Part shown: positions 1 to 64,000 of the stretch, piece by piece
How the letters are laid out: each line of letters starts with the position of its first letter
Numbering within the stretch: position 1 is the stretch's first letter
Sequence record: PV158447.1
Length of the DNA stretch: 64,000 nucleotides
Reading direction: 5' to 3' (one strand)
Notes under the pieces: generated by a model
The model's input: the letters and a program-made list of their open reading frames with translations, nothing else
The model's database searches: none
What the model was told of the DNA's origin: nothing
Position numbers and translations under genes: made by a program

Positions 1-2621
1 AATTTCACTCTCGCTACGTAGTCAGTTTGGTTCGGTGGTATTGGTTGTGTTTCAACAACACTGAAATACGTAAATCCACCTCTCCGCTCAAATTGTAGAT
101 CCACATCAGTGAACTTCTCATAAAGAGAACCGTTGTCCTTTGTGAAATGAGTTTCCACGGTGTAAGTGAATGTAGATGTTATTCCCATCGGTGGGCTGTC
201 AGTACCTACATAAGTTATGTAATCAGGAATGACAACAACATCCTTAATCCCAACATTGCCGACGACTTTCGGGTACATCTTGATATTCACTCTGGGATCA
301 GTCAACGGAATCTTCTCATTCCGGTAATAGAGTTCAGCGAATAGCTTGGAAGGTAACCCAGGTTTGGACTTGTTCAATGTATCAACTAGGAACGTCACTT
401 CTTCACCTGCTTCCACGTTCATCGTCATTGGTATCTTCACTGCACTATTAACCGTGAACACAGTCCCAGTCCCAAATGCCACCGTGAGGTTCTGAGTGCC
501 TATAGGAACCCCTGTGAAAGTGAACTTACATTTACCATTAGGAAGAACGGAAGTCGTCCCTAAAGACGTTCCAGGAGGAACAACAGAGTCATCTGGCAGT
601 ACTTTGATCAGATTGTTAATCAGAACCCCATCACGATAAAAGTCCATTTCAACAAACCCTTCTACACCAGACTTGACATTCCCAATAATCGGATTAGGGA
701 ATCCAACTACATTGGTCCCTTCATACTTAGGAATCTTGAACAGTTTCTTAACAACGAATACTTGATCAATTCCATCTGCTGTCACCGTCACCGTAAATGA
801 AACTTCCGTATCGACATTGGTGTTGGCTAATCCCAACACCTGCCATTGTCCCATTTTATTCGGATCCGCGTAAACATAGGGTTTAACCAAGTTAGCAGGA
901 TCAGTAAACTGAACAGATTTGACCGTTGTGGCAGGTTTACCGTTAATTGTAACGTTGAAAGGGAATTCCCCGTAATCATAACGATTGGCAGAAATAGGAT
1001 CTGGGAATTTAGGCGTTACTTCCACTACCGAAGGAAAGGAAACCGTTGGGTAAACTGTCAAAGCAGCAGTTTTCAAAACACCGTCATGTCGACCAATATG
1101 GGTTGCTGTGAAATTAACCGTGTCACTGATCGGTTCTCCAGCTATCCCGGAGTTATTAATAATGGTGTAGTTAATTTTATTTGCTTCGTAAGTATCGAAA
1201 CGCAGCAGACGTTTAGGTCCCATTTGCCCAGTGGGGACAATAACTTCAATACTCGGCAATACCTCACCACCGTCAGATGTCACCAGATTGATTGTAGAGA
1301 CGTCTCCTAGTTTACCAGTGATTTGAGTAGGGCTGAGATCAGAAACAGTTAGTACACCGGCAGCAGTGTTCTCAGGAAGGTAGTTAATGTCGGTTAGCAA
1401 CCTAGCCGTTTGCGTCTTCCCACCTTGGAAGATCATGAAATCCTCACTGATCAAAACGTCTCTGACAACGGAACCAGGTTGGGAAATCACGGTGTCACTC
1501 GTGAAGTAAACCCCACCTGCTTTATGGACACCTCGGTTAACCAATTTAGCTCCACCAACCAACGTAGTTAGCGTGGTGGGGACTTTCGTGAATGGAACGA
1601 CGTTACCTTCGTATTTAGGGACGACCCTAATTCCCATTCGTTGTTTAATGGGGAAATCCATCACCACAGGAACAAAGTCCAGTTCAAACATGTTTGCGGT
1701 GTTCATCTCGATGGTCACTGGAACCACCACTGTCCTGGTATAAATATCCTCTCCACTCCCCATCGACATATTGACGGTGAGTTCATCGTCCATCACTTCA
1801 GCGTAAGAACCACGAACAAACTTGCTGATCAACTCCAGCTTGTTATCTGAACGAGTACAAACAACATTTCCGTTTTTAGCAACTACACTCATTGTAACTT
1901 GGGCAGTGACATCGACACCGGCAACAGTTAGCTTAAGAAGATGTTTAATCGTCTCTCCTCGCCTTCCAACAAGTGTTTCTGGTAAGTTGTGATCAATTTT
2001 AGCCAAACCGAGTAATTCGGTCACGTTCTCTTTCACAAAGACACGTATAACGCTGTCTGAGCAACTTTGATCCTGAATTGATACAAAGCCACTAGTTAGC
2101 GTATCTGAATCAATAGCGGAGTCCTCATCGCGGTTTAAAGCTAGGTGGTTAAAATAGACATCTCCTAGAAGCTCATTGATCTTAACTAAGTCCTGAGCTT
2201 CGTCATTATTAACACAAACCCCGAAACTATCCCGCCAAGCTAAGTAGAGTAATTTCCCTTGTATTTCCTTAGCAATAAACTTCTGGATAAACTCCCCTTG
2301 ATCCATCACAAGTACGTAAGGGACCTTGAAGTCATCCATGATGTTTCGTAACCGGACTGGTTCGAATTCAGTATCGATTCTAGCAAAGGCTTTGTCTCGC
2401 CGAGTGAAACACACTCGTTTAACGCCCTCAGGACTCACGCACGGTGTTTCTATCACAAACTGATCCGGTTCCATTCCGGAATACCTATAATCGGCCAGAA
2501 GACGTTCTGTGAGGTCTCCGGTCGATGTTATCAAGCTCTTTCTACCTAACAGGAATTTCTTAATAACAGAAAACAAGGGATCTTTAATCCACCTGTTATT
2601 TACTTTTGATTCGATAGCCAT
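1..2621 (-). CDS. Large beta-rich virion/tail-fibre-like protein, partial (runs off the left edge, at least 873 codons); absent from the ORF track
   Basis: Manual translation from ATG at 2621 (MAIESKVNNRWIKDPLF...) is stop-free to base 3; AAGGA SD upstream; rich in V/T/P/G beta-strand-like segments. Confidence 0.7.
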   Translation of the reverse strand, partial: MAIESKVNNRWIKDPLFSVIKKFLLGRKSLITSTGDLTERLLADYRYSGMEPDQFVIETPCVSPEGVKRVCFTRRDKAFARIDTEFEPVRLRNIMDDFKVPYVLVMDQGEFIQKFIAKEIQGKLLYLAWRDSFGVCVNNDEAQDLVKINELLGDVYFNHLALNRDEDSAIDSDTLTSGFVSIQDQSCSDSVIRVFVKENVTELLGLAKIDHNLPETLVGRRGETIKHLLKLTVAGVDVTAQVTMSVVAKNGNVVCTRSDNKLELISKFVRGSYAEVMDDELTVNMSMGSGEDIYTRTVVVPVTIEMNTANMFELDFVPVVMDFPIKQRMGIRVVPKYEGNVVPFTKVPTTLTTLVGGAKLVNRGVHKAGGVYFTSDTVISQPGSVVRDVLISEDFMIFQGGKTQTARLLTDINYLPENTAAGVLTVSDLSPTQITGKLGDVSTINLVTSDGGEVLPSIEVIVPTGQMGPKRLLRFDTYEANKINYTIINNSGIAGEPISDTVNFTATHIGRHDGVLKTAALTVYPTVSFPSVVEVTPKFPDPISANRYDYGEFPFNVTINGKPATTVKSVQFTDPANLVKPYVYADPNKMGQWQVLGLANTNVDTEVSFTVTVTADGIDQVFVVKKLFKIPKYEGTNVVGFPNPIIGNVKSGVEGFVEMDFYRDGVLINNLIKVLPDDSVVPPGTSLGTTSVLPNGKCKFTFTGVPIGTQNLTVAFGTGTVFTVNSAVKIPMTMNVEAGEEVTFLVDTLNKSKPGLPSKLFAELYYRNEKIPLTDPRVNIKMYPKVVGNVGIKDVVVIPDYITYVGTDSPPMGITSTFTYTVETHFTKDNGSLYEKFTDVDLQFERRGGFTYFSVVETQPIPPNQTDYVARVK

Positions 2622-2663
2622 TAGATCCTTTTCCTTTTGAATTAAGCCTCATAGCATCTAAGG

Positions 2664-2695
2664 AGAGAACTCTACCCAACTGGGTAGAGTTCTCT
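2664..2695. terminator. Intrinsic terminator hairpin
   Basis: AGAGAACTCTACCC-AACT-GGGTAGAGTTCTCT, 14-bp perfect stem just after the nrdB stop. Confidence 0.75.
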
Positions 2696-2705
2696 TAAAA
2701 GTTAT

Positions 2706-3839
2706 TTAGATTTCCATGTCGTCAAAAGCGCCGTCAGGAACCTCACTATTGATTTGACCAGTGAGGTATTGCGAGGCACTTACTTCTTGCGGAGCCGCTT
2801 GGACGTTGTCAGAAGACAGATAGGTATTCACCCAAGGGATTGGGTTAGCGACTGCATCCGGATAGATGGAGGGAAGTCCAATTGCCTTCATCCGAAGGTT
2901 AGTAAGGTATTCGATGTACTGACAGAGGATCTGTTTGTTCAGTCCAATCATCGAACCGTCTTTCATCAAGTAGCCGGCCCAGTCTTTCTCTTGTTCAGCA
3001 GCATCACGGAAGATTGCAATACTCTCTGCGTGACACTCAATGGCAATTTCAGCCATTTCCGGATCATCGCGATTATCAGCCCAGAGGTTGATAATCCATT
3101 GGGTCCCAGTCATGTGGGTGCTTTCGTCACGACTGATAAGAGTGATGATTTTAGCGTTACCCTCCATCAGTTTCCTTTCTGCAAAAGCAAAGGAACATGC
3201 AAAGGAGACATAGAACCGAATCGCTTCCAGGGCATTGATAGATTGCATACAGAGATACAGTTTCTTTTTGATATCTCGTACCTTCACAACTATCTTTTTA
3301 CCATTGACCTGATGAGTACCTTCACCAAGCCCATAATACAAGTTGGTCAGGTGAATCAATTCGTCATAGTACTTAGAGACTGCCACTGCTCGTTTCATGA
3401 TCGCTTCGTTTTCCACGATGTCTTCGAAGATTTCGGAAGGATCAGTGAAGAGGTTACGAAGAATATGTGTATACGAACGAGAGTGGATAGTTTCAAAAGC
3501 AGACCAGGTTTCGATCCAGGTCTCCAGTTCCGGGATCGAAACCAGAGGGAGGAGGGCAACGTTAGGAGACCGACCTTGGATAGAGTCCAACAGGGTCTGG
3601 TATTTCAGGTTGCTGATAAAAATGTGTTTCTCGTTATCTGGGAGAGCTTGGAAGTCAATCCGGTCTTTTGTGATATCCACTTCTTCTGGGCGCCAGAAAA
3701 ATGAGAGCTGCTTCTCGATCAGAGATTCGAAGATGGAAAACTTCTGTTGATCGTAGCGGGCTACGTTAACGTTTTGACCAAAGAACATGTGTTCTTTGAG
3801 CTGGTCGTTTTTATTCTGGTTGAATACGGAGTAAGTCAT
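2706..3839 (-). CDS. nrdB: Ribonucleotide reductase class Ia beta subunit
   Basis: [29 protein letters not shown] (radical Tyr), [20 protein letters not shown] motifs. Confidence 0.97.
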
Positions 3840-4037
3840 TTCAGTTTCTCTCTTTAATGAATAAGTTGGTTACCTAGCTTAACATCTAGTTGAGAGTATT
3901 TTCTAAATCTCGTTTCTATTATATTGTAAGCTTGGATCAGTGCACCGGTAGGTGGGGAAGGGGTTTTGTTTATTATATAAAAGAGATTACGAAGTAATCA
4001 TCCTTATTTATTAGTCCGTAGTCTTGTATTCTTTTTT

Positions 4038-4078
4038 AAGTTCCATTTTATTTGAGATAGATATTATTAATATGTATA
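4038..4078 (+). promoter_or_regulatory. Phage early-type promoter, copy 1
   Basis: AAGTTCCATTTTATTTGAGATAGATATTATTAATATGTATA; recurs upstream of seven + strand units; core resembles the phiKZ early TATATTAC motif. Confidence 0.75.
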
Positions 4079-4107
4079 ACAACCAATAAACATTTAGGAG
4101 TTAAGAA

Positions 4108-4878
4108 ATGGATTCGACCATCGTTATTACTGACAGAGAAATTTCCAACGGACTGACCGATGAGAAACTGGAACGAATTGAAAAACGCTTCGGTGACGAG
4201 TTCTTGTTGGTTCAGTATCTTAAAAATGGTTTGGTGGTCAGCGAGTATCATCTTTGCCATGTGTTTGACGAACCCCAGCTCAAACCACTGAAAACTATTT
4301 GGGCTAAGGCCAATCTTGACGATTTGAGGAACCCTGATTACCGAGCAAGTCTCTCCGAAATGGTATTGAACAATCAATACACCAAAGCCATCCACGATAT
4401 CGGGTTAACTACCTTTGGAAGCGTTACGTTAAAAGTGAAAGACCTGGAACACAAACGTTTCCCCAATCTCAAGTGGTTCAATTGGATCACACTCACATTC
4501 CCCTGGTTTGGTGATAAACAAATTACCGTCTTTGTACATAACAAAGAAACCCTCCCAGCTGACCTTCAGGATAAAAACAACCTCACTTTCAACACCTCCT
4601 GGGTTATGATGATGGGCTCTTCGTTTTGGTCCCACCTCATAGGTAAAACTCAGCAGGAACTCCTCACTGGTTTGAAACATGTTGAAATGTTATATGAAAA
4701 CGCCAGTGTAAAAGAGGTTGGGGGAACAGAAGAAATTCAGGTGGAGGAAGTTCCCACTTCAGAAACGGAGTTCTATACCATCGAAGAGGTCAAGAAAGTA
4801 CTCAACTTCCTTGGACTGGATGAGTTCACCGAGGATTTTGAATCAGCTTTGAAACTCATCGCCAAACAACGTAAATAA
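4108..4878 (+). CDS. Hypothetical protein (256 aa)
   Basis: TTAGGAG SD, first gene after promoter. Confidence 0.85.
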   Translation: MDSTIVITDREISNGLTDEKLERIEKRFGDEFLLVQYLKNGLVVSEYHLCHVFDEPQLKPLKTIWAKANLDDLRNPDYRASLSEMVLNNQYTKAIHDIGLTTFGSVTLKVKDLEHKRFPNLKWFNWITLTFPWFGDKQITVFVHNKETLPADLQDKNNLTFNTSWVMMMGSSFWSHLIGKTQQELLTGLKHVEMLYENASVKEVGGTEEIQVEEVPTSETEFYTIEEVKKVLNFLGLDEFTEDFESALKLIAKQRK

Positions 4879-4889
4879 GGAATAATGAA

Positions 4890-5405
4890 ATGAAAGACTT
4901 CATGGATAATAATCAAGAATTCAACGAGTGCAAAGTCATTTGCTGTTTGTCAGCGCCGCAGAACAGTCGCACTGGCTTTGTTCTGAACAACATTCTCTAC
5001 GGTATCTGTAAAGGTTATAATGACCTATGGGACATGGCACCTGACGCCATCGGTTGTCCTCACAATGGTGGTGAGCATAGTCTTACTATTCGCGGGTCAC
5101 GGCAGGATGTAGTTACTTGGCTGGACCTGGTGGTTGAAGAGTTCCCTGATTGGGAAGAGTGTGCTAAGTTTGTTAAGAAACTGATCCGTCAACGTTTCCT
5201 GCAGGCCGACTGGCGTAAATTCGGAAAGATCAACGTGAACTTGCGTAGAGAGAAAGTTCAGATCTTTGACAAGGTACAAGAGGAATGGCGGGACCAATGG
5301 TGGTTCCGGGGCGATTGGGAGAATACTCCTCGGACCGAATGGAAACCGACTCGTAAACAACAAGCTATTCTGGATAAGAACAAACCAGTAGCTAACCGCG
5401 GGTAA
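4890..5405 (+). CDS. Hypothetical protein (171 aa)
   Basis: AAGGA SD, operon spacing. Confidence 0.8.
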   Translation: MKDFMDNNQEFNECKVICCLSAPQNSRTGFVLNNILYGICKGYNDLWDMAPDAIGCPHNGGEHSLTIRGSRQDVVTWLDLVVEEFPDWEECAKFVKKLIRQRFLQADWRKFGKINVNLRREKVQIFDKVQEEWRDQWWFRGDWENTPRTEWKPTRKQQAILDKNKPVANRG

Positions 5406-5432
5406 AGACCATTCAATTTAGGAGATAAGAAA

Positions 5433-5954
5433 ATGGGTGAGAAAGACTTTCAGAAGTTCATGATGAACTTGTCGCGTATTTTGGGGATCACTGGTGATAT
5501 GGTGGTTTGTTTTAACCGCATTCCTGGTGATGTCATCATGATAAGCCCCAAGGTTACAACCCCGATTGATATTTCCTATAAACACCAGAATCCAGATTCA
5601 CTGGCAGTTGGTGAAGGGATCTCTGTTAATGTTGGATTGCTAGATGACGGTACTTTCGAAGAAATCCTCAAAAATGCCTATGAGAATAACGAGTTCCGGT
5701 TTGACTATCCTGAGGAAGTTCTGGAAAAGCTGAAACCTGAAGGCTTAGGTGTTTCTTCCAAACGGCTCCAGGAGTTCATTGAAGAACTGAGAGAAACCCC
5801 GAATGATCGCGAGTCACAGCAGCCCAATACGGGCGGGTTCAAAATAAGTGCTCAACAAGCACATCGAGTGGTGGGTTTCTTCGCTCCAGAGGTCACTCTG
5901 GAAGAAGTACAGAAACTGATCGAAGCCATTCAACTTGAAGAGGTACGCAAATGA
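5433..5954 (+). CDS. Hypothetical protein (173 aa)
   Basis: TTAGGAG SD. Confidence 0.8.
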   Translation: MGEKDFQKFMMNLSRILGITGDMVVCFNRIPGDVIMISPKVTTPIDISYKHQNPDSLAVGEGISVNVGLLDDGTFEEILKNAYENNEFRFDYPEEVLEKLKPEGLGVSSKRLQEFIEELRETPNDRESQQPNTGGFKISAQQAHRVVGFFAPEVTLEEVQKLIEAIQLEEVRK

Positions 5955-6349
5955 GTAAGGTCATGCACATATGTCCGCCTAGTCATGAAAAGTGGTACAA
6001 AGAACTGGTAAAGGGAATGGATCCGCGTTTCGAACAGTTGAGACGTGATCTGGGCTATGAACCAAACCTCGGTAAATGTCTATATTACACAGGTCTTCCT
6101 CCCCTCAAATCCAGATTGTCGTTTATCATTGAAAACATCATTGCTGGTGTTCCCGCAATGACTACTTTGATTTCCGACTTCATCCGACCGCGTCTATCTC
6201 ACAACGACATCCCAAAAACTTATAAATTTGAATACTGGGAACCTGACTGGAATCAGCCTGGGGTTATTGATCTTGAAAACGGCATGTTTGAAATGCAAGT
6301 AGGCGCCCTGGGTACCTTTAATTTCAATAAACGTTTTTATCCCAAATAG
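5951..6349 (+). CDS. Hypothetical protein (132 aa)
   Basis: ATGA overlap with upstream stop. Confidence 0.8.
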   Translation: MSKVMHICPPSHEKWYKELVKGMDPRFEQLRRDLGYEPNLGKCLYYTGLPPLKSRLSFIIENIIAGVPAMTTLISDFIRPRLSHNDIPKTYKFEYWEPDWNQPGVIDLENGMFEMQVGALGTFNFNKRFYPK

Positions 6350-6377
6350 TAAATATTTAATTTAGGAGAATAATAAC

Positions 6378-7184
6378 ATGCTTTCCCAGAATAAAGATTG
6401 GTTCAAGTACGATGGGTATTGGAGGACTTGGAACCGAGTCCTCACCCGAATGGGCGGGGACAATAACCCAGTTGAAATCGAAATCACCATCCACCCTGGT
6501 AAGTTCACTGGCGCTTCTAGTTGGGAAACAATTTCCGAACTTCGCATCAGGCGCCACAGAACGCCTTCTGACAGCTCCGATGTTTGGACTCACCATTTAC
6601 CGGACAACATCTACAACGAGATTGTGGAGGCTTTGGGAGATAATTTTGCAAAGGTTCTGGTGCATGTCGATCTTCTTTCCCACATCCAACCCAACTTCCA
6701 TCATGAGGAAGCTGGAAGTGGGGGAAGTCGGTTGAGGAGCATTTACCAAGAAACTCCGCCACAGTTCTTATTGTACGGGACCGGCAAGGATCTTGGTTAC
6801 CAGACTTTGACTAATAAAACACTGTTTGTTAACGCAATAGGTAACGTTGGGATTATGTTACCTAAACACGTTAAGGTGATTGGTGGAATCTCTATTAAAT
6901 CTGGTTACGAGACTCTTCCATCGTTTACCATGATCAGTTATCACGATGTGGATAAAAACGAGCTGGTAGGTCACTTCTCCGTCACTCACGAAGGTGATAG
7001 TATTTTCACTGTGAGGTCTCCCAACTCACCATTGGTGTGGAAAGAAACTGTATTGAAGACACTCGATTTTGTTTGGAACAAGAAAGAGAATTATCCGTGG
7101 GTGGCCGGAGAGTTATTTAAAGATCACCTGAACGAAATAGTTAAACACGCTGAAGGTCGTTTCAGTATCATCAATGTTATTTAG
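6378..7184 (+). CDS. Hypothetical protein (268 aa)
   Basis: TTAGGAG SD. Confidence 0.85.
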   Translation: MLSQNKDWFKYDGYWRTWNRVLTRMGGDNNPVEIEITIHPGKFTGASSWETISELRIRRHRTPSDSSDVWTHHLPDNIYNEIVEALGDNFAKVLVHVDLLSHIQPNFHHEEAGSGGSRLRSIYQETPPQFLLYGTGKDLGYQTLTNKTLFVNAIGNVGIMLPKHVKVIGGISIKSGYETLPSFTMISYHDVDKNELVGHFSVTHEGDSIFTVRSPNSPLVWKETVLKTLDFVWNKKENYPWVAGELFKDHLNEIVKHAEGRFSIINVI

Positions 7185-7199
7185 TAGAAGGAATACAAC

Positions 7200-8021
7200 A
7201 TGTTTATGATTTCCGAATCCCTGTCTCGTATCTGGAATAAACTCAGTTTTGACTGGGGAGATGTTTATTACTACCAGCGTGCTCCGAAGTGGGCTGTTCA
7301 CGCCAACAGTGAATCCAAGTTCTTTGGTTCTGGTACCAAGATCGAAACTTGGTCAGGTCAACGTGCGATGGTTCTTGTTAACCGTAGTAACGAAATCCTC
7401 GTTTACCACATGAACGATGGGTTCAGCTACATCAACGATAACAATGCCTATGAAGTTGTCTGTGTCTTCCCGGCAGAATGGTTGAACATCACCATGATGA
7501 ACATCATCGAGTTCCAACTCGGTTGGTGGAACCGTAAAGAGTTCGGCGAAAAGATCAACAAACTGGTTGAAACTGGAACTGATGTTGACTACAAAGGCAA
7601 GGCCGGTTGGTACTTCAAAGTGACCTTGGAAGGTCTGAAGTTCAAGTTCGTGAAACGCCCAGAAGCTGGATTCCGTCCAATCTCCCCGGAATTCATTCCG
7701 TTACTGATGGTGGTTAAAGAACAACAGGTCGTGTTCCGCTACCACGATGCACCTGAGTTCGTAATTCACGATCTTGGGCAATCCATTCCTCTCCACTCGA
7801 TGGATGATGACTACGGATTGTTCATGGTGCCCGCCGGCGCACTGACACCGAGCGTAATCAAAGACACTGCGTTCAACTTGGTGAAGGGCGATAAAAAGTC
7901 CTGGGGGAAACGACTCCTGAACATGAATCCCGAACTGGAACTCATTACTGACATCCAGGATGCTCGGGAATGTTATCAGTACAATCCCAATGTCGCTGTA
8001 TTCAACCTCCCCTCTTTTTAA
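7200..8021 (+). CDS. Hypothetical protein (273 aa)
   Basis: AAGGA SD, phage-like codon bias. Confidence 0.85.
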   Translation: MFMISESLSRIWNKLSFDWGDVYYYQRAPKWAVHANSESKFFGSGTKIETWSGQRAMVLVNRSNEILVYHMNDGFSYINDNNAYEVVCVFPAEWLNITMMNIIEFQLGWWNRKEFGEKINKLVETGTDVDYKGKAGWYFKVTLEGLKFKFVKRPEAGFRPISPEFIPLLMVVKEQQVVFRYHDAPEFVIHDLGQSIPLHSMDDDYGLFMVPAGALTPSVIKDTAFNLVKGDKKSWGKRLLNMNPELELITDIQDARECYQYNPNVAVFNLPSF

Positions 8022-8038
8022 TTTAGGAATTTAACGTC

Positions 8039-8962
8039 ATGAAAGAATATCAAGAAATCCGTTTCGTAGAGTATTACGAAGGGCGCTATTTCGGATCCGT
8101 TGAAAGCGCATTTCTCCATCCCGAAATTACCCTCTCAATGGAGACAGTCTCTACCATCATTTTGAACAAAGGACTAAACTCCAATTGGGGACTCGACATG
8201 TCTCCAATTGTTAAAGATGGGTTGGTACTGGAAGGCGGTAAGGTGTTCACTATTCGGGTAATGAACCCAGGAACTACTCTTCGGATAACTGAAGACCAGA
8301 TGTCTGGAAGAAAATTATTGGAAACCCTTAAGAACCTTCGTGATGTAAACCATCACTACCGGAAAGAAAAGGAGAAGGTTTACAATAACAAAGGGACATT
8401 CACTCTTCGGGAAGGGGGTGGTGAAGACGGTTCGGAAGTGTTGGTGCATGTAGATTACTTTGGTAATGGTGTCATGAACATCAGCGAGGTTCTCGACTAC
8501 GATCAACGTGAAAACTTCTTTAAGGAACAACCGCTCCAACTGTACTACAACACTCGCGAAGGGATCAGTTCCGGACTTTACATTTCTAAAGCGGGAACAG
8601 TTATTCCTGGTGGGTGGGAGGTTCTGAATAACTTTGTTATGAAGGACGGGATAGAAAGCATGGAGACGGAACTTGTTCCTGAGAAACGGACTTTCTCAAA
8701 TCTGAAAACCGCTCTTTATTGGTTGCGTGACTCTAAAGGTCTCGGTGAGATCATTGAGAACTACGAGAAGGTTCTGGAGCTGGATCGTCAAGACGAGATC
8801 CGAGCGGCTGCCAACGCTGAACGTCGCAAATTGGAAGAGGTGAAACAGGGTGAACAAACTTCTTCTGGACAATACTCAAAAGAAGAAGTATTGGAAATCA
8901 TCAAGATGCTCCGACCCGATCTGGATTTGGAATCCGGTTTGGTCAAACGGCTGCTGGGGTAA
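8039..8962 (+). CDS. Hypothetical protein (307 aa)
   Basis: TTAGGA SD, coiled-coil-like C-terminus. Confidence 0.85.
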   Translation: MKEYQEIRFVEYYEGRYFGSVESAFLHPEITLSMETVSTIILNKGLNSNWGLDMSPIVKDGLVLEGGKVFTIRVMNPGTTLRITEDQMSGRKLLETLKNLRDVNHHYRKEKEKVYNNKGTFTLREGGGEDGSEVLVHVDYFGNGVMNISEVLDYDQRENFFKEQPLQLYYNTREGISSGLYISKAGTVIPGGWEVLNNFVMKDGIESMETELVPEKRTFSNLKTALYWLRDSKGLGEIIENYEKVLELDRQDEIRAAANAERRKLEEVKQGEQTSSGQYSKEEVLEIIKMLRPDLDLESGLVKRLLG

Positions 8963-8964
8963 TC

Positions 8965-9393
8965 ATGTTTAGAGTCTCTTCGTTGACAATCAAAATCTGG
9001 TGGATTCGTTTGAAACTGTCGATATTCACTTGTTATCATGGAACGATGGATCGGGTCTTCGGACCCATTATCCTGTTCAAATATGACCCCCCTTCTCATA
9101 TTAGAACAACGTCAGTTCGTTTCTGGGACAATGAACGAGAACATTTTCACTACATTACAGTTCGGTATTGTTGGGGAAGGAAATACCTTGGTTGGTTTAA
9201 CTACTACCGTTCTAAGCCAGGGTGGTGGACAGAGAGTTATCCCAATCTGGTTTTCGAGTACTGTCATGTCGATAAACTGAAAGAGTTTCACGACAGAAGA
9301 GAAGAGACATTTAAACGATTGGACGATCAAGTTAGTCGTTTAAACAATATCACTTTGAATCTCAATTCCCATTCTGGGAAATTTAATGCCTAA
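8965..9393 (+). CDS. Hypothetical protein (142 aa)
   Basis: Fills the gap in the operon, 2 nt after upstream stop. Confidence 0.65.
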   Translation: MFRVSSLTIKIWWIRLKLSIFTCYHGTMDRVFGPIILFKYDPPSHIRTTSVRFWDNEREHFHYITVRYCWGRKYLGWFNYYRSKPGWWTESYPNLVFEYCHVDKLKEFHDRREETFKRLDDQVSRLNNITLNLNSHSGKFNA

Positions 9394-9407
9394 AGGAAAA
9401 TAATACC

Positions 9408-9935
9408 ATGTCTAAAGAAATCCAAGGTCAGGACTTTTTCGTTCCCCATTCCATGATCGTCAAAAATAAGGTTCGTGGCGTGGTATGGGTGCTCGACCGT
9501 GACAAGTTCTTGAAAGCGGAAGAAGCAAAAGACGGGATCGAGGACGTCATTGTTGACGAATTCGGCTCTGCCGAAGCTAAAGAAATCATTCATCCTCTTT
9601 GGAGTTCCTTCACAGTTGGTGTTGACCGTTATCTGGATCTCCGACCTTTTGGTTCCATCCCTACCACACGCCGCATCCAGCATGATCAGGACCTTGTGTC
9701 GATGCTCCGGAAAGTGTCCATTTCAGTTGGACAGGGAGAACTTTCCATCCTGTTCCGTTATGGTGTGGACGGATATCCGGAGATGATCTACCTGGGTTCT
9801 ACTCGCGCTGTGCTTCAACGTCATCTCACCCAAGGTGCATGGCGTAAACCGAGTATTGATGAGTTCAATGCTTGGATGAAGAAGTGTGAACAAGTCATGG
9901 CCGCCGCCGGTGTCCGGCAAGTCCCCCGTAATTAG
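9408..9935 (+). CDS. Hypothetical protein (175 aa)
   Basis: AAGGA SD. Confidence 0.85.
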   Translation: MSKEIQGQDFFVPHSMIVKNKVRGVVWVLDRDKFLKAEEAKDGIEDVIVDEFGSAEAKEIIHPLWSSFTVGVDRYLDLRPFGSIPTTRRIQHDQDLVSMLRKVSISVGQGELSILFRYGVDGYPEMIYLGSTRAVLQRHLTQGAWRKPSIDEFNAWMKKCEQVMAAAGVRQVPRN

Positions 9936-9985
9936 CCAATAACTATTTGGGGGAGAAACTTCTCCCCCACTCTATTTAGGGAACG

Positions 9986-10486
9986 ATGATAATGAATATT
10001 CGTGAAAAAGTTCAAGCATTTGTAGACGTCATGGTTCAGGTTCATCCTGACCAGTTCTTCGTTTCTGAGATGTTGGTTTACGTTGACGATTATTGTCGTT
10101 CCCTGGAAACCCACGTCTCCAAGTTGATTGGTGTTGAGCTACTCGCTCATCACCGTGAGTTACGTCGTAACGATCCGGCCAATCGTCGAGTCTGGTCCCT
10201 TACCAAGAGGGATTTCAATCGAGTAGTGGAAACCTTCCACAACCAATATCTGTTGGATACAAATTACAGTATCCATGATCTTGGCCGGATACTGGGCCCG
10301 GTAATTTCAAGTTTGATTTCTCGTCACCGGATTTATTACCTCTTCTCACGGAACAGGAGTTTGCGTGGACAGAATAAAGCACATGGTACGGATATCCAAG
10401 CCGGGAACTATTTATTACGGAAAGTGGTACATCCCGTACCTCGTATCGAGAATGTTTCAATCCAAGGGGAGTCCTTCCCATGTTAA
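9986..10486 (+). CDS. Hypothetical protein (166 aa)
   Basis: TTAGGG SD. Confidence 0.75.
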   Translation: MIMNIREKVQAFVDVMVQVHPDQFFVSEMLVYVDDYCRSLETHVSKLIGVELLAHHRELRRNDPANRRVWSLTKRDFNRVVETFHNQYLLDTNYSIHDLGRILGPVISSLISRHRIYYLFSRNRSLRGQNKAHGTDIQAGNYLLRKVVHPVPRIENVSIQGESFPC

Positions 10487-10743
10487 TCCGACACCAAGTT
10501 ACTTTGAGAACAATCCGTTCTATCTGGCCGGAATTGGTTCCTACACCATCACCCGTTGATGAACAGAAAGAAATTTACGACAAAACCAGGGTCGTTGTGA
10601 GTGCAAGTTACGCAAGTTTGCTTTCTGAAAAGGAAAGAGGGATTGTTGTTAAATCTCTCGGTGCAAAATTGAACGTAGGAACTATGGGGATATTAGATGA
10701 AGGTCCCAGAACAAAACTTGGCGGTAAAAAGAAGCGGAAGTAG
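10480..10743 (+). CDS. Hypothetical basic protein (87 aa)
   Basis: GGGGAG SD, overlaps upstream stop. Confidence 0.65.
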   Translation: MLIRHQVTLRTIRSIWPELVPTPSPVDEQKEIYDKTRVVVSASYASLLSEKERGIVVKSLGAKLNVGTMGILDEGPRTKLGGKKKRK

Positions 10744-10820
10744 TTGCCTTTCGAAGGTCGTGTTGCGTAATTTAAGAAAGAAATTGAAATATAAACCCAA
10801 CTCTAAACAGGGAGAAAGAA

Positions 10821-11207
10821 ATGTCTAACGTCAGTATTCAAGTTGGTTATCGTGCAGTAGCAAATGGTCGTTCTGGTCGTCTTCCAGTGAAACAATTGTA
10901 CACTGCGCAAGTCACTGAAGAAACTGGTGATCTCTTTGAAGAGAAAGATGGGTGGAACTTCCACCAGCTGGGCGCAGAAACAACTGTTGTGGTCTCCGTG
11001 AAGGATGATAAAGATTATCCGACTGATCTGAATGGTCTTCACAAGCTGATCGAACATCCTTCTGTTGTAATACCCAAGACAGAAAAGTTGATGTTGCTCC
11101 GGGTTATCGAAACCATGATGGATAATGGTGAGAAGCATGTTCTCACCGGTAATCGTGGACTTTGGATGACCAAGAATCATGGACTGGTGAAAACTAAGGA
11201 GATCTAA
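10821..11207 (+). CDS. Hypothetical protein (128 aa)
   Basis: GGGAG SD. Confidence 0.8.
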   Translation: MSNVSIQVGYRAVANGRSGRLPVKQLYTAQVTEETGDLFEEKDGWNFHQLGAETTVVVSVKDDKDYPTDLNGLHKLIEHPSVVIPKTEKLMLLRVIETMMDNGEKHVLTGNRGLWMTKNHGLVKTKEI

Positions 11208-11208
11208 C

Positions 11209-11643
11209 ATGCTGAAGTATTTGTTTGGTGGGATGTTTGACAGTTCTGGCGATTGTTACGATGCGGTTACACTGACTTGGAAGCGTGATAGTTTCCAACA
11301 TCAGGATATGGCTCGGCAAACTCGGATGAACGTTTTGCAAGGCGGGTTCACTGATTTTGATACCATCGATGGGGCGATTACTAATTTCCACGGTGAAAGT
11401 ATTTCCTGTCGGGTAGACAGTACTCACTCCCGCTCCCAAGACACCATCGCAAAGATCATGGCCGAAGGGAAAGGATACAAAATCGAGTTTGAAGATGATT
11501 CGATCCCTGTAGTCCTTTTGTTCGTCGATAAGGACGTGCAAGTAGAAGCTGATATCGGTTGGAAATCAGTAACCCCAATTACTGATCGAAAACAAATCGC
11601 AGATGAAATTGCGGATTGTGTCAATTGGAGAGGACGGTTCTAA
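11209..11643 (+). CDS. Hypothetical protein (144 aa)
   Basis: AAGGAG SD. Confidence 0.8.
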   Translation: MLKYLFGGMFDSSGDCYDAVTLTWKRDSFQHQDMARQTRMNVLQGGFTDFDTIDGAITNFHGESISCRVDSTHSRSQDTIAKIMAEGKGYKIEFEDDSIPVVLLFVDKDVQVEADIGWKSVTPITDRKQIADEIADCVNWRGRF

Positions 11644-11867
11644 TGTTTCCATTTGTAGAAGTAATACTCGCTATGATTGCACTGATATACCTCTTTATTG
11701 GGTGGGGCGTGATTGCGCCCATGGGGTGGTACTTCGGGGAACGGTATAAACGAACATGGTATAAGGATATTGCGTTCATTATCATATTTATAATGGTTGT
11801 CCTCTTTTGGCTTCCCATCGCTCTTATCACGGTGGTATTCGGAGCCTCGTTCAAACGAAAACTATAA
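11643..11867 (+). CDS. Small two-TM membrane protein (74 aa)
   Basis: TAATG overlap; two hydrophobic segments around W-x-FGE-x-x-K. Confidence 0.7.
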   Translation: MFPFVEVILAMIALIYLFIGWGVIAPMGWYFGERYKRTWYKDIAFIIIFIMVVLFWLPIALITVVFGASFKRKL

Positions 11868-11870
11868 ACA

Positions 11871-11898
11871 CTACCGCTACCCAAACGGGCAGCGGTAG
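11871..11898. terminator. Bidirectional terminator hairpin between convergent genes
   Basis: CTACCGCTACCC-AAAC-GGGCAGCGGTAG (one mismatch). Confidence 0.7.
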
Positions 11899-11902
11899 CT
11901 AT

Positions 11903-12526
11903 CTATTTGTTTGTTTTCTTTTTACCAACTACTTCTGGAATATGAGGAACATAAAACAAATTGAACACGTGATCATCAATGCTTTTAGCAGCCACTGTAA
12001 TCGTTCCGGAGAGGCTCGTGGTTGGATCCTTTTCTGTTTCCAGGGAAAGTGTAACAGTATCCCAGAAAACGTCTCCTAGCGCTTCTTGTGCGGCGTCAGC
12101 GGTATTCTTAAGTTCATTAAGAACTACTACGAATTCTTTTTCTTCGGTCAGATAGAAAACACCAAATGTTATTTCCCGTTTACCAATCGCTGCCAACAAA
12201 TCAGTTTTGGTATACTGCGGTGTTGGTATCTCTAGTGATTTGAAAATTGTTTCAACACCAACCTTTTCTATCAATGCATCTGCGTGAAAGAATCCTGTCT
12301 TACGAGAAACAAAAGAACTAACAATTCTCCCGTTAGGGAAAGTGGTTGGGTGCTCTATTTGTACGTCTTTGTTCTTCAGTCCGTAGTACCTGGCTTTTGC
12401 TAAAGCGAGTGTATTCAAATCCCCTTTAGCGGTGAGTTCTTCTATTCGTTTCTGCATGTAGAGTTCAATAGAAGCGAACAAGGGATCTTTGATTTCCTTT
12501 GTCCTGATTAATTCTGCTTTAATCAT
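11903..12526 (-). CDS. Standalone paralog of the N-terminal domain of the 1..2621 tail-fibre-like protein (207 aa)
   Basis: Ungapped hand alignment: 31 of the first 101 residues identical (IKDPLF, GDL, LA-x-x-RY-x-G, IE-x-P), plus LGDV further on. Confidence 0.8.
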   Translation of the reverse strand: MIKAELIRTKEIKDPLFASIELYMQKRIEELTAKGDLNTLALAKARYYGLKNKDVQIEHPTTFPNGRIVSSFVSRKTGFFHADALIEKVGVETIFKSLEIPTPQYTKTDLLAAIGKREITFGVFYLTEEKEFVVVLNELKNTADAAQEALGDVFWDTVTLSLETEKDPTTSLSGTITVAAKSIDDHVFNLFYVPHIPEVVGKKKTNK

Positions 12527-12575
12527 TACTTTCCCCGTAATTAGTTATAGGACGTTATCAAACGATCCTTTTTTT

Positions 12576-12615
12576 AAGTTCCATTTATTTTGAGGTAGAT
12601 ATTATCTACATGTAG
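12576..12615 (+). promoter_or_regulatory. Phage early-type promoter, copy 2
   Basis: AAGTTCCATTTATTTTGAGGTAGATATTATCTACATGTAG. Confidence 0.75.
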
Positions 12616-12659
12616 CACACAGTGCGTTTATTTAAACTTTACTTAGGAGTTTATTTGTT

Positions 12660-13055
12660 ATGGTAGTTCTCGATATCCTGGATTTCGACAATTATTTTAC
12701 TGGGTCGTTAGAATCCAATATCGAATACTTTCACGGTTCTAAAGAAGCAATGTGGACCAGTTCCCACTACAGAACGATCGAGTATCACTACCTCTATGGA
12801 ACTCGTCTGAGAGAACATGTTGAACAAAACTTCTTAAAGGAACTTTCTTTTAATCCCGTTAAGTGGTTGTTGTTCATTAGTTTTCTCAGTACGATGCGAG
12901 TGTTTGACAAAATTGCAACAAACCATTTGGCGTTCGCTACAGAACGTGGAACAGAAGTGATCCGCTTGGCGTTGGTAAGGATTCAAAATCAATACCGATC
13001 TTTAATTAGACGTTACGGTGATATAGACAACATCCACGTTACAAGAAGAGGTTAG
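12660..13055 (+). CDS. Hypothetical protein (131 aa)
   Basis: TTAGGAG SD after promoter. Confidence 0.75.
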   Translation: MVVLDILDFDNYFTGSLESNIEYFHGSKEAMWTSSHYRTIEYHYLYGTRLREHVEQNFLKELSFNPVKWLLFISFLSTMRVFDKIATNHLAFATERGTEVIRLALVRIQNQYRSLIRRYGDIDNIHVTRRG

Positions 13056-13057
13056 TT

Positions 13058-13564
13058 ATGATCCAACGACAGTTTTGTTGGAGTGATCTTCATATCGATC
13101 ATTATCCAGCTCTGAAACATCGAGGGTGGTTTGAAACCCTAGAAGAATACCAGGAGGATTGTGCCGAGAAATGGGATCGAATTGTAGCTCCTCAAGACAC
13201 GATCTATCTGGTTGGTGATATCGCCATGACCTGGGATGGGTTACGTTGGGTAAGTAAACGGCCCGGTCGGAAAATTCTGATCCTGGGAAATAACGATAAA
13301 GAACGCGAGAACAGTATTCGGGATTTACTTTCTGTTTATGATGATGTTGAAGGTTTGATGAAACATCGGAAAGGTTTCTATTTCTCCCATGCGCCGGTGC
13401 ATGTATCGGAATTGAGGGGGAGAAGAAACATTCACGGGCATACTCACGGGAAGGTCATTACTGATCCACGCTACATTAATGTCTGTATTGACATTGCAAG
13501 GGACGGGCCTGTGGATTTACAGGATATCGTTTCTAAACGTTATGCGTCATTTAGGAGTGAATAG
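13058..13564 (+). CDS. Calcineurin-like metallophosphoesterase
   Basis: SDLHIDH, LVGDIA, LGNND, FSHAP, IHGHTH motifs. Confidence 0.9.
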   Translation: MIQRQFCWSDLHIDHYPALKHRGWFETLEEYQEDCAEKWDRIVAPQDTIYLVGDIAMTWDGLRWVSKRPGRKILILGNNDKERENSIRDLLSVYDDVEGLMKHRKGFYFSHAPVHVSELRGRRNIHGHTHGKVITDPRYINVCIDIARDGPVDLQDIVSKRYASFRSE

Positions 13565-13752
13565 TGAAGAGGCTTCAACTCAGTTATAAACAAAGTTTTG
13601 AACAGATGTATCTGCAATTGAAACACCACCGTAAAGGACGAGACGTAAACATTGTTCCAAAAGTGGAACGTTGTATCTGCCCTCGTTTGAACGGTACGTT
13701 TGCCTACGTTTACAAACACGATCTTTACGATCCAGTTTTACAAATGCAATAA
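13564..13752 (+). CDS. Hypothetical protein (62 aa, GTG start)
   Basis: Overlaps upstream stop; GGAG SD. Confidence 0.55.
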   Translation: MKRLQLSYKQSFEQMYLQLKHHRKGRDVNIVPKVERCICPRLNGTFAYVYKHDLYDPVLQMQ

Positions 13753-13763
13753 GGAGAAAAATA

Positions 13764-14468
13764 ATGACTATGGTCGTTTTTGACGGAACGTGTTTGGTAG
13801 CTGATGGTGCGTCAACTGTTCGCGATACACACATGAAATCGCTGTTTGATGAATATCATAAAACAAAGATCATTGTTCCCAACTTCGAGTTCAAAGATAA
13901 GGCAACGGGCCTTGCCATCAAAGCACTGGCAGGTACTGGGGTAGTGGCTGATATTAACGATGTCATAGAACAGATCTTGATAATCGGACGAGCTGGCCAC
14001 GACATAGACCTTCATCTGGTTCAGCTTCAGCACCTACTAAAAGACAGGACGGAGTGTCAGATAGTCGCCATCTGCACGTCTGAAACAGACGACGGCACTA
14101 ACGTAATCGCCACTGATCTCTTTAGGACGGGGGTTTATAGAGACGAGTGTTTCGATTGGTCTAAACAAGATGCACTCACCCCATCAATAGCTGGAGTAAA
14201 TGATGACATCCCTGACTGGAAATTGGGAGAGGGCTGGGACAGCGCCTTGGAGATTGTTTCATTTGGCTCTGCGCTCTTCCCTGGTAAAGTCGGGGGTCTT
14301 CTAACCAGGTATAACGTATTTACCGGTGTTCTGGATCATCCCAAACATGCCGATAAAGAAATCTTGCAAGGAATGTATAATAAATTCAGGAAGGAAGAAA
14401 TCGCAAAAGTACAAAAACGATTTTCGAATGTAAAGAATTTCATCAATAACCCCACTAACACTTACTAA
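13764..14468 (+). CDS. Ntn-hydrolase/proteasome-beta (HslV-like) fold protein (234 aa)
   Basis: AAGGAG SD gives start M-TMVVFDGTCLVADG; later KTKII and ALAGTGVVAD, resembling HslV T1...AGD...K33...FAGGTAD. Confidence 0.6.
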   Translation: MTMVVFDGTCLVADGASTVRDTHMKSLFDEYHKTKIIVPNFEFKDKATGLAIKALAGTGVVADINDVIEQILIIGRAGHDIDLHLVQLQHLLKDRTECQIVAICTSETDDGTNVIATDLFRTGVYRDECFDWSKQDALTPSIAGVNDDIPDWKLGEGWDSALEIVSFGSALFPGKVGGLLTRYNVFTGVLDHPKHADKEILQGMYNKFRKEEIAKVQKRFSNVKNFINNPTNTY

Positions 14469-14476
14469 GGTACAAC

Positions 14477-14851
14477 ATGTCTATTCTGAAAGAAATTCAC
14501 AATAAAGGTTTGAAAGGACTCCATGTTAATGATGATCTCAAATGGGCTTTCTGGGGTCTGTTGTTCGATCGTCAAACTGGTTCTGTGAGGAAACGGATCA
14601 TCCGGACCGTCGCTATGCGGGTTGGGGATAATCCGACCGGACACGACTTTAATAAGGAACAGGTTTCAGAAATCATCAAAGACATGATCAAACGTTCCAA
14701 CTCACTTCCGGAATTGGTTCATTCGGATGCCGTTCGGGCTGCGACACGTATCTGTCTGGAACGCACCCTCCATCTAGACCACCCTGAAGAGATCTTTGAT
14801 AAAATCGTTGAACACTTCTCTAACTTACCCAAGGAGCAAGATGATGACTGA
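14477..14851 (+). CDS. Hypothetical protein (124 aa)
   Basis: TAAGG SD. Confidence 0.8.
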   Translation: MSILKEIHNKGLKGLHVNDDLKWAFWGLLFDRQTGSVRKRIIRTVAMRVGDNPTGHDFNKEQVSEIIKDMIKRSNSLPELVHSDAVRAATRICLERTLHLDHPEEIFDKIVEHFSNLPKEQDDD

Positions 14852-15383
14852 ACAAGACCAAGAAATGGAATCGATTCGTAGTCGAGTCCTTCGACTCCTC
14901 TGTCAATATGATCGCCCAATGCAAGAGTCCAATGCACGTTGCGACAACGTCACTATGTTCTTTAGCACCGGGATCTACCACAACCTGGAACATCGCACCA
15001 AACGTCTCCTGGACTTCCTTAACGTCATTGCTATGCTGAGTGAAGATATCAGGGTAGGCGATATCGAGAATCTCCCTGAGGGTGGTTTAGAGCGATTTGA
15101 AGAGACGATCAATCTCCACCGTGAACACATCCTCCGGGTTATTGATTGGGATAATGATCTCTTTGACGCTTGGTTGGGTTTCAATGGAGTTATCGAATGG
15201 GGTGAGGACGGCTTTATTATCACCATTCGGAATGAAGAAGAATGGAAAGATGCTCACCAAGGTGTGTTAGACTACCTCTTCGGGGATGAGGAAGGGGTCC
15301 AAAGACGTTTTATCAATCCCAAGCAACCCTTTGCCAGTAAGGAACTGGTAAGAGAGTTTATGGAAGTGTTTGATATTAAATAA
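14841..15383 (+). CDS. Hypothetical acidic protein (180 aa)
   Basis: AAGGAG SD before ATG at 14841. Confidence 0.8.
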   Translation: MMTEQDQEMESIRSRVLRLLCQYDRPMQESNARCDNVTMFFSTGIYHNLEHRTKRLLDFLNVIAMLSEDIRVGDIENLPEGGLERFEETINLHREHILRVIDWDNDLFDAWLGFNGVIEWGEDGFIITIRNEEEWKDAHQGVLDYLFGDEEGVQRRFINPKQPFASKELVREFMEVFDIK

Positions 15384-15397
15384 CTTAGGAGAAAGAA

Positions 15398-15793
15398 ATG
15401 TTCGTATTACCGACAACTCGTGGAACACATCGTCATGTTTTTATCTCTAACAAGTTTGTAGTGAAGATCCCCCGTATCAGTGCGTGGTGGAAATTCTCTC
15501 CTGATGTTGAACGGTTCAAAGAGAACTTGTATCTCAACAAAATGGAGATTGAGCTCTGCAAGAAACATGCTGGTGAAAAAGGAATTCCCAAACTTTACTT
15601 TGGTGGGTTCTTTGGCTTGTTGGTGATCATGAAACGGTACCAACAGTTTGAAGATCGCGAGGAATACATGGACAAACTCTCTGTACTCATTGAGAAAAGC
15701 CCACTTCCCCGTGAGTTTTGGGAAGATGATGCGCACATGAATAATTTCGGTTTCGATTACGACGGTTCCATTGTTAAAATTGATTTGGGGTAA
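15398..15793 (+). CDS. Minimal protein-kinase-like protein 1 (131 aa)
   Basis: RGTHRHVF, VVKIP, NKME, IPKLY, LLVIMKR, DDAHMNNFG, KIDLG in kinase subdomain order. Confidence 0.7.
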   Translation: MFVLPTTRGTHRHVFISNKFVVKIPRISAWWKFSPDVERFKENLYLNKMEIELCKKHAGEKGIPKLYFGGFFGLLVIMKRYQQFEDREEYMDKLSVLIEKSPLPREFWEDDAHMNNFGFDYDGSIVKIDLG

Positions 15794-15797
15794 AAAA

Positions 15798-16286
15798 ATG
15801 TCTATTAAAGCACGACCGCAATTTAAAGACTGTAATCGACTGGAGAAATCTTTCCGTGAAGTTTTGAAAGACAAACCTTGTGGAATTAACCCTGCTGAAT
15901 ATGTCAAAATTCTGAAGGATATCACTCACCAGAGTTTCAACGACAGTAACATCTTCATGTTGCAAATGTTTGATTGTAACGGTTCTGTGAAAATCCATGG
16001 AGATACTTTCCGTAACGTTTATACCGAGGAGGAGTGGTACGAACGTTTTGGTTATCGGAAATCTTTATATCGCTCATGCCTCACTGGCATGACGATTCCT
16101 ATCAACATCAAATACAATCGCGCCTTTTCCAAAGCTCGGTTAGTCATCGCAGTTTGTGATCACACTTGGCACTATCAGATCTCTGTGCAATTACTAAACA
16201 GCAACACCGATGCCTGGTCAGATAACATTGTGTCCACCAACAGTGTCAGAGAAGTTATCGAATACCTCACCCAAGAAACCATGTGA
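15798..16286 (+). CDS. Hypothetical protein (162 aa)
   Basis: ATG 4 nt after upstream stop. Confidence 0.75.
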   Translation: MSIKARPQFKDCNRLEKSFREVLKDKPCGINPAEYVKILKDITHQSFNDSNIFMLQMFDCNGSVKIHGDTFRNVYTEEEWYERFGYRKSLYRSCLTGMTIPINIKYNRAFSKARLVIAVCDHTWHYQISVQLLNSNTDAWSDNIVSTNSVREVIEYLTQETM

Positions 16287-16302
16287 CTTAGGAGTAATAA
16301 GT

Positions 16303-17016
16303 ATGACTGATCTCAACCCCACTACTCTTCATCGTGAGTGGTCACTACTGAATCGTCAAAAAGTGAAATTTTGGCGGAAGGGTAAAAATGAATTCTTCCT
16401 TTCTCTTGTTCATCCAAATCAGATTTTTGGTAAGGATGTGGAACTTTGCGAAATGGGGGACGTGATTTATATCAATCAATTCCGTCCCGTGGGAATACAT
16501 GACGGAGAGAAACTAGTAGCATTTACCCTGAACTTTGATCCAGATGGAATACCAACTGCTTACCGGTCACTTCCCTTCCAGTTCATCGAGACCATGGATG
16601 TACGAGAAGCGAGTTATTATATCGCTACCGCATTTGCCATGAACAACCTGGAAGATAAACTGGTCGACCAGATCGAACACCCCCTGGCTACGATTCTGCT
16701 CAAACATATTTACACGATGCAGAACACTACCCTCTCATCAGTGTTACTGGAAAAGAAAAGCAGAAGTGGAGAATTCTGGGACGAGGGAGAACTCAAACGT
16801 TACAGTTTTACCTATCTCGGAATCCCCGGTGGACTTATTGTGGAGGGATCTATGGGAGAAATTAAAATAGCTCTTCGTGCCACTATTGATCCTACCGACG
16901 AGTCTCTGGATATTGCACTCGCTCATAACGGAGAACTTCCCTCGAAATTCTCATTCGGAAATGAGAAAACAACCTGGGAAAGGGCTGTCGCTGAGTTTTG
17001 TCAACACCACATTTAA
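16303..17016 (+). CDS. Hypothetical protein (237 aa)
   Basis: TTAGGAG SD before ATG at 16303. Confidence 0.8.
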   Translation: MTDLNPTTLHREWSLLNRQKVKFWRKGKNEFFLSLVHPNQIFGKDVELCEMGDVIYINQFRPVGIHDGEKLVAFTLNFDPDGIPTAYRSLPFQFIETMDVREASYYIATAFAMNNLEDKLVDQIEHPLATILLKHIYTMQNTTLSSVLLEKKSRSGEFWDEGELKRYSFTYLGIPGGLIVEGSMGEIKIALRATIDPTDESLDIALAHNGELPSKFSFGNEKTTWERAVAEFCQHHI

Positions 17017-17032
17017 TTTAGGGGAAATACAA

Positions 17033-17228
17033 ATGAAAAACCAACGTCTGGGTATGAAAGATCTTTTTCGGGGGCGCTCGTCATCTGGCAGAACCTGGTA
17101 TCGAACCAGTTAAAGTTCTTGTGCTTCGTAAAAACAATGCTGTTGTCCGTGGATCCTTTATTAGTATTGCCTCAAAACCAATGAGCGCAATAGAAGCCCT
17201 GCGCTCTGTCAATGGTAATGGAAAATAG
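17033..17228 (+). pseudogene. Frameshifted small gene (64 aa if the G5 run at 17070-17074 were G4)
   Basis: Strong SD and ATG give only 26 aa; the +1 frame continues GARHLAEPGIEPVKVLVLRKNN... with phage-like codons and has no start codon of its own. Confidence 0.55.
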
Positions 17229-17239
17229 CATCTGTCGAA

Positions 17240-17497
17240 ATGATAGCAAAATTCCCGCCTACCCGTGAGGTTGAGCCTGGGTGTCAGTACGTAATCAAAG
17301 ATTTTGTCAGCCCGGTACAGTTTGTCCACATCATGGACGAGAATGGGGATGTTCACTTTTTACAGGACGTGTATTTGGACCCAGCAGAATCCAGGTTACG
17401 TGTTTTTGCTAAAGAAAAACAGGCCAAACGGTATAGTACATTTCCTGAAACTTTTGGAGTTGGATTGGAAACTATTTTTGGGGAGTCTGGGAAATGA
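17240..17497 (+). CDS. Hypothetical protein (85 aa)
   Basis: ORF fills operon gap. Confidence 0.65.
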   Translation: MIAKFPPTREVEPGCQYVIKDFVSPVQFVHIMDENGDVHFLQDVYLDPAESRLRVFAKEKQAKRYSTFPETFGVGLETIFGESGK

Positions 17498-18255
17498 AAA
17501 ACGCATTTGATGCAGTGAGGGAATTCGAAGAACAGATCGATACTTTTTGTTCTTTTGGATTTGAGAGTTATCATGAAACTGTGAAGAGTGTTTGTTTGGA
17601 CGCTCTTTCGTTTCTTGGCGAGCTTGAAAGGAAGGATCTGGTATTCTCATCAGGGACAGTTACTCCGTTGGCCGAAAGTTTGCGCTCAATCACATCTCCA
17701 TTGATCCCTGGGGGTTTTAAACCCTGGGTTTTTATATTCCTTGGTGACCGTAAAGAAACAGGCAAGTTCTTTAAGGAACATCCGGAGTTCAAAGAGAGAT
17801 TTGAATCCACTTGTCAGGCTATAGAACTGTTGGCTAAAGACATCCCGATAGAACACTGGAACTGGTTCAACCAGCAACAACGAATCAAGAACAGCCCCTA
17901 TCCATCTGAACCGAGGGTAGTGAGGACTGTCCAGGACTTGCTGGTTGTCTTGGTAGACGTCCCTCACAAAGATACTCCGATCGACTCCCTTCGGATACCT
18001 CGTCGGGACGAAGGGATGTTTGATATTGATCTTTTCTCCGGTGAATTCCGTGGGGAAATCATTACCAGACAACGGTTCAATCCTAAAACAATTCTGGATG
18101 CCACGATAATCTCTAGTTCGCTCACGGTTCAGGGTTTGATCGACATATTGAAACTGGCTCATCCAGATGCCTTTATTAACGATATTCGTTTGAAAGGTGC
18201 CGATAACGCCATTTACTTCGCGTACGAAGAAGACGGTGTAGTGATGCACGATTAA
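17494..18255 (+). CDS. Hypothetical protein (253 aa)
   Basis: ATGA overlap, GGGGAG SD. Confidence 0.8.
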   Translation: MKNAFDAVREFEEQIDTFCSFGFESYHETVKSVCLDALSFLGELERKDLVFSSGTVTPLAESLRSITSPLIPGGFKPWVFIFLGDRKETGKFFKEHPEFKERFESTCQAIELLAKDIPIEHWNWFNQQQRIKNSPYPSEPRVVRTVQDLLVVLVDVPHKDTPIDSLRIPRRDEGMFDIDLFSGEFRGEIITRQRFNPKTILDATIISSSLTVQGLIDILKLAHPDAFINDIRLKGADNAIYFAYEEDGVVMHD

Positions 18256-18264
18256 CGTTCGGTA

Positions 18265-18295
18265 ATCCTCCTGACCCACAGTGGGTCAGGAGGAT
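18265..18295. terminator. Intrinsic terminator hairpin
   Basis: ATCCTCCTGACCC-ACAGT-GGGTCAGGAGGAT. Confidence 0.75.
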
Positions 18296-18425
18296 ATTGA
18301 ATTCTGTTATTTATTTTATTACTTACGGGACGGGTAACGCTTCGATCTCAAATGTATGAGCACCCAGGGTGTAAAGACTACCTATTTCCTTATGTTATTT
18401 GGGGTGAGTCCCCAAAGCATTTCTT

Positions 18426-18466
18426 CAGTTCCATTTATTTTGAGATAGATATTATTAATATGTATA
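18426..18466 (+). promoter_or_regulatory. Phage early-type promoter, copy 3
   Basis: CAGTTCCATTTATTTTGAGATAGATATTATTAATATGTATA. Confidence 0.75.
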
Positions 18467-18500
18467 GATTTCAAGATACATTTAATTTAGGAGTAACGAA

Positions 18501-18953
18501 ATGAATTTGATTACCAAGTTAACTTGTTGGGTATTTAGTAAATTTGGACCAGAAGAACGTGCAGAAGGGAGAGATCGTCAGGTCTTTATCTTTAAAAATA
18601 AAGTCATCAAAGTGCCACAAATGACTGACTGGTTATCGTTTATCAGGGGATATTACTCTAACCTAAAAGAACTCGATAGTATCCAAGATTATACCGGAAA
18701 CTTTAAAGAACATCTTCCCGTAATCTTGGGGAGTTATTGTTTTGGATTAATTGTTGTTTATGTCCGCTATAAAGAAGTTGGTTTGGTGAATTCAGAAGAC
18801 GAAACTATTCGTTATAAGGATCGGTTGATGCTCATACGTAATGAAGAGCATCCAGGGCATTCATACATCTGGTTTAACGATCCAAAGATTTTTAACTACG
18901 GTTGGGATAAGTTTGGTAGATTGGTAATTATTGACATCGGAACGCCTTACTAA
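18501..18953 (+). CDS. Minimal protein-kinase-like protein 2 (150 aa)
   Basis: EGRDRQVF, VIKVP, NLKE, LPVIL, GLIVVYVRY, NDPKIFNYG, IIDIG; paralog of 15398..15793. Confidence 0.65.
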   Translation: MNLITKLTCWVFSKFGPEERAEGRDRQVFIFKNKVIKVPQMTDWLSFIRGYYSNLKELDSIQDYTGNFKEHLPVILGSYCFGLIVVYVRYKEVGLVNSEDETIRYKDRLMLIRNEEHPGHSYIWFNDPKIFNYGWDKFGRLVIIDIGTPY

Positions 18954-18965
18954 TGGGGGAAAGAA

Positions 18966-20000
18966 ATGAAGAAAGAAATTACTTGCGTAAATGAATTCGA
19001 GAAATGGTATCTGGAACTTCTCACCACGGTTATGAATCTTGGTACGGTGAAATCTGACCGCACCGGTACCGGTACCCGTTCTCTGAGTTTTGCCAATTAC
19101 GTCCACGATCTACGTTCTGGACTTCCACACATTCGGAGTCGCTACCTCCGGCCTGATCGTCCTGGACGTGAGATGATCTGGATGTTGTCCGGTTCCAGCA
19201 ACGTGAAAGATCTTCAGGCTCTGGATGTTCCCTTCTGGAATGAGTTTGCGGATGAGACTGGTGAACTAGGTCCGGTATATGGTTACCTGTGGCGCCACTG
19301 GCCGAATGGGGACGGTACCGAGACCGATCAGATCAAGTACATCGAAGACCTGCTCAAGAATAATCCGGATTCTCGTCGGATGGTGGTTAACTGTTGGCAT
19401 CCTTCTTACATTCCGGAAAGTAGCACTTCCCCTAAGGAGAACTACAAGTTTGGGAAGCAAGCACTCACTCCTTGTCATTTCAACTGGGGAGTGGTTACTG
19501 AAGAACTTTCTTGGGCTGATCGGATGGCGTGGCTGAAAGAAAATATGCCGAGTCGTAACGCATCTCTTTACCCCGTTCATGGTGCCGGATGGGTAGAAGA
19601 AACTGTCGAGAAACTCGACCAGTGGGGTGTTCCCAAACGCTACCTGGATCTGTCGTTCAGTATGCGGAGTAATGACACTGTTCTAGGTCTTCCTGCCAAC
19701 TTCAACATGTACGCTCACCTGGCAGAGATGCTGGCTAAAACCAATAACATGATTCCTCGCTATTTGAGTTTCAATGGTGTTGGTGACGTCCACATGTACC
19801 TCGATCACATCAGGGGCGTGAAAGAGCAGTTGGCTTGGGTGAGGGATAATGAAGAGGCCGTTTACTCTCAAGTAACCAAGTTGAAGATCTTGAATGTTCG
19901 GGAATCGATCACGGAATACGTTCCGAGTGATTTTGAATACGAGAACTACAACAAGGAAGATGTGGGTCCTGCCATCAAGTTCCCGATTGCTGTCGGGTAG
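18966..20000 (+). CDS. thyA: Thymidylate synthase
   Basis: DRTGTGT, EMIWMLSG, LGPVYG, SRRMVV, PCH catalytic Cys, RSND..LGLPAN, GDVHMYLDH. Confidence 0.97.
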   Translation: MKKEITCVNEFEKWYLELLTTVMNLGTVKSDRTGTGTRSLSFANYVHDLRSGLPHIRSRYLRPDRPGREMIWMLSGSSNVKDLQALDVPFWNEFADETGELGPVYGYLWRHWPNGDGTETDQIKYIEDLLKNNPDSRRMVVNCWHPSYIPESSTSPKENYKFGKQALTPCHFNWGVVTEELSWADRMAWLKENMPSRNASLYPVHGAGWVEETVEKLDQWGVPKRYLDLSFSMRSNDTVLGLPANFNMYAHLAEMLAKTNNMIPRYLSFNGVGDVHMYLDHIRGVKEQLAWVRDNEEAVYSQVTKLKILNVRESITEYVPSDFEYENYNKEDVGPAIKFPIAVG

Positions 20001-20011
20001 ATCTAATGGAG

Positions 20012-20032
20012 TGTGGGGAGTAATTCCCCACA
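20012..20032 (+). terminator. Probable terminator hairpin after thyA
   Basis: TGTGGGGA-GTAAT-TCCCCACA followed by TTCTTCTTT. Confidence 0.55.
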
Positions 20033-20056
20033 TTCTTCTTTCGATAAGGATGAAAA

Positions 20057-20416
20057 ATGATTTTTGGGATAGAAACAATATTTGAACTGAACGTACTTTC
20101 ATTTCTGATTGTCATTACGTTCAGTTTGCTGGGTCACGGCGTGGGGGAATTGTTTTCTCTGAGACTGTTCCGTAAGGTGCGTCATAATGACCCTAAAACA
20201 ATGCTGAGAGCAAAGCACTTCATCACTGATGGATTTGGTGCCATCTTCTTAGCGTTTGCTTGTATGATCGTTCTGACGTCCGTGGGGAAAGAGCTGTCTG
20301 AATGGTTATTCATGGTTTATGTCGGAACCGCTACTGTTGGGTTCTTCCGATTCCTTTGGTGTAAGTATTGTGCGTTGAGTATTCGTGGTATTCCGGGTTG
20401 GATAGTCAAGGAGTAG
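20057..20416 (+). CDS. Membrane protein (119 aa, about 3 TM)
   Basis: AAGGA SD; hydrophobic segments. Confidence 0.75.
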   Translation: MIFGIETIFELNVLSFLIVITFSLLGHGVGELFSLRLFRKVRHNDPKTMLRAKHFITDGFGAIFLAFACMIVLTSVGKELSEWLFMVYVGTATVGFFRFLWCKYCALSIRGIPGWIVKE

Positions 20417-20418
20417 AG

Positions 20419-20571
20419 GTGGATAAAGTCGTAATTGGGATTCTCTTGATTGTATTGTTCTATTTACTTATCGTTTTGCATGGTGTCATCCAACGTCGTC
20501 GTTATTCCAAAAACAGTGTGAAGGATCAACGTAAAGTTTACAGTAGCCAACCAAGACGACCGAGAGGTTAG
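20419..20571 (+). CDS. Small single-TM protein (50 aa, GTG start)
   Basis: AAGGAG SD; hydrophobic N-terminus and basic tail. Confidence 0.6.
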   Translation: MDKVVIGILLIVLFYLLIVLHGVIQRRRYSKNSVKDQRKVYSSQPRRPRG

Positions 20572-20572
20572 T

Positions 20573-20767
20573 GTGAGTTTATATTTAGCAGAGCTGGTCT
20601 CTGGATTGTTGATTCTTTTGGTGACAGGGATCTTCTTTTTAACGAAACATCGTCGATTACGTAAACGTGTTACTCGAGATCAAGTTTATATTACCTTTCT
20701 AACATTTGCTGTGATGTTAACAGGGTTCCTGTGGACATTACTATTTTCAACCATTAGTTCTAATTAA
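20573..20767 (+). CDS. Small two-TM protein (64 aa, GTG start)
   Basis: GAGG SD; two hydrophobic helices separated by KHRRLRKR. Confidence 0.65.
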   Translation: MSLYLAELVSGLLILLVTGIFFLTKHRRLRKRVTRDQVYITFLTFAVMLTGFLWTLLFSTISSN

Positions 20768-20783
20768 TTTTGGGAATAAAGAA

Positions 20784-21452
20784 ATGACAAATAAGAAAAT
20801 TATCCTTGCTTTTGATATGGATGACACACTGGTGCGTACCGGGGAATATCTCCATTTCAATCTCCGTCACTTGTTGAAGATGGAATCTCGTCCTGATCTG
20901 ATCGCTGAAATTGATGAACTCAGGGAGAAGGGATACTCTACTATGAACTATCCTCTTCATTTGAAAGAACTGATCGACAAACATTTTGTTGGAACAGGTC
21001 AGTTTATGTTGGATGCCCAGCCCAGTGAATTGTGTTCTCTCAAAGACATCTCATCTCTTCGAGATCTCCTGCAAGAATTCCAGGGTATTATCATTCCGCT
21101 CATTTGTACTCACCGTGGATTCCACGAATATGGGGACCAGTACACCCGGGTCTGGATTGAGCGACGAGGGCTTTCCACCCTATTCGGGAATGTTCACTGT
21201 ATCGATCCACAAGAACACAAAGATAAGATCGTTTATCTGAAAAGTCTTTATCCTGATGACGAAATCGTTCTGGTTGACGACAATCCGCTGGGTAAACACG
21301 ATGGTGTCCATGAATTCCGTAAAGAGATTCTTCTTTACGAAGAAGAGAACCCCCTCACTGCCTACGGTGAAATGAAGAAAATCAAATCCATGAACTGTGT
21401 TATCGAACACGTTTCTGAACTCGTATATCAACTGAAAGGATGGGAAGCATAA
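20784..21452 (+). CDS. HAD-superfamily hydrolase (putative nucleotidase)
   Basis: LAFDMDDTL (motif I), ICTHRG, K, LVDDNP (motif IV). Confidence 0.8.
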   Translation: MTNKKIILAFDMDDTLVRTGEYLHFNLRHLLKMESRPDLIAEIDELREKGYSTMNYPLHLKELIDKHFVGTGQFMLDAQPSELCSLKDISSLRDLLQEFQGIIIPLICTHRGFHEYGDQYTRVWIERRGLSTLFGNVHCIDPQEHKDKIVYLKSLYPDDEIVLVDDNPLGKHDGVHEFRKEILLYEEENPLTAYGEMKKIKSMNCVIEHVSELVYQLKGWEA

Positions 21453-21946
21453 TGGCTCACGAATTGGTTTGGGTAGACTACAATAACTACAACGAAATGC
21501 TGACTCCGGAACAACAAAAGAAGTTGGTAGCAATCGCTACCTCTCTTCAACGATTGGAAAAAGAGTGGGTTGTTTTTAACCACGAGAAAAACCGTCCTGT
21601 CCGGTTGTACAATTACCTGGAAGATCTTTTCTACGTTCCTTGGGAGAACCACGGTATCGGTCTGGTTGTGCTGAAGGTAGATGGTGAACCAATTGGTATG
21701 TATCAGGTTGTGTTGGATGAATCTGATCTCTCGGTTGGGACCATCCTTACTGTCGCAATCGATGAAGAACACCGCAACAAAGGTTATGGGAAAATCCTTA
21801 TGCAGGAATCCAGTCACCTGCTGTCGGAACGCGGTATCTTCACAACCCAACTTTCTTTTGACAGCTCCAATCCCGTTGCCAAGAAGTTTTATACTTCCCT
21901 GGGTTATATTGAACGTACCATAGTAATGATGAAAGGACCGAAGTAA
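21452..21946 (+). CDS. GNAT-family acetyltransferase (164 aa)
   Basis: VAIDEEHRNKGYGKILM acetyl-CoA motif A; NPVAKKFYTSLGY motif B. Confidence 0.9.
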   Translation: MAHELVWVDYNNYNEMLTPEQQKKLVAIATSLQRLEKEWVVFNHEKNRPVRLYNYLEDLFYVPWENHGIGLVVLKVDGEPIGMYQVVLDESDLSVGTILTVAIDEEHRNKGYGKILMQESSHLLSERGIFTTQLSFDSSNPVAKKFYTSLGYIERTIVMMKGPK

Positions 21947-22483
21947 ATGACCAACACAATCGTCAGTATGATCATGGCTCATGATGCTCTTGGTGGTGTG
22001 GCAATTGATAACCATCTTCCCTGGAAGCACAACAAAGAAGATATGGAGTGGTTTGTTAAACAGACTAAAGGTAAGGTAGTGGTGATGGGTCGTAAGACTT
22101 GGGAATCACTTCCTATTAAACCACTTCCTGGTCGAATCAATATTGTTCTTACCGCGACTCCCATTCCCGGTGTAGAAACCTTTAGTACGGTAGAAGCGAT
22201 TCTGGAACGCTGTGAGGGCATTCCAGAGATTATGGTCATGGGTGGTCCCCAAGTGTACAAAGCGTTTTCAGAACACGTTACACGCGCTTACATTACTCGT
22301 ATCGGATCGATCAACCCTTCGGACATCTCTCTTGCTCAAGAAAGTCACCCTTGGGAAGATTGGGACATGGTTTATTTTGATACACTGACAAGTGAAACAA
22401 CTTCATTTGTGGTTTATCAAGATCTGGATAATCCTGGTCTGGACATTTATTTTACCAAAGGCATGGTCTCTGAGAAGGAATGA
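21947..22483 (+). CDS. folA: Dihydrofolate reductase
   Basis: LPWKHNKEDM, VVMGRKTWESLP, PLPGRINIVLT, GGPQVY. Confidence 0.95.
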   Translation: MTNTIVSMIMAHDALGGVAIDNHLPWKHNKEDMEWFVKQTKGKVVVMGRKTWESLPIKPLPGRINIVLTATPIPGVETFSTVEAILERCEGIPEIMVMGGPQVYKAFSEHVTRAYITRIGSINPSDISLAQESHPWEDWDMVYFDTLTSETTSFVVYQDLDNPGLDIYFTKGMVSEKE

Positions 22484-22486
22484 ATT

Positions 22487-22726
22487 ATGTCTCCTGAAAT
22501 GTGGTTCTGGTTTTGGTGCGTGATCGGAGTGATAGGGGTTGTCGTTTATTTGTATGTCGGAGTTACTTTGCTCAACCAAGTCTGGTGGACCTTTGGCGAA
22601 CCTCCTAAAACGAGATGGAAGTATCATTGGTATCAAGTTAAAATGTTGAGTATTGTGGTGGGTTATCCGATCTGGACAATCTTTCTAAGTATACGATATC
22701 TTTTTCAAAAGGATGAAATCCAATAA
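22487..22726 (+). CDS. Small two-TM membrane protein (79 aa)
   Basis: AAGGA SD; resembles the 11643..11867 product. Confidence 0.7.
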   Translation: MSPEMWFWFWCVIGVIGVVVYLYVGVTLLNQVWWTFGEPPKTRWKYHWYQVKMLSIVVGYPIWTIFLSIRYLFQKDEIQ

Positions 22727-22733
22727 CCGATTA

Positions 22734-22755
22734 GGGAGGGTCCGAAGACCCTCCC
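22734..22755 (+). terminator. Terminator hairpin
   Basis: GGGAGGGTC-CGAA-GACCCTCCC. Confidence 0.7.
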
Positions 22756-22770
22756 CTTGAGATTTATTTG

Positions 22771-22808
22771 TTCTATATTTTTTCAAATAGATATTATTAA
22801 GTTGTATA
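22771..22808 (+). promoter_or_regulatory. Phage early-type promoter, copy 4 (divergent 5' half)
   Basis: TTTTCAAATAGATATTATTAAGTTGTATA. Confidence 0.65.
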
Positions 22809-22827
22809 AACCAACGAGGTTATTTAG

Positions 22828-23577
22828 ATGTCTGATAAAGTAGAAGAGGTCCAAGAAGATAATCGTTGTTCCACGATCACATTGTTCGGTAATCTCGACA
22901 GTGAATCGACCAGTAAAGTACGAGGGATGGTCCTGCAAGACTTTGAGATGAAGGGTATTCGGGCTTTCGAGTTCCACGTAGGAACGGGTGGAGGTGCTAT
23001 GGCGAGTGCCCAAGGTTTAACCGACTACATCAGAACCTTGCACGACATTAAGGGAACTGTCATCCTCAGTGGGTTGTGTTGTTCCGCTGGTTGGAACTTC
23101 CTAACCTTGGGATTGACCACGCTAGCCTACCCCAATACTCTCTTTATGAATCACTCCGGTTCATACGAGGTAAACGGAACCGCGAAAGTTATTGCTAATA
23201 ACACCCTCGGTTATGAACGTGCATCCGCTGAAGCTGATCAACTGTTAATCGATAAAGCAGGGCTGAACAAGAAAGAGTACGAAGAACTTCATTGTTCAGG
23301 TGATAAATACTTCCTGGGTATTGACGCACTCTGGTATGGTACTCAAGGATTAGTCGATGGACTGATCATGAAAGATCTAGGTAGCACTGGCTGGATCGTA
23401 CTTACCCGAGAGGGATTGAAGTATTGGTCCTCAGCTATGGATGGGGGTCTTGCAGAAAGAACACTCCTCACTGACGAACAACTGGAAGAATATGGACTGA
23501 AGCAATATATCCCAACTCGACCAAAACAACCCAAGCCACAACCCAGTGGCAGCGACTTGGTTACATTCAGATCGTAA
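22828..23577 (+). CDS. ClpP-like serine protease
   Basis: ITLFGNLD, GTGGG (cf. SPGG), GLCCSAG (Ser), PNTLFMNH (His), GDKYF...ALWYG..GLVD (Asp). Confidence 0.8.
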   Translation: MSDKVEEVQEDNRCSTITLFGNLDSESTSKVRGMVLQDFEMKGIRAFEFHVGTGGGAMASAQGLTDYIRTLHDIKGTVILSGLCCSAGWNFLTLGLTTLAYPNTLFMNHSGSYEVNGTAKVIANNTLGYERASAEADQLLIDKAGLNKKEYEELHCSGDKYFLGIDALWYGTQGLVDGLIMKDLGSTGWIVLTREGLKYWSSAMDGGLAERTLLTDEQLEEYGLKQYIPTRPKQPKPQPSGSDLVTFRS

Positions 23578-23610
23578 TCAACAAACCACATTTAGTGTAA
23601 GGAAAATATC

Positions 23611-25206
23611 ATGTCTATTCTGAACGAACAAACTTTCACCAATTCTGCTGATACCCGTAAACTGGTGGACGAAGTTGTTGAATACGCAAAACAATCAGTC
23701 TGTTCTACCATGGGTCCGGAAGGTCAGTATGTGGTGATCAATAATAATAACAAACCGCTGGTGACTAAAGACGGCGTTTCGGTAGCCAAAGCCTTAGACT
23801 TCAACGAACCTCGCAGGAACCTGATCGCTAACATCATCATGGAACCGTCCATTAAGACCGATCAAGAAGTAGGTGATGGCACGACCACTACCGTCTTCAT
23901 GATGGAAGCGTTCTATTCGAAGTTCAAAGACCAGATGACATTCCGAGGTATTCGTTACCTGGACGGTTTGGTGGAACGGACCAGAAAGATTCTGAACGAC
24001 ATGGTCATTCCTGGGGATGTTCACTCCGAGCGTTTCCGCAAAATGTTGATGACCACCTCCAACTACGAAACCGAAATCGTCGATACTGTCCTGAAGATCT
24101 ACCGTGAATACGATAATCCGAACATCATTCTCCGTGAAGTCCCAAGCCTGCCTGAAGACACTGTCGAAACTAACACTCAGGTTTATGTTCCTGGTGGTTA
24201 TGCGGCTGATGAGTTCACTCCTCGGACTAACGCTGATGGGATCCGTGCTCTTGACGGAGTTGATGGATATCGGGTAGTGGTGATTGACCATCACTTCAGT
24301 AATGTGGATGCTGGTAAACTGGCTCAATTGGTTCTGGAAGATAAAAGCGCTCCGTATCAGAAACCGATTGTGATCTTTGCTCGTAACTTCGATCCTGTTG
24401 TATTGACTATTCTGAAGAACCAGATTCAACAACTGGGGGTAAACATCATTCCGTTCCGGATTGACGCAGGTGGCTCCATTGGCGCTGGTGTGGTACGTGA
24501 CCTCTGTGAAATCTTGGGTACAACTGCAATCTCTGACATGTCTGGTATCACTGAAACTCAATTGAAAGAGATTCATGTTCCAATGGTGCTTGGTCCTCGT
24601 GCTGTGTTCTTTGACCGTAAGGAGAACGAACATATTGATCAAGTCTGCGATGTTATCGTATCTGAGCTCCAAGCTCGTTACGACCAGATGACAGTAATTG
24701 ACCGTCAGACTCCGATTGGGCTCATTCTGATGGATCGTATCTCTCGTCTGAGCGGTTCTAACGTTATCATCAAAGTGACTGGTACAGTTCCCTCCGAAGC
24801 GAAGGAACGTTACTATCGTTTTGAAGACGCAATCAAAGCTGCAAAGACTGGTAAGATCTTTGGGGTACTTCCCGGTATCGGTTGTGGCTATCTGGGCGCT
24901 GCTAAGATCTTGTTTATGGAGTGTGATCCCAAGGATGCATTTGAAGAGAAACTCCTGATGGATTTCATCGAAGTCCTGGAGTCCCCTTATAAACACCTGA
25001 CAGGTCAGAACGATTACCAAACCAAGAATCAGAAACCTGCCCAGTTCCTGGACTTGGTCACTGGTGAAGTGAGTGAACGTGTTGACAACGTGTTCGATAA
25101 CGCTGCTGCAACGATGACAGCGCTGTCTGGCGGGTGGAGCACAGCAAAGACCTTGGCTAAGCTGAACAACATCATGGGTCGTTCCATGAAACAATATACC
25201 AAGTAA
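23611..25206 (+). CDS. Phage chaperonin (GroEL-like, 531 aa)
   Basis: TMGPEG, TKDGVSVAK, VGDGTTT, RFEDAIKAA, PGIGCG; no GGM tail. Confidence 0.93.
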   Translation: MSILNEQTFTNSADTRKLVDEVVEYAKQSVCSTMGPEGQYVVINNNNKPLVTKDGVSVAKALDFNEPRRNLIANIIMEPSIKTDQEVGDGTTTTVFMMEAFYSKFKDQMTFRGIRYLDGLVERTRKILNDMVIPGDVHSERFRKMLMTTSNYETEIVDTVLKIYREYDNPNIILREVPSLPEDTVETNTQVYVPGGYAADEFTPRTNADGIRALDGVDGYRVVVIDHHFSNVDAGKLAQLVLEDKSAPYQKPIVIFARNFDPVVLTILKNQIQQLGVNIIPFRIDAGGSIGAGVVRDLCEILGTTAISDMSGITETQLKEIHVPMVLGPRAVFFDRKENEHIDQVCDVIVSELQARYDQMTVIDRQTPIGLILMDRISRLSGSNVIIKVTGTVPSEAKERYYRFEDAIKAAKTGKIFGVLPGIGCGYLGAAKILFMECDPKDAFEEKLLMDFIEVLESPYKHLTGQNDYQTKNQKPAQFLDLVTGEVSERVDNVFDNAAATMTALSGGWSTAKTLAKLNNIMGRSMKQYTK

Positions 25207-25212
25207 GAAACA

Positions 25213-25234
25213 GTGGGGACCTTCGGGTTCCCAC
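25213..25234 (+). terminator. Terminator hairpin with UUCG loop
   Basis: GTGGGGACC-TTCG-GGTTCCCAC followed by a T-rich run. Confidence 0.75.
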
Positions 25235-25284
25235 TTTACTTCTTTCTATCTTTGTTTTTTTTTGTTTACTTGAATCGACATTCA

Positions 25285-25548
25285 ATGTTCAACAAATGGA
25301 TTTCTTTTATCATGATTACCTGGATTAAAACACACACCTACTTGAAGTGTGCCACACTCTTGTTAGCAATCTTTGTGGCGTACTCAGCTACGATGTTCGT
25401 TCCGTACCAATACGGAAATGTTTACGGACCTGCTGCAGTCTATGCGTTAGGTTCTCGTTTCTGGACCAAAGGTATTCATTTCACTAAATATGAAAGTGTG
25501 ATGATTCTGTTAGTCTTTATTTTCGATATCATTCTTCATTCTATTTAA
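25285..25548 (+). CDS. Membrane protein (about 87 aa; start uncertain)
   Basis: Several hydrophobic segments; the ORF-track start lies inside the terminator. Confidence 0.55.
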   Translation: MFNKWISFIMITWIKTHTYLKCATLLLAIFVAYSATMFVPYQYGNVYGPAAVYALGSRFWTKGIHFTKYESVMILLVFIFDIILHSI

Positions 25549-25561
25549 GAGAGAAACTGAA

Positions 25562-26263
25562 ATGGCTAAGAAAGTTTATTTTTATTATGGTCCGATGAAT
25601 TCGTCCAAAACTGCCCAACTGATCATGTCTGCTTACAACTATCGTGAACAAGCTAAGAATCCATTGATTCTGAAACCCAGTATCGATGTTCGCGATGGCG
25701 TGGACCCGCTGATCACTTGTCGTCCTGGTCTCTCTGCTGGCTGTACCTTGTTCGAAGTAAAGAACAATCTCTTTACCTTGGTGGCACATCTGGCTGGCGC
25801 TGAAGATCATCATTTCGATGTTTTCATGAGAGCAACCAGGTCGGCGATGCACGATGGATCCGCTGGCAGTTGTCATGACCGATTGGTTGAATTCGGAAAG
25901 AGTTTCGAGAAACGTGTTGACTGTGTTCTGGTTGACGAGGCCCAGTTCCTCACTCTGGCACAAGCTAAACAACTGACAGACATTGCCGACTATCTCGACA
26001 TCCCGGTTCTGGTCTTTGGTCTTCGTAATGACTTCCAATCTAATGCTTTCCCTGCCAGCAATTACCTGATGGCAAACGCAGAAGCCCTCCGAGAAACCAA
26101 AGGGGTTTGTTTCTGTGGTTCTAAAGCGACTCATGTTCTTCGTGTAGATGAAGAAGGGAAAGTCGTGAAAGAAGGGGAACAAATTTGTGTGGGCGGTAAT
26201 GATCGATATTTCTCAGTTTGTCGCTTCCACCATAAGGCAGGAATCTATAAACAGTCAAAATAA
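25562..26263 (+). CDS. tdk: Thymidine kinase
   Basis: GPMNSSKT, VDEAQFL, FGLRNDFQ, CFCGSKA, GGNDRYFSVCRFH. Confidence 0.95.
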   Translation: MAKKVYFYYGPMNSSKTAQLIMSAYNYREQAKNPLILKPSIDVRDGVDPLITCRPGLSAGCTLFEVKNNLFTLVAHLAGAEDHHFDVFMRATRSAMHDGSAGSCHDRLVEFGKSFEKRVDCVLVDEAQFLTLAQAKQLTDIADYLDIPVLVFGLRNDFQSNAFPASNYLMANAEALRETKGVCFCGSKATHVLRVDEEGKVVKEGEQICVGGNDRYFSVCRFHHKAGIYKQSK

Positions 26264-26274
26264 CGTTTACATTT

Positions 26275-26314
26275 AAGATCCATAATTTTTCAGACCTATA
26301 TTACTAAAGTGATA
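26275..26314 (+). promoter_or_regulatory. Phage early-type promoter, copy 5
   Basis: AAGATCCATAATTTTTCAGACCTATATTACTAAAGTGATA; exact TATATTAC at 26297-26304. Confidence 0.8.
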
Positions 26315-26368
26315 AACATGAATGATATTTCATGATTAACCTTAATTAACATATCTGGAGAATACAAA

Positions 26369-26803
26369 ATGGAAAACGTAAACATGAACGCTGCTCAAAC
26401 TTCCTCTTTCGGTCTGAACGAAGAAGCTATCGCTACCCTGGCCGAAGCTGCCAAAAGCAATCCTGGTTTCCCGCAGATGCCAGGAATGCCGATGATTGCC
26501 GATCACTCTGACAACATGCTGGGTCGTTACAACAATGCTGTCGCCGGTATGGTTGGCGGTCTGATTGCTGCTGGTCTGGAACTGGCCAGCCCGACCGGTA
26601 CCAAAGCGTCTGCTGCTTGTGCGGTCGTTGGTACTGCCGCCGCCGTTGTGCTGGGTCGTAAGGTTCATACCACCGCCCCGCAGAACAAGATCACCATGGG
26701 CGTCTCTGCTCTGATCGGTTTCAAAGCAGGTCGTTGTGTTGGTCGTCTGTCCGCCGAGTACTTCCCGCCGGTGATGGAAGTTCAAGTCGTAGAAGCTGAG
26801 TAA
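26369..26803 (+). CDS. Ala/Gly-rich hydrophobic protein (144 aa), monocistronic
   Basis: GGAG SD; strong CTG/GCT/GGT codon bias; own promoter and terminator. Confidence 0.85.
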   Translation: MENVNMNAAQTSSFGLNEEAIATLAEAAKSNPGFPQMPGMPMIADHSDNMLGRYNNAVAGMVGGLIAAGLELASPTGTKASAACAVVGTAAAVVLGRKVHTTAPQNKITMGVSALIGFKAGRCVGRLSAEYFPPVMEVQVVEAE

Positions 26804-26810
26804 GTTTGTG

Positions 26811-26838
26811 AGGATCCTACCCAATTGGGTAGGATCCT
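26811..26838. terminator. Intrinsic terminator hairpin
   Basis: AGGATCCTACCC-AATT-GGGTAGGATCCT followed by T tracts. Confidence 0.8.
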
Positions 26839-26929
26839 TTCTTACTTCTTTTTGTTTCTTTTTGTCATTTTATGACATCCCCTAAACCCTTAGGGAATTC
26901 AATTACCGTTTACCTTGTAAGGATAAAGA

Positions 26930-27634
26930 ATGAACACCATCCCAACTCCTTGGCAGTATTTCCTGGACGTCCTCTGTCTGAAACGGATCGAAGATACTCA
27001 GAAAGAAAACAACCCTCTCAAGCTTGAAAAGGTCATGGCATACTACGCTGATCTGAAAGAAGACGAAGTTGTTTTCAGTGCGCCCGTGTACCATGAGAAA
27101 CGTCTGAAACCTTCTGCGTCTTACTGGACAGTCAGTTATATCTGTCGTGGTCGTGGTTATCGCCGTGATGACATTACCTTCCGTGCACTTCCGATTGAAC
27201 CGATGTTGAATGGTAAAGCGGAGATTGCTTCTTCTGATCTGAAAGAGATTAAGAAAGAAGGTTTCTACTTCGATCGTGTCACTGGGCAGTACCACTTGCT
27301 AATCTCTAAAGAGATGAATCTGTGGGAAGCACTGAAACTGACTGGTTATCGTTTCGATCCCAGTTTCTATTCTTTCACCGAGTTTGATGATTATCACGGT
27401 AATCTGAATGCTCATGGTTTTGTGAAAGTTCAGTATCCGTTCCTGGAAGGTCGTATCTTTATTAACTACCTGGTTGAAGAACCCAAGGTTGAACCGGTTG
27501 TGGAAGTTCAAGAAGAACCTCCTGTAGTCGCCGAGACCGAACCGACCGTTGAAGAACAGGAAGAAGTTGTAGAGACTTCTGATGAAACTCCTGTTGCACC
27601 GAAACCTTATCAGAGTTTCAAAAAGAAACGTTAA
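26930..27634 (+). CDS. Hypothetical protein with acidic Pro/Glu tail (234 aa)
   Basis: AAGGA SD. Confidence 0.85.
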   Translation: MNTIPTPWQYFLDVLCLKRIEDTQKENNPLKLEKVMAYYADLKEDEVVFSAPVYHEKRLKPSASYWTVSYICRGRGYRRDDITFRALPIEPMLNGKAEIASSDLKEIKKEGFYFDRVTGQYHLLISKEMNLWEALKLTGYRFDPSFYSFTEFDDYHGNLNAHGFVKVQYPFLEGRIFINYLVEEPKVEPVVEVQEEPPVVAETEPTVEEQEEVVETSDETPVAPKPYQSFKKKR

Positions 27635-27647
27635 GTCAATACCTTAG

Positions 27648-27677
27648 GAGAGTAGAGACCTTCGGGTCTCTACTCTC
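27648..27677 (+). terminator. Terminator hairpin with UUCG loop
   Basis: GAGAGTAGAGACC-TTCG-GGTCTCTACTCTC. Confidence 0.8.
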
Positions 27678-27684
27678 TACATTT

Positions 27685-27724
27685 AAGCTCCATTTTATTT
27701 CAGACATATATTATTACAGTGTAG
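27685..27724 (+). promoter_or_regulatory. Phage early-type promoter, copy 6
   Basis: AAGCTCCATTTTATTTCAGACATATATTATTACAGTGTAG. Confidence 0.75.
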
Positions 27725-27766
27725 ATCGATCTTGATCTCTTTAACTTAGGAAAAAGGATTCTAGTA

Positions 27767-28420
27767 ATGATGAACGAAACAATTATTCTGAATGCGCTCA
27801 ATACTGCTATCTCCAAAATCGAACGTGGGAATGATCCCATTGTTTATCTGTATCGTGTTCAGAAAGTATTGAACGCAATGCGCGAGATGATCTATGACAA
27901 ACTGGATAGTTCTCGCATGATGTGCGAGCCATCTGAAATGTTCAACATCACCATTCGCGGTAGTGTTCGTATCAACCGCTCTGGTAGTGAACCAGTGATT
28001 GTTGGACACAGTCCCTTCATCCTGAAGGTCTACGGTTTCCGTGGATTGGGAATCGCCGATTACCGGCTGGCTGAAGACTACTCGGCTACCAAAGACATCA
28101 CCGACAATTTCCACTGGGATACGATTCCTCTGATTCGTAAGAACTGTTACGAATTGGGTGGTGAGAAAGATCACCACGGTAAGAATCTCAAAGAAGACCG
28201 TTACATCACTGAACATCCGGCAGTTGATCCAGACAGTCATTCCATTCACGTAGAAACCCACTACCTGGGTGATGACCGTCGGGAATTGGTTTTTATCATG
28301 GGTGCTCGGATCCATAAGGATTCAATCGTTAAGAAACGTGACGATGCTGCGAGTATCTATGCGGTCGTTCCGGTGAGGACATCTGGTTACACCCATGTAG
28401 AACGTAAATTCATGGATTGA
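27767..28420 (+). CDS. Hypothetical protein (217 aa)
   Basis: AAGGA SD after promoter. Confidence 0.85.
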   Translation: MMNETIILNALNTAISKIERGNDPIVYLYRVQKVLNAMREMIYDKLDSSRMMCEPSEMFNITIRGSVRINRSGSEPVIVGHSPFILKVYGFRGLGIADYRLAEDYSATKDITDNFHWDTIPLIRKNCYELGGEKDHHGKNLKEDRYITEHPAVDPDSHSIHVETHYLGDDRRELVFIMGARIHKDSIVKKRDDAASIYAVVPVRTSGYTHVERKFMD

Positions 28421-28431
28421 GGAGAATAACA

Positions 28432-28998
28432 ATGATCCTTTATAATGAGCAAGGGAAATGGTTTCCTCTGGGACTAAACTTTGATCGCTACATGGGGGTC
28501 AAAAACAGCGGACAAACAGCTATCATGAGCACGGCAGTGTTTTCTCCGTTGGTCCAAAAGAATAATCACTGGGACAGGATGTTCGGTTTCATTTATAAAG
28601 GCACTGCTATCGTTGTTGGGGTCAATACCAGTGAGTTGGCTTGCTATCTTTATAAGCAAGAATCTGGGCTGGATGGTATAGTCCAGAAGGTTAAAGATAT
28701 CTACATTGACATCACCCGGAGTGATGAAGATCTGTTGATGCAAATCAAAGGGATTATTCTGGGAGAGATGTGGCAGATGGTCTGTTTAAAACCACGGCGT
28801 CGTAAAGCGCTTGTGAAAGCGCTGGAGACGATTACTGACGAACACAAGTCTCAGTATCAATTGGGTCACAACTATCGCTTGGTGAAACACGGGGTTCGTA
28901 TTAGACTCTATCACCGAGATGTCATTGCTGCTGATTTCAACTGTCTATCAGAAGTGACTAAAACCCACCTTTGTAATGACAAACGCTTATACAGTTAA
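28432..28998 (+). CDS. Hypothetical protein (188 aa)
   Basis: GAGGAG SD before ATG at 28432. Confidence 0.8.
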   Translation: MILYNEQGKWFPLGLNFDRYMGVKNSGQTAIMSTAVFSPLVQKNNHWDRMFGFIYKGTAIVVGVNTSELACYLYKQESGLDGIVQKVKDIYIDITRSDEDLLMQIKGIILGEMWQMVCLKPRRRKALVKALETITDEHKSQYQLGHNYRLVKHGVRIRLYHRDVIAADFNCLSEVTKTHLCNDKRLYS

Positions 28999-29013
28999 TT
29001 TAGGAGAATAAAA

Positions 29014-29727
29014 ATGAAAATCGAAACCATCAATAAAATCAAAGAAACCATCAATCACTGTCCAGCCAAAACCTACGATGAGTTATTCGCTCTGCTTACC
29101 GGGAATAAGGATGTTGTCATTACCAGACTCAGTAACACGTTCGATCTCAAGACCATCGGGACAGTTTCTCTCGATGCTTTAATTTCATCTTTGCTGGACC
29201 AATCCCATATCAGAGAGAGTGAGGAACCTGTGGAAATTGGGTTTTCTCAATCTGGGTTCAAGTATATTGCTGTGACCTTGGCTGGAGCGAAACTACTCCT
29301 GACCAAAATGGGGTTAAACAAAGGTGAATGGACGTGCACAATCTCTCGTGGTCGTCACCAGTTTTTCAACCCCTGGGAAACAATTTTCAATCATTCCAGT
29401 ACTTCCAATGAACAGTTTTGTAAACTGATTTATGCACTTTCGTTCTGCTCTGAGGACCGCCCCGACATTTATGTGCCAGGGTATCTCCACAAACTAGAGT
29501 CAGTAGATTCCATTCCCATCAACCATGATGCACTGGGTCGTTCATTCATCATCGATTCTGTAGTGGAATTTTACCATTTAACAAAACGCTTTCATGGCGG
29601 TCACGAACTCTGCGACACCGTCACAACTATCATGGCGATTAAACTCCATGGTTTGGGAATCAGCGATATTACTCGCGAACACGTGATAAGCGGGATGATT
29701 GACGAAGAGTTTGAAAAACTGTTCTAG
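29014..29727 (+). CDS. Hypothetical protein (237 aa)
   Basis: TTAGGAG SD. Confidence 0.8.
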   Translation: MKIETINKIKETINHCPAKTYDELFALLTGNKDVVITRLSNTFDLKTIGTVSLDALISSLLDQSHIRESEEPVEIGFSQSGFKYIAVTLAGAKLLLTKMGLNKGEWTCTISRGRHQFFNPWETIFNHSSTSNEQFCKLIYALSFCSEDRPDIYVPGYLHKLESVDSIPINHDALGRSFIIDSVVEFYHLTKRFHGGHELCDTVTTIMAIKLHGLGISDITREHVISGMIDEEFEKLF

Positions 29728-29735
29728 TAAAGATT

Positions 29736-29767
29736 AACCCTCCTAACCCACTTGGGTTAGGAGGGTT
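29736..29767. terminator. Bidirectional terminator between convergent units
   Basis: AACCCTCCTAACCC-ACTT-GGGTTAGGAGGGTT. Confidence 0.8.
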
Positions 29768-29772
29768 CTTTA

Positions 29773-30417
29773 TTACGGGTTTGTTGTTTTTGTAACAACA
29801 GCGGCTTCTAGTTGTTGGATGTATGCTTTCAGCTGAAGAATCTCGTTCTCCATCATGTTCAATCTAACCGCATCGGACGGTTCTTGAGTTATCTGAAGCT
29901 GCCGGCTCTCTTCCCAAGCATCCGCAGTTTCTTTACTCACGTATCCTGGAGTAGGAACAACACCAATTGTGGTATTTGGGTTAGGGATCCCAAACGCACC
30001 TTTGATGTAGTTATTGATATGATCGATCGCGTTATTCACACGGTCTTTCAAACCAGGAGGAACCGAACCCAAATCAGTAATCAGAGCCAGGTGTTCATAA
30101 ACCACCCCATCGACCATCGGGAATGATTTCAGAGAAGTAGACGGAACGTAAACAGGACCTTGACCCCGGCTCGTCAACGAGATGATGGCGGCATTATCCT
30201 GGATTGCTTGTTGCAGCAAGTTCTGATAATCAGTCTCTGGATAACCTGCTGGTTTCCATACAGTTGTGTACAGATCAAGTTTCAGGGCCTGCATTTCTGA
30301 TACAGTTCGAATCGCCTCTACGGTATAAAACGTATTAGGATTCACTACAGTATCAAAAGGACTAGTCGCAACAAACTTACCAGAAGCCCGCAGGTTAGGT
30401 ATCATGTTGTTACTCAT
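29773..30417 (-). CDS. Probable virion structural protein (214 aa)
   Basis: Coupled to the upstream minus-strand gene; position in the core block (inference). Confidence 0.55.
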   Translation of the reverse strand: MSNNMIPNLRASGKFVATSPFDTVVNPNTFYTVEAIRTVSEMQALKLDLYTTVWKPAGYPETDYQNLLQQAIQDNAAIISLTSRGQGPVYVPSTSLKSFPMVDGVVYEHLALITDLGSVPPGLKDRVNNAIDHINNYIKGAFGIPNPNTTIGVVPTPGYVSKETADAWEESRQLQITQEPSDAVRLNMMENEILQLKAYIQQLEAAVVTKTTNP

Positions 30418-31744
30418 CTACCAGGCCATCCTTAATGAATTGATAACGAGTGATCATCGTTACCTTAATGTTGTTAGTACGGCGAGACAGATACAACCGC
30501 CCATTTCGAGTTTCCCGTTGCATGCCAGAAGGAGGAAGGCCGTCGGGAGTCACAACTTCGGCAGCTGCGGTTAACTCTTCTAAATCCTTTACAAATGCAA
30601 AGGTCGGCTTTGACATCATCCCAGCTTGACCATCGGTACTTGGGATGAGTTGATAGTCAGGGAAAATGTCGCTGATTTTATTACGACCTTGGTTGTTAGT
30701 TGGTTTCCCAACGAACCCAATTTTAGCTGACTTATACATAGTCGGAAGGATTTGGAGCGATTTTATGATATCGGTGTCTGAATAGAAATCAGCGTACTTC
30801 TTGGGCAACGTATCTCCACCCTCAAAGGTGAAAATCGGACTGTACGTAGATCCCAGTGCAGTTTCGTTGATCAGTGCGTATTCGTTCCAATAAGGGACGG
30901 CAACGAACTCTAACGGATTGAACAAGTCGGGAATGATCTCCGCCCATTTATCTTCCGGTTTGGAAGAATGGGAAAGGATACATTGACGAATTGCTTCGTA
31001 CGTTTCTTCTTCGGCGTCGTTCGGGTTACCGTAATAAATAACCGTCCAAAAACCGGTGTTCTTCATCGGCTGATTTACTAAGTCGTGAATTTCAAACGGA
31101 ATAACGACCCGTCGGGTGTAAGGATCATCCACCCCGATGAGGGCTTTGACCCGGTTCTCCAATTTATCAGCGGTTTCTTCCAGTAAGCGGTTACGGACTT
31201 CCCGGTAGTTATTCTCGGCCAGGAAATCAATGCTGTCTACTGGGATTGGTTGGAATACGTATATTTCTCGATAAGGGAACTCTTCCGCAAAAGCGGCGTT
31301 GGCGTACCATATCTTGAACTCGTGTACAATCGCACCCACTTCTAAAGTAAAGGTAACACTGGAAGGTAGCCAGATGGCACCGTTAGTTACCATCTTCCCA
31401 ATATCTTTCCAAACCCACCCAACTGTGAATGTCGCCTTTAATGCTTGGAGAGTCACTTGAGCATTGTTATTGAAATTCCCTTTCTTGGCTTCGTCGTACA
31501 ACCATTTGTTCATCCCCATGACCAAGCCGGAATGTGAAAGAGGAATCTTCTCATAACGACGAGAGTTGTCAGTTAAATCGACACCTCGGAACCCAACCAA
31601 CTCGCAGGGATTGGCTTCTTGATAATAATAGTCGGGTGCTTTAGAATAGGTCATTGTTTCGTTGGTCAACTCCCCAATGGGGGATGTGGAACCATTGATC
31701 TTCAACTCAGAAATGTTGTTGAAGCAACTATATAGGTTAGACAT
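30410..31744 (-). CDS. Probable virion structural protein (444 aa)
   Basis: AAAGGA SD before MSNLYSCF; recalled resemblance to phiKZ-like structural genes. Confidence 0.55.
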   Translation of the reverse strand: MSNLYSCFNNISELKINGSTSPIGELTNETMTYSKAPDYYYQEANPCELVGFRGVDLTDNSRRYEKIPLSHSGLVMGMNKWLYDEAKKGNFNNNAQVTLQALKATFTVGWVWKDIGKMVTNGAIWLPSSVTFTLEVGAIVHEFKIWYANAAFAEEFPYREIYVFQPIPVDSIDFLAENNYREVRNRLLEETADKLENRVKALIGVDDPYTRRVVIPFEIHDLVNQPMKNTGFWTVIYYGNPNDAEEETYEAIRQCILSHSSKPEDKWAEIIPDLFNPLEFVAVPYWNEYALINETALGSTYSPIFTFEGGDTLPKKYADFYSDTDIIKSLQILPTMYKSAKIGFVGKPTNNQGRNKISDIFPDYQLIPSTDGQAGMMSKPTFAFVKDLEELTAAAEVVTPDGLPPSGMQRETRNGRLYLSRRTNNIKVTMITRYQFIKDGLVDE

Positions 31745-31800
31745 GCATTTTCCTTTATGTGATGTTGATACCGTGTAATAAAATACGAGAGCGGACGGAT

Positions 31801-32235
31801 ATGGTGCAATCAGCAATCATCCGGGATCTGTTCCGAAGGTGGGTCAAATTTTACCCCCCGGATATGAGTCCCGAACAAAAATGCCGTAAAGATCGTGAGA
31901 TCAAACGGATATCTATCGGACTTAACATCGTTGCACTCATTGTCATTCTTGGTATTTCTCAGCAGTACATTGGAGCAATACTCCAGAAACGTGAGCTAGA
32001 AAGACAGCGGGAATCTCTTGCTATCCATTCAGTCAAAACTGACATAGCCAGCGATGAATCAGATCGGGCCTTTCGGGAAGTCTCCATGAGACTATCTGAT
32101 GAGCAAGATCTCACGTTAGAACTGAAAGAAATGATCTTTGAGCTCCGCCTGGAGAACATGAAGATCAATGAAGAGAAAGAAAAACTCTCCAAGGATATTC
32201 AAGAACGTATCTGCCGGAGAGAAGACCTTTATTAA
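31801..32235 (+). CDS. Single-TM protein with long C-terminal coiled coil (144 aa)
   Basis: ISIGLNIVALIVILGIS followed by an E/K/L-rich heptad region. Confidence 0.7.
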   Translation: MVQSAIIRDLFRRWVKFYPPDMSPEQKCRKDREIKRISIGLNIVALIVILGISQQYIGAILQKRELERQRESLAIHSVKTDIASDESDRAFREVSMRLSDEQDLTLELKEMIFELRLENMKINEEKEKLSKDIQERICRREDLY

Positions 32236-32292
32236 ATAACAACAACAGTCATTTATTGTCACATAGTCGATAAATGATGCAGGACAACAACG

Positions 32293-33726
32293 ATGAATAT
32301 TGTTTATTATCTCACCAGCTCTAAGCTGAAAGATAAAGAAGTTGCAATCTCCGGAGGTCATGGTTATACCTATGATCCTGCCGTTGAGAGTAAACGAAAG
32401 TTAGTTAAGGACACTCCGTCTGGATATGGGTACTTCGTTAACGGAAGTCTACAAAGTATCGCTGTCGATCAACTGGAAATTATCTCTGGCAGAACCCTTC
32501 GTCAAGAAACCGAACATGAAGCTTTTCTGGTCGGTTTGATTGAACTCCTCGAGTGGGCAAAGACCCAGGAGGTTCAGCGTATCCTTGTCATCACCTCTTC
32601 TGTAAATGGTCTCAAGATCATTAATGCCCAAAAGGTAGTAGAGAAGTGGGCTGGCAACGAGTATGTGAAGAAAGCACGGACTTTGGTAAAAGAATTTGGT
32701 AACAAGATTATCTTTGATGACGAGTATTGGTTGAAAGGAGGGGAAGGTTGTAAGCAAGCTCTGAAACAACACGATTTCAGTAAAGGTTTGTTGGAACTTC
32801 CCGCATCACCCACTAGTGTTCTGGAAACCTGCACTCCGAAAGAGTTCAAGAATCCAGAGCATGATTTCAACAAGTTGGTTTGTGCCACACGTTGGTTCTT
32901 CAATACTGGGGACAAGTCCACGTTCTACAACGTGGATAAGTACGGTTATCGTCATTATGCCTTTGGTCGGATTGATCCTGACAAAGGGTATTATGGAAAA
33001 GCAACACCAGATGTGTATTACTCGACTCTGTTCACAAAAGAACCGATTACACTTCTAGATAAGTTGTATAGTTTCTGTCAGGCAAATAAACCGAATCCTT
33101 ACAACATCTTGGCTGGCGCCAACATTGATATGGTGAAATCGAAAGAGATCAGTCGTGTCATTGACATCATGCCTGGTGTGATAGTGAAGAACGAACTGAA
33201 GAGTCCGATGACCATCGGTGCTAACGAAGATCCAGTATTGGTTGATTTTATCGACCCGCCGGGCCTGAGTTATCGTATTCGGGATTTCCAAATCTCTTTG
33301 AGTAAGTATCATGACTTTTTCAAACAGCGTGATGAGAATAACCGGTTTAAACATCATGACTGGTTGGACATTACTGATCGTATCTTTGAACAAGATGCAA
33401 AGGGGAAATGGAAAATCAACAGTGAGTTCACTCAGAACACGTTGACGATTCCGGTGAAGATCAAAGCACCTGGTTGTCTGAAAGAAGTAGTGATCAATCT
33501 GGCAGTTCGTTATGACCTACCTGATCGTTCTTCTCTTAACTCGCTGATTGTGAGTAAAGTACCAGAGTTCAAAGTTTATCTGGGACTTGACTTTAATGAT
33601 CCTGCCGGTGTGATGTATTACACAATGGTGGAGACACCAGAGTTTGATTACATTCACGCTAACAGTTGTGCCAACCTTCGAGTATACAGTTTGAAAGAAC
33701 TGGGTAAAGAACCAAAAGTCAAATAA
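32293..33726 (+). CDS. RNase H-like protein of phiKZ-like phages (477 aa), possibly catalytically degenerate
   Basis: N-terminal GGHGYTY...EHEAFLVGL...ILVITSS pattern fits RNase HI topology. Confidence 0.55.
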   Translation: MNIVYYLTSSKLKDKEVAISGGHGYTYDPAVESKRKLVKDTPSGYGYFVNGSLQSIAVDQLEIISGRTLRQETEHEAFLVGLIELLEWAKTQEVQRILVITSSVNGLKIINAQKVVEKWAGNEYVKKARTLVKEFGNKIIFDDEYWLKGGEGCKQALKQHDFSKGLLELPASPTSVLETCTPKEFKNPEHDFNKLVCATRWFFNTGDKSTFYNVDKYGYRHYAFGRIDPDKGYYGKATPDVYYSTLFTKEPITLLDKLYSFCQANKPNPYNILAGANIDMVKSKEISRVIDIMPGVIVKNELKSPMTIGANEDPVLVDFIDPPGLSYRIRDFQISLSKYHDFFKQRDENNRFKHHDWLDITDRIFEQDAKGKWKINSEFTQNTLTIPVKIKAPGCLKEVVINLAVRYDLPDRSSLNSLIVSKVPEFKVYLGLDFNDPAGVMYYTMVETPEFDYIHANSCANLRVYSLKELGKEPKVK

Positions 33727-33734
33727 GATTTAAA

Positions 33735-33767
33735 AACCTCTACTCTCCGCTTGGGAGAGTAGAGGTT
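33735..33767. terminator. Bidirectional terminator
   Basis: AACCTCTACTCTCC-GCTTG-GGAGAGTAGAGGTT. Confidence 0.8.
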
Positions 33768-33783
33768 ACTTTATTGGTCTATT

Positions 33784-34755
33784 TTATCGTTCTTCGGTAT
33801 CGAGAATCTCTACTGAATTCATCTCCTCCAGGAAACGCTTCTCAGTCGCGTTGTAATCAATCAGAACGTAAACGCTACCGATGGCATCTGCAATATGTTT
33901 AACGTTGCGAGAGCAGTTGTTAAGGGCCTTTACGACGCTTCTGTCAAAGTCAGTCAGGAACATCAGGACTTTGTTAGCTTGTCGGTAAAGATTCTCTTCA
34001 CCAGTACCATTGTTTCGAACGCCTTGGAGTTCCTTGGTCAACTCGTTCGCTTTGGCAGTTGGCGCTTCCAGCTTCTTAGCAAGAGTGAGATAGGTATTCC
34101 GAAGACCTTTGTAGTTGGTGCACATGAAGGTAGCCTCCGACATGGTGTTAACAAACCCATGGAGATCACCTGACTTAGCTCGTTTAGCACCGAGTTCTTC
34201 AGTAACCGCTTTCTGATACTTTTCAATATCAGCAAACTCTTTCTCAAAATCAGGAATATCGATCTGAAGGCCCTGAGCTGTTTTACGAATGTCAGTAAAA
34301 ATACCGTTCTTGTTATGAGTGAATTTTTCACCCAGTTCTTTGATGTGGAACTTAGACGGAGTCTCTAGTGCATCAGAGATTTTGTCGGTGACTTCTTCTT
34401 GAACTTCCGGTGGCTGTTCCAACACTTTCTTGGGAAGTGACTTAGAGGCAACTGTAACAGCGTTGACAGCATGATCAACGGTTTTAGTTACTTTCTCACC
34501 TTTGGGAGAAAAGAACCAATCCCAGATCGATTTTAGGAAACGTTTAACATATTCGTAGAAACGAATGCCTGTCTCTTTAATCTTACCAAAGAACGATTCA
34601 GAACCATCGTACTGACCGATATCCAACCCATTGAGTTTCAGAGCGGAGCCAAGGTATTGAGTCTTGTCATTACTATCCATGGGGTCGAGTAACATGGATT
34701 CGAACCCTGCGAAGATCTTGTCGGCATGGTCTAAGTTGTGAATGGAAAATTCCAT
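33784..34755 (-). CDS. Probable internal head protein (323 aa)
   Basis: N-terminal AGFES and DGSES(FFGKIKE) match G-x-E prohead-protease sites; helical. Confidence 0.55.
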   Translation of the reverse strand: MEFSIHNLDHADKIFAGFESMLLDPMDSNDKTQYLGSALKLNGLDIGQYDGSESFFGKIKETGIRFYEYVKRFLKSIWDWFFSPKGEKVTKTVDHAVNAVTVASKSLPKKVLEQPPEVQEEVTDKISDALETPSKFHIKELGEKFTHNKNGIFTDIRKTAQGLQIDIPDFEKEFADIEKYQKAVTEELGAKRAKSGDLHGFVNTMSEATFMCTNYKGLRNTYLTLAKKLEAPTAKANELTKELQGVRNNGTGEENLYRQANKVLMFLTDFDRSVVKALNNCSRNVKHIADAIGSVYVLIDYNATEKRFLEEMNSVEILDTEER

Positions 34756-34766
34756 GTTTTATCCTT

Positions 34767-36893
34767 TTAGAAAACATCTGTGATTGAGGTACGGCGAGTG
34801 CATTCGATAACGGGTCTTTCGACTTCTTCCATTTCAATTTCTAAAGCGGGATCTGGTTTGGGGATGTCCCAAACATAATCCACGGATTCCATCCCACCCA
34901 CTGCTTTCAGGTTATGGCCGGCAATTCCGTTCATATTACCTAAGTTACCACCGCCCAAGAGAATTTCTACTTGTTCCTTACTCCACTCCATGATATCAAT
35001 GGAACGAGAAGTGATGTTCTCCTCAGAACCAGTATCTAGGTCGAAGAGATAAACGAAACACTCTTCATCTTGACCACGACGATAAATACGAGCGATAGTC
35101 TGGATTTGTTCATAAGAACGGAAGGGGGCGTTCATCATCAGAATCTGGTTAGCCATTAACATTGGTTTACCTTCTCTGAGGGTGTTGTAGGTAGTGATTA
35201 GCGGATTGATCTTGGGGTCGGTTGCAAACTCATTAACAACCTTGTCGATCTCATTGCTGTTCTCACCAGTGAGTTTAGCGGAGATAATCCCTTCACTCTC
35301 GAAATACTTGTGAAGTTCATTTACCACTTCGATGTGAGAGGTGTAGACAAGCGTCTTCTTCTTCACTGCACTGATGTACTTGGGAAGTTCAGCATGTTGA
35401 ATCGTTTCTCGAACAGCTTCCATTCGTGCTTTACTGAGAACACGGCCCAAGGCTTCACCTCGGATTTTCAGACCTACATATTTAACCGCAGATTTGATGT
35501 TCCGGAAGTACTTGAGTTCTTCGCCTTTCAACAGAGATTCTATTTCGACTTCTACTTTACTGGCAAACTTACTCAACTCAGCATCTGTGAAAGTATTGTA
35601 ACCGTGGGTTTGGAAGCGCTTTACAATCTCTTCGTAACGGTTCAGTTCAGCAATGGCTTTAGGATCGTCCCAGATGAACTCCCGGTAACGTCTAACGATT
35701 TCTCGCCAATCCCCTTCGAACTGGGGCATCATGTTCCGATAGTAAACAATTCGTTCGGAAATGAACTTCATCATCTCAGCTCGGATGGAGTTTAGTGTGA
35801 AGCGTTCTGCGCCAGGGAACTTCACCTTAACCACAACAGGTTCGGGTGGGTTCTTCATTTCAGTGATGGCTGAAATTGTAAACTTAACACGACCCAATCG
35901 ATGAGCAAGCATTTCGTTCAGATAACGATTATCACGACCATAAAGACGGAGGAAATCTTGACGCACTTCTTTATCAAAGAACTTGTCAATAATCCGGAAG
36001 AGGACGTAAGTTTCTTTACCCTGGGCTTTAATAGGTGTGCCTGACATAAATAACGTGTCGGAAACATACTTGTGGGTGCAGAAGTCTACAAGTCCATTAG
36101 CTTGTTGGGAAGAGTGCTCATTATAGTTATGAGATTCATCAACAACTACTTTAATCGGTGCTTTCCCGTTCAGAGAGATTACATCGATAAAACTATTCCA
36201 ATCTCCCGACCGGATCTGTTCCTTATGGATGATGAAAATCTCAGCATCGGTATGTTGGAGCGGGTCCGTTCCATCTAAAGAAGTCCAGACCTTCGGTGGT
36301 TTCTTATAAACCTTTTGGATTTCTGCTAGCCATGGCGAACCAACCAGACCTTTGGGCACGATCAAAACTAGCTTCCCGTCGGAAATCATTTTACTCCACA
36401 TGAGACTCGTTATTGACTTCCCACTCCCAACTACTGCATCTAAGAGGCAGCCTTTCAGTTGGTATCCGTTCTTGATTCGAGAATAATCCGTGAGGAATTC
36501 TCGCTGATCTTCGTACGGCTGAAAAACGAAGTGCTTAACCGCTTTGTCCACGTCGTAAGCAGGCCAGCTTTGGAAAGTAGATTCAATCCAAGTCTTGGTC
36601 TTAACTTCATCATAGAGCTGTTTATACTTCAACATACCAACACGATAACGATCGACGGTACGCTTATTCTTTTGTGTGGTAAAGTGTTCTAAGATCCAAG
36701 CAAATTCTACCATAAAGAATTGGTGAATCTTAAAAGAACGACTGGAGAGTTTCTTTACCATCTTGGCAAAGATAATAGTGGTCCCGAAATTACTTTGTAG
36801 ATCTTTTTCAAAGTCCCGTATTGAAATACCAGAAACGATATAGTTAGAACCTACCTTTTCAATTTTCGGTGCAAAACTGAAAAACCCTTGCAT
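34767..36893 (-). CDS. Superfamily 2 (SNF2/DEAD-like) helicase
   Basis: AVVGSGKS, VVVDESHN, SGTP, LREG, QTIARIYRRGQ. Confidence 0.92.
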   Translation of the reverse strand: MQGFFSFAPKIEKVGSNYIVSGISIRDFEKDLQSNFGTTIIFAKMVKKLSSRSFKIHQFFMVEFAWILEHFTTQKNKRTVDRYRVGMLKYKQLYDEVKTKTWIESTFQSWPAYDVDKAVKHFVFQPYEDQREFLTDYSRIKNGYQLKGCLLDAVVGSGKSITSLMWSKMISDGKLVLIVPKGLVGSPWLAEIQKVYKKPPKVWTSLDGTDPLQHTDAEIFIIHKEQIRSGDWNSFIDVISLNGKAPIKVVVDESHNYNEHSSQQANGLVDFCTHKYVSDTLFMSGTPIKAQGKETYVLFRIIDKFFDKEVRQDFLRLYGRDNRYLNEMLAHRLGRVKFTISAITEMKNPPEPVVVKVKFPGAERFTLNSIRAEMMKFISERIVYYRNMMPQFEGDWREIVRRYREFIWDDPKAIAELNRYEEIVKRFQTHGYNTFTDAELSKFASKVEVEIESLLKGEELKYFRNIKSAVKYVGLKIRGEALGRVLSKARMEAVRETIQHAELPKYISAVKKKTLVYTSHIEVVNELHKYFESEGIISAKLTGENSNEIDKVVNEFATDPKINPLITTYNTLREGKPMLMANQILMMNAPFRSYEQIQTIARIYRRGQDEECFVYLFDLDTGSEENITSRSIDIMEWSKEQVEILLGGGNLGNMNGIAGHNLKAVGGMESVDYVWDIPKPDPALEIEMEEVERPVIECTRRTSITDVF

Positions 36894-36907
36894 AATGGAG
36901 CCCTGAT

Positions 36908-38020
36908 ATGAAACGTGAAATCAATGTAGAAAAACTTGTCGACGCCGTTCAAGCTTGTGGGATGACACTTCCAGAAGAAGTGGTTGTGATCATTGAAGAC
37001 GAGCTTGTTCCTGGTTCGATCATAGCATCGGTTGCTAACCATCAGTTCGTGGTAAAAGAAGGGTTCTGGCCCAAGTTCTGTGATCTGGTGGAGAAGAATG
37101 AAGCGGGTCAACTGAGTCATTACCTGGAAGGTCGGTTTGATGGCATTAAGTACATTCCTCTGTTCGAATTGGATGGTGATGAACAGTATCAGACCTTTGT
37201 TGGTGATGGAGAATCTAAACTTCAACCTGAGGTCCAAGATCAAATTGTTTCTCGCGCTTCTGGTTTGATCACTGGTTGCACTTACCACATCAAACGTCTG
37301 GCCGCCCTGATCAATAAATGTTCTCTTGACATCGCTAGTAATCCAGAGATTGTGAAAGACAAAGATTGGATGTTAACTTTCGATACCATCTCCGAGGATA
37401 ACTATCGTCTGCAAATCTGTCTGGACCACATTAATCCTATTCACGAAGAAGAGAAAGTCATTGAAATTCTTCGGACGCCGATGACCAAAGAACAGAAAGC
37501 ATTGTACTTCGGTGAATATGAAAAGATGATTGAAGATCACTTGCGTGAAGTTTCCGACTACATTGATGGGTTTGTCAATGCTAAACTGCTCCAAACTTCT
37601 AAAGCCGCCAAGGACATGGGAATCAGTTTGTTGAATGGGACAATACTTTCTCAGTTCCTGAATCTTCGCCCGATGTTGATCTCTTTTGGTGGTCGTGATA
37701 ACTGGCGCTTGTTTGGGGGTGAAAGTCCTAACTCCAAAGTCTGTCACGAGATCATGGATAAAGAAATCGAATTCCTGGTTGATTATCTTCAAAACAAAGT
37801 TGTGCTAGATGAGGGTGTTGAACTGGACCGAGAAGTGGACATCTACTCAGTGGATATGAAAGACTTCAATATCTACGCTCGGGACAAATACAACCAAGTG
37901 ATCGGGAATGCAATTGTTGGGGCAAGTGAATTCTTTCACCTTCGTTATTCAGAAGGGTTCATGGAACTGTTTAAACTTCGACTCCGTCAGAGTGACAACC
38001 GACACTTCTTCTTTGCATAA
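36908..38020 (+). CDS. Hypothetical acidic protein (370 aa)
   Basis: GGAG SD. Confidence 0.85.
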   Translation: MKREINVEKLVDAVQACGMTLPEEVVVIIEDELVPGSIIASVANHQFVVKEGFWPKFCDLVEKNEAGQLSHYLEGRFDGIKYIPLFELDGDEQYQTFVGDGESKLQPEVQDQIVSRASGLITGCTYHIKRLAALINKCSLDIASNPEIVKDKDWMLTFDTISEDNYRLQICLDHINPIHEEEKVIEILRTPMTKEQKALYFGEYEKMIEDHLREVSDYIDGFVNAKLLQTSKAAKDMGISLLNGTILSQFLNLRPMLISFGGRDNWRLFGGESPNSKVCHEIMDKEIEFLVDYLQNKVVLDEGVELDREVDIYSVDMKDFNIYARDKYNQVIGNAIVGASEFFHLRYSEGFMELFKLRLRQSDNRHFFFA

Positions 38021-38041
38021 CGTTTAAGCGCAATATAGGAG

Positions 38042-38071
38042 CCTAGGAGAACCCGCTGGGGTTCTCCTAGG
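38042..38071. terminator. Bidirectional terminator
   Basis: CCTAGGAGAACCC-GCTG-GGGTTCTCCTAGG. Confidence 0.8.
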
Positions 38072-38084
38072 TCTATGTGCTAAA

Positions 38085-38885
38085 CTACACTTGAAGTTCC
38101 GGTAATTGCTTTGTGTGGGTTTCCAGGATCCCTGTGAGTTCACCCAGCATGATCAGAGCCTGTCCTACTGCCTTCATGTTGACGTCCAACATCCGAATGA
38201 TTTCGTTCAGTACAGAGAAGTCTTCCGGAGAGATAGTGATTTCGCTATTGTCGATTTTGCGTTTCAGCACTTGAGCAATCCCAACGATCTGATCGGCTTG
38301 TTTAGCAAGCACTTCCACATCACGGGATTTAATCAACACTACCTTGCGATTGAAATCTTGATAGATCAGATCCATTGCTTGCCAATTGGGATAGAAGTCA
38401 GATACGGGTCGAGTTTGGGGACCAGAACCTTTCATCAAGAGTTCCATCTGCTCGATTCCGGCGGAGATGACAGAGAGTCCGTCACTATTGCGAAGAGAAT
38501 GTGGTACGATCCCACTTGCCGCCACTTTCTTTAACTGACGGTAAACATCTTCGGCTTGAGTTGTGACGAGACCAACCATTCCACCTAATCGAGCGATTGT
38601 TTCTACGTAGGTTTTGAAGTCCCCAGCGCCAGGGTTAAAGAAGACTGGGGAGGCGATATGTTTGAACGAAACAGAAAAATAATTATTCCGATTCGTCATC
38701 TCTTGAACCGTTTTCTTACCGTCAACGGTATGGATAGACTTGTTGAACATCTTAGCGTTGAGTTTGTCAATCTTCAGAGAAAGTTCTTTGGAGAGTAACG
38801 AAATGTGTTCACCGACGGTCAGCGCTTCCGTACCGGTGATATTGTTCAGATTTAAATCGATAACAGACATATTCTGGTAATCCAT
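38085..38885 (-). CDS. Probable virion (head) protein (266 aa)
   Basis: N-terminal ITGTEA G-x-E site; helical. Confidence 0.5.
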   Translation of the reverse strand: MDYQNMSVIDLNLNNITGTEALTVGEHISLLSKELSLKIDKLNAKMFNKSIHTVDGKKTVQEMTNRNNYFSVSFKHIASPVFFNPGAGDFKTYVETIARLGGMVGLVTTQAEDVYRQLKKVAASGIVPHSLRNSDGLSVISAGIEQMELLMKGSGPQTRPVSDFYPNWQAMDLIYQDFNRKVVLIKSRDVEVLAKQADQIVGIAQVLKRKIDNSEITISPEDFSVLNEIIRMLDVNMKAVGQALIMLGELTGILETHTKQLPELQV

Positions 38886-38929
38886 TTGTTTGTGAATGAG
38901 TCATAACATTTAACCCACGAGGATCAGTC

Positions 38930-40396
38930 ATGCTTCCAGCTCTCAAATTCATGCAAGACTATAACAGCGAATCCCAGCTGCATATCGGCATGAACGTTTC
39001 CCCTATTTTCGATCTGCAAACCACCACCATGATCAAAGGTGCTGATGGTGTTTGGTACATGAACGGTGGTCTGATGCCCATCAACGCCCTGGCAGGTGGG
39101 AACAACACCCAGAAAACAGGTCGTACAGTTTCTGACGTAGCCGCACTACTTTATCGTTTCCAGAAAGCTATTGTACTGTATGGTGATACTGAATCCACAC
39201 TGGATCTTTCTCGTCTGGCAGAACAGGTCGATCGTCTCTTTGGTATCGAAGGTTACTTTGATGAAGAAATCCTGGGGACTCGGTTCATCTACATGCCTCA
39301 GTCTGATGACGTTGATGGAACCACCATTCACAACCGCGTCCTCGAAATCTACAAGTCTCTGAAAGCTCTGGAAGAGTCTAAAGAGAAAGCGGACAAAGAA
39401 GCATTTGACGCATTGTTCTTTGAAACTCCCTGGAAGAGTAAGAAGACTGGTCAACGTATTAAAGAACGCCACCCCATCTTGCTGATCTGCGACTCTATCT
39501 CTGAGGTCATGTTTGACCAACTCATGTTCAAACAGTTCGACGAAGGTGAGATGGATGAGGGCGGTAAGAAACGCACTCGTGACATGGAGATTGGTAACCT
39601 GCGCCGTATCCTTATGACCGACGTTTGCATTCTCGGCCCTCGGTGCGGTATCCGTAGTTACTGGATTGCTCAATCTGCTGACGTAATCAACATGGACGGT
39701 AAACCGAAAGAGAAAGACTCTACCTTCCTGCGTCACAACAAGAAATTGGCTGCTCCTAAGGCAATGTTGAAACTTCCTCACATTGGTGTCGAGATCATCA
39801 AGGGGATCGTTCTCAAGCAACCTGATCACTCCGTCACTTATCCTCGTGGTAAAGAGTCCCAGATCTGTACCAATGCCAAGTCCAACCCTGAACTGGTTCA
39901 GTACCTCACTACGGCATTCCGTAATAAGTCTGGTGCATCCGGTGGTGACATCTCTTTCATCGGTTCTCAGGAAATGGGGATTATGCCATATCTCTCCATG
40001 TACGATACCTTGAAAGACAATAAGTACTGGGGACTGGATGGTTCTGCTATTCGTCATACCCTTGCTCTGTGTCCTGACAAGACCCTGATGCGGACCACAG
40101 TTCGTGATATGCTGGAAGGTCCTGAGGCGGATCCTAAACTGCAACGTGCAGTAGAAATCCTTTATCAAATGTGGTACCAACAGACCTTCTGGGAAAACTT
40201 CCCAGCAAACTGGCGTATCACCCCGCAAGAGCTTTACACTCTGGTGAAAGATCAGGGTATCGACTGGGATGAAATCCTGAGCGATACTGTCTACTTCTGG
40301 CATGATAACCCGGAACACATCAAGAAACACACTCTCACTGTTTTTGAGTTGATGGAAATTGCCGTCAACAAAAAGAAACCCTATTGGAAGAAATAA
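38930..40396 (+). CDS. uvsX: UvsX/RecA-like recombinase
   Basis: GGLMPINALAGGNNTQKTG (variant Walker A), YGDTESTLD, LLICDSIS (Walker B). Confidence 0.75.
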   Translation: MLPALKFMQDYNSESQLHIGMNVSPIFDLQTTTMIKGADGVWYMNGGLMPINALAGGNNTQKTGRTVSDVAALLYRFQKAIVLYGDTESTLDLSRLAEQVDRLFGIEGYFDEEILGTRFIYMPQSDDVDGTTIHNRVLEIYKSLKALEESKEKADKEAFDALFFETPWKSKKTGQRIKERHPILLICDSISEVMFDQLMFKQFDEGEMDEGGKKRTRDMEIGNLRRILMTDVCILGPRCGIRSYWIAQSADVINMDGKPKEKDSTFLRHNKKLAAPKAMLKLPHIGVEIIKGIVLKQPDHSVTYPRGKESQICTNAKSNPELVQYLTTAFRNKSGASGGDISFIGSQEMGIMPYLSMYDTLKDNKYWGLDGSAIRHTLALCPDKTLMRTTVRDMLEGPEADPKLQRAVEILYQMWYQQTFWENFPANWRITPQELYTLVKDQGIDWDEILSDTVYFWHDNPEHIKKHTLTVFELMEIAVNKKKPYWKK

Positions 40397-40399
40397 ATA

Positions 40400-40765
40400 A
40401 TGTTCTACGACTATTCTGTATTGGTTATTGCTGAACCTGATTTTGCCCATAAAGCCGTCGATCAAGAAACCTACATTGAACGTCTGAAAGGTGTTCTGAA
40501 AGAACGTGCTGGTGAACACAAACTTCGTATTGTAACCGTAGAAGGAAAATACGGCATCCCCTCCTTCGAGGCCCAAGCTACCGACGACAAAAACAAAACC
40601 GCCTTTGTTAAATCGATCGAAGATTATTTGAGCCAAATCAACGAGGTGGTGATCATCGCTAACTTCACCGCTGAACCATTCATCTCAGCTGTTTCTACTC
40701 GGGTCGGTGAGGCTCAGAAGAGAACAACTGTCTATGGGTACAAAACACGAAATGAAAAACCGTAA
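40400..40765 (+). CDS. Hypothetical protein (121 aa)
   Basis: Coupled to uvsX. Confidence 0.8.
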   Translation: MFYDYSVLVIAEPDFAHKAVDQETYIERLKGVLKERAGEHKLRIVTVEGKYGIPSFEAQATDDKNKTAFVKSIEDYLSQINEVVIIANFTAEPFISAVSTRVGEAQKRTTVYGYKTRNEKP

Positions 40766-41426
40766 AGAGATAGAGAAAGAGATTCTCTGGTTTGCAAAGC
40801 AATTTACACTTGGTGGTGGAAACCACCAAGTTTATACCAATTTGTTTGCCAACATGACAGACGAACACTTCAAACAGTTCTGGAACAGTATCTGTGATGA
40901 AGGGTTCATTCCTATGTATGTCGATAACTATGATCCGAAGGAAGTTGTGGATTATGACAACATTGTCCGGTTAGCCAAAGAGCTGGACATCCCCCTGGAA
41001 CAACCCGTTATTATTACAGATCCGGATAGTGGCCTGAAACACACCACCCCCGAAACAGGGATTGTGGGAATGGCGGAAGTTCGTAAACAACGCCAGATCC
41101 TTGCCAAGAAGTTTGGTGCGTCCAAACACGACTATTCCAAGGAAGACCTTACAGGGCAACCTACGGGCGATTCTAAAGCAGGTGGTATTTCTAACCCAGA
41201 GTTACAAGTACTATTGAGCTTGAATCTTCCCAAGGTCGCTAAAGAACTGGCTGATGTTCGGGGTGGTGACAGCGGAGCGTATAACGCTTACAAGAACGAC
41301 ATCCTGACTACCGGGACCACCACAGTTCAGTCTGCTCTACAACGGGGTAGTGGTGTCAAGTCACTCCAGACAGCCCACTTCTTACTTCGTGCTCGTTTGC
41401 TCGATAACAACCTCTGGGAGGGATGA
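40752..41426 (+). CDS. Virion RNA polymerase beta subunit, C-terminal part (phiKZ gp149-like)
   Basis: LTGQPTGDSKAGGISNPELQVL...ELADVRGGD matches RpoB VTQQPLGGKAQFGG...GEME...EMLTVKSDD. Confidence 0.8.
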   Translation: MKNRKEIEKEILWFAKQFTLGGGNHQVYTNLFANMTDEHFKQFWNSICDEGFIPMYVDNYDPKEVVDYDNIVRLAKELDIPLEQPVIITDPDSGLKHTTPETGIVGMAEVRKQRQILAKKFGASKHDYSKEDLTGQPTGDSKAGGISNPELQVLLSLNLPKVAKELADVRGGDSGAYNAYKNDILTTGTTTVQSALQRGSGVKSLQTAHFLLRARLLDNNLWEG

Positions 41427-41914
41427 TGGAACAACCATCACAAACACAACCCCCTTTGATGCTGACTCCTTTTGATCCTGCTGAAGCTCTGCTGACTGAT
41501 CTAGTTACAGAATACGGAGAAGCGTTGAAACAGGGTTCTGGTGCAGGACATGATTTCTGGGAGATCGCGAACAGTTGTTTCCAAGAATCACGAATTTATA
41601 GTTTCGACACAACCGCTACTTCTTTCAAAGAGTCCCTGATTGAAAAGAAAGACTCTTTCGATTACGCAATGCGATTTATGACAAGGATGTTGCTGAAACC
41701 TTACTTCGTGGAGGGTATTGGAACTGTTCATGAACATTTCCTGTTCACACTCGACATGATCGGTTTTGAGGGAAAGGTGGAAGAGTTTGCATCCGATCCC
41801 CTCATCAAGTTGATGATGCTGTACACCATTAACAAACCGACCTTTGATGAACTCCGGTACGTGGTTAAGAGTAAAACACAACCTCGACAACCTGCTCAAG
41901 GACGTAGGTCATGA
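41423..41914 (+). CDS. Hypothetical protein (163 aa)
   Basis: ATGA overlap. Confidence 0.8.
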   Translation: MMEQPSQTQPPLMLTPFDPAEALLTDLVTEYGEALKQGSGAGHDFWEIANSCFQESRIYSFDTTATSFKESLIEKKDSFDYAMRFMTRMLLKPYFVEGIGTVHEHFLFTLDMIGFEGKVEEFASDPLIKLMMLYTINKPTFDELRYVVKSKTQPRQPAQGRRS

Positions 41915-42642
41915 CAGTACGGATCTTCACCGACTTGGATTCCCTTTGGGACACCAGGAGAATGACCTTAGAACGTTTGGCCAAGGAAGCTGGTAAGAAG
42001 TTCGATTGGAACCAGAACTTCGCAAGGGTCTATAAGAAACGTCGTTATGACATCTTTGACTACCCTGAGTTTGGTTTCTCTGAACAAGCTTACTGGGATC
42101 GTTATCACAAGCGCACCAAAGAAGATTGGGTCTCACCCACTCACATCTATTCGATTCCGTCCAAGCTTATTGGAGCAATATTTGGAATTGTACGAGAGTT
42201 GGAATTTGGTGTTGGGAAGATGTTGAGTGTTGGGATTTTCGAACTGACTGTTAACACCTTTCCCTATACTTTGTCAGAAGACGAACAGAGTGCGTTGGAA
42301 AAAACAATCAAAGGAGCGATTCGTTTCCCCATTGATTTGAATTTGGTCCATATTCCTCACGAGGAGTTGGTAGCCAAGTTCTACTCAACGTTCCAGTATG
42401 TCTTCAAATACGATATGTTCGTTGGTCGTGATGAGACAAAGGCATTTTGGGATTCGTATTCCAAAATGTTGCACGGTGCAACGAAGTTCATTGTTCCTGA
42501 TGTATTGGGTACGAAGAACACATTACCTGATAGCATGGACCGGACTTCCGTGAAAGAGCTGTTAAGTAAAATGAATATAACTCAAGGCGGTTTCGTCACT
42601 TGGGTCTGTATCGACAAATCTTATTTCGACTATGCCGAATAA
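41911..42642 (+). CDS. Hypothetical protein (243 aa)
   Basis: ATGA overlap. Confidence 0.85.
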   Translation: MTVRIFTDLDSLWDTRRMTLERLAKEAGKKFDWNQNFARVYKKRRYDIFDYPEFGFSEQAYWDRYHKRTKEDWVSPTHIYSIPSKLIGAIFGIVRELEFGVGKMLSVGIFELTVNTFPYTLSEDEQSALEKTIKGAIRFPIDLNLVHIPHEELVAKFYSTFQYVFKYDMFVGRDETKAFWDSYSKMLHGATKFIVPDVLGTKNTLPDSMDRTSVKELLSKMNITQGGFVTWVCIDKSYFDYAE

Positions 42643-42645
42643 GTT

Positions 42646-42673
42646 CCACCTACCTCCCTAGGGAGGTAGGTGG
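42646..42673. terminator. Bidirectional terminator (perfect palindrome)
   Basis: CCACCTACCTCCCTAGGGAGGTAGGTGG. Confidence 0.75.
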
Positions 42674-42691
42674 GTAATTTATTTCTGTTTG

Positions 42692-43243
42692 CTATTCTAA
42701 GGTACTTTCAATCTCAGCAAGATCAAGTTCAGTACGACCTTGTTCCAATTCACCATCTCGGATCTCTTCATTCCTTCCAAGTTCGTAGAATGTCTTCATG
42801 GGGTCAAGGATCAGTGCTTGGTCGCCATAGTTAGGGAGAGTAAGTTTCCCTGCCGCTATTTCATTAAGGGCGGACACAAACATTCCAAAGGTGGCTTTGT
42901 TATCTTCCAGTTCCCGATCTTTGAGTTTCTCTTTCCGGTCATCCCGAACCTTCTTATCCATTTGACCCAACAGAGTGTTAATGGAATCCATCAACTTGGA
43001 GTTACCGGGTTTCTTCATGAATGTTTCCATGGCAACATCGAGAAGGAGTCTACGGTGTTGTTGAATGGCATTCAGAAGTTCTGATTCGGTCTCTTTGTCG
43101 TTCCCTTTGTTCAGGATCTTTTGCAGATCTCCAAGGAGAACATCCTTCTCTTTTAGTTTCTTATCCAGGGGAGAATCTTCTACTGGATTAGGAAGAATAC
43201 CCGAATCTTCCATCTCATCATCGTACATTTTTGATGCCCTCAT
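42692..43243 (-). CDS. Hypothetical coiled-coil protein (183 aa)
   Basis: Acidic helical ORF; start at 43243 or 43228. Confidence 0.75.
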   Translation of the reverse strand: MRASKMYDDEMEDSGILPNPVEDSPLDKKLKEKDVLLGDLQKILNKGNDKETESELLNAIQQHRRLLLDVAMETFMKKPGNSKLMDSINTLLGQMDKKVRDDRKEKLKDRELEDNKATFGMFVSALNEIAAGKLTLPNYGDQALILDPMKTFYELGRNEEIRDGELEQGRTELDLAEIESTLE

Positions 43244-43275
43244 AAATTTTCAGATAGATATTATCTCCTTGTATG
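43238..43275 (+). promoter_or_regulatory. Phage early-type promoter, copy 7
   Basis: CATAAATTTTCAGATAGATATTATCTCCTTGTATG, overlapping the start of the divergent gene. Confidence 0.6.
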
Positions 43276-43314
43276 TGTTAGGAGATTTCTATTAAGCCTA
43301 AAGGAATAACCACA

Positions 43315-43935
43315 ATGTTTAAGAACTGGTTAATGAAATTCTCTTTCTTTCGTAAACGGGAGTTCCAGAAAGTAAAGGACCAATTGAATGCGGTAAAAGA
43401 GAACTTTGAAAACGGACATTTTAACGATATCTTCATTGCGGTATTACACAAGATCCTGAAAAGCCCTGTAGTGCGTTTTGACGAAGACTTGGTATTGGGT
43501 GACGTCAGACATCTAACCACCTATTCGAATACCTCTATGAAGCTTCTGACGGCGTTTAATGAGAAGGAAATATTAAAGAGTAATCTAGAAAGAAGTAAGT
43601 TACTCGGGATGATTCCCCATACTCGGTATTTCCAGGATTGGTATTCCAATCAGGAAAGTATAGAGGAGTTTATAGAGGAAATGAAACTCTGGATGTCATT
43701 GTTTCTTTATCGTAATAATGACGAGACTCATGGAGAATCTATTTATCAAGTTCCTTACGCTTTCTTGGATTCCAATCCTGACCTACGTATCTGTTTGTCA
43801 GAACGGGAAGAATCTTTCATGGAGAGTTTGACGAGTCGTTTGTTAATGTTAGACTTGGTCTCTATCCTGGAATTTTACTTAGGAGTTATAGAAGATGATG
43901 AAGAAACAAATGGATGGCGGGTTCGGAAAAAATAA
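43315..43935 (+). CDS. Hypothetical protein (206 aa)
   Basis: AAGGA SD. Confidence 0.8.
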   Translation: MFKNWLMKFSFFRKREFQKVKDQLNAVKENFENGHFNDIFIAVLHKILKSPVVRFDEDLVLGDVRHLTTYSNTSMKLLTAFNEKEILKSNLERSKLLGMIPHTRYFQDWYSNQESIEEFIEEMKLWMSLFLYRNNDETHGESIYQVPYAFLDSNPDLRICLSEREESFMESLTSRLLMLDLVSILEFYLGVIEDDEETNGWRVRKK

Positions 43936-44305
43936 GAACTACGTACCATTCGAACAACTTACGGACACACCTGCCCGACTGTTCCGTATGTTGGGGAACG
44001 CTATTGGTCTGAATGCCGCCATGTGGCGTTCCTTGATGAACGACCATTTGAGAATGATACACCCAGACGACTCTGGTACACCTGCTGACGTTAAGAAGGC
44101 AAGGAGCACGTCACTGGGCAATGCCCAAGACGCTTATTTCTTTAAACACTCTCTGACTTTCAACAAGTTACTGGAGGGCATGAAGATTCTGAAAGTACGC
44201 AAAGTCTCCATCACGTTCAAATGTGAATTGGAGAGTGGGAAAGAAGTGGAGCTATCAGAATCGATTTATCTTCGTAACAGTAAGAGTGTTGAGAAGGACG
44301 AATAG
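43895..44305 (+). CDS. Hypothetical basic protein (136 aa)
   Basis: TTAGGAG SD upstream. Confidence 0.75.
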   Translation: MMKKQMDGGFGKNKNYVPFEQLTDTPARLFRMLGNAIGLNAAMWRSLMNDHLRMIHPDDSGTPADVKKARSTSLGNAQDAYFFKHSLTFNKLLEGMKILKVRKVSITFKCELESGKEVELSESIYLRNSKSVEKDE

Positions 44306-44314
44306 TCGTTCTGA

Positions 44315-44342
44315 GTTACCCTGACCAAATGGTCAGGGTAAC
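44315..44342. terminator. Terminator hairpin
   Basis: GTTACCCTGACC-AAAT-GGTCAGGGTAAC. Confidence 0.75.
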
Positions 44343-44378
44343 TGACTCTTCCTATTAATTATTTTTTTGGAGTTTACC

Positions 44379-45494
44379 ATGGGTTTATTGCAAAGTAATA
44401 ACGTACTTGCTGATGTGGATATGAATAACCCGTTAGACAAGCTCAGTAAGAGTATTAAAGACTCTGTATCGGGTTTGAGTGATCAGGTCATCAATCCCCT
44501 TAAGTCGGCGTTTGAAACGTCTGAGGGTGGCGTCGCTCTCGTTTCAGAGAGTGATTCATTGTTGACCAAATCTTTGACTACGTTCAAAAGTTTGAATATC
44601 GAAAAAATTACTCAGGGCATGACTAACCTAATTGGCGGGATACTTAATGATCCTAACCTGGGTAATATCCTGAGTTATGAGGATGGTTTTAGTGTCAACC
44701 CTTCGGAGTTAATGAGAATTGCCTCCCAAGGCCTCGGTTTCAACGTAGGGAGCATTGGTGATCTGAAGAACGTTTTGGGTAATGAGTTCATGAAAGAACT
44801 CGACTCCATGACAGGGGGGATGAGCAATAGTTTATTCTTCTTGGATCAAGATAGATTAGTCGTTAGAGACGGCTATCAAAAGAGCATTGTGGAGAGTATG
44901 ATCGGATTCGCAGCTCGTAACAACGAAGCGTTCGCTGGCATTGTTAACATTGCTGGAGTTAACTCTGTTCTCAACGTGATGATCAATCAAGCTGCTCAAA
45001 ACGGTATGTATCAAAGTTACGAGTCGTTTGGTGATCAGTATCTATTTCAATCTGACTACACAAATGCATTAATTAACTCCATGGATTATTGTATAGCTCG
45101 GGGTGACGTAAAGTCCCTGGAGAAGATGTTGGAGTTAATTGGTCAAGATGGATTGAATAAAGTTAGAGCACAATACCCAGACTTAATAGAAAGAACATTA
45201 ACTGGATTCACATTTGATAGGAATACTTATGAGGAAGATTATCCTAAACTAAGTCTGTTGTTAGAAACCTTATTAACAACAGTGGGTGGTAACGATTGGT
45301 ATCGGACATCTAGTAGTTACGGAATGGTCACTAATCTTGCTGTTGTTAACTCCATTTCTAAGGACGCCAAGCTGCTTCTAAGCTCGTATGATAAGTACCG
45401 ACACCTCCTCTGTACCTCTGGGATATTCAGGGATGAAAATGCGTTAGATGTCTTCCTGCGTGATTTCCCGAAAGCAGTTAAGTTTGAACACTGA
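44379..45494 (+). CDS. Probable virion structural protein (371 aa)
   Basis: GGAG SD before ATG at 44379; adjacent to tail genes (inference). Confidence 0.55.
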   Translation: MGLLQSNNVLADVDMNNPLDKLSKSIKDSVSGLSDQVINPLKSAFETSEGGVALVSESDSLLTKSLTTFKSLNIEKITQGMTNLIGGILNDPNLGNILSYEDGFSVNPSELMRIASQGLGFNVGSIGDLKNVLGNEFMKELDSMTGGMSNSLFFLDQDRLVVRDGYQKSIVESMIGFAARNNEAFAGIVNIAGVNSVLNVMINQAAQNGMYQSYESFGDQYLFQSDYTNALINSMDYCIARGDVKSLEKMLELIGQDGLNKVRAQYPDLIERTLTGFTFDRNTYEEDYPKLSLLLETLLTTVGGNDWYRTSSSYGMVTNLAVVNSISKDAKLLLSSYDKYRHLLCTSGIFRDENALDVFLRDFPKAVKFEH

Positions 45495-45508
45495 GCAAAG
45501 TAAGATAA

Positions 45509-45536
45509 CCCCACCGACCCAACTGGGTCGGTGGGG
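45509..45536. terminator. Bidirectional terminator
   Basis: CCCCACCGACCC-AACT-GGGTCGGTGGGG. Confidence 0.8.
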
Positions 45537-45540
45537 AGTC

Positions 45541-47745
45541 TTATCTGTCTAATGGTCTTCCAGCACCTAAAGCCCGATAGATGTCAGCGGCAATACTGTC
45601 CGATACCACACTCGCAATACGAGCAGGAGTGAACATCTGTTCTACGTCAGTGGTGAATCGGGTCAAACGTCTATTGACATCGTTATAACGAAGTACCGTA
45701 TCGAGATAATCGACACCAGCTACCCGGTTAACCCAATCGTTATACTTTCCGACATCACCCAGATACCGAGAAGATTGAGCGGCGATGTTCAAAATGTCCA
45801 ATGGGTTAGAAACACGAGAAATAGGGGCAGACATGATCTGATCCAAATCCGCTACCTCCAGAGTGATCCGAAGGTTCCTGGGTTTCATATCCAATGTCCA
45901 ACCTAATGGACCAGTGCCCCATTCCATCGTTGCATTCTTAACAATACCGTTTCTGATAACACTCTTACCTTGCTGGAACGCTTTAACAAGGAAAGGAGAT
46001 CCGTAGGTACTACCACCAGTGGAGAACGGTACTACAAAAGGAAGTATCAGGGACGCTGGCAGGAAGATATTCGTTGCGATGGAGTAAGGATGAGCGTACG
46101 GAGCTTCGAAATAAAACTCAAAGGTTTCTGTATGAAGGTTGGTACTGCTGTCACTCCAGTGTTCAGGTATTTCTACACGGGAGTTACCAAGGAGAGCAAG
46201 TGGGACGTTACCAATGACAGAACCGGAAGCAATCCCTGCCGCCATCCCGGTCACTTGTTCCATAAAGGAATCGATAATCCCGATCCCCGTCACACCACCG
46301 CCCATGTTGAACTTGAAGTCAGAAACCGCCTTCACCGTTCCGTTGAATGAAGATGCTAGTGCCGATTGTTCAGTTTGGTTAGAGAAACTATCTGAAACCG
46401 AACCAGTACCCTCTACCCGGAAGGTCACTCCATCCATCCCGCCGTAGAACTGATCCATCAGTAATGCACCCACTTCAGTAACGAATCCGTTCTTTGACAA
46501 CTCAGTTCCGTCATCAAAGGAGGTGGGAACAGTTCCCTCTAGCGTAATGGGAGCGGGTTGACCGTTGTCAGAGACTCCTACGGATTCAAATCCGGACTCT
46601 TGGTCGTATGCACCCATCTTCTTCTGAATGTCAGTGATCCCGTAAGCGCCACCTTCCTCGTTCTTCATGCCTTGAGAACGACCTTCTGCATCGATCGTGG
46701 TGTACACCGCAGGATCTGTGTAAGCGGACGCCATCTCAGGGTATGAACCTTCTTCCTGACTACGGTACTTACCAACAGACTGGAGTTCATCCATCAGGAA
46801 ACTCTGAACCCCTTTATTCGCAGCAGGTCCAATGTTACCATTAACGAAATTACCATCCTTCATCAAATTTTCGATAATGGTTGCTATCGCAGAGTCTTTC
46901 TCTTCTACGTTTCTGATCCCAGCTGACTTATCTAAGTCTTTCACTTTCTTCATCATGTATCGGTATTTACGAACACCTCGCAAAGAAACCTTCATGATGT
47001 CAATGGTGCCGTCCTCGTTAATAGCTCCTGGGAAGAGACTCGACATGTACGAATACTGAGCTTGAGCAGCCGCACTTCTGGTCTTATAACCTTTGTCCCC
47101 GTTACCGGCCGGTTCGCCTGCTTTTAGATCTACCACATTCCCTTGCTTCGGAAGAACCGTCAAGGTATAACCAGCAGCAACCATTAAATCGTTAAAGATG
47201 CCCTGGGCTGCCGTGAAATAAGCGCCTGGTGAAGCTTTGTGATAAAACCATTTGTTCTTCGGGGTGTTCGTTAAGAACTGGAAGAAGTTCATGGAAGTTG
47301 CGAATATCTGTGCAGGCCAGAATGCAATTGCACCAGCAGCTTGACCGATGTAGAAAGACCAGGTTGGAGCACGGCCCTTGTTGACCATTGTGCTTGCTGA
47401 ATAGTCAAACATGTTGATCAGAAAATCCAAGATCCCTGTGAATTCCGGAACACCTGCTGACAGAGTTACGGTCTGGGCGGTATCGTGATGAATACGTTTA
47501 TAATAACGCCCCATGTTACCCATGGTGTTTTTCATCAAAGGTTCTGGGTAAGGGTCTGTATTGAAACCATAGCCTGGGAGTGGGTTGATGTATCGGTTAT
47601 CCCCGATAGCTGTAGAGAAGAATGACACGTATAAGTCGTAATCAGACTTCTTCATTAAATCTTCGATGTCCGCTATGCCATCGCTCATTAACCTAAAAGA
47701 ACGTGTAAGGAGATTACTGTCCTTATAGGGAAGTTTTACACTCAT
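45541..47745 (-). CDS. Tail/baseplate structural protein (phiKZ gp182-like position, 734 aa)
   Basis: Directly downstream of the gp181-like gene, matching phiKZ-like synteny. Confidence 0.6.
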   Translation of the reverse strand: MSVKLPYKDSNLLTRSFRLMSDGIADIEDLMKKSDYDLYVSFFSTAIGDNRYINPLPGYGFNTDPYPEPLMKNTMGNMGRYYKRIHHDTAQTVTLSAGVPEFTGILDFLINMFDYSASTMVNKGRAPTWSFYIGQAAGAIAFWPAQIFATSMNFFQFLTNTPKNKWFYHKASPGAYFTAAQGIFNDLMVAAGYTLTVLPKQGNVVDLKAGEPAGNGDKGYKTRSAAAQAQYSYMSSLFPGAINEDGTIDIMKVSLRGVRKYRYMMKKVKDLDKSAGIRNVEEKDSAIATIIENLMKDGNFVNGNIGPAANKGVQSFLMDELQSVGKYRSQEEGSYPEMASAYTDPAVYTTIDAEGRSQGMKNEEGGAYGITDIQKKMGAYDQESGFESVGVSDNGQPAPITLEGTVPTSFDDGTELSKNGFVTEVGALLMDQFYGGMDGVTFRVEGTGSVSDSFSNQTEQSALASSFNGTVKAVSDFKFNMGGGVTGIGIIDSFMEQVTGMAAGIASGSVIGNVPLALLGNSRVEIPEHWSDSSTNLHTETFEFYFEAPYAHPYSIATNIFLPASLILPFVVPFSTGGSTYGSPFLVKAFQQGKSVIRNGIVKNATMEWGTGPLGWTLDMKPRNLRITLEVADLDQIMSAPISRVSNPLDILNIAAQSSRYLGDVGKYNDWVNRVAGVDYLDTVLRYNDVNRRLTRFTTDVEQMFTPARIASVVSDSIAADIYRALGAGRPLDR

Positions 47746-47798
47746 GAAAACGTCCTTAAAAGAAAAGGAGAGAGGTGTTACCCTCCCTCCTGTGTTCG

Positions 47799-50700
47799 TT
47801 AATTGGTATTGACTCCAGGTGCGGTTTTGCTAGACAGATGTCCATTAATCATATCCAGAAGCCCAACTGCTTGACCCAACAGTTGTTTAACTCCCTCATC
47901 ACTTACATCAATTGTCCCCTTAGGTAGGGTAACAGTTGTTGTAATATCCTTCGGTTTAACCGGGGGAACTGGTTGTGGAAGTTGAACCGTTGGTGTTTTG
48001 GTGGTTGTGGTGTCGGAAGCGGCTTTCTCAGTTGCTTTCTGCTTCTGAGCGGTTTGTTTCACTTCCTGAACACGTTCAGTTTCGGTTCGGGTCGGAGACC
48101 CCAGCCCGTTACTAGCACCAGTTGTGGCTGGTTTAGGTTCCTGAATGGTCTTGGTACTGTCTGCTGCATTCAGAGCATTATCTACCTGGGCTTTCTTACT
48201 GGATTGGTTTTCTCCAGAAATCTTGCTCGGTTCAACGTTCTGATCAGCTGCCGCCGGAATGGGATCAGGTTGAGCTCCGTACGGATCTGCTGAAACATCT
48301 CCCACTGGGACTTGAATGTCTCCATTGTTCAGTTTGTTCAAATAGTCCTGGTAGAACTTACGGCGAGTGTCAGTATCAGGAACGGCATTACCTCCATTAA
48401 TGCCGCGAGCGGCAGTTTCAAAGTTACCTGTTTTCCCAATGTCCATCATCGCCTTGTTGCTCTTCAGGAACCGAACAGCAGATTCTGCCATGATCTTCGG
48501 ATCTTCAGATACCAACTCGGGATTCTTCACCACGTCGACGTCGAGTTCGTTCGCTAGACGTTTGTAGTTATCTTTACCAGTCAGCTGGAAGAAACCACGT
48601 CCACGATACAACCAACCGTCTTCTGGTTTCTCGTTACCCAGAGTAGGGCCTTTTGGAGCACGGCCGTAGACATACATCGCTCGTTCAGGAGCCGGCATGG
48701 CGGCGACTTTCTGGGCGGTAGCCATATCCGGAATGTTTCGGAAATACTTCTTGAGAGTAGGGGCGGACCAGTTGGTATTCTCAACTGTGTTCTGATAGTC
48801 CCCAGTTTCTTTCCGTGCCATCGCCAACCCGAGAGCCAACTGTTTCTTGTCCGTGATTCCGTGTTTCAGCATGGTGTTCAACATGAGTCGTTCACCGTCT
48901 TGGAGAGATAGTTTAACACCATTATCTTCCCCTGCCTTCTTCAGAATCTCCGGATTGTAGTTGGAGTTGTAACCTCCCTCAAATTGACCACCTGGTCCCA
49001 TGTCAGACCAGTTACTTCCTTGCTGACCATAAGCATTTGGCATCCCACCGGCACCAAAACTCATTCCTGACCCACCACCACCTACTCCAACGTTCCCAGC
49101 AGAAGCTTGACGTTGAGTTCCCCAAGCACGATTGAATGCAGAGTTAATTGCATCGGTCCGTTGTTTCTTCTGAACAGAATCTTGGAGAGCCTGAGTTTTA
49201 ACACTCTTACTCTTTTGTTCTTCCAGATCGGGATCTTTCAATCTTGCTTCTGAAGCTTTGCTGTCCAACATGGTTAAGTAGCGTTCAGCTCGACCAGAGA
49301 CAGTACCTGACTTGGAGGAAGGGAAGGGTGACGCTTCAACTTCCCAAACGGAAATGTCTTCACCATCTTTCTCTACCCTAACCGAGGTTAGTTCCCGAGC
49401 CACTTCTACCTTGTTGGTTGCGGAGAGAGCTTGCCAGGCTTTCGCAGGTTTAGCATTACGGAGTTCGTGAACCAACTGAACGTAACGTTTCAAGATAGGA
49501 AGGAAACGGTTGTTAAACCAATCCATCCAGTTCCCTTCTGCCAACGGTTTCTCAATACGGAACATCGGTTTAAAGAGTTCCAGAACCCGACTAGCACTAC
49601 CAGAGAACTTCATCTCAGAACCAGTGGGGTCAATCAGTGCCTCGCAGTAACGTTCCAGCCTAAGCACCGCGTCCACTCGCCACGGCATGTTATCCACGTT
49701 ACCGTAGGCAGCAAGACGAGCAAAAGTGAAGGGATCAATTGGTGTGTCGTTATTCTTGTGCATATCAGAGATGTCAATTTGTTTCACTTCCTCTGGGGAC
49801 TTGAACTTCTTATCAATCTGTTCCTGATACATCTTCGCACTGCTATCACCAAGGAGATCTTGGAAGAAACCAGCAACACCAGTTTTCTTAGGTTCGTTTT
49901 CACCCAGGGCTTTACTCCGGGACTCTTCAGCAGTTAGAAGAGTGAGATCAGCTTCTGGTTTCTTACGTTCCTTCCGCATTTCAGTTAACAACTCGTTCAC
50001 TCGACGCTGGGTTTGGATCTCGGTCATGATCGGAGTGTCAGGAGAGATTTGAACTTGGATAGATAATGGATTAGGATCCATCGTCACCAAGCTACCCTGG
50101 AGTCGTTCACAAACCTGGAGAGATTCCCAGTTAGAGTTCGAGTCGAAATCATTGAGATCCCCGAAACGGCCAATGGATGTCGCTGCATTGTAAAGAAGGA
50201 ATACGGATTTGAAGCGAGCCACAAACCACGTCTTCACCTGATCTTGCAATTCAGGTCCAAGAGAAGCACCGAACTGTTTAATCATTTTCATTACCGGAGC
50301 ATCGTCTCTCAGAGAAGCACGATTCCCACGAATCACAACGTATGGAATCAACCACTGCTCCAACTCGTCGATCTTTATCGCCAGAGGACTGTCTACCTTA
50401 TTCAAACCGTATTGAGCGTAACGGATTTGTTTCTGGAGACTAAACGACTTAGCTGGATCACGGGTTAAGGAAACAGGCGCAACAACTCCATCACGTTCGT
50501 CTTCGTAGCGGTTACGATCTTCAACAGACAAGAAACGTTTCCCATCGTCAGACACGATCTCTTTAGAACCGGTTTCATAAAGACCCAGTGCTTGACCAGC
50601 CATCATCGCAACAGAAGTGGGAAGGTAAAAACTCGCCGCCATTTCGGCCGGTGTCAGTGAGGAAGTATTTTCCTCATCCCGTTTTGCTCGTTCTGCTTGA

Positions 50701-53700
50701 CGAAGTGCGTAAGCATCTTCTTGGGCAGTACGTTGTGGACGGTAGAACTCTCCCTCGTTATCCTGCTGAACGGGTTCATCGGAACCAAAGGCATCCATTC
50801 CATACATCGTCCCGCCAGCCAGCATGGCCCCGCCCAGGATCTTACCAGGCATCCCTAATCCACCGATGGCCCGACCTAGTCGACCGAACATCCCCGGTTT
50901 CCCTCTAGGAACTTTCCCACCTGGTTTACCACGACCACCACCAGTCCCAGGGATATCCCCAGCGGCACCTGCAAGATCACCTGCTGCACTTAGCATCTTC
51001 CCACCAGTGAGTACGGAACCCAAACTAGTGAATCCCCACTTCAACATTTTCATGATGGGAGAAGCAATACCCAGAACGCCTGAGAAGAGCATGGAGCCAA
51101 TCTTGGCCAGTCTGCCAACGGAAGCTGTCAGTGTTCCCACCAAAGCACCACCGATCGTTCCAATGGGGTTCTTAATGAGGTTCGTAATGAACCCACCCAT
51201 TCCACCCAAAAGTCCCATCAGTTTCCCGAAGATCCCTTTTTTCTCTTCCGGTTCTTTCTCGTCTCCTCCTTTCAGAGCAGAAGCGATATCCTTGATAGCA
51301 TTGGAGGTATCGGCACGATCTTTCTCTTTGGCTTTGTTCTGTTTATCTGCGAACGAGTTAAGGCGAACACCACCTTCTGCAAGTTCATCCGCCTCCTCGT
51401 CATTTACAGATATGCCAAACTGTTTGGAGAGTAACGCATAGATCTTGTCAAGACGTCGCTCAACACCACCAGACGCACCTGGAGAACGTTTACCTTGTCC
51501 CTCCGGGGTTTCCTCGGAACTATATCCAAAACGTCCCAGAAGTGAATCTGCGAGCTTCTTGGCGATACCCAAACCAGATGACATCAGTTTACTCGCGCCA
51601 GCACCCGTGTTACGGATAACCTGACCTGTTTCAGTTACCAGTCCATCTTCGAACTCTTGCTGGGTAATAACTTCGTCGCCATCTTCATTGTAGACAGCTC
51701 CATCGATTTCATTCCAACCCATGACAGGTTCGAACTTACCGTTATTATCTTTCCAGTACTCGTGGTTCTTAAATCCAGTTGCTGTTAAACGAGGACGTTT
51801 GGTATTGCTTTTCACGTACACGTTCTGCTGGTAAATGAGTTCCTTACCAAACTGAGCAAAAGCTTTCATTTTCCCAACTGGGTCAACAAAGTTATAAGCA
51901 CCAAGAGCAAGTTCCTTGGCTTTGGTCAAACCAGAGAGAACAACCTCACGACCATCTGGACCAAAGATCTTTTTGGCCAGATCTTTGACCCCAATAGTGG
52001 CCTTGGTAACAGCATCGAAAATAGGACCACGAATGTCACGCCAGGTTTTGATGATGCGCTTGGTAATAGCGTCAAAGTAGTGACCCGCTTTCAACTTGGC
52101 GGATTCAAGGATTGCTTCCCCGTTCTCATCCAGGACGTCTTCATCGTCATTTGGTTCTTGACCTGAACCCATTTGGACAGCGGTTCTGGAGAAGTGTTGG
52201 TAAACCCCACCTACAAGAGCACCGCCGGCAATTGTCGCTGCGGCGAGCAATGGGTTCTCAACGAAACTCGCACCAAGGGTGCCGATTAAAGAACCGAGTA
52301 CCATAGGTTGGTTCTTCATCAGGATATCCATCCCACGACCTAACAAGTTAGTCGGGAGGAGACCTTTGATCTTGCTCATGAAAGAACTGGTCGCTTTCTC
52401 TTCAGCACGTTCTTCATTAACTGTTTTAGCGCCAGTGAGAATCTGACCTTTCTCAGCAAGTTCCACCAGCCTGGTCATCAGAGTTTCAATACCAGTGGTG
52501 CTACCCGCAATACCAGCCAAAGAACTTTCCAACTTCTCGAAACTAGGAAGAGGACTTGCTCGCTGAGAGAAATCATTCTCTTTCAAAACGCCTGAGAGTC
52601 CCGAGATACTCTCATTGAGCTCTTCCAGACCCTTGATGCCCAACGTACCGCCGGAACCACCAGAGGGTGTTTTAGGGCCCTTAGGAAGGACAAAGGAAGT
52701 GGGTGCAGGACCATCCCCTCTGTTAATCCCGCCTTTGAGGATTGGATTGTTAGGATTGTCCATGAACTGACCGATGCGTTCGTGGAATATTTCCATGTTG
52801 ACTTTGTCAGCACCATTCTCGGTATAGATCACTCCCAGGTCTCGGAGCATCTGTTCATTACCAGTTGAACGAAGCAAGTCAATCCGTTCAGCAACATTAG
52901 GGAACAATGTCTTCAGGTTAGCCGCAGCAGCACCTGCTTTATTCAAACGAACGTTAGCTTCTTCTGAACCCATGTCGGTCATAACACGCATTTTGTCGAT
53001 AGCGGTACCATTCTTGAACCGATCGATAGACTCATCTGTCACGTTGAAGTGACGTTTCATCAGCGCGTTGATTTCTTTACTGGCGGTTGGGGAAACACCG
53101 GGAATCTCTCCAACATAAAGGAATGGTGAGAAACCTTTCTCTTTATCCACATCACGAGCGATAGCCTGAGCAAAGGCTTTACGAGTACTCTGACTAAGAC
53201 GTTTCTCTGGATCGAAAGAATCGACCATCTCAAGTGCGGCAGAAGAGAACCGGGAGAAATCAGAATACGGCATCAAATCAGCTTGTACCGAAATGGCTTT
53301 ATTCCCTTGATCCATGAACTGACCACGCATGTAGGAATAGCTGATCTGATCTTTCATTTCCCCAGTGCGGAGACCTTCCACACTCTGGTGGATGGAACTC
53401 AACAAACCTGGCAACACTTCGTTCAGTGTAATGTTGTTCATCTCCTTCCAGATACCTGGTTGGTTCAGATCTTTCACATTACGTTTAGAGATCGTGTACT
53501 GCGTTCCTTTCGCCTTTGTCATCTCTGACATGAATTGGTTAATGGAACTCTTCCCACGGTTCGTGACAGCGTTCTGAACAGTCCAACGCGCTTTGCTGAG
53601 AGGCTGACCTTCCCCTTTGAAGTTATCAAGGTAGTCTTGATAATCCAAATACGGCATCTCATCCAGACTCTCCCAGTTTTCTGCCAGGATGTTAATGAGG

Positions 53701-54917
53701 CCCGTCATGTTGTTAGCGGCATAAGAGGAACGGTTGCCGATGTTACTCAATTTACTGTAACCTTCGGAAAGGCGTTTGGCTTGTTCCGGGTTCTTTTTCG
53801 CTAACTTTTCAATCCATCCTTTACCTGCTCCACGCTCGAAGAAGTAAGGGAGGTTGTTAATTACACTTTCCGCTACGTTCCGACCGATAATGTCTCCGAA
53901 CATCCCTTTGGACATTGGCATGTCTTCCGACATTTCCATCATGTCAACAATGGAGCTCAAGAGGAAGTTAGTTTCTGTATAAGCTTCGTTACGTGCAGAC
54001 TTCCCAAACTTCTCTCGCATCAACCCAGTCAGACCACCTTTACGGTCACCGATGGTGCTGAAGAGTTTATTTCGAGCATAAGCTTTACCGGCAGTGAAAT
54101 GAGAAGTTTTCTCGTAATCACTTTTCCCAGAGTTAATCACAATCTTCTTGAGTTCTGTCACTTCGGTATGAAGTGCTTTCTCCATGAACTTGTAATACTT
54201 GATATCCGCAACGTAAGAACGTGCCATCAAGTTGATCTTACTCTGGTCCATTTTGTATTGGACGTTACGCTGATAGTCAACCAAAGATCGGATGGAGCTT
54301 TCAATTCCCACTAGTTGACGATTACCCGCCATCATGGAGCCATTCAACATGCCGCCAACGGTAGCTGACATCTCATTCAGAGTTTGTCCCAACGCAGAGA
54401 ACATAGAGCTCTGGGATTCCATGGAGTTGCTGATTGCTGCATCTACGTCGTAGTTATTCTCCCGGTCCATCTCTGGCATGGAATCGCGATTCGAACTGGA
54501 ACTATCTTCCCAGTGGGAGAAATCTTTCTGGGAGAACTCCGACATTCCTTCAGACACAAAACCTGGGAGTTTCCCTTCCATTTTGGTGGAGAGCTTGCCA
54601 GCTATGTTTTGTAGGTATTTAACGGACTCAACGTTCTGTTTTTGGAAGTCTTCTTTGATCTCGTCCAGTTTTTCACTGGCCCAAGAAACTTTATCGAGTG
54701 CATTACTGAAACTAGAAGGAAGTACTGTTCGGAGTGTTCTCATTCGAGCAGAACTGCTTCCCACTGTTTCATCAACCAAGCCGGAAAGGAAACCGGAGGT
54801 CGCACCTCCAATAAACCCTTTATTGGCAAATGGATCCATATCAAAATCCATGTCGAGATCAAAATCCCCACCAAAGGGATCATCCCAATCCAGATCAAAA
54901 TCGTCTTTAGACGCCAT
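47799..54917 (-). CDS. Giant tail (tape-measure-like) protein with C-terminal GH19-type lysozyme (phiKZ gp181-like, 2372 aa)
   Basis: DDFDLDWDDPF N-terminus; Gly-rich hydrophobic stretches; KETG...DGWLYRGRGFFQLTGKDNY...INGG. Confidence 0.85.
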   Translation of the reverse strand: MASKDDFDLDWDDPFGGDFDLDMDFDMDPFANKGFIGGATSGFLSGLVDETVGSSSARMRTLRTVLPSSFSNALDKVSWASEKLDEIKEDFQKQNVESVKYLQNIAGKLSTKMEGKLPGFVSEGMSEFSQKDFSHWEDSSSSNRDSMPEMDRENNYDVDAAISNSMESQSSMFSALGQTLNEMSATVGGMLNGSMMAGNRQLVGIESSIRSLVDYQRNVQYKMDQSKINLMARSYVADIKYYKFMEKALHTEVTELKKIVINSGKSDYEKTSHFTAGKAYARNKLFSTIGDRKGGLTGLMREKFGKSARNEAYTETNFLLSSIVDMMEMSEDMPMSKGMFGDIIGRNVAESVINNLPYFFERGAGKGWIEKLAKKNPEQAKRLSEGYSKLSNIGNRSSYAANNMTGLINILAENWESLDEMPYLDYQDYLDNFKGEGQPLSKARWTVQNAVTNRGKSSINQFMSEMTKAKGTQYTISKRNVKDLNQPGIWKEMNNITLNEVLPGLLSSIHQSVEGLRTGEMKDQISYSYMRGQFMDQGNKAISVQADLMPYSDFSRFSSAALEMVDSFDPEKRLSQSTRKAFAQAIARDVDKEKGFSPFLYVGEIPGVSPTASKEINALMKRHFNVTDESIDRFKNGTAIDKMRVMTDMGSEEANVRLNKAGAAAANLKTLFPNVAERIDLLRSTGNEQMLRDLGVIYTENGADKVNMEIFHERIGQFMDNPNNPILKGGINRGDGPAPTSFVLPKGPKTPSGGSGGTLGIKGLEELNESISGLSGVLKENDFSQRASPLPSFEKLESSLAGIAGSTTGIETLMTRLVELAEKGQILTGAKTVNEERAEEKATSSFMSKIKGLLPTNLLGRGMDILMKNQPMVLGSLIGTLGASFVENPLLAAATIAGGALVGGVYQHFSRTAVQMGSGQEPNDDEDVLDENGEAILESAKLKAGHYFDAITKRIIKTWRDIRGPIFDAVTKATIGVKDLAKKIFGPDGREVVLSGLTKAKELALGAYNFVDPVGKMKAFAQFGKELIYQQNVYVKSNTKRPRLTATGFKNHEYWKDNNGKFEPVMGWNEIDGAVYNEDGDEVITQQEFEDGLVTETGQVIRNTGAGASKLMSSGLGIAKKLADSLLGRFGYSSEETPEGQGKRSPGASGGVERRLDKIYALLSKQFGISVNDEEADELAEGGVRLNSFADKQNKAKEKDRADTSNAIKDIASALKGGDEKEPEEKKGIFGKLMGLLGGMGGFITNLIKNPIGTIGGALVGTLTASVGRLAKIGSMLFSGVLGIASPIMKMLKWGFTSLGSVLTGGKMLSAAGDLAGAAGDIPGTGGGRGKPGGKVPRGKPGMFGRLGRAIGGLGMPGKILGGAMLAGGTMYGMDAFGSDEPVQQDNEGEFYRPQRTAQEDAYALRQAERAKRDEENTSSLTPAEMAASFYLPTSVAMMAGQALGLYETGSKEIVSDDGKRFLSVEDRNRYEDERDGVVAPVSLTRDPAKSFSLQKQIRYAQYGLNKVDSPLAIKIDELEQWLIPYVVIRGNRASLRDDAPVMKMIKQFGASLGPELQDQVKTWFVARFKSVFLLYNAATSIGRFGDLNDFDSNSNWESLQVCERLQGSLVTMDPNPLSIQVQISPDTPIMTEIQTQRRVNELLTEMRKERKKPEADLTLLTAEESRSKALGENEPKKTGVAGFFQDLLGDSSAKMYQEQIDKKFKSPEEVKQIDISDMHKNNDTPIDPFTFARLAAYGNVDNMPWRVDAVLRLERYCEALIDPTGSEMKFSGSASRVLELFKPMFRIEKPLAEGNWMDWFNNRFLPILKRYVQLVHELRNAKPAKAWQALSATNKVEVARELTSVRVEKDGEDISVWEVEASPFPSSKSGTVSGRAERYLTMLDSKASEARLKDPDLEEQKSKSVKTQALQDSVQKKQRTDAINSAFNRAWGTQRQASAGNVGVGGGGSGMSFGAGGMPNAYGQQGSNWSDMGPGGQFEGGYNSNYNPEILKKAGEDNGVKLSLQDGERLMLNTMLKHGITDKKQLALGLAMARKETGDYQNTVENTNWSAPTLKKYFRNIPDMATAQKVAAMPAPERAMYVYGRAPKGPTLGNEKPEDGWLYRGRGFFQLTGKDNYKRLANELDVDVVKNPELVSEDPKIMAESAVRFLKSNKAMMDIGKTGNFETAARGINGGNAVPDTDTRRKFYQDYLNKLNNGDIQVPVGDVSADPYGAQPDPIPAAADQNVEPSKISGENQSSKKAQVDNALNAADSTKTIQEPKPATTGASNGLGSPTRTETERVQEVKQTAQKQKATEKAASDTTTTKTPTVQLPQPVPPVKPKDITTTVTLPKGTIDVSDEGVKQLLGQAVGLLDMINGHLSSKTAPGVNTN

Positions 54918-54950
54918 TTCTATTTCCTCTCTATTAGGAACCTTAGTGCA

Positions 54951-56826
54951 ATGAAAAGAGACCCAACTAACTTTACGCTGTTAGATCCAGCGAAGTTCAA
55001 ATGGGAGTTAATGACTCCGGTCACCAGCGGTGACACCTTCGAAGGCCAAACGACCAACTTACATCCAGATGGTTTATACTCGACCGAGATTTTCGGTCGG
55101 GTAGGGACGGATGACCGGGACAAAACTGAGTCCTACATCGACACCATTCTTCCTATCTTTAACCCCACGTACTTTAAAGCACTCGTGCAGTTGAAATCTC
55201 TCTACCTTGAAATTATCAAAGGCAGAGCTTTTGCTGTCTGGGATCCTGATAGTCAGGATTTCATAAAATCCAACGTCTTGGATGGCGACACTGGTTTTGC
55301 TTTCTTTATGTCTCACTTTGGGGAATTGGATCCCAAAGAGAATGACTCCTTTAAACGTTCACAGAAAATCCAGTTAACTCAAGAGTTTAAAGATCGGGCT
55401 TTGCATCGTCGGATTCCTGTTTATCCAGCTGGTTTGCGAGATGTCGAGATCGCTCCCAATGGCGCGGTAATAGAGAATGAAGTTAACGATCTATACCGTA
55501 AGCTCTTTTATCGTTCTCGCTCTCTGAACATCAAGAATCCTGATCAACTGGATCCTGTTTACGATAACATCCGGTGGGGTGAACAAGAAGCCCTGAACAA
55601 CATCGATGAATACTTCTTCGGACTGATGGATGGTAAACGTGGATACATGCAACGTCGTTTGGCACGTCGTTCTATTTTCTCCGCGACACGTAACGTCATC
55701 ACTTCTCGAAAAGTATCTGTAGAGGACATGGACGATGCCCAAACGAATGATCCCAACTCTACCATCATTGGTTTATACCAAGCCCTGTTGGGTTACACAC
55801 TGGTTGCTCAACACGAAATCCTTTCTGGGTTCTTGACTTCTGTATTCACCCCAGGTATGAACAGTGCTCGTTTAGTAAACCCCAAGACACTAGAGAGTGA
55901 GTACGTTGAACTGAACTCTCAGATAGTTGATAAATACACGTCGTCCGATGGTGTGGTAAAATTATTTAACGGGTACGGTAACCCGAGTTTGCGTAATCGT
56001 CCGATCCGAATCAAAGGTCATTACCTGGCTTTAGTTTACGATGATGGTGAACGGGTTTGTTTGCTGAATGACGTTAATGATCTTGGGGAAGGACTGGACA
56101 AGAAGTTTGTTCGTCCTGTAACATATACTCAGTTCTTTTACATGCAAGTAGCAAAGGCAATTGAGAAAAAGATGTTACAGATCACTCGTTATCCCATCAC
56201 AGGGATCGGTTCTATTGTGCCGACACGGGTTTTCATTCTTCCCACCAACGCTTCGTCCAGTAAACGTAAACTGATAGACATTGACGGGACTGAATTGGAC
56301 ATGTTCCATTTCTTCCCGGAACACGACGAGAATCCCTCTTATTTTGACGGGATGTCAATTAGCAACATTCGACTTGAAATGGCTGGTGGTGACTTTGACG
56401 GTAAATAGTTGCCGCTTTCTACAGTAATGTAGATTGAAACTGTGCGGAATGAAGCAAGGAGTCCCTCCATTTAGGGAGAACTTGAACCGAAGGCTAGATT
56501 AACGATTTAGTCAGGGGCAGAGCATAGATGGTGAACCCTCTCCATTAAGAGGAATATAATCCATCCACGAGGCCGCACCACCCTACTGGGGTGAAAACGT
56601 ATGCCGATACTTTCAGCAATGGAAGAGTGAAGATAAAAAGCTTCACATTAACATATTGGACCAATTATCAGCCAACGCCATTCAAGCTCAAGATGCTATC
56701 GACGAAGTTTCTACAATGTTTGGTAAACGCATTTTCTACATCTCTGGAGGAGGAGACTTCTTGTACAGCCCAGTACAGGAGCCTCACGAATTCCTGCTCA
56801 GAGCACTAACTAATGGACTCGACTAA
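54951..56826 (+). CDS. Virion RNA polymerase beta' N-terminal subunit (phiKZ gp180-like); exons 54951-56402 and 56659-56826, 539 aa spliced
   Basis: HPDGLYSTEIFG, IPVYPAGLRD, LMDGKRG, ITRYP, and GGDFDG|DQLSANAI restored by splicing; exon 2 stop overlaps the beta ATG. Confidence 0.88.
56403..56658 (+). ncRNA. Group I self-splicing intron (256 nt, no homing endonuclease)
   Basis: Exon 1 ends in U (GACGGT); intron ends in G; IGS GCCG (56411-56414) pairs with exon CGGU including the U.G pair; P7-like GCATA (56522-56526)/TATGC (56600-56604); removal restores DFDGD in frame. Confidence 0.85.
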
Positions 56827-59800
56827 TGTTTACAAAAGAGCAATTAGGTTTTCCGTTAATCGACGGGAGTGAAGCTGGACAATATTCCCAGTTTCTAAAA
56901 GTCTGGGGAACTCGGGAACGTGTCAACGACATTATCAATCCCAAGAACCCACTGATCGGGGATGTCGTCCTTCCCCGAAATTCGGTTATTCATTATCAAC
57001 AACATCATCCTGGTGAGATGGGTCCGAGTAACCAAGCAGCGTTCATTTCCAATTATGATGCCCAGGTTAACATTTATTTCTGGCCAGATTTCGACGCTCC
57101 ACTTGGGGTCGTTAAGAATGTGCTATTCAACTTCACCAAAGAAATCAAGAAGTATGAATCAGGACATTTCAAGTACAAGCGTGCTCGTAACTACCAAACT
57201 GTGATTGGGAAGCCGGGTGAGTTACTGGTGAACAACATGGCTCTGCGCCAAGTTCCAATCACTTATAACCGCCAGACGTTCTTTACTCCATTCCAGAATC
57301 AATATAACGTTCTCCATAACTTGATTACTGCCGTTAACCAGTTTGCTGTTAATGACATCCATCAGTTTGCAGAATTCCGTTTACCTCGGGTATTTCCGTC
57401 TTACACTCGGCTACTTCAAAGCTTCGAGAAATACAAGAGGTTCTTTGATGATAACGGGAACATTACTCGTTATGAGAAAGAAGCCCTCCGAGATTTCCAG
57501 GCAGACCAGAACTATTGGTTCCTGGATCTCTTTGGGATTCTGATCGGTTACGACGAAGCAAAGTACAGTCAGTTTAATAAACTGAGTGAAAAAGCTCGTG
57601 GACAATTGGAGATGATCTTCACCTATGAAGGTAAATGCTGGATCGTCAATCTTCAAACGCTCATTAACCTGCTGAGTAGTGAAGATAAACCGAACGCTAA
57701 AGGTCCCTCTCCTTCGAAGTACAAATACTTCAAACGTTTCTACTTGGCGCTGTTTAACCTTGTTACGCCTATGGTGGAAGAAATAAAGGAACAAACAAGT
57801 GATGAAGAAAGTGAGGGTTCCAAGGAAACCCAAGAAGGAAAAGGAACTGGGACTGTTGGAAAGGGTGATTCGGCAAACAAGGACAAGGTTCCTAGTACTA
57901 ATCCTAATCCTCTTGCTGATGTTTACATCAACACTAACGGGCCTAGCGAAAGCCCTGTTCCTCCTGTACTGGAACAAACCACTGACGGAAGCGGAGATCC
58001 TGAATCTCCAGATGAAATATGGGAACGAGAAGTTGACGACGCAGTCTTCGAATCTGCCACAGTCGAATCTGCCAGCATCACAACAGGGAAGGTAAAGTAC
58101 GGGCCGACAGCCGCGATTGATCGAATCTTGTCTGAGCGGGCCAGGAAGGGTACTCTGACTTCTAAGGAGAAAGAGTACTTTACCAACATCGCTAACTCTT
58201 ACAAAGACATTGAGTTCGGTGGAAAGTCACTGGAAGAAATTATTAACGTCACTCCAGAAGACTTGAAACTGAAAACAGAGCAGCTCGGTCCCGACTCTCC
58301 GATTATTACCGACAACTCTGTCATGCACTCCCGAGTAGCTCAACTGAGTAATCAGTATCGGGAAGAACTTCTGGAACGTGATATCATCTCTTCTCTGGTG
58401 ATGGGTGCACAATCCGGTGGGTTTGCTGTGCTGGACATGGATCGTGAAACCATCATCACCGCTGAATCCAAGTTTGACGTTTACACCATGAAAGTTCAAC
58501 CAATTCCGGAAGGTAGTCAGAGTACTCGTCGTTTCCGGATCCCTCGGGTGGATGAAGACAACACCTTTACTATCGGTGACGTGAAGATGTACGGCCAGAA
58601 AGTACGGATGGAGATTCCTATTCGGAAAATCAGTCGTACTAAGGTCGCGCTAACTTCTTATTACGATAAGAAGATCATGGTAGAGCGTTCCCCTTATCGG
58701 GTTAATAACTTTGGTGAGTGGTTGAAGAGTAACATCATCCAAAAGAGTTACACTGATAAGAGTCTCTCTATTCAGTTGGGTGGTTACACTCCTTCCCAAC
58801 AGAAGGTCTGTTGGTATTACTCTATCCTAGCCAGTCGTTTCAAGCTAATTGAGAATCCTCAAATTCATTTGAACTTCAACACAGATGAACTGATCGGAGA
58901 CAATAAAGATTGGCGTCGTCTTTGTAATGAAGAGACTTGGGTAGTTGGAGTTGAGGATGGTGTTCCTGTTCTGATTGACAACACGGGTTTAATCACTGTT
59001 GATGGTAGTGAACGCGGGTATGTGGAAGAACTGCTGGGACTACCCATGCACAAAGCACCTGTCCCCAACACCACCATGAATATCAACGGTTACAAGTTCC
59101 AGACCATCGTTGTTCTTTCCTACTGGGTTGGTTTCTCTGAGATTATGAAACGTCTCAAACCGACGTTCCGGATTGTGGAGCCTGGTCAGCGAGTCAATTT
59201 GTCTCCCGACGAGTACATGGTTCAGTTCGCTGATGAACGGTTGGTTTTCAACCGTCGTGAACCGTTAGCCACATTGGTGTTCTCTGGTCTGAATAATCTA
59301 CCTGGGATTCGGAACTTCTCCCGAGCTCAGTTGGACGATCCTTCTGTTTGGTTCTCCATTGTGGGTGATAGTAAAGTCAAACCTTCTCACTTTGGTGAAA
59401 TGAGTCAGATGTTCAACCAGTTCATCGATCCGATGACTGCTCGTGAATTGGTTAAATTGAAAGAACCTCAGGTATTGGACCAGCTGATCTTGAGAGCAAT
59501 TGAGATGCTGACCAATAACGAAACTCTTCCCGAGGTTGAGATCACTGAGCAACGCTTGGTTGGCTACGAGCGTTTTGCAGGGCATGTTTATCGCGAATAC
59601 GTGAAGTCTACTCGTCAGTTCCGGAACAAACCCGGTGGTGTGAAGAAGACCTTCGACCTGAACCCTGAATCGATCATGATGAACATTCTGACGGATTCTT
59701 CTTTCCAAAGTGTCGAGGAAGTAAACCCTGTTCACCAAGTCAAACAGGAAGAAGAAGTCACGTTCGGCGGTTCGTTTGGTCGTAGTGATCAAGCAATGGT

Positions 59801-61133
59801 TCGGAGAACACGTGGACAACAACCTAACTACGAAGGGATTATCTCTGAAGCGGGTAAGGACTCGGGTAAAGTTGGTTTTATCAGTTACTTAACTTCCGAT
59901 CCGAAGATCGCTGACTTGGGTGGTAATGTTAACGTTAAGGAGAAAACGACCAAAGCGGGACGGATGAGTATTACTGGTAACTTGTTGTACGGGACCACAC
60001 GGGATGATACCAAGAGAAGTTTGTTCTCAGGTGTTCAGCTGAGTCAGTGGATGGCCGCCGACTCATACGGACCCAATCCCATTCGCACTTCCTACGACGC
60101 TCAACTCATCTATCGTAACTCAGAACTCTATGGTTCTATTGCGAAACAAGATGGTGTTGTGAAGAGTGTTGATAAATATGGCATCGTCGTCACGTACCAA
60201 GATGGTTCCGAAGGAAAGTTCCCTTTAGGTTATGACATCGGTAAGGGAGCGGGGGAATATCACAAACACAATAAAGTCACTGATGTTAAACCAGGTGATA
60301 AATTTGTGAAAGGGAAGGTGTTGGCTTGGGACGAATGTTTCTTTACTCGTGATGTGGCTGACCCTAATCGTGTTACCACCAAAATCGGAACCATGACTCG
60401 TATTTGGCTGGTAGAAGATCAGTTTACCTTTGAGGATTCCCTGGGGATCGCTAAGGAGTATGCTGACAAGACCAGAACACCTTACGTTAAACAAAACCAT
60501 CTCTCCGCTGCTTTCAACGAACATGTTAATTTGTTCGTTAAAGTAGGTGACCACGTTGAATATGACCAAGTTCTGGCAGAAGTGCAGGATGAAGGCGCTG
60601 CCATGTTCAACGAGTTCAATGATGGAGATATGGTTGGTCTTGATCGATTGGGCGTTAAACAAGAGAAAGCGAAACATACCGGTCGAGTTACCAAGATCGA
60701 ACTGTTGTACAACGGTGATCCGGAAACAGCCACTCAATCTGTTCAGCAGTTGATTAAACAACAGGACAGTTATCGTAGTAAAGTTGCTAACTACAAGAAA
60801 GACACAGCCACCACTGGTTCTGTGGGCGGTCATACTTCTATCGGTAAGAGTAAAATCTATATCGATACGCTGGTTTTGAATATCTACATCGAAGCTGACT
60901 TAGCAACTACCGTTGCGGATAAGTTTGTTGCGGGAAACCAGATGAAAGGTACCGTTGCCTATATCTACCCGAACCCGATCACCACCCCGGACGGTCGGAT
61001 AGTGGATATGACGTTCTCTGTGAAGTCGTTGCTGAACCGAATGGTATTGAGTCTTCGTGATAAACTAGTTGGTAATGAAACAAACTGGGTTTACACTCAT
61101 CGATTGATTAACAAATATGGGAGATATGATTGA
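56826..61133 (+). CDS. Virion RNA polymerase beta subunit, N-terminal part (phiKZ gp178-like, 1435 aa)
   Basis: QQPNYEGIISEAGKDSGKVG, SLFSGVQLSQ, FTFEDSLGI, ADKFVAGNQMKG; synteny with gp180/gp181-like genes. Confidence 0.88.
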   Translation: MFTKEQLGFPLIDGSEAGQYSQFLKVWGTRERVNDIINPKNPLIGDVVLPRNSVIHYQQHHPGEMGPSNQAAFISNYDAQVNIYFWPDFDAPLGVVKNVLFNFTKEIKKYESGHFKYKRARNYQTVIGKPGELLVNNMALRQVPITYNRQTFFTPFQNQYNVLHNLITAVNQFAVNDIHQFAEFRLPRVFPSYTRLLQSFEKYKRFFDDNGNITRYEKEALRDFQADQNYWFLDLFGILIGYDEAKYSQFNKLSEKARGQLEMIFTYEGKCWIVNLQTLINLLSSEDKPNAKGPSPSKYKYFKRFYLALFNLVTPMVEEIKEQTSDEESEGSKETQEGKGTGTVGKGDSANKDKVPSTNPNPLADVYINTNGPSESPVPPVLEQTTDGSGDPESPDEIWEREVDDAVFESATVESASITTGKVKYGPTAAIDRILSERARKGTLTSKEKEYFTNIANSYKDIEFGGKSLEEIINVTPEDLKLKTEQLGPDSPIITDNSVMHSRVAQLSNQYREELLERDIISSLVMGAQSGGFAVLDMDRETIITAESKFDVYTMKVQPIPEGSQSTRRFRIPRVDEDNTFTIGDVKMYGQKVRMEIPIRKISRTKVALTSYYDKKIMVERSPYRVNNFGEWLKSNIIQKSYTDKSLSIQLGGYTPSQQKVCWYYSILASRFKLIENPQIHLNFNTDELIGDNKDWRRLCNEETWVVGVEDGVPVLIDNTGLITVDGSERGYVEELLGLPMHKAPVPNTTMNINGYKFQTIVVLSYWVGFSEIMKRLKPTFRIVEPGQRVNLSPDEYMVQFADERLVFNRREPLATLVFSGLNNLPGIRNFSRAQLDDPSVWFSIVGDSKVKPSHFGEMSQMFNQFIDPMTARELVKLKEPQVLDQLILRAIEMLTNNETLPEVEITEQRLVGYERFAGHVYREYVKSTRQFRNKPGGVKKTFDLNPESIMMNILTDSSFQSVEEVNPVHQVKQEEEVTFGGSFGRSDQAMVRRTRGQQPNYEGIISEAGKDSGKVGFISYLTSDPKIADLGGNVNVKEKTTKAGRMSITGNLLYGTTRDDTKRSLFSGVQLSQWMAADSYGPNPIRTSYDAQLIYRNSELYGSIAKQDGVVKSVDKYGIVVTYQDGSEGKFPLGYDIGKGAGEYHKHNKVTDVKPGDKFVKGKVLAWDECFFTRDVADPNRVTTKIGTMTRIWLVEDQFTFEDSLGIAKEYADKTRTPYVKQNHLSAAFNEHVNLFVKVGDHVEYDQVLAEVQDEGAAMFNEFNDGDMVGLDRLGVKQEKAKHTGRVTKIELLYNGDPETATQSVQQLIKQQDSYRSKVANYKKDTATTGSVGGHTSIGKSKIYIDTLVLNIYIEADLATTVADKFVAGNQMKGTVAYIYPNPITTPDGRIVDMTFSVKSLLNRMVLSLRDKLVGNETNWVYTHRLINKYGRYD

Positions 61134-63058
61134 TGAACAATCGTGAAACTTTTGGGGTGAAAACTATCCAAAGTCTTCTGCGAGAAGTTGGTCTCTATGG
61201 AGGGCGTATTGACGCCCTCTTTGGGAAGGGCTGTGTAGAAGGCATTAAACAGCTGGTCGCTAATGCGAATCCCAACTACAATCCACTGATTACTGTTCCG
61301 GTGATGGATCGTGCTCCTGATATCTTTAAGTGGGTACAGGAATACATTGTTCGGGCCGGCATGGCTCCAACTGACTTTAAGGTGGACGGTTTCTGGGGTT
61401 CTGGTACGGAAGGTGAACTGAAGAAGTTGGTTAACCTTTATGGTGTGAAGAACAACATTCCGGAATACAGTTACGCTTGGACTGCACATCCTCGTCTTAC
61501 TAAGGACGTGGTAGAGAAAGTAGAGAAGTGGATGGAGAAGTGGGGTAAACCACTCTATCATGTAAACTACCTATTCAGTTGTATCGCACTGGAAACGGGC
61601 AAGACTTTTGATCCTGCAATAACAAATCCTCATAGCAAAGCTTGCGTCGACACTGAAACCGAAATTCTCACCACAACCGGATTTAAAAGGTATGACGAAG
61701 TTAATGTAGGTGACGCTATTTGGTCTTTCAATTCTGAGAAAGAAGTGTTTGAAAGAGACGTGATTTTGGACAAAATTGTGAAGCCAAGTGAACACAATTA
61801 CGAGATGTCTTCGAGATCATTCTCCGCGTTGTCCAGTCACGACCATAGATGGTATTTGTGGAAGCGTTTTTTCTGTAGGACTGACAACACCCCAGAGTAC
61901 ATTGTTAAAACTTCTGAGGAAATGGCTGATCTGAAAACCTCGGCACATCACTCGATCCCACATCCAAGCGTGAGTTATGTAATAGGAAATAAAGGAACTT
62001 TCGTGGGAAATCGAAAAATTTACAAACTCCTCGGATTACTAGCCGGTGATGGTTCCATTTCCGTTAAGCACAAGAGGGTTGAAATGAATTGTCATTCATA
62101 TAAGACCCCCTGGGAAATGGCTGCCATGCTGGACTGTTTAGAAAACTTATTTGACGAGTCAGAATACACATTACGTGACATGGGTCACGAAATGGTACGC
62201 TGGGGATTTAAATCTAAAGCCAGTGAGTACATACTTTCATTTTTTGATACGGACTACAATAAAGATAGAAAAGGTCCGTTTATCAAAAAGATAAAACCAT
62301 CCGTACTCTCTCAAATGGGTTTCTTGGAGGCAAAAGAACTACTCGATGGTTATATGTGTTCTGATGGTCATAGGTCGAATATAAACAACACTAGATCGTT
62401 CCGTAATACTAGAAAAGAGATTATTGATGATTTCATGTTTACCGCCGTCATGGCTGGGGAAAACCCTAGAGAAGTTACGGTCCAGAGACGAGAGGGAGGT
62501 GTTCACACATTTCCTGGGGGAAGAGTTTGTAACATAAAACCTATACACACGGTCTATCTCAGGATGTATGATAAAACATCCTGTATGAAGGCGCAGTTGA
62601 AAGTAACCAAAAATACCGACAAGATAACAGTTTGGTGCCCCACCACTAAGAACAGCACTTGGGTAGCTAGACGGAATGGAACAGTCTACATAACCGGAAA
62701 TTGTGGTCTGATACAGTTCATGCCAAAGACAACGATGCCGGATCTTGGTGTGACTGACGATCAGCTCAAAGTGATGTCAGTTTATGACCAGCTGGACTGG
62801 GTCTTCAAATACTTTGAAAAGTACGGGTACATTAAGAAGTGTGCTCGACTGGAAGATTATTACCTTTCTATTTTCTATCCTGCCCATGTAGGGAAAGATC
62901 CGAACCTTGTCGTAGGGAAAGAAGGAACCAAGTTGTATAACCAGAATTCCGGTTTCGATTCCGAGAAGAAAGGTTATTACACTGTTGGTGATATCGGTGC
63001 TGCGGTAAGTTCTTTCTACTGGGAAGGGATGGCTCCAGAAAAACGTTTAGTCAAATAA
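61133..63058 (+). CDS. Modular endolysin (two PG-binding repeats plus lysozyme-like/SLT domain) interrupted by an intein; 641 aa precursor, 288 aa spliced
   Basis: IQSLL...IDALFGKG and VQEYI...VDGFWGSGT repeats; ALETGKTFDPAITNPHSKA|CGLIQFMP; TGATG overlap with beta. Confidence 0.85.
   Translation: MNNRETFGVKTIQSLLREVGLYGGRIDALFGKGCVEGIKQLVANANPNYNPLITVPVMDRAPDIFKWVQEYIVRAGMAPTDFKVDGFWGSGTEGELKKLVNLYGVKNNIPEYSYAWTAHPRLTKDVVEKVEKWMEKWGKPLYHVNYLFSCIALETGKTFDPAITNPHSKACVDTETEILTTTGFKRYDEVNVGDAIWSFNSEKEVFERDVILDKIVKPSEHNYEMSSRSFSALSSHDHRWYLWKRFFCRTDNTPEYIVKTSEEMADLKTSAHHSIPHPSVSYVIGNKGTFVGNRKIYKLLGLLAGDGSISVKHKRVEMNCHSYKTPWEMAAMLDCLENLFDESEYTLRDMGHEMVRWGFKSKASEYILSFFDTDYNKDRKGPFIKKIKPSVLSQMGFLEAKELLDGYMCSDGHRSNINNTRSFRNTRKEIIDDFMFTAVMAGENPREVTVQRREGGVHTFPGGRVCNIKPIHTVYLRMYDKTSCMKAQLKVTKNTDKITVWCPTTKNSTWVARRNGTVYITGNCGLIQFMPKTTMPDLGVTDDQLKVMSVYDQLDWVFKYFEKYGYIKKCARLEDYYLSIFYPAHVGKDPNLVVGKEGTKLYNQNSGFDSEKKGYYTVGDIGAAVSSFYWEGMAPEKRLVK
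61643..62701 (+). mobile_element. Intein with LAGLIDADG homing endonuclease (353 aa)
   Basis: Block A CVDTETEILTTTGFK, block B SSHDHRW, LAGLIDADG motifs LLGLLAGDGS and LLDGYMCSDG, block F VWCPTT, block G YITGN followed by Cys+1. Confidence 0.92.
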
Positions 63059-63064
63059 GGCATT

Positions 63065-63235
63065 ATGACAATGGACCAAGAAGTTGCTAACATCATCACT
63101 GTTTCCAATATGTATGAAGTGGTCAGTATGACACTGAAGAAAGTTGGTTACGAATTCCAAGCCCCACTCACTGACGCCGAAGAGCAAGAAGTGATCTCTC
63201 GCAAAATCAACGAATGTGTTCTGGGGGATAAATAA
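63065..63235 (+). CDS. Small hypothetical protein (56 aa), below the ORF-track cutoff
   Basis: TAAGG SD; MTMDQEVANII...VLGDK; stop overlaps the next ATG. Confidence 0.6.
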   Translation: MTMDQEVANIITVSNMYEVVSMTLKKVGYEFQAPLTDAEEQEVISRKINECVLGDK

Positions 63236-64000
63236 TGATTCGTCAAAGTACTGTACTGGTAGCAACTCCGATTGCTGCTGAACTCTCTCAGAAGAACGTC
63301 GATCTGTCTGAACGAGTAGGACCTATCGTACAAGGTCTGAACGAAACCACTGCTGCGATTGTCGGTTTTAACATGGATAACGTGGCTGTCGATCTTCCTG
63401 ACTACACTGGTGCTGTTTCCGAACACACTGAAGTGATCGGTCCGGTTACCGACAAACTGGCAGAAGTGATTCGTGGTGCTCTGTACACCATCAGTCATTT
63501 CGTTAAACCGATCTGTGTCCGAGCTGACGAGTTGGTGAAACAACAGGCAGGCAACACCGATCCCATTGACGTTGTTTTCGGTTATCTGGATGTTCGTCAG
63601 GTCAATCTGGAACCCGAGTTCCTGACGTCTCCGTTCTGTCCGTCTGAAGTTCCTGCTGCGCTGCAAGAAGTTCCTCGGGTAAAATTGGATCTGTTGCTGA
63701 AGGGGAGCTATCCTCAGTTGTCCGGTGACGAAGTTCGGGACATGGTATATGTGGATATCCCCACGTTGTACACTTTCACCGATAATCCGGAAGAACTTGG
63801 TCGAATCTACCGACAGGTGTTTGTTGAAAACAACTGGTGGGAACTGTTCGATTACAAAGCCATTGATCAAGGTATCGTCGATACCGCGTCCAATGATAAC
63901 GTGATGAACTTTAACAAGTTCCGTCCTCTGGTTATCGCTAACCTGATCATCAACCGCTTGTGTGCGATGGAAGGTCCTCTGGAAGGTGTCACTGGTGTTT
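63235..64000 (+). CDS. Probable virion protein, partial (runs off the right edge)
   Basis: TAATG-coupled start MIRQSTVLVATPIAAEL..., stop-free to the window end. Confidence 0.65.
   Translation, partial: MIRQSTVLVATPIAAELSQKNVDLSERVGPIVQGLNETTAAIVGFNMDNVAVDLPDYTGAVSEHTEVIGPVTDKLAEVIRGALYTISHFVKPICVRADELVKQQAGNTDPIDVVFGYLDVRQVNLEPEFLTSPFCPSEVPAALQEVPRVKLDLLLKGSYPQLSGDEVRDMVYVDIPTLYTFTDNPEELGRIYRQVFVENNWWELFDYKAIDQGIVDTASNDNVMNFNKFRPLVIANLIINRLCAMEGPLEGVTGV

Follow-up and report, generated by a model that had tools for sequence, protein, structure and literature searches.

[quoted passage not shown] OspG and NleH have been described as active kinases with a minimal fold from which subdomains VIII-XI and the activation loop are absent, and OspG becomes fully active only when a partner is bound (PMC12756638). 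In phage T7, the early gp0.7 kinase (T7K) is a hyper-promiscuous enzyme that serves host takeover and anti-defense; it has a full kinase domain, a shut-off domain and a D-P-V motif, and distant homologs have been mentioned in jumbo phages, including "phage G17" (PMC13645617).

Here we compare with these systems a family of phage proteins represented by ORF24 of the Aeromonas jumbo phage AhC3_1, a 232,884-bp phage of Aeromonas hydrophila (PV158447.1); the window analyzed is the first 64 kb of its genome. An earlier note on this DNA had proposed that ORF24 is an ultra-minimal kinase whose stop codon directly follows its DFG-like motif. Our analysis places ORF24 in a family present in at least 103 phage records, with members of about 120-150 aa and no Pfam family. 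By its structural models, the family has a protein-kinase-like fold with a full set of catalytic residues, and it is the smallest kinase-like module found in this analysis, with putative activity. Such kinases are not mentioned in a comparative survey of jumbo phages (PMC7824862), and we found no published description of the ORF24 family in the literature. Since three GenBank records already name family members Ser/Thr kinase and predicted structures of members are present in BFVD, the kinase likeness of the family has not gone wholly unseen before.

ORF24 and its surroundings

GenBank carries a CDS at 15398..15793 (+) for ORF24 (XTK85622.1), annotated as "hypothetical protein". The gene and its one paralog in the window are located as follows.

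15387..15391, + strand: ribosome-binding site AGGAG, 6 nt upstream of the ORF24 ATG, read in the sequence
15398..15793, + strand: ORF24, 131 aa with an ATG start, predicted mini protein-kinase-like protein, member of PHROG 4301
18501..18953, + strand: ORF29, 150-aa paralog, 27% identical to ORF24, ortholog of D6_0189 of phage D6

ORF24 is one of a series of co-directional, tightly packed small genes, ORF18-ORF26. Promoter-like sites around it were no more numerous in a consensus scan than expected by chance. Terminator-like hairpins are enriched in the interval 11500..20500 (20 observed, 8.1 +/- 2.7 expected), the strongest being at 11870..11899 (-), after ORF17. An unannotated antisense ORF of 172 aa at 15407..15925 (-) exceeds ORF24 in length; it was rejected as a gene and taken as a mechanical artefact, as all homology and fold results favor the + strand frame. 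Elsewhere in the window, GenBank lists 10000..10486 (-) not as a CDS but as a misc_feature with the text "similar to hypothetical protein; ORF12", and this may be a disrupted gene. ORF21, at 13764..14468 (+), has a weak match to the HslV-family peptidases (phrog_1040, E=0.024), and its ortholog in phage AerS_266 (45% identical) sits just downstream of the kinase pair of that phage. A linkage of the family to tRNA genes was also considered and set aside: some homologs lie close to tRNA clusters, yet the window contains no tRNA genes.

Predicted fold and conserved residues

The AlphaFold2 model of ORF24, built from the larger (A2, n=34 sequences) of two family alignments (A1, n=29), has a pLDDT of 92.2 and a pTM of 0.83. 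In order, its elements are three strands, one long helix, two further strands, two helices of which the second is short, and a final two strands, and they can be divided into an N-lobe equivalent and a rudimentary C-lobe.

15413..15637, + strand: N-lobe equivalent, residues 6-80, from model secondary structure and column conservation
15422..15433, + strand: G9/R12, in the N-lobe equivalent
15464..15466, + strand: K23, in the third strand of the model
15545..15547, + strand: E50, in the long helix of the model
15638..15790, + strand: rudimentary C-lobe, residues 81-131, from model and alignment
15728..15745, + strand: predicted catalytic loop D111..N116, in the loop preceding strand 117-119 of the model
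15782..15784, + strand: predicted Mg-binding D129, just past the last strand of the model

In the model, the N-lobe consists of strands 7-8, 12-16 and 20-25, helix 37-56 and strands 66-69 and 76-79, with G73 and R80 also falling within it, and the C-lobe is reduced to helix 87-100, short helix 105-109 and strands 117-119 and 125-127. There is no strand 9, no activation segment and no helix F. The positions taken by K23, E50, D111, N116 and D129 in this model correspond to a kinase arrangement.

The earlier note had called for a Foldseek comparison against the PKL superfamily, and Foldseek run against the PDB gave only kinase-superfamily structures among the 50 matches listed for each paralog. 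With the ORF24 model as query against the PDB, all 50 listed matches belong to the kinase superfamily (prob 0.91-1.00). The best of these is WbdD (E about 5e-4, TMq 0.60-0.64), and the others include phosphorylase kinase (PhK), PRPK, APH(2''), Rio2, CK2, BRAF, POMK, MLKL, AceK and PknB. The ORF29 model (pLDDT 90.3) likewise has kinase-superfamily structures as all 50 of its listed matches (prob 0.91-1.00), led by Rio2 (E 1.2e-4), OspG (3.7e-4) and NleH1/2, with WbdD also present. These fold E-values are modest, with four PDB matches at E <= 1e-3 for ORF24 and nine for ORF29. Searched against a viral structure library, the ORF24 model matched members of its own family first, followed by small phage proteins of 117-210 aa, several of them named protein kinase, and by T7-type kinases.

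Conservation across the family falls on the same residues. K23 (in V-V-K-I-P), E50 (in N-K-M-E) and D129 (in D-L-G) are present in all 34 sequences of the A2 alignment, G73 is invariant in the family alignments, and D111 and N116 of the catalytic loop (D-A-H-M-N-N in ORF24) are found in 33/34 and 32/34 sequences, respectively. G9, R12 and P25 are each conserved in 33/34. As these conserved columns are the very residues that had been picked from a single sequence, the motif pattern lies far beyond chance; all of the motifs named in the earlier note are present in the claimed order within 131 aa, each on a conserved family column. One of them must be read differently. The stretch RGTHRHVF, which had been called a G-loop, does hold the conserved G9 and R12, but a G-x-G-x-x-G loop is absent, and the glycine-rich loop is cut down to a lone conserved Gly and Arg (G-x-x-R). 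The D+2 position of the catalytic loop is Lys in 21 of the 34 sequences, as in Ser/Thr protein kinases, and directly after the invariant Asp the 34 sequences have Y, L, F, I, H, T or V but in no case Pro.

Searches at the sequence level were less informative. ORF24 has zero Pfam matches at E <= 10, and across the 34 members the best Pfam matches were sub-threshold, to ABC1 (0.11) and PIP49_C (0.016), with none above the gathering threshold. NCBIfam gave no significant match to family members, PADLOC gave no significant match to a named family, and PDB sequence searches with single-sequence and profile queries returned no kinase. With all four routes non-significant, fold comparison was the only one to give a named superfamily. 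The sub-threshold sequence matches are nevertheless enriched in kinases of five families: ABC1, FAM69 (PIP49_C), T7 gp0.7, PD-T4-6 and LanL. The sole solid sequence match was to PHROG 4301 ("unknown function"), with E=1.6e-14 for ORF24 and 1.7e-15 for ORF29. All 29 members tested matched this PHROG (E down to 1.4e-39) over a shared span of about positions 38-167 of the profile, so that PHROG 4301 can be equated with the ORF24 family.

Distribution, paralogs and gene neighborhoods

Twenty relatives of ORF24 were identified when 1.84 billion representatives were searched exhaustively with phmmer, and 19 by a word-indexed profile search. In tblastn searches against 50,697 phage records, matches were found in 43, 95 or 103 records depending on the member used as query; a search of IMG/VR for related loci with ORF24 as query found nothing. 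Family members are scattered over T4-like, N4-like and rV5-like phages and several groups of jumbo phages. We read the family as an accessory gene that has spread horizontally, in a scattered manner, among large virulent phages. The member in Shewanella phage SXP01 (L020:2501-2881) is unannotated and is 53% identical to the Erwinia Y3 protein. Packaging of the family into virions was considered from a "virion structural protein" label in SXP01 and rejected, as the label belongs to an adjacent small CDS and not to the family member.

A six-frame HMM scan of the window found exactly two copies, ORF24 and ORF29, and tblastn of the AhC3_1 genome with ORF24 as query also gave two places. ORF29 retains the catalytic-loop Lys at D+2, carries an additional helix at its N-terminus (residues 3-15) and ends five residues past the invariant Asp. 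Phage D6 has counterparts of both genes (ORF24 and D6_0191, 44% identity; ORF29 and D6_0189, 52%), and we count the retention of both paralog lineages in AhC3_1 and D6, along with the presence of the family in at least 103 phage records, as a sign of selection. Phages PS1 and PS2 have three family copies each; in Aeromonas phage PS1 (L003:1082-1896, L021:595-960) two of these are next to each other, with the third about 6 kb off. Phages outside Aeromonas have a single copy. Throughout the records examined, each phage with an ORF24-type copy also has an ORF29-type copy, and ORF29-type copies also occur alone.

Three forms of the catalytic loop can be distinguished. The mainstream form, D-x-K-x-x-N, is that of Ser/Thr protein kinases; P0004, for instance, has D-A-K-P-E-N. 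A clade from T4-like, N4-like and rV5-like phages (L007:1483-1863, L008:1438-1863, L009:1483-1845) has D-[A/G]-F-P-K-N, with a basic residue at D+4 that recalls the tyrosine kinase arrangement. In the six-member clade of ORF24 itself the D+2 Lys is lost and replaced by H, C, S or I, and the chain always ends exactly at D-L-G; one member has Gln in place of N116, and apart from this substitution all catalytic residues, including the putative base D111, are kept.

The earlier note had raised the possibility that a partner completes the kinase in trans. For a partner encoded by an adjacent gene this found no support: an all-against-all BLAST of flanking genes identified no neighbor conserved across 10 homolog loci, and a Rosetta-stone test with the fused relative P0019 yielded an orphan tail and no candidate partner. 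A non-adjacent or host partner of ORF24 is possible.

Some neighbors within the window are of interest in their own right. ORF19, at 13058..13564 (+), is a metallophosphoesterase (phrog_547, E=6e-44) that is 65% identical to a "putative Ser/Thr protein phosphatase" of D6. In D6 the phosphoesterase gene immediately precedes the mini-kinase pair, in AhC3_1 it is found 1.8 kb upstream of ORF24, and the block running from metallophosphoesterase to thymidylate synthase is common to the two phages; ORF19 and ORF24 may represent a kinase-phosphatase pairing. ORF30, at 18966..20000 (+) and directly downstream of ORF29, is a thymidylate synthase homolog (PF00303, E=2.9e-59) whose length of 344 aa against a 266-position profile indicates sizeable insertions. 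The adjacency of ORF29 and thymidylate synthase raised the idea of a 5-hmdU DNA kinase, which was set aside, as the phages bearing the family do not track thymidine hypermodification.

The native C-terminus

The TAA stop codon of ORF24 (15791..15793) directly abuts the codons of D129-L130-G131, and the earlier note had asked whether this stop is shared by homologs or marks a truncation of much longer proteins. The short end proved to be the rule in the family. Only 2-5 residues follow the invariant Asp in 25/34 of the A2 members, the longest tail in A2 is 26 residues, and annotated homolog CDSs end 0-3 codons past the aligned end. Among the 20 relatives from the exhaustive search, 18 are 120-150 aa in length, the exceptions being P0015 (a 116-aa partial match) and P0019 (313 aa). 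Homologs with this short end are found in the Aeromonas jumbo phages AerS_266, PS1, D6 and ACP1, and elsewhere in Erwinia Y3 and pEa_SNUABM_5, in 2L372X, and in T4-like PhiZZ30, rV5-like A7_1 and N4-like phi G17, as well as in the 370-kb E. coli phage vB_EcoM_G17, so that 121Q-like phages are also covered. The stop position is therefore common to members from at least five unrelated phage groups. By these alignments, the chain end of ORF24 is a conserved native feature rather than a truncation.

Clearly longer relatives are confined to AH04 (163 aa), RP12 (209 aa), Kc263 (267 aa) and the metagenomic singleton P0019. All four follow the family profile through its last position and then continue into tails of their own. 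These long tails show no relation to each other or to neighbor genes and no similarity detectable by sequence to Pfam and PDB kinase C-lobes, and the P0019 tail has zero homologs in phage records or in a collection of 5.8 billion proteins. The only resemblance, a weak one, is a stretch of about 15-25 residues in P0020, P0028, P0030 and RP12. At the ORF24 stop itself, the TAA runs into seven A's (15791..15800), with the start of ORF25 4 nt further on in the +1 frame. An ORF24/ORF25 fusion by frameshifting at this A-run was considered and rejected: downstream genes and their frames differ between loci, and the slippery-looking junction is not conserved.

Proposed function and alternatives

Lys, Glu, Asp, Asn and Asp form the set with which the superfamily binds Mg-ATP and transfers phosphate, so their joint conservation points to an ATP-dependent phosphotransferase, and the Ser/Thr-type D-x-K-x-x-N of the family majority makes this probably a protein kinase. 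We lean toward the view that the ORF24 family is a self-contained, stripped-down PKL module of this kind, with specificity that is low or set by docking. The module would comprise a five-stranded N-lobe with its K23-E50 pair, one C-lobe helix, the catalytic loop D111...N116 and the Mg-binding D129. Mg-ATP would be held in the cleft by K23/E50, N116 and D129, and D111 would act as the base, the gamma-phosphate passing to a hydroxyl group. Having no activation segment, the enzyme could not be switched by that route and would be constitutively open, and the missing P+1 and helix G-I surface would mean that a target docks on the exposed catalytic face, or else that specificity is low. The likeliest substrates would be host or phage proteins in early infection, modified for takeover or counter-defense; the scattered distribution of the family among phages is a pattern typical of genes with such roles.

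Some observations count against an active kinase, namely the loss of the D+2 Lys in the ORF24 clade, the member with Gln for N116 and the atypical G-x-x-R loop, and likewise the modest fold E-values, the non-significant Pfam, NCBIfam and PDB sequence searches and the failure of the 10 loci to yield a conserved neighbor that would hint at a substrate. The question of how stability and catalytic geometry would be maintained without helix F also counts against the proposed activity, which is a prediction from the models. OspG and NleH, which are active without subdomains VIII-XI, set a precedent for an active kinase stripped down in this manner. We suggest only tentatively, and with more doubt than conviction, that the family is competent for phosphotransfer without strand 9, activation segment and helix F and would thus be the smallest self-sufficient kinase unit of the superfamily. 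In the Aeromonas jumbo phages, the catalytic loop may be braced by assembly of the two or three paralogs, either into a complex of their own or on the target.

The same ATP core could serve a small-molecule kinase whose substrate is a sugar, a lipid, a nucleotide or a metabolite resembling an antibiotic and which has no need of a peptide-binding C-lobe, an explanation we regard as unlikely. WbdD, which acts on an O-antigen sugar, is the best listed PDB match of ORF24, and the listed matches further include APH(2''), capreomycin phosphotransferase and a protein of the choline/ethanolamine kinase family, but protein kinases and RIO/PRPK score about equal to WbdD. Many small-molecule kinases lack the D+2 Lys, as does the ORF24 clade, whereas the form typical of Ser/Thr protein kinases, D-x-K-x-x-N, prevails in the family. 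Genes of nucleotide metabolism (thymidylate synthase, RNR, NAD salvage, DNA polymerase) neighbor family members in several phages, but no biosynthetic neighbor is conserved across 10 loci, and the large C-terminal helical subdomains with which such kinases usually hold their substrates (PMC1261164) are missing here.

It is equally improbable, in our estimate, that the family works in the manner of RIO and Bud32/PRPK, with nucleotide binding or hydrolysis driving or gating contact with a host or phage complex instead of modification of many substrates. It would then be an ATPase, a switch controlled by nucleotide or a pseudokinase-like binder, and ORF24 could be a regulatory partner of its canonical paralog ORF29. 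RIO kinases and Bud32/PRPK are mainly ATPases or switches in complexes; Rio2 tops the listed ORF29 matches and PRPK is among the best-covered ORF24 matches. This reading would be consistent with the missing substrate-binding lobe, with the lost D+2 Lys of the ORF24 clade and its constant company of ORF29-type copies, and with the dependence of OspG and PRPK on bound partners (PMC12756638; PRPK-TPRKB PDB entries). However, the ORF24 clade retains its catalytic residues, including D111 (although RIO kinases keep them too), no partner gene is conserved nearby across 10 loci, and the single copy in phages outside Aeromonas means that a heterodimer cannot be general.

A decaying fragment, or a split gene that obtains its C-lobe from the next ORF by frameshifting or in trans, is very improbable and largely refuted: the seven A's at the stop, the nearby +1-frame start of ORF25 and the few distant longer relatives (AH04, RP12, Kc263, P0019) would suit it, but the stop position is shared across unrelated phage groups, downstream genes are unrelated and their frames differ between loci, the longer tails are mutually unrelated and carry no kinase C-lobe signal, that of P0019 having no homolog in the collections searched, and the ORF24 monomer is modeled confidently alone.

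If the stripped-down PKL module is indeed active, it would redefine minimal kinase catalysis at about 125 residues with no helix F, and would offer a very small, constitutively open scaffold in which to study how a catalytic loop is held in place. It would also constitute a second widespread phage kinase family besides the T7 type, and one whose carriers include phages of E. coli K-12, which are easy to study.

Comparison with known kinases

Measured against the universal PKL core, the ORF24 family has the predicted fold and the residues but stops before strand 9 and has no helix F. Relative to eukaryotic-type protein kinases, ORF24 has nothing beyond subdomain VII: the activation segment with its APE motif, the helix F Asp and helices G-I are all absent.

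OspG, NleH1 and NleH2 (4q5e, 4bvu, 4lrj, 4o96) are among the best-covered matches of the ORF29 model, with E 3.7e-4 to 5e-3 and TMt 0.41-0.47. The matched chains of 168-171 residues (OspG) and 160-163 residues (NleH1/2) are about 30-40 residues longer than members of the ORF24 family, and they have no sequence match to the family in the PDB and are not among the 50 listed fold matches of ORF24. OspG and NleH are secreted bacterial effectors that function in eukaryotic cells, whereas the ORF24 family consists of phage proteins.

The RIO kinases (Rio2, RioK1) and Bud32/PRPK are atypical small kinases and rank among the top fold matches of ORF24 and ORF29; RIO kinases, too, have been described as having no activation loop. 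They are universal cellular proteins of 220-325 residues with C-lobe helices and extra N-terminal domains, for which the 131 aa of ORF24 leave no room, and no family member matched the RIO or Bud32 models of Pfam, or the RIO models of NCBIfam, at E <= 1. WbdD (4azs, 4azt, 4ax8) is a bifunctional kinase-methyltransferase of 413-450 residues, of which 137-142 columns align with ORF24 at 18-20% identity.

Among phage kinases, the T7K profile (phrog_15752) gave weak matches, with E 0.049 for ORF24, confined to residues 53-95, and 0.0056 for the best-scoring of the 29 members. T7-like kinases are found among the viral fold matches, but they belong to a separate PHROG and have D-P-V where the ORF24 family has D-[Y/L/F]-G. 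As Pro never follows this Asp in the 34 aligned members of the ORF24 family, the T7K homologs mentioned for jumbo phages, including "phage G17", are, by motif alone, probably different proteins. PHROG 4301, to which the ORF24 family corresponds, carries no functional label; the predicted kinase fold, the catalytic residues and the conserved terminus are added here, and confirmation of the activity would give a function to this PHROG and to more than 100 entries now listed as "hypothetical protein".

What the first reader, a model, noticed from the sequence alone, without database searches (positions are those of the whole stretch)
18501..18953. Second mini-kinase paralog heading the thyA operon
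Seen: 150 aa with the same skeleton as the 15398 protein (GxxRxVFI, VxKxP, NxxE, P, FGLxV, RY, DxxxxNxGxDxxGxxVxIDxG), ending 3 residues after DIG. It is the first gene behind early promoter copy 3. Inference: two diverged copies truncated at nearly the same point argue that the short form is the functional family, not decay.
Basis: partly seen in the sequence, partly recalled or inferred. Interest (0 to 1): 0.65.

Follow-up and report, generated by a model that had tools for sequence, protein, structure and literature searches.

The report
Half-size phage kinase ending at DFG
A 150-residue gene of an Aeromonas jumbo phage encodes the ATP-binding and catalytic front part of a protein kinase and stops naturally right after the magnesium-binding aspartate. 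About a hundred relatives in other phages do the same, so this may be the smallest kinase-type enzyme core known, though its activity and target are untested.

Summary
The window is Aeromonas phage AhC3_1 (PV158447.1), and 18501-18953 is its ORF29, 150 aa, annotated as hypothetical.

ORF29 is a significant paralog of ORF24 at 15398-15793 (BLASTP E 1e-12). Both belong to the unnamed phage family phrog_4301.

- **Family shape:** a profile search of 1.8 billion proteins found 100 cluster representatives, mostly 115-135 aa. More than half end within 2 residues of the DxG motif.
- **Fold:** AlphaFold models of both copies (pLDDT 87 and 91) match only protein-kinase-like structures such as RIO2, Bud32, OspG, ArkI and CK2. 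They lack everything after the DFG position.
- **Conservation:** the beta3 Lys, alphaC Glu and DFG Asp are 99-100% conserved. The catalytic Asp and Asn are 81-86% conserved.
- **Selection:** dN/dS against a 91%-identical relative is 0.09.

So the short form is the functional form, not decay.

The gene follows a strong terminator and the third of six copies of a phage promoter motif. thyA starts 12 nt after its stop. "Early" timing is inferred, not shown.

This scan reached the same reading on related phages (PS1, PS2, D3, D6) and on ORF24 of this window.

The parts
18265..18295 (+). Intrinsic-terminator-type hairpin (14-bp stem, 3-nt loop, T-rich tail) that closes the upstream unit after ORF28
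   Evidence: -31.8 kcal/mol, z -6.5; one compensatory A-T to G-C change in the related contig L014.
18301..18426 (+). Unusually conserved intergenic stretch upstream of the promoter motif. It holds the small hairpin 18398-18416 and most of an unannotated 50-codon ORF (18352-18504). Function unknown.
   Evidence: 96.8% identical to L014, against 77% for ORF28 and 88% for ORF29; no Rfam match.
18427..18466 (+). Phage promoter-like motif, copy 3 of 6 in the window (core AGATATTATTAATATGTA at 18447-18464)
   Evidence: six + strand copies against 0 expected, each 35-60 nt before a gene start. The phage encodes multisubunit RNA polymerase pieces. PMC7598289 describes AT-rich conserved early-promoter motifs in such phages.
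18489..18494 (+). Ribosome-binding site AGGAGT, 6 nt before the ATG
   Evidence: Sequence read. The leader 18467-18500 is 100% conserved in L014.
18501..18953 (+). ORF29: a 150-aa mini kinase-fold protein (phrog_4301, A-type paralog). Key residues: K37, E57, D127, K129, N132, D145. It stops 5 residues after D145.
15398..15793 (+). ORF24: the 131-aa B-type paralog. Key residues: K23, E50, D111, N116, D129. It has His instead of Lys at D+2 and ends exactly at D-L-G.
18966..20000 (+). Thymidylate synthase (ThyA), the next gene, 12 nt downstream with its own GGGGGAAAG ribosome-binding site
   Evidence: PF00303, E 2.9e-59. (no hairpin in the spacer). The same arrangement is seen in L014.
20784..22483 (+). 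Rest of the putative unit before the next promoter copy at 22789: a HAD-type phosphatase-like protein (20784-21452), a GNAT acetyltransferase (21452-21946) and dihydrofolate reductase (21947-22483)

Best explanation
ORF29 is an intact gene under purifying selection. It encodes a member of a large, unnamed phage family (phrog_4301) that is a naturally truncated protein-kinase-like domain. The protein keeps the five-stranded N-lobe sheet, a long alphaC helix, a hinge, one alphaE-like helix, the catalytic loop (D127-x-K129-x-x-N132) and the metal-binding D145-x-G. It then stops. The activation segment and helices alphaF to alphaI are absent. I infer, but have not shown, that it binds ATP-Mg in the cleft formed by K37-E57, the invariant R26 of the beta1-beta2 loop, N132 and D145. 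I further infer that it transfers the gamma-phosphate with D127 as the catalytic base. Because it has no substrate-docking lobe, it should either act promiscuously on host or phage macromolecules or need a partner. Protein substrates are favoured, by analogy with the early T7 kinase. The gene is the first one behind a phage-specific promoter copy. It is probably co-transcribed with thyA, a HAD phosphatase, a GNAT and DHFR, and is likely early. ORF24 is an old paralog of a second orthologous type, not a recent copy.
For: Shown:
- Paralogy to ORF24 at E 1e-12.
- phrog_4301 membership at E 1.7e-15.
- 100 relatives, mostly 115-135 aa, ending at DxG.
- AF2 models with pLDDT 87.2 and 91.3.
- Every top structural match is a kinase-fold protein. 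Foldseek finds RIO2 at E 3.7e-5, then RIOK1/3, APH(2''), WbdD, AceK, OspG and CK2. VIA-align gives Z 7-9.5 for 49 kinase-fold entries of 50 listed, including Bud32 at Z 8.2 and ArkI at Z 7.9.
- The family profile hits almost only eukaryotic-type kinases in the PDB, aligned on sDiKPeNfG...vKiDYG against TTK sDLKPaNF...LIDFG (E 0.009).
- Weak per-member Pfam hits to ABC1, FAM69 kinase and APH.
- G23, R26, K37 and E57 are 100% conserved, D145 99%, N132 86% and D127 81%.
- dN/dS is 0.094.
- Two orthologous clades are shared with phage D3.
- Terminator, promoter motif and ribosome-binding site are in place, with thyA tightly linked.
- A few GenBank and UniProt records of relatives already read 'serine/threonine kinase' or 'protein kinase domain-containing'.

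Inferred: catalysis, ATP as the donor, the substrate class and the timing.
Against: - No Pfam, NCBIfam or PDB sequence match reaches a curated threshold.
- The glycine-rich loop is not GxGxxG.
- The alphaF helix, which anchors the catalytic loop and both hydrophobic spines in all kinases known to me, is absent, so activity without a partner has no precedent.
- No neighbouring gene is conserved across phages that could point to a substrate.
- RNA evidence is limited to read-length contigs in wastewater metatranscriptomes, which could be DNA carry-over.
- The AF2 models are predictions from a family alignment, and the N-terminal helix 3-15 has only moderate confidence.
Confidence: 0.58

Rival explanations
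1. It is an active phosphotransferase, but its substrate is RNA, a nucleotide or another small molecule rather than protein. One example would be an ArkI-like RNA 2'-OH kinase. Another would be an enzyme tied to nucleotide metabolism.
For: - The small archaeal tRNA kinase ArkI is among the best compact structural matches: 8yv5_B, Z 7.9, rmsd 3.2 over 115 residues (ArkI biology from PMC9095486).
- The family is basic, with a median pI of 9.2.
- Relatives sit next to RNA ligase 2 in JS10 and one gene before the tRNA cluster in a T4-like phage.
- Relatives also sit next to thyA here, DHFR in RP12, NrdD/NrdG and a class II ribonucleotide reductase region in NP1.
- The same putative unit here holds a HAD protein that resembles the phosphatase part of polynucleotide kinase.
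Against: These contexts are anecdotal. Early regions of large phages are full of nucleotide-metabolism genes, and other members sit among anonymous small genes. ORF29 and ORF24 themselves are near neutral, with pI 7.7-7.8. Small-molecule kinases of this fold build their substrate pocket from the C-lobe, which is missing here. ArkI needs its C-terminal helices for tRNA binding (PMC9095486).
Confidence: 0.22
2. It is not a self-sufficient enzyme. It could be a nucleotide-binding module or pseudokinase-like scaffold that works only when a partner covers the exposed alphaE face. That partner could be the other paralog, another phage protein or a host protein. Alternatively it could act purely by binding or sequestering a host factor or nucleotide.
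For: - The whole alphaF-alphaI core is missing.
- OspG, a structural match (4q5e_A), is solved bound to an E2-ubiquitin conjugate; as I recall, that binding activates it.
- Aeromonas jumbo phages keep two or more diverged paralogs.
- The B-type paralogs lack the Lys at D+2.
Against: Near-complete conservation of the Lys, Glu, Asp, Asn and Asp set across about 100 diverged clusters is typical of active enzymes, not pseudokinases. T4-like and 58-kb Pseudomonas phages carry a single copy, so a paralog heterodimer cannot be the general rule. No conserved neighbour was found. The complex prediction could not be run.
Confidence: 0.18
3. It is a decaying fragment of a full-length kinase gene, or a chance ORF.
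For: The protein is half the size of any characterised kinase. No curated family matches it.
Against: dN/dS is 0.094. The same end point recurs in about 100 clusters. The downstream DNA is thyA, not a C-lobe remnant. Even the 209-aa RP12 form adds only a charged tail, not a C-lobe.
Confidence: 0.01

Closest known systems
phrog_4301 (PHROGs v4, 'unknown function')
   Same: ORF29, ORF24 and all tested relatives match it (E 1e-15 to 1e-68). It is the sequence family these proteins belong to.
   Different: The family has no name, no described function and no paper that I could find. Its 225-column profile is built around longer RP12-like members, and the short members cover only columns about 40-170.
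RIO kinases (RIO2, RIO1, RIOK3) and Bud32/PRPK, the smallest well-studied atypical protein kinases
   Same: They are the best fold matches: Foldseek E 3.7e-5 to RIO2, and VIA Z 8.0-8.6 to Rio1, Rio2, RIOK3 and Bud32. Both sides have the N-lobe, the Lys-Glu pair, the D-x4-N catalytic loop and the metal-binding Asp, and both lack an activation loop.
   Different: RIO and Bud32 are 210-290 aa and keep C-lobe helices after the metal-binding loop. RIO also has extra N-terminal elements. No Pfam RIO1 or Kdo/Bud32-type hit was found. The phage proteins end at DxG.
OspG/NleH 'minimal kinase' effectors (PDB 4q5e)
   Same: A compact kinase fold without an activation segment: TM 0.52 normalised to the query and 0.48 to the target, over 140 columns. 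It is a precedent for a stripped-down kinase that depends on a bound partner.
   Different: OspG has about 170-196 residues with C-lobe helices and is a secreted bacterial effector that acts in eukaryotic cells. There is no detectable sequence relationship.
ArkI, the archaeal tRNA 2'-kinase (PDB 8yv5; PMC9095486)
   Same: A small kinase of the eukaryotic protein kinase superfamily that lacks subdomains VIII and X: Z 7.9, rmsd 3.2. It shows that this fold can phosphorylate RNA.
   Different: ArkI keeps subdomains IX and XI and a basic C-terminal helix needed for tRNA binding. Its catalytic motifs are HGQ and DFE. It is found in thermophilic archaea and bacteria, not phages.
T7 gp0.7 kinase (T7K; PHROG 2828; PMC13645617)
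   Same: A possible functional analogue: an early phage kinase that phosphorylates many host proteins and disarms defence systems.
   Different: It is a different family. Only ORF24 gives a weak hit to a gp0.7-type PHROG (E 0.049). T7K has a full-size kinase domain plus a DNA-binding shut-off domain and a DPV motif instead of DFG. Some E. coli jumbo phages, such as G17, carry both a T7K homologue and a phrog_4301 member (PMC13645617).

Membership tests
Protein-kinase-like (PKL) fold superfamily | N-lobe beta-sheet with the beta3 Lys paired to the alphaC Glu | tested here: met
   AF2 strands 19-22, 26-30, 34-39, 75-79 and 84-88, and helix 44-71. K37 and E57 are invariant in 96 sequences.
Protein-kinase-like (PKL) fold superfamily | Catalytic loop D-x-x-x-x-N followed by a metal-binding Asp (the DFG position) | tested here: met
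   D127 81% (the rest Glu), N132 86%, D145 99%. The profile aligns this block to the HRDLKPxN...DFG block of TTK, CK1 and p38.
Protein-kinase-like (PKL) fold superfamily | Helical C-lobe core (alphaF and following helices) that anchors the catalytic loop | tested here: not met
   The protein ends 5 residues after D145 (3 after G147). 52 of 92 relatives end within 2 residues of DxG. The models have only one helix (99-115) between hinge and catalytic loop.
Protein-kinase-like (PKL) fold superfamily | ATP-dependent phosphotransfer activity | not testable with these tools
   This needs biochemistry.
Eukaryotic-type protein kinases (Pfam Pkinase PF00069) | Score above the Pfam gathering threshold; a GxGxxG loop; an activation segment with APE | tested here: not met
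   No Pkinase hit even at E<=10. The loop is G-x-x-R. There is no activation segment.
RIO kinase family (Pfam RIO1 PF01163) | Match to the family model; RIO-specific N-terminal helix and C-lobe helices | tested here: not met
   No RIO1 hit for any of 96 members. The similarity is structural only.
phrog_4301 | Significant match to the family profile | tested here: met
   ORF29 E 1.7e-15, ORF24 E 1.6e-14. There are two places in the genome and none in 14 control bacterial and archaeal genomes.
T7 gp0.7-type phage kinases | Match to the gp0.7 kinase-domain profile | tested here: not met
   ORF29 has no hit. ORF24 has only E 0.049 to phrog_15752. The ESM Atlas nearest named cluster is Phage_T7_kinase at 0.93 with 168 shared features, which is a lead only.

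The most novel reading that the evidence does not exclude
The 115-150-residue phrog_4301 proteins are self-sufficient, catalytically active kinases. They would be the smallest enzymes of the protein-kinase fold, reduced to the core shared with ATP-grasp and PIP-kinase enzymes (that shared-core comparison is from my own recall). Diverse phages of Proteobacteria would deploy them early as promiscuous host-takeover or anti-defence kinases, with A-type and B-type paralogs in Aeromonas jumbo phages specialised for different targets.
Probability: 0.3. Interest if true: 0.8.

Novelty: new variant of a known kind. Interest (0 to 1): 0.62.

Why it matters
If active, these proteins would redefine the minimal catalytic unit of the protein-kinase fold. 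Every characterised kinase I know of keeps the alphaF-centred C-lobe, and even the 'minimal' ones (Bud32, RIO, OspG, ArkI) have 170-290 residues. They would also add a second widespread family of phage kinases beside T7 gp0.7, which was recently shown to disarm bacterial defences (PMC13645617). Members occur in tractable E. coli phages, both T4-like and Asteriusvirus, so the question is directly testable. A 2026 review of jumbo-phage biology does not mention kinases at all.

Tried and rejected
- **Complex prediction:** Nothing can be said about dimerisation.
- **Word-based protein search:** it found only one 91% relative.
- **The search for related loci:** nothing with the single proteins.
- **Whole-genome search:** The genome search 'own' is unavailable because no genome is held. 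The record was searched through a handle instead.
- **PDB sequence search with the 3-sequence profile:** only chance cohesin hits.
- **P0005:** this 3447-aa repetitive adhesin-like protein with 15 matched stretches is a false positive and was left out.
- **Shewanella SXP01:** the 'virion structural protein' label belongs to a neighbouring gene that merely abuts the match.
- **RNA evidence:** four wastewater RNA-library runs gave only 151-nt contigs, at 96-99% identity, over parts of ORF29 and thyA. This shows neither transcription nor timing.
- **Other scans:** no tRNA genes in the window, no Rfam family in the upstream region, and no sigma-70-like promoter before ORF29.
- **Terminator-like site inside ORF29 (18714-18733):** weak and within coding sequence, so taken as chance.
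- **Literature:** searches for a described mini-kinase or phage half-kinase found nothing.
- **Tree:** only the quick version finished.

Full report
**Identity of the window.** The window is the first 64 kb of Aeromonas phage AhC3_1 (PV158447.1). This is a 232,884-bp jumbo phage of A. hydrophila, and window and record coordinates are the same. The finding is its ORF29, annotated as 'hypothetical protein'.

**Observation.** The ORF at 18501-18953 encodes 150 aa. It aligns to the 131-aa product of 15398-15793 (ORF24) with BLASTP E 1e-12 and 27% identity over 134 columns. A family profile finds exactly these two places in the whole phage genome.

**Family.**
- Pfam and NCBIfam give nothing usable.
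- Both proteins match PHROG phrog_4301, 'unknown function', at E about 1e-15.
- tblastn against 50,697 phage records finds the ORF29 type in 34 records.
- A typical family member finds 126 records. These include Aeromonas, Erwinia, Klebsiella, Ralstonia, Shewanella and Pseudomonas OBP jumbo phages, 350-kb E. coli Asteriusvirus phages, T4-like phages (Dhakavirus, Tequatrovirus), and 58-kb Pseudomonas, Xanthomonas and Variovorax siphophages. Every host named in these records that I recognise belongs to the Proteobacteria.
- A few of these records already carry the label 'serine/threonine kinase'. UniProt names the RP12 protein 'Protein kinase domain-containing protein'. I found no paper on the family.
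- A profile search of 1.84 billion representative proteins gave 100 hits at E<=1e-3. One of them, P0005, is a repetitive 3447-aa false positive.
- The rest are mostly 115-135 aa. Of 92 with a recognisable DxG, 52 end within 2 residues of it and 63 within 6.
- The longest relatives add no kinase C-lobe. The RP12 209-aa form adds a short YF..LG stretch and a charged tail. The C-terminal parts of the 313-350-aa forms match no Pfam family.
- The ESM Atlas neighbours are all 'hypothetical', 113-142 aa and mostly viral. phrog_4301 hits none of 14 control cellular genomes.

**Fold.**
- AlphaFold2 with a 96-sequence alignment gives a confident model of ORF29, with pLDDT 87.2 and pTM 0.78.
- After an N-terminal helix (3-15, moderate confidence, specific to the ORF29 clade) come three strands, with K37 on the third. 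Next is a long helix (44-71) with E57, then two strands and a hinge.
- One helix follows (99-115). After it come the loop D127-P-K129-I-F-N132, two short strands and D145.
- ORF24 gives the same architecture, with pLDDT 91.3.
- Foldseek against the PDB returns only kinase-fold proteins. For ORF29 these are RIO2 (E 3.7e-5), RIOK1/3, APH(2''), capreomycin phosphotransferase, AceK, WbdD and OspG. For ORF24 they are WbdD, CK2alpha, RIO2, phosphorylase kinase, PRPK and POMK.
- An independent all-against-all alignment to 48,161 chains lists 50 entries at Z 7.2-9.5. Of these, 49 are kinase-fold proteins, including Bud32 (Z 8.2), Rio1/Rio2 (8.0-8.2) and the 173-residue RNA kinase ArkI (Z 7.9, rmsd 3.2). 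The other is SAICAR synthetase, whose fold, as I recall, is ATP-grasp-like and related to the kinase fold.
- The alignments always stop at the target's DFG region.
- At the sequence level, the 96-member profile hits 74 PDB sequences at E<=10, almost all eukaryotic-type kinases. The family consensus sDiKPeNfGy..grlvKiDYg lies on TTK's sDLKPaNFli.dGmLkLIDFG (best E 0.009). Single members give weak hits to ABC1, FAM69-kinase and APH models.

**Conservation and selection.**
- In the 96-sequence alignment G23, R26, K37 and E57 are invariant. D145 is 99% conserved, P39 99%, N54 95%, N132 86%, D127 81% (the rest Glu) and K129 67%.
- The invariant Arg in the beta1-beta2 turn replaces the usual glycine-rich loop.
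- Against a 91%-identical relative on a metagenomic contig (L014), ORF29 has dN 0.054 and dS 0.57, giving dN/dS 0.094. That contig has the same ORF28, ORF29, thyA order.
- A quick maximum-likelihood tree puts ORF29 with P0001, D3 gp085 and P0002 (SH-aLRT 99). It puts ORF24 with D3 gp083, P0004 and P0006 (99). The duplication is therefore older than the split of these phage lineages, and both types have been kept.
- The ORF24 (B) type consistently lacks the Lys two residues after the catalytic Asp (H, C, I or T instead). The ORF29 (A) type keeps it. As I recall, RIO and Bud32 also lack this Lys, so this need not mean inactivity.

**Surroundings.**
- ORF28 ends at 18255 and is followed by a 14-bp hairpin with a T-rich tail (18265-18295, -31.8 kcal/mol, z -6.5). 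One compensatory change is seen in L014.
- At 18427-18466 lies a 40-nt motif whose core, ANATATTAT-N5-TGTA, occurs six times in the window: at 4059, 12597, 18447, 22789, 27706 and 43256. All copies are on the + strand and each sits just upstream of a gene start, against 0 expected. The copy before ORF29 is indeed the third.
- The phage encodes multisubunit RNA polymerase fragments (see also earlier finding s1-157445). For such phages a conserved AT-rich motif upstream of early operons is the virion-polymerase promoter wherever it has been tested (PMC7598289). 'Early' is therefore a reasonable inference, not a result.
- An AGGAG ribosome-binding site precedes the ATG.
- thyA (PF00303, E 3e-59) starts 12 nt after the stop, with no hairpin between.
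- The next promoter copy is at 22789. The putative unit is therefore ORF29, thyA, small membrane-like ORFs, a HAD-type protein with similarity to the phosphatase part of polynucleotide kinase, a GNAT, DHFR and ORF35.

**Search for a functional clue.** Neighbours of relatives differ from phage to phage:

| Phage or contig | Neighbour of the mini-kinase gene |
|---|---|
| JS10 | RNA ligase 2 |
| RP12 | DHFR |
| D3 | a phosphoesterase upstream, thyA 2.4 kb downstream |
| metagenomic contig (P0010) | NrdD/NrdG |
| NP1 | endonuclease, NTP hydrolase and ribonucleotide reductase |
| Tequatrovirus G4507 | the tRNA cluster, one gene away |
| three others (metagenomic contig with P0016; EJP2; AH04) | blocks of anonymous small genes |

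Nucleotide-metabolism and RNA themes recur, but no partner gene is conserved. The family is basic (median pI 9.2), although ORF29 and ORF24 are near neutral. PADLOC gives only a weak hit of the RP12 form to the PD-T4-6 defence kinase, over the catalytic loop.

**Mechanism.**
- Shown: an intact, selected gene; a kinase-like fold cut at the DFG position; a complete set of nucleotide- and metal-binding and catalytic residues; and placement behind a phage promoter motif, tightly linked to thyA.
- Inferred: ATP-Mg binding and phosphotransfer. The complete absence of the C-lobe means there is no built-in substrate-docking surface and no alphaF anchor.
- I therefore consider an active but promiscuous or partner-assisted kinase most likely (about 0.6 for catalysis of some kind, protein substrates somewhat favoured). 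The rivals, in order, are an RNA or nucleotide substrate, a partner-dependent or non-catalytic nucleotide-binding module, and gene decay, which is excluded.
Single-copy phages argue that a paralog heterodimer is not a general requirement.

**Comparison and novelty.** By fold this is a protein-kinase-like domain. By architecture it meets no membership test of a named kinase family: Pkinase, RIO1 and the T7 gp0.7 type are all not met. It also lacks a defining structural part of the superfamily, the C-lobe core. It is best filed as a new variant of a known kind: phrog_4301, a phage family of half-size kinase domains. This scan reached the same reading for ORF24 of this window (s1-161423) and for related phages PS1, PS2, D3 and D6. 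My tests were run independently of those notes.

Noticed in passing
window 18301-18500: The intergenic DNA before ORF29 is better conserved than the flanking genes when compared with the related contig L014. Positions 18301-18426 are 96.8% identical and the leader 18467-18500 is 100% identical, against 77% for ORF28 and 88% for ORF29. The stretch holds a small hairpin (18398-18416) and an unannotated 50-codon ORF (18352-18504) whose stop overlaps the ORF29 start (ATGA). There is no Rfam match. It could be a regulatory element, a small RNA or a recombination boundary.
   Followed up: partly
window 4059, 12597, 18447, 22789, 27706, 43256 (+ strand): Six copies of a roughly 40-nt promoter-like motif (core ANATATTAT-N5-TGTA, preceded by TTTTTAAGTTCCATTT-like sequence), each just upstream of a gene block. 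They probably mark the virion-RNA-polymerase (early) promoters of this phage. Transcription start sites are not mapped.
   Followed up: partly
window 15398-15793 and relatives (D3 gp083, P0004, P0006): The B-type paralog clade has lost the Lys two residues after the catalytic Asp (D-x-K-x-x-N becomes D-x-H/C/I/T-x-x-N), while the A-type clade keeps it. This is a possible functional split between the two paralogs.
   Followed up: partly
window 20784-21452: ORF32 is a HAD-type protein with a DMDDT motif. It matches phrog_16292 and shows local similarity to the phosphatase part of polynucleotide kinase (phrog_415, E 1.6e-7). It lies in the same putative unit as the mini-kinase, thyA and DHFR. It could be a nucleotidase or an RNA/DNA 3'-phosphatase.
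   Followed up: no
window 23611-25206: ORF37 (531 aa, annotated as hypothetical) looks by eye like a GroEL/Cpn60-type chaperonin (GDGTTT motif). It follows a ClpP-like 'head maturation protease'. I did not test this with a family scan.
   Followed up: no
window 18966-20000: The thymidylate synthase is 344 aa, about 80 residues longer than the 266-column Pfam model it spans end to end, so it carries insertions. The D3 homologue is longer still, at 460 aa.
   Followed up: no
locus L010 (Tequatrovirus G4507) 2986-3366; locus L002 (JS10) 2489-2857: In T4-like phages the single mini-kinase gene sits in variable early regions. It lies one gene upstream of the tRNA cluster in G4507 and immediately upstream of rnlB in JS10. 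These E. coli phages would be convenient for experiments.
   Followed up: partly

Follow-up and report, generated by a model that had tools for sequence, protein, structure and literature searches.

The beta' gene of the virion RNA polymerase in the jumbo phage Aeromonas phage AhC3_1 (PV158447.1) appears to end in the middle of its catalytic motif, which raises the question of how a complete subunit could be made from it. Within the 64 kb window of this 233 kb genome that was analysed, the open reading frame at 54951-56408 stops as ...MAGGDFDGK-stop, as the initial annotation had read it, with the DFDGD motif broken between its Gly and third Asp codons by an insert of exactly 256 nt (56403-56658). 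Its first base follows GGT (U56402) and its last is the G56658 of ...ATATTG, the boundaries first proposed for it, and like all the features described here the insert lies on the plus strand. Exon 1 (54951-56402), the beta' N-terminal subunit gene, encodes 484 aa ending ...GGDFDG, and an in-frame TAG (56406-56408) lies two codons inside the insert, so that translation of unspliced RNA ends ...DFDGK; an in-frame stop at most two to nine codons past the splice site is found in 5/5 Aeromonas phages with the insert. Exon 2 (56659-56826) supplies the third catalytic Asp and a further 54 aa (DQLSANAIQ...TNGLD), then a TAA (56824-56826) that shares a base, as TAATG, with the start codon ATG of the downstream gene (1435 aa), and both this 55-aa remainder and its overlap with the beta gene are present as had been claimed. 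No ORF of endonuclease length is found within the 256-nt insert, promoter and terminator scans of 54700-57000 gave only chance-level results, and there is no second DFDGD gene in the window, where a single chance-level site with one mismatch occurs at 34378.

Judged from its sequence, the insert is very probably a self-splicing group I intron, ORF-less and of subgroup IA architecture, that interrupts beta' at DFDG|D. This, the subgroup apart, was the central proposal of the initial annotation and it now has the support of colinearity with intron-less relatives, a fold backed by covariation, a U.G pair at the 5' splice site and a terminal G. The identity of the host gene is clear from profile matches, with positions 6-488 of phrog_2986 (539 positions) matching the first piece (E=2e-182) and positions 488-539 the second, and the product of exon 1 also matches the AR9 nvRNAP beta' in PDB 7S00_d. 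The gene is the orthologue of phiKZ gp180 and PhiPA3 gp212, the latter annotated as similar to phiKZ gp180, and its orthologues carry the annotation virion-associated beta'. The order of the giant tail lysin, gp180-like and gp178-like genes is syntenic with PhiPA3. Directly downstream lies a virion RNAP beta-like subunit gene (56826-61133), identified as the orthologue of phiKZ gp178 and PhiPA3 gp211+209 by this synteny and by its match to positions 3-1422 of the 1424 in phrog_3148; it is uninterrupted, with an RDD motif at aa 1059 that has no insert.

Intron-less alleles provide the most direct view of what the gene looks like without the insert. In D3, OBP and pAEv1810 nothing is inserted at GGT|GAC and the protein reads GGDFDGD-QLSAN... 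uninterrupted (GGDFDGDQLSAN... straight through), with the DNA at the site being GACGGTGACCAA in the D3 type and, recoded, GATGGAGATCAG in the pAEv1810 type. Joining the exons as predicted (GACGGU|GACCAA) would recreate the sequence of the intron-less D3 at this point. The comparison with such relatives had been suggested at the outset as a check, and in all those examined, non-Aeromonas orthologues included, the 55-aa piece is fused to the rest of the subunit. Among the matches listed for 171 phage records that hold the C-terminal 100 aa of the beta' subunit, only six Aeromonas phages are split at this site, and among Aeromonas chimalliviruses the intron is inherited patchily. The existing annotations show beta' truncated without its third catalytic Asp in AhC3_1 and ZPAH34, and as two unrelated proteins in ACP1, CF8 and PS1, the small second CDS being annotated solely in these three intron-bearing phages. 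The condition under which the initial annotation would have been refuted, a 55-aa piece encoded by relatives as a protein of its own, does not apply.

The fold begins with P1 (56399-56414), in which the 5' exon CGGU and the intron AA pair with UUGCCG of the internal guide sequence (IGS, 56409-56414). The IGS GCCG (56411-56414) forms C56399-G56414, two further pairs of G-C and U56402.G56411, extended by A56403-U56410 and A56404-U56409, to give 6 bp of which the exon portion is 4 bp only. The U.G wobble at the 5' splice site, already recognised in the initial annotation together with its IGS, is invariant in 5/5 Aeromonas phages and present in 46 of 62 aligned family members. P2 (56417-56438), capped by a GUAA tetraloop (56424-56427), has compensatory changes in four of its five inner pairs, and the motif CUUU...GUAA...AUUGAAA of this region is common to the Twort orf142 and T4 nrdB introns. 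The 5' strand of P3 (GUGCGG, 56442-56447) pairs with CCGCAC (56573-56578) and is invariant in the five phages; in about 96 family members pairing in P3 reaches 98% or more, each position having several pair types. P4 (56455-56458/56481-56484), P5 (56462-56466/56473-56477) and P6 (56494-56499/56505-56510) follow within 56455-56510; compensatory changes are seen among the Aeromonas phages in P5 and P6, and for P4 when the wider family is compared.

The 5' strand of P7 (56520-56526) consists of G56520, a bulged A56521 and GCAUA (56522-56526), and pairs with 56600-56605. P7.1 (56527-56531/56561-56565), which encloses P7.2 (56537-56541/56548-56552), lies between P7 and the 3' strand of P3, and extra helices in this place are typical of subgroup IA. 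Compensatory changes are found in two pairs of P7.1 and three of P7.2, and P7.1 is 98-100% paired family-wide. The segment 56573-56605 then holds the 3' strand of P3 (56573-56578), P8 (56579-56583/56589-56593), J8/7 (AAAACG) and the 3' strand of P7 (56600-56605), and the last segment (56610-56658) holds P9 (56610-56614/56621-56625; four compensated pairs), P9.1 (56627-56632/56641-56646; two compensated pairs), the 3' tail AUUAACAUAUUG and the terminal G56658, a residue that had been pointed out from the first and is kept in 5/5 Aeromonas phages. A possible P10 had also been noted, and the strands concerned (56406-56411/56662-56667) do pair at five to six of six positions in the five phages; its register is not preferable to a contiguous one (G56408-U56410 with G56659-C56661), which has three to four of four positions paired; the two are inseparable by computation, and the case for a P10 is weak.

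Taken as a whole, the manually derived structure from P1 to P9.1, with its P3/P7 pseudoknot, has 98.8% of its cells paired in the five Aeromonas phages against about 40% when the partner strands are slid, whilst both sides have changed in 21 of 66 pairs against two to four when slid; these pair-count controls use five sequences, the relatedness of which can inflate them. None of 500 shuffles attains any of the observed fold measures, and the single-sequence fold has a z of -3.2. RNAalifold independently yields P1-P6, P7.1, P7.2, P8, P9 and P9.1. A covariance model of the element (R1) has one match only in the window, at 329 bits. Together with the phrog_2986 matches on either side of the insert, this puts the observation well beyond chance.

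It is in P7 that the element departs from the canonical form. GCAUA (56522-56526) pairs with UAUGC (56600-56604), in which G56522-C56604, next to the bulged A56521, is presumed to be the guanosine-binding pair. The initial annotation had regarded this P7 as a compensatory variant that keeps the G-C pair, and whilst the G-C pair and the bulged A are indeed kept, the variant is not peculiar to AhC3_1. R1 finds at least 125 full-length relatives in IMG/VR loci, compact (200-300 nt) and ORF-less, and across about 100 of them every helix, P7 included, is 88-100% paired with multiple pair types, these counts coming from a model-fitted alignment except for P7. Though left out of the model, P7 is 97-100% paired in 87-88 family sequences, 86 of 87 have its G-C pair, and its closing pair covaries (G-C in 50, A-U in 34); the pair 56524/56602 is A-U in AhC3_1 and G-C in four relatives. 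As far as the aligned sequences indicate, a large class of phage introns has GCAUA/UAUGC as its consensus P7.

The Rfam group I search that had been proposed as a check did not recover the element. RF00028 gave nothing for the AhC3_1 intron at the gathering threshold in the window or at E<=10 in a 701-nt slice (56200-56900), nor any match in four related Aeromonas-phage loci, and the other Rfam output for the window and the related loci was limited to chance-level snoRNA, CRISPR and miRNA matches. The same model scores Twort introns at 64-101 bits and an upstream intron (intron A) of Raoultella phage VB_ZK_P1 at 63.8 bits, and as these controls score high the miss is read as a sensitivity gap of one model for this class. 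The terminase intron of Lactobacillus phage LL-H was considered as a characterised member of the class and rejected, with R1 finding nothing in LL-H 1-8000 and Rfam giving 22.5 bits. The kind of element is a familiar one, and the AhC3_1 copy is an unannotated member of a large class missed by Rfam, at a site that has been repeatedly invaded. Surveys relying on the sole Rfam group I model would undercount phage introns, and a dedicated model would be expected to mend many split-gene annotations.

From the sequence we infer that the RNA is spliced and that the junction is the one given above. In the pre-mRNA the exon CGGU would pair with the guide GCCG and so set U56402.G56411 at the cleavage site, where a free guanosine, held at G56522-C56604 of P7, would attack after U56402. 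The terminal G56658 would next occupy the same P7 pocket, and the freed exon end would attack after G56658 to join GGU to GAC. The spliced message would encode a 539-aa subunit with a complete Asp triad, which would be the correct beta' product, with the predicted peptide ...GGDFDGDQLSANAIQ... at the junction and a tryptic peptide spanning it that would read ...LEMAGGDFDGDQLSANAIQAQDAIDEVSTMFGK. Unspliced RNA would give a 485-aa product that ends DFDGK and has no third Asp, so that an active virion polymerase would depend on splicing, as had been argued before. Moving the junction by one base (GACGG|...|GGAC) would leave the protein unchanged, and the choice between the two rests on group I rules only, namely a U before the 5' site and a G at the 3' end.

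How the intron came to this gene can be approached by comparing alleles of one genus, where PS1 and ACP1 carry it and pAEv1810 does not. These alleles are 94-96% identical over the whole gene. Around the site, between -19 and +26, almost all third codon positions differ, with 15 of 57 positions differing against a background of 5.3% (p ~2e-7), and no other 45-nt window of the gene is as divergent. The PS1 codons +1 to +12 are 89% identical to AhC3_1 as against 68-69% elsewhere, and between genera the introns are 78-89% identical compared with 67-74% for the exons. A divergent patch of about 45 nt centred on the site is the footprint that would be expected from homing with co-conversion. The intron would most likely have arrived by homing at the DNA level, with the nuclease acting in trans or since lost; none is annotated or identified in 30-79 kb of the AhC3_1 record.

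The same site has been invaded elsewhere. Scanning for DFDG codons with a guide sequence gave 92 loci in IMG/VR, of which covariance-model filtering left one, and at least 120 loci in metagenomes, of which motif filtering left one; both survivors (L146 and L331) are the same HNH-bearing group I intron of a metagenomic phage contig, placed at the identical nucleotide of a beta' gene and ending ...AUAUUG as the AhC3_1 intron does. An intron in the nvRNAP beta' gene (the phiKZ gp55 orthologue) of VB_ZK_P1 likewise shares the nucleotide position (GAUUUUGACGGU|A...), with the guide UUGCCGC, the core class (R1 137 bits) and the absence of an ORF. It differs in that its host gene is a paralogue (phrog_2987; PDB 7OGP_A E=1e-29), in its length of about 310 nt with a longer P8 region, and in having a second, canonical group I intron, the one used above as an Rfam control, 60 nt upstream; it is unannotated and uncharacterised. 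A core match similar to that of VB_ZK_P1 occurs in Klebsiella phage phiKp_32.

These cases bear on whether the intron is of use to its carriers. It may have been retained as beneficial, since interrupting the DFDG|D DNA would confer immunity to the nucleases of co-infecting phages, or it may be mobilised in trans by such a nuclease; both are compatible with a self-splicing intron, and together they are a possible, rather doubtful addition to it. The HNH-bearing intron at the identical nucleotide, the related ORF-less intron of VB_ZK_P1 and the divergent exon patch between alleles with and without the intron argue for it, as does the published case in which an intron nuclease is a weapon against a rival's virion polymerase gene, that of PhiPA3 gp210 attacking the neighbouring phiKZ vRNAP gene (PMC11620839). 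Against it, no nuclease targeting the site has been identified in the Aeromonas phages, and a purely selfish element whose nuclease has been lost would be just as likely to show the patchy distribution and the exon patch. That the intron would shield the site from the homing endonucleases of competitors, as the initial annotation had suggested, is plausible, and the more so given the HNH-bearing intron and the PhiPA3 case. A broader proposal, offered tentatively, is that GGT|GAY in DFDGD could be a cross-paralogue homing hot spot of jumbo-phage RNAPs, entered at an identical nucleotide, in virion and non-virion beta', by introns of two or more core classes, some having HNH and some not, and that the ORF-less introns with the variant P7 could be immune, nuclease-free survivors of nuclease-driven competition between phages, or passengers moved in trans. 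If so, a class both numerous and invisible to Rfam would mean that many phage genes are wrongly annotated as truncated or split.

The closest published system is PhiPA3, where the virion RNAP beta gene (gp211/209) contains a group I intron with the HNH gene gp210 (Birkholz et al. 2024, PMC11620839). Both introns lie in the virion RNAP operon of a nucleus-forming jumbo phage, at conserved Asp codons of the catalytic region, and the orthologue of the AhC3_1 host gene (gp212) is directly upstream of the host gene of the PhiPA3 intron. They differ in subunit (beta rather than beta'), in site and in HNH, found in PhiPA3 only, and the PhiPA3 core belongs to another sequence class, R1 finding no match in that locus. 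The self-splicing IA2 introns Twort orf142 and T4 nrdB share with AhC3_1 the overall IA architecture, in which additional helices separate P7 from P3', and a nearly identical P1-P2 module (CUUU-stem-GUAA-stem-AU(U/C)GAAAA). It is mainly through this module that R1 detects the introns of Twort orf142 (39.6 and 29.7 bits) and, at its 5' end, that of T4 nrdB (18 bits), whereas the P7 strands of Twort are canonical (...GAUAUAGUC...) where the AhC3_1 class has GCAUA/UAUGC, and J6/7 and J8/7 are different. Introns are also known from RNAP subunit genes of Bacillus phage AR9/PBS1 and Staphylococcus jumbo phages (Lavysh 2016, as cited in bioRxiv 10.1101/2020.12.14.422802), and frequent interruption by introns is a known trait of the multisubunit RNAP genes of jumbo phages. 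PBS1 was rejected as a precedent for the same site, its beta' being broken at ...VTRYPIEQYRM, well upstream of DFDGD, and then followed by endonuclease genes, and R1 has no match at that locus. The literature consulted mentions no intron for these Aeromonas phages, nor one at DFDGD in any phage.

Two further readings would do without a working intron. In the first the gene is naturally split into proteins of 485 aa and 55-56 aa, the latter starting at a TTG (56656-56658), with the 256 nt a structured spacer that is never removed. Such a TTG is in frame, the annotators of ACP1, CF8 and PS1 called their small CDS there, and in jumbo phages the RNAP genes do have natural breaks elsewhere (PMC7598289). 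This reading is nonetheless very improbable, as the break would leave the third catalytic Asp on a different polypeptide from the other two, nothing resembling a Shine-Dalgarno sequence lies ahead of the TTG (CACAUUAACAUA), the supposed spacer has a complete group I architecture whose helices show compensatory changes, same-genus alleles that lack it are fused, and the phrog_2986 profile is continuous across the site. Hardly more credible is a decayed, non-splicing intron in a pseudogene, which the lack of an Rfam match, the lack of an endonuclease ORF and the short P1 might suggest, given that compensatory substitutions keep the helices across phages with exons 67-74% identical, that exon 2 is in frame and conserved in 5/5 phages, that all five are plaque-forming isolates and that the subunit is part of the virion polymerase transcribing early genes in phiKZ-like phages (PMC11620839).

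With a self-splicing intron as the preferred reading, the operon in which the PhiPA3 intron is found would contain another catalytic site that introns have entered repeatedly. Nucleus-forming phages keep transcription apart from translation. The natural pairs of alleles with and without the intron in one genus would offer a tractable Aeromonas system for homing, co-conversion and immunity. A second intron, the exact splice junctions of which are not placeable by eye, is carried by PS1 and CF8.

The stretch is the first 64 kb of the genome of Aeromonas phage AhC3_1 (PV158447.1, 232,884 bp; 100% identity, coordinates identical), a phiKZ-like jumbo phage whose relative ZPAH34 encodes chimallin, the shell protein of the phage nucleus (PMC10321303). 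A gene for a 2372-aa tail/lysin protein (47799-54917, minus strand) is followed by the ORF carrying the first piece of beta' (54951-56408), a gap of 417 nt and a 1435-aa ORF (56826-61133). The gene order is identical in PhiPA3, where gp213 is the giant tail protein, gp212 carries an annotation of similarity to phiKZ gp180, and gp211/210/209 resemble phiKZ gp178, a subunit of the virion-packaged polymerase (PMC11620839). Because of this synteny, the annotation of orthologues of the 54951 gene as virion-associated beta' and the match of the N-terminal part of its product to the beta' chain of AR9 (PDB 7S00), the interrupted gene is that of the virion RNA polymerase's beta' N-terminal subunit.

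The initial annotation had described this gene accurately: the ORF reads ...LEMAGGDFDGK-stop, the 256-nt insert (56403-56658) starts after GGT and ends ...ATATTG, the exon 2 frame past it translates as DQLSANAIQAQDAIDEVSTMFGKRIFYISGGGDFLYSPVQEPHEFLLRALTNGLD-stop with its TAA sharing bases with the next ATG, and the insert holds no ORF of nuclease length. The two pieces cover positions 6-488 and 488-539 of the 539 in PHROG family phrog_2986, thus one protein family runs exactly across the gap. Exon 2 is unannotated in the records of AhC3_1 (window 56409-56825) and ZPAH34, and is a separate hypothetical protein in those of ACP1, CF8 and PS1, with the ACP1 and PS1 CDS beginning at TTG, the last three intron bases; an intron is annotated in none of the GenBank records.

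Intron-less relatives, whose comparison had been proposed as a check, are fused across the site, with the gene a single ORF of 518-539 aa in Aeromonas phages D3 and pAEv1810 and Pseudomonas phage OBP, reading GGDFDGD-QLSANSIQ (DALSANSIM in OBP). In the DNA alignment the whole insert is one gap, precisely between GGT and GAC (D3 GACTTTGACGGT-GACCAACTT, AhC3_1 GACTTTGACGGT-[256 nt]-GACCAATTA). The last 100 aa of D3's protein, used as a tblastn query, matched 171 phage records, and among the 60 matches listed the gene is split at the site only in AhC3_1, ZPAH34, CF8, ACP1, PS1 and PS2. In Vibrio phages 2 TSL-2019 and VP4B (H128-H131) the matches start a short way into DFDGD, at query residue 44-45, instead of at 15-17 as in other Vibrio phages; the late start could mean that the sequence has diverged or that the gene is interrupted a little ahead of the motif.

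The guide sequence, the terminal G and the GCAUA/UAUGC pair all lie where they had been placed. Helices were set by eye and then tested on an alignment of five distinct Aeromonas-phage copies, in which the 66 pairs are standard in 98.8% of cells and 21 of them show double-sided changes with pairing kept. When the 3' partners are shifted by 1-3 columns, pairing falls to 32-42% and 2-4 double changes are left, and none of 500 shuffles reaches any observed measure. Compensatory changes fall in P2, P5, P6, P7, P7.1, P7.2, P8, P9 and P9.1; RNAalifold, run without the by-eye structure, returns the same P1-P6, P7.1, P7.2, P8, P9 and P9.1, and most helices are already present in the single-sequence minimum-energy fold (z = -3.2). 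As modelled, the helix order P3-[P4 P5 P6]-P7-[P7.1 P7.2]-P3'-P8-P7'-P9 defines the insert as a group I intron of the IA type; its 5' site has the U56402.G56411 pair and its last base is G56658. In all five phages the reading frame runs into a stop within 2-9 codons of entering the intron, ahead of the catalytic core.

It is known that all three Asp of NADFDGD are required for Mg2+ binding in multisubunit polymerases. By established group I chemistry the intron would be removed in two guanosine-initiated steps at U56402 and G56658, and, given the three-Asp requirement, an active virion polymerase would depend on this splicing.

The suggested Rfam search did not recover the intron, as RF00028 gave no match for it or for the related Aeromonas-phage loci; the positive controls were detected (the three orf142 introns of Twort, 64-101 bits, and another intron, in a Raoultella phage, 63.8 bits). 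A covariance model, R1, was built from the five-copy alignment, with P7 omitted as a pseudoknot. R1 finds one copy in the window, and in the at least 107 loci returned by a core pattern scan of IMG/VR it has at least about 125 matches, mostly full length, of 200-300 nt and at many different insertion sites. Every helix in the family alignment is 88-100% paired, with several pair types each. As R1 contained no P7, the pairing of P7 is an unbiased test: the equivalent of the guanosine-binding pair is G-C in 86/87 sequences, the next pairs are C-G (84/87), A-U (75, with G-C in 9), U-A (88/88) and A-U (86/87), and beyond the bulged A the closing pair shows covariation (G-C 50, A-U 34). The proposed variant P7 is thus confirmed, guanosine-binding pair included, but it is the norm of the whole class and not peculiar to the AhC3_1 intron. 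Further R1 matches are to the Twort introns (39.6 and 29.7 bits) and to the T4 nrdB intron at its 5' end; they run mainly through a nearly identical P1-P2 module, which may tie the class to these proven self-splicing IA2 phage introns.

The IMG/VR introns (loci L013-L119) are compact and ORF-less with a common core, GAACCGAAGG ... CAGGGGCAGAGCAUAG ... AAAACGUAUGC, and several loci hold two or three closely spaced copies, such as L065 (three matches within 7029-8201) and L013 (three). By blast, the class also has members in phages of Staphylococcus, Clostridium and Bacillus, where the interrupted gene is often one for a tape-measure protein or a terminase. Further members occupy unannotated gaps in Yersinia phage phiR1-37 (L009:2403-2711), between g328 and g329 of a gyrase A-like gene, and in Listeria phage LIS04 (L011:2441-2681), in a terminase region with intein and endonuclease annotations.

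Presence of the intron is polymorphic within one genus, PS1 and ACP1 carrying it and pAEv1810 lacking it, with 94-96% identity over the gene. The differences between these alleles cluster at the site, where from -19 to +26 they affect almost all third codon positions, forming a patch in which 15/57 positions differ against a 5.3% background (p ~2e-7) and which is the most divergent 45-nt window of the whole gene. The PS1 patch resembles distant intron-bearing phages, its identity to AhC3_1 being 89% in codons +1 to +12 and 68-69% elsewhere; between genera the introns are 78-89% identical, the exons 67-74%. This pattern is what arrival of the intron through DNA recombination would leave, with exon sequence on its flanks co-converted. 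The transfer may also have run in the reverse direction, a diverged donor supplying the empty allele; such an exon patch would not result from reverse splicing alone. GAC GGT, which P1 requires, is kept before the site in all intron-bearing alleles; pAEv1810 has GAT GGA, with which the U.G pair could not form.

The same position is occupied in the other beta' paralogue. In Raoultella phage VB_ZK_P1 an intron whose core belongs to the same class (R1 137 bits) sits at GATTTTGACGGT|AAACG..TTGCCGC, with the exon resuming GAT ACC, in the orthologue of phiKZ gp55, the non-virion polymerase beta' N-terminal subunit (phrog_2987; PDB 7OGP_A, E=1e-29). In a metagenomic phage contig (L146/L331) the intron starts at SGDFDG|AATCGATTGCCGC..., contains a 299-aa HNH endonuclease ORF (phrog_59, E=1e-21) and canonical GACUA/UAGUC strands, and ends ...GATATTG|GATGCATTA, the exon resuming D-A-L-Y-S-L-A-V. 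With the AhC3_1-type intron, these insertions at one nucleotide position across both paralogues amount to at least three invasions of the site, at least one by a nuclease-bearing intron.

That group I introns occupy catalytic sites in essential phage genes is a classical finding, and for RNAP genes of jumbo phages introns are on record in AR9 and Staphylococcus jumbo phages (10.1101/2020.12.14.422802) and in PhiPA3 (PMC11620839). New here are the DFDG|D insertion site, its six unannotated Aeromonas-phage instances, the link of the AhC3_1 intron to a numerous class undetected by Rfam, and the homing evidence with cross-paralogue reuse of the site, no mention of which was found in the literature search.

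The VB_ZK_P1 gene (PV662128.1, L010:2037-2734) holds two introns about 60 nt apart, a canonical, Rfam-detected one (2037-2363, 63.8 bits) and the variant-P7 one at DFDG|D (about 2425-2734), and every piece of it is annotated as a hypothetical protein; a similar blast match comes from Klebsiella phage phiKp_32. The metagenomic intron (L146:1-1536, minus strand, IMGVR_UViG_3300025010_000081; L331 is a metagenome copy of identical sequence) is about 1.5 kb long and interrupts a phrog_2987 beta' gene at exactly the same DFDG|D position; an earlier break in this gene, after ...LLVGRP, suggests that it has another intron. The neighbouring virion beta gene is read through without an insert in AhC3_1 (RDD at aa 1059; empty site at about 60000-60012), and in PS1 (L216:3290-3700) and CF8 (L217:3317-3751; ends approximate) it carries a second insert of about 390-430 nt directly after the conserved RDD(S) residues, with canonical group I strands GUUCAACGACUA ... 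AUAUAGUC and, in CF8, an Rfam score of 41.6 bits against a gathering score of 50. This second insert is ORF-less and lies in the same beta-gene region as the published HNH intron of PhiPA3.

Follow-up and report, generated by a model that had tools for sequence, protein, structure and literature searches.

Inteins are known mainly from enzymes of replication, repair, and nucleotide metabolism and, in phages, from the terminase and portal genes. Mycobacteriophage endolysins have been stated to carry no inteins, and lysins are never mentioned in a 2025 survey of ~800 actinophage inteins. The large LAGLIDADG inteins of solved structure, such as PI-SceI, TliVMA, PhoVMA, PI-PfuI, and PI-PkoII, consist of a HINT splicing domain into which a double-motif LAGLIDADG endonuclease is inserted; they have an Asp at position 4 of block F (F:4) and a penultimate His, and they reside in yeast or archaeal ATPase or polymerase genes. 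Class 3 inteins, including those of mycobacteriophage Bethlehem DnaB, Msm DnaB-1/DnaBi1, Mch DnaB1, and AceL NrdHF, carry a triplet of Trp at B:12, Cys at F:4, and Thr at G:5, and the intein of mycobacteriophage Catera Gp206 is also listed as class 3. Among lysins, EL188 of Pseudomonas phage EL is a biochemically characterized endolysin with transglycosylase specificity, whose muralytic activity and role in lysis have been shown.

The 64,000-nt stretch of record PV158447.1 analyzed here (hereafter, the window) is derived from Aeromonas phage AhC3_1, a jumbo phage obtained as a virulent isolate; it was propagated, titrated on double-layer agar, and characterized by a one-step growth curve. The insert in ORF66 of this phage has the architecture of the large solved inteins, but Cys replaces Asp at F:4 and Gly replaces the penultimate His, and the host gene is very probably an EL188-type endolysin gene invaded by a mobile, selfish homing intein that must splice for active endolysin to form. 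The triplet, the spacing between the block F Cys and the terminal Asn, and the association with phages are shared with class 3 inteins, whereas the invariant Cys1, the class-1 Thr at B:7, the residue at +1 (Cys here and Thr at a second insertion site), and the penultimate Gly set the ORF66 family apart from them. The initial annotation considered an endolysin to be an unusual intein host, and no report of an intein in an endolysin was found in the literature searched. A lysis enzyme would be a different kind of host, acting outside the cytoplasm and needed only at the end of infection, and its invasion suggests that intein targeting tracks conserved catalytic motifs rather than functional class.

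ORF66 and its in-frame insert

ORF66 (61133..63058, plus strand, as are all the features below) was annotated in PV158447.1 as a "hypothetical protein," which is a misannotation. Counted from its ATG, it encodes a putative 641-aa endolysin precursor composed of an N-extein, an intein, and a C-extein, and the frame is open through all 641 codons; the mechanical ORF list begins one codon upstream, at a TTG at 61130. The N-extein (61133..61642; 170 aa) comprises peptidoglycan-binding repeats and the first portion of a lytic transglycosylase domain. The repeats, IDALFGKGCV (61208-61237) and VDGFWGSGTE (61382-61411), fit the consensus D-G-Pho-Pho-G-K/N-G/N-T given in the literature for EL188 and KZ144, and the Pfam PG_binding_1 match in this region is weak (E=0.0026). 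The N-extein also aligns to EL gp188 and LAh10_150. On the N-extein side of the intein, the motif IALETG (61583-61600) contains the putative catalytic Glu (E154; 61592..61594), which is invariant in the 16 aligned homologs and corresponds to the Glu of the FETG motif in EL gp188 and 9udh. The C-extein (62702..63058; 118 aa plus the stop) opens with CGLIQFMP and supplies the remainder of the transglycosylase domain; its PHROG matches, spanning residues 522-638, were only to "baseplate hub" or unknown families.

The intein (61643..62701; 353 aa) begins with CVDTETEILT and ends with VYITGN, directly followed by the Cys+1 codon at 62702-62704. These boundaries, and the position of the insert, with the catalytic-Glu motif (ALETG) on one side and GLIQFMP on the other, agree with those originally proposed. 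The insertion is precise and in frame, and it is absent from the syntenic orthologs LAh10_150, AerS_266, and EL gp188. When the intein was removed, the resulting 288-aa product aligned without gaps across the junction to the solved lytic transglycosylase 9udh (E=1.5e-24) and was continuous with the intein-less orthologs LAh10_150 (290 aa), AerS_266, and EL gp188, in agreement with the earlier description of a peptidoglycan-binding and lysozyme-like protein of this length. The EL188-type layout, with peptidoglycan-binding repeats and a C-terminal domain containing the catalytic Glu and GLIQF, was found in ORF66 only after this removal. The spliced product and EL gp188 are 36% identical over 100% of their length and have the same two-domain layout, Glu motif, and gene neighborhood (RNAP, RNAP, lysin, small ORF, two virion proteins, and protease, in identical order in EL and AhC3_1), although EL188 is uninterrupted. 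Judged by sequence and this conserved neighborhood, ORF66 minus its intein is the syntenic ortholog of EL188, and by analogy the predicted 288-aa product would have the muralytic and lysis function of EL188.

The predicted structure of the intein (pLDDT 93.8, pTM 0.92) shows a HINT splicing domain that is interrupted by a LAGLIDADG homing endonuclease. In Foldseek searches, TliVMA, PI-SceI, and PI-PfuI were matched at E=3e-14 to 1e-10, and the large solved LAGLIDADG inteins as a group at E=3e-14 to 4e-7 with TM scores of 0.51-0.63, with sequence identities of just 9-12%. The endonuclease part matches the fold of I-DmoI and PI-SceI and is also covered by a profile match to PI-PkoII, and the splicing-domain profile matches known HINT domains (E=4e-6 to 3e-4). 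Both of the LAGLIDADG motifs noted earlier were found: LLGLLAGDGS (62027..62056), with the catalytic Asp136, and LLDGYMCSDGH (62339..62371), with the catalytic Asp241, each forming a helix that ends in an acidic residue. The first Asp is retained in 14 of the 15 transglycosylase-borne copies, and the second motif has a nearly invariant Asp-Gly.

No intein model was matched in Pfam or NCBIfam, a single-sequence PDB search identified no intein family, the intein had no match in PHROGs, and the sole curated-model match of the intein was to Pfam LAGLIDADG_3, at 19.9 bits, under the cut-off of 22.5. The insert was instead recognized as an intein from its homologs, profiles, and fold, and the missing curated match reflects the divergence of the intein and is no argument against its membership; curated models miss the entire intein family. 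Neither Rfam searches (the window at the gathering threshold and the local region at E up to 10) nor tRNA scans gave a match. Elsewhere in the window, positions 56403-56658 form a candidate intron. With an in-frame insertion, an N-terminal nucleophile and S65-x-x-H68, a C-terminal N353 followed by C+1, and a HINT fold, the ORF66 insert is a real, probably functional, self-splicing-type intein with its own endonuclease.

Splicing residues and candidate chemical routes

The splicing residues are strongly conserved over the ~235 copies of the family. Block A, CVDTETEILTTTG (61643..61681), starts with Cys1 (61643-61645), which is present in 235 of 235 copies. Block B, S65-H-D-H68-R-W70 (61835..61852), contains the TxxH motif, with Ser in place of Thr in this copy, and a Trp at B:12; within the family, the Thr is found in 215 of 230, the His in 227 of 231, and the Trp in 212 of 231 copies, and the register of this block was confirmed by profile alignment to the HINT domains of Spl DnaX, BIL, and AceL NrdHF. 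Block F, VWCPTTKNSTWVA (62630..62668), has Cys332 at F:4 (62636-62638), conserved in 237 of 237 copies. Block G (62681..62704) reads TVYITGN before Cys+1 and includes Thr351 at G:5 (226/235), the penultimate Gly352 (227/235), and Asn353 (232/234), and Cys is found at +1 in 49 of 49 copies where this position was aligned. The Cys1/Cys+1 pair of the initial annotation was correctly identified, but the third invariant Cys, at position 4 of block F, and the complete Trp/Cys/Thr triplet (W70, C332, and T351) had been overlooked. Similarly, the penultimate Gly is present as reported but is the norm in this family rather than an oddity, and it is a known variation of phage inteins. The mycobacteriophage Bethlehem gp51 intein also has a natural Gly in place of the penultimate His, and its change to His impaired splicing; that intein was classed as class 1, resides in a different host gene, and has no block-F Cys reported in the passages covered here.

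The intein has the features that define class 1, a nucleophile (Cys, Ser, or Thr) as the first residue and a TxxH motif, whereas the typical but non-obligatory class 1 features, an Asp or similar residue at F:4 and the penultimate His, are replaced by Cys332 and Gly352. The original definition of class 3, the lack of a standard N-terminal nucleophile, does not apply to it, considering the invariant Cys1. The combination of an invariant Cys1, the class-3 triplet, and a penultimate Gly means that class 1 and class 3 routes are both possible. A tentative reading is that Cys332 attacks the N-terminal junction itself or takes the acyl group from Cys1, so that a branched thioester at block F would precede transfer to Cys+1, and Cys1 would be dispensable or only the first station of a relay. 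This is consistent with the conservation of the full signature across the family and with the spacing of 21 residues between Cys332 and the terminal Asn, as in Msm DnaB-1, Mle DnaB, and MP-Be DnaB. Moreover, the class was later worded in the literature as one in which an N-terminal nucleophile is "not required," and the class 3 AceL NrdHF intein was among the three best solved-structure matches of the splicing domain. In a 2009 InBase analysis, 3 of 37 triplet-bearing inteins started with Ser or Cys; like the ORF66 intein, they have both the class-3 triplet and a standard nucleophile at the N terminus, and none of them is reported in a lysis gene. However, drift at Cys1 would be expected if this residue were dispensable, block B retains the class-1 Thr at B:7, which is generally missing from class 3 inteins, and a triplet grafted onto a class 1 intein does not alone yield class 3 splicing. 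The profile search likewise gave class 3 no special closeness over class 1 or BIL domains.

Members of the family are also present in other sequenced phages. The inteins of GordTnk2 TerL (a Gordonia phage), P1201 thymidylate synthase (a Corynebacterium phage), and the Woes-like Gordonia portals are homologous to the ORF66 intein over its full length, with 23-27% identity, and share Cys1, the Cys at F:4, and a GN end with a penultimate Gly. The GordTnk2 intein additionally has the Trp at B:12 and the Thr at G:5, and the P1201 intein has Met and Ser, respectively, at these positions. All of them differ from the ORF66 intein in residing in the usual target genes of phage inteins and in having Thr or Ser at +1. 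With hundreds of copies in which the class-3 triplet accompanies an invariant Cys1, the family may provide a natural system in which to study a two-thiol-intermediate origin of class 3 splicing.

We infer that the ORF66 intein splices by the following course. The gene would be translated as a 641-aa precursor in which 353 foreign residues part the ALETG segment from the substrate-cleft motif GLIQFMP, and the folding of the HINT domain would bring both junctions together. A thioester would form at Ala170-Cys171, through Cys1 if the route is that of class 1 and through the invariant Cys332 of block F if it is that of class 3. The N-extein would be handed to Cys+1, and cyclization of Asn353 would release the intein. 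An S-to-N shift would then establish a normal peptide bond, HSKA-CGLIQFMP, in the active 288-aa endolysin. As a double-motif LAGLIDADG endonuclease, the freed intein would cleave this gene in co-infecting relatives whose allele has no intein, and repair of the cut allele would copy the intein in (homing).

Splicing and the lysis function

The intein had also been proposed to act as a redox-, metal-, or temperature-sensitive lysis timer. The idea that conditional splicing, responding to redox state, zinc, or temperature, gates endolysin activity after translation draws on the three invariant cysteines sharing one active site, on the cysteine-based redox traps known in inteins, including one in a class 3 intein that works through its block-F Cys, and on the modulation of splicing rate by the penultimate Gly in phage inteins that have it. 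Furthermore, the insert divides the precursor at the catalytic cleft, and the precursor would probably be inactive before splicing. Nevertheless, we regard a timer as improbable, and this part of the earlier proposal was not supported: no sequence feature specifically points to regulation, and polymerases, portals, and terminases host the same intein family with the same residues, which means that the cysteines are a trait of the family rather than a lysis adaptation. Lysis proceeds in close relatives that lack the intein, and in canonical holin-endolysin lysis, the holin sets the timing while active endolysin accumulates harmlessly in the cytoplasm. A hybrid arrangement is similarly unlikely, in which the acyl group would pass through three thiol stations (Cys1, Cys F:4, and residue +1), or either thiol would initiate, and an oxidation- or zinc-sensitive three-cysteine center would make the endolysin a zymogen whose activation depends on conditions in the infected cell.

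It is highly improbable that the intein is decayed, leaving ORF66 dead, or is only a self-cleaving, BIL-like HINT domain, with lysis carried out by another enzyme. The unannotated state of ORF66, the failure of curated intein models to detect the insert, and the presence nearby of ORF63, a very large cell-wall hydrolase gene, would fit such a scenario, but all catalytic positions (C1, S/T-x-x-H, C332, N353, and C+1) are intact, the frame is uninterrupted, and fifteen orthologous carriers have kept the same splicing residues and intact exteins. The exteins of ORF66 are still 71-74% identical to those of functional relatives, and ORF66 has the +1 nucleophile that BIL domains lack. An endolysin gene invaded by a splicing intein remains the preferred interpretation, and the intein is best seen as a selfish element, which persists because it is seated where the phage cannot delete it imprecisely. 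Such a naturally split EL188-type lysin could also seed self-activating lysin constructs.

Distribution and origin of the intein

The family to which the intein belongs is large (1750 representative clusters), is carried mostly by phages, and is hosted by DNA polymerase, portal, and terminase genes. Homologs of the intein reach E=1e-118, which is not attributable to chance. A survey of homologs for the insertion, as had been suggested, showed that AhC3_1 is the only carrier among 232 sequenced phage records with this transglycosylase; the closest isolates, with 71-74% extein identity, have no intein. In addition, ~25 metagenomic proteins carry an intein in the transglycosylase, at two sites 8 residues apart. 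The second site, 8 residues downstream, is occupied in other transglycosylases by a related intein and has Thr at +1; GLIQFMP is flanked by two separate insertion sites in different phages, marking it as a recurrent target. At the site used in ORF66, the residue corresponding to +1 is Tyr, Arg, Val, or Thr in intein-less homologs, and Cys was found only in intein carriers. A scan of IMG/VR with the family alignment gave 80 loci, and the ten that were translated, together with a junction-pattern scan of all 80, contained only intein-less transglycosylases. Exact searches with the degenerate junction pattern (TGN/CGLIQF, with the slash marking the splice junction) gave 0 matches in IMG/VR, and searches of bacterial genomes gave 3 chance matches in short or unrelated ORFs, indicating that the intein-bearing allele is rare outside the large protein collection. 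Homing into the intein-less alleles of relatives, as initially suggested, appears plausible from the sequences, given that both endonuclease Asp residues are conserved and that close relatives hold such alleles.

The AGA- and ATA-rich codon usage previously noticed in the intein was statistically significant. AGR accounts for 15 of the 22 Arg codons of the intein vs 120 of 639 in the long ORFs of the window (Fisher p=1e-6) and 0 of 8 in the exteins, and ATA accounts for 8 of its 19 Ile codons vs 78 of 851 (p=2e-4); the GC content is 0.413 in the intein vs 0.448. Because this usage is foreign to phage AhC3_1, horizontal acquisition of the intein is the best reading of its sequence composition. 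Among distant carriers, the inteins are more similar (45-53% identity) than the transglycosylase domains (33-43%), although this gap could partly reflect constraint rather than transfer. Between AhC3_1 and its closest carrier, the contig P0001, the inteins are 52% identical, which is inside the 50-81% spanned by the flanking genes, and this pair is therefore compatible with vertical descent; independent acquisitions in AhC3_1 and P0001 were considered and dropped on the same ground. The P0001 contig, which came from an independent sample, has the same architecture and gene order, ruling out an assembly artefact. The intein-bearing transglycosylase of other phiKZ-like contigs is encoded among internal-head-protein genes, and the carriers need not all be endolysins.

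The interrupted gene and its host protein

The window was 100% identical to PV158447.1 (232,884 bp), the genome of Aeromonas phage AhC3_1, a jumbo phage infecting A. hydrophila. ORF66 (61133–63058, + strand; 641 open codons from the ATG) is annotated there as a "hypothetical protein", and inteins go unmentioned in the publication on this phage. The initial annotation had placed a 353-aa intein at 61643–62701 and predicted a 288-aa product, and its coordinates, ends, and Cys+1 all agreed with our results. The insert (+ strand; precursor residues 171–523) begins with CVDTETEILT, ends with VYITGN, and is followed by Cys, and its removal leaves a protein of 288 aa. The spliced protein aligned without a gap over the junction (marked /) with the lytic transglycosylase structure 9udh (E = 1.5e-24; …NPHSKA/CGLIQFM… versus …NPNGSA TGLIQFM…), and also with LAh10_150, an uninterrupted ortholog of 290 aa that, like ORF66, follows the virion RNA polymerase gene. 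The proposed location between the Glu of ALETG and GLIQFMP was also borne out by alignments to transglycosylase homologs.

No intein family was matched by the curated intein models (Pfam and NCBIfam) or by a single-sequence PDB search. Nevertheless, homologs, fold, and profile, three independent lines of evidence, agree that the insert is an intein. A HMMER search of 1.84 billion representatives with the intein matched 1750 proteins at E ≤ 0.001 (189 at E ≤ 1e-10), typically over the first ~75 and last ~25–140 residues. The middles varied, which is the pattern expected when splicing blocks surround exchangeable endonucleases. The hosts of these homologous inteins included DNA polymerase A, portal, large terminase, prohead protease, methylase, and MCM proteins, and in sequenced phages they were TerL, portal, DNA polymerase, and a thymidylate synthase whose annotation names an intein. 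The AlphaFold model, of very high confidence (41 sequences; pLDDT 93.8, pTM 0.92), was structurally closest to the TliVMA, PI-SceI, PI-PfuI, and PhoVMA inteins (E = 3e-14 to 6e-11); I-DmoI-type LAGLIDADG enzymes and mini-inteins came next. A profile restricted to the splicing domain matched a bacterial intein-like domain (4e-6), the Spl DnaX mini-intein (1e-4), and the AceL NrdHF intein (3e-4), with block B in register in the alignments to these HINT domains. The curated Pfam and NCBIfam models thus overlook a family of phage-borne inteins that comprises at least 1750 representative clusters, and annotation of such inteins is likely to be incomplete across phage genomes.

Sequence comparison places the host protein among endolysins of the characterised EL188 type. 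Pseudomonas phage EL gp188 shares 36% identity with spliced ORF66 over 100% of its length, and EL188 has been studied biochemically as a modular endolysin whose N-terminal domain binds peptidoglycan and whose specificity is that of a transglycosylase. The likeness extends to gene order (two RNA polymerase genes, lysin, small ORF, two virion proteins, and head protease), to the binding-domain repeats, both present in ORF66 (IDALFGKGC and VDGFWGSGT), and to the Glu motif, in which the Glu of ALETG was invariant in 16/16 aligned homologs. This Glu aligns with the FETG Glu of EL188, E155, which is reportedly the catalytic residue. Therefore, the intein stands between the segment with the putative catalytic Glu and GLIQFMP, the motif of the cleft. 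Directly upstream of the RNA polymerase genes, ORF63 (47799–54917, − strand; 2372 aa; annotated "cell wall macromolecule catabolic process") is probably a virion-associated wall-degrading protein, representing a second muralytic activity in the region; at the equivalent position, LAh10 encodes LAh10_147, a "putative endolysin" of ~2350 aa.

Catalytic signature, splicing route, and proposed role

Nine positions were scored over ~235 intein copies from 207 retrieved proteins. Cys was found at position 1 in all copies (235/235), at F:4 in 237/237, and at +1 in 49/49 where aligned, and the other positions were dominated by B:7 Thr (215/230; Ser in the AhC3_1 copy), B:10 His (227/231), B:12 Trp (212/231), G:5 Thr (226/235), and terminal Asn (232/234). 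The penultimate Gly that had been singled out as a departure from His is present, but it is the family norm (227/235) rather than an oddity. It is a documented variation of phage inteins, and in one tested case putting His back impaired splicing. A class 3 or relay splicing route is conceivable for the AhC3_1 intein, as W70, C332, and T351 make up the class 3 hallmark, a Trp/Cys/Thr triplet (published numbering), and the 21 residues from C332 to the terminal Asn match the spacing in the Msm DnaB-1, Mle DnaB, and Bethlehem DnaB inteins. However, class 3 inteins were originally defined by an absent position-1 nucleophile and generally lack the block-B Thr, whereas the AhC3_1 family retains both Cys1 and this Thr. 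In a 2009 analysis, 3/37 triplet inteins began with Ser1 or Cys1, and later wording describes the N-terminal nucleophile as "not required". We consider a class 3 or relay route in the AhC3_1 intein less likely than not. The catalytic signature of the family is uncommon, yet already noted in the literature.

Both of the LAGLIDADG motifs recognized initially are present with their acidic residues (D136 and D241) intact. D136 was kept in 14/15 transglycosylase-borne copies and D241–G242 was nearly invariant, and the predicted endonuclease is likely to be active. The best-supported model, which we consider very probable, has a selfish homing intein occupying a motif that is indispensable to the enzyme, with its splicing as a precondition of endolysin function. 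The initial annotation had further proposed that conditional splicing could gate the endolysin as a lysis timer. Three thiols in the active site and the redox-trapped inteins known from the literature make this chemically conceivable, but no sequence feature speaks for a timer, the same residues occur in family copies inserted in polymerases, portals, and terminases, and relatives without the intein lyse, making the proposal very unlikely. A lysis enzyme is indeed an unusual host: our literature search turned up no phage endolysin or lytic transglycosylase reported to contain an intein, none of 224 mycobacteriophage endolysins in one study was interrupted, and the word "lysin" is absent from a 2025 survey that covers nearly 800 inteins of actinophages. 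The previously unannotated host protein is new, whereas the kind of element is already known.

Distribution and mobility of the intein

In a survey of homologs, tblastn with the spliced protein retrieved 232 phage records, 69 of them with at least 80% of the length in one place, and tblastn with the intein identified AhC3_1 as the sole carrier within the transglycosylase gene among sequenced phage records. The nearest sequenced relatives (AerS_266, pAEv1810, AVP1, D9, and D6; extein identity 70–74%) lack the intein. It is present in P0001, a metagenomic relative whose gene order matches that of AhC3_1. The IMG/VR loci checked were all intein-less, and the exact junction pattern had no matches in IMG/VR and only chance matches in bacterial genomes. 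The intein-bearing transglycosylase allele is rare.

Transglycosylases accounted for 25 of the 207 retrieved proteins and carried this intein family at two sites. Site a (…GSGA/C…TGN/CGLIQFMP) is used in AhC3_1 and 16 others, and site b (…GLIQFMPx/C…ITGN/TAxxLGTT) lies eight residues downstream, where the native Thr serves as +1 and the inteins are ~30–34% identical to that of AhC3_1. The site-b metagenomic proteins were P0070–P0076, P0078, P0081, and P0117, some with multidomain hosts of 940–1070 aa. In two phiKZ-like metagenomic contigs (L003:10001–11602 and L092:8001–9599), a short intein-bearing site-a transglycosylase without a binding domain lies between genes with the phiKZ internal-head-protein domain; therefore, the host enzyme is not an endolysin in every phage, and in these contigs it may instead be packaged or ejected.

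The AGA- and ATA-rich codon usage remarked on earlier was evident in the counts: AGR made up 68% of Arg codons in the intein versus 19% in the rest of the window (exteins, 0/8), and ATA made up 42% versus 9% of Ile codons. In distant carriers, intein identity was 45–53% (splicing domain, 51–64%) versus 33–43% for the transglycosylase domain, and this better conservation of the intein suggests, but does not prove, transfer between alleles. The +1 position is occupied by Arg, Val, Tyr, or Thr in intein-less orthologs and by Cys in carriers only, as expected if homing imports its own +1 codon.

A candidate intron in the neighbouring virion RNA polymerase gene

An intervening sequence of ~256 nt (56403–56658, + strand), between ORF64 (54951–56408) and ORF65 (56826–61133), splits the virion RNA polymerase beta' N-terminal gene within its catalytic, metal-binding DFDG/D motif. 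Exon 1 ends with …GGDFDG, its last base being T, and the frame resumes at 56659 with DQLSANAIQ…, continuing to 56826 as a 56-aa ORF that lacks annotation. In LAh10_148, which is uninterrupted, the sequence reads …GGDFDGDQLSANSIQ…. With U preceding it and G as its last base, the intervening sequence has boundaries like those of a group I intron and is a candidate intron. Its fold z-score was −2.7, and Rfam gave no match. The sequence is conserved in related Aeromonas phages, at 80–84% in the same gene of phages CF8, ZPAH34, ACP1, PS1, and PS2, and its core also has matches in unannotated stretches of Yersinia phiR1-37, Klebsiella phiKp_32, a Raoultella phage, and Listeria LIS04.
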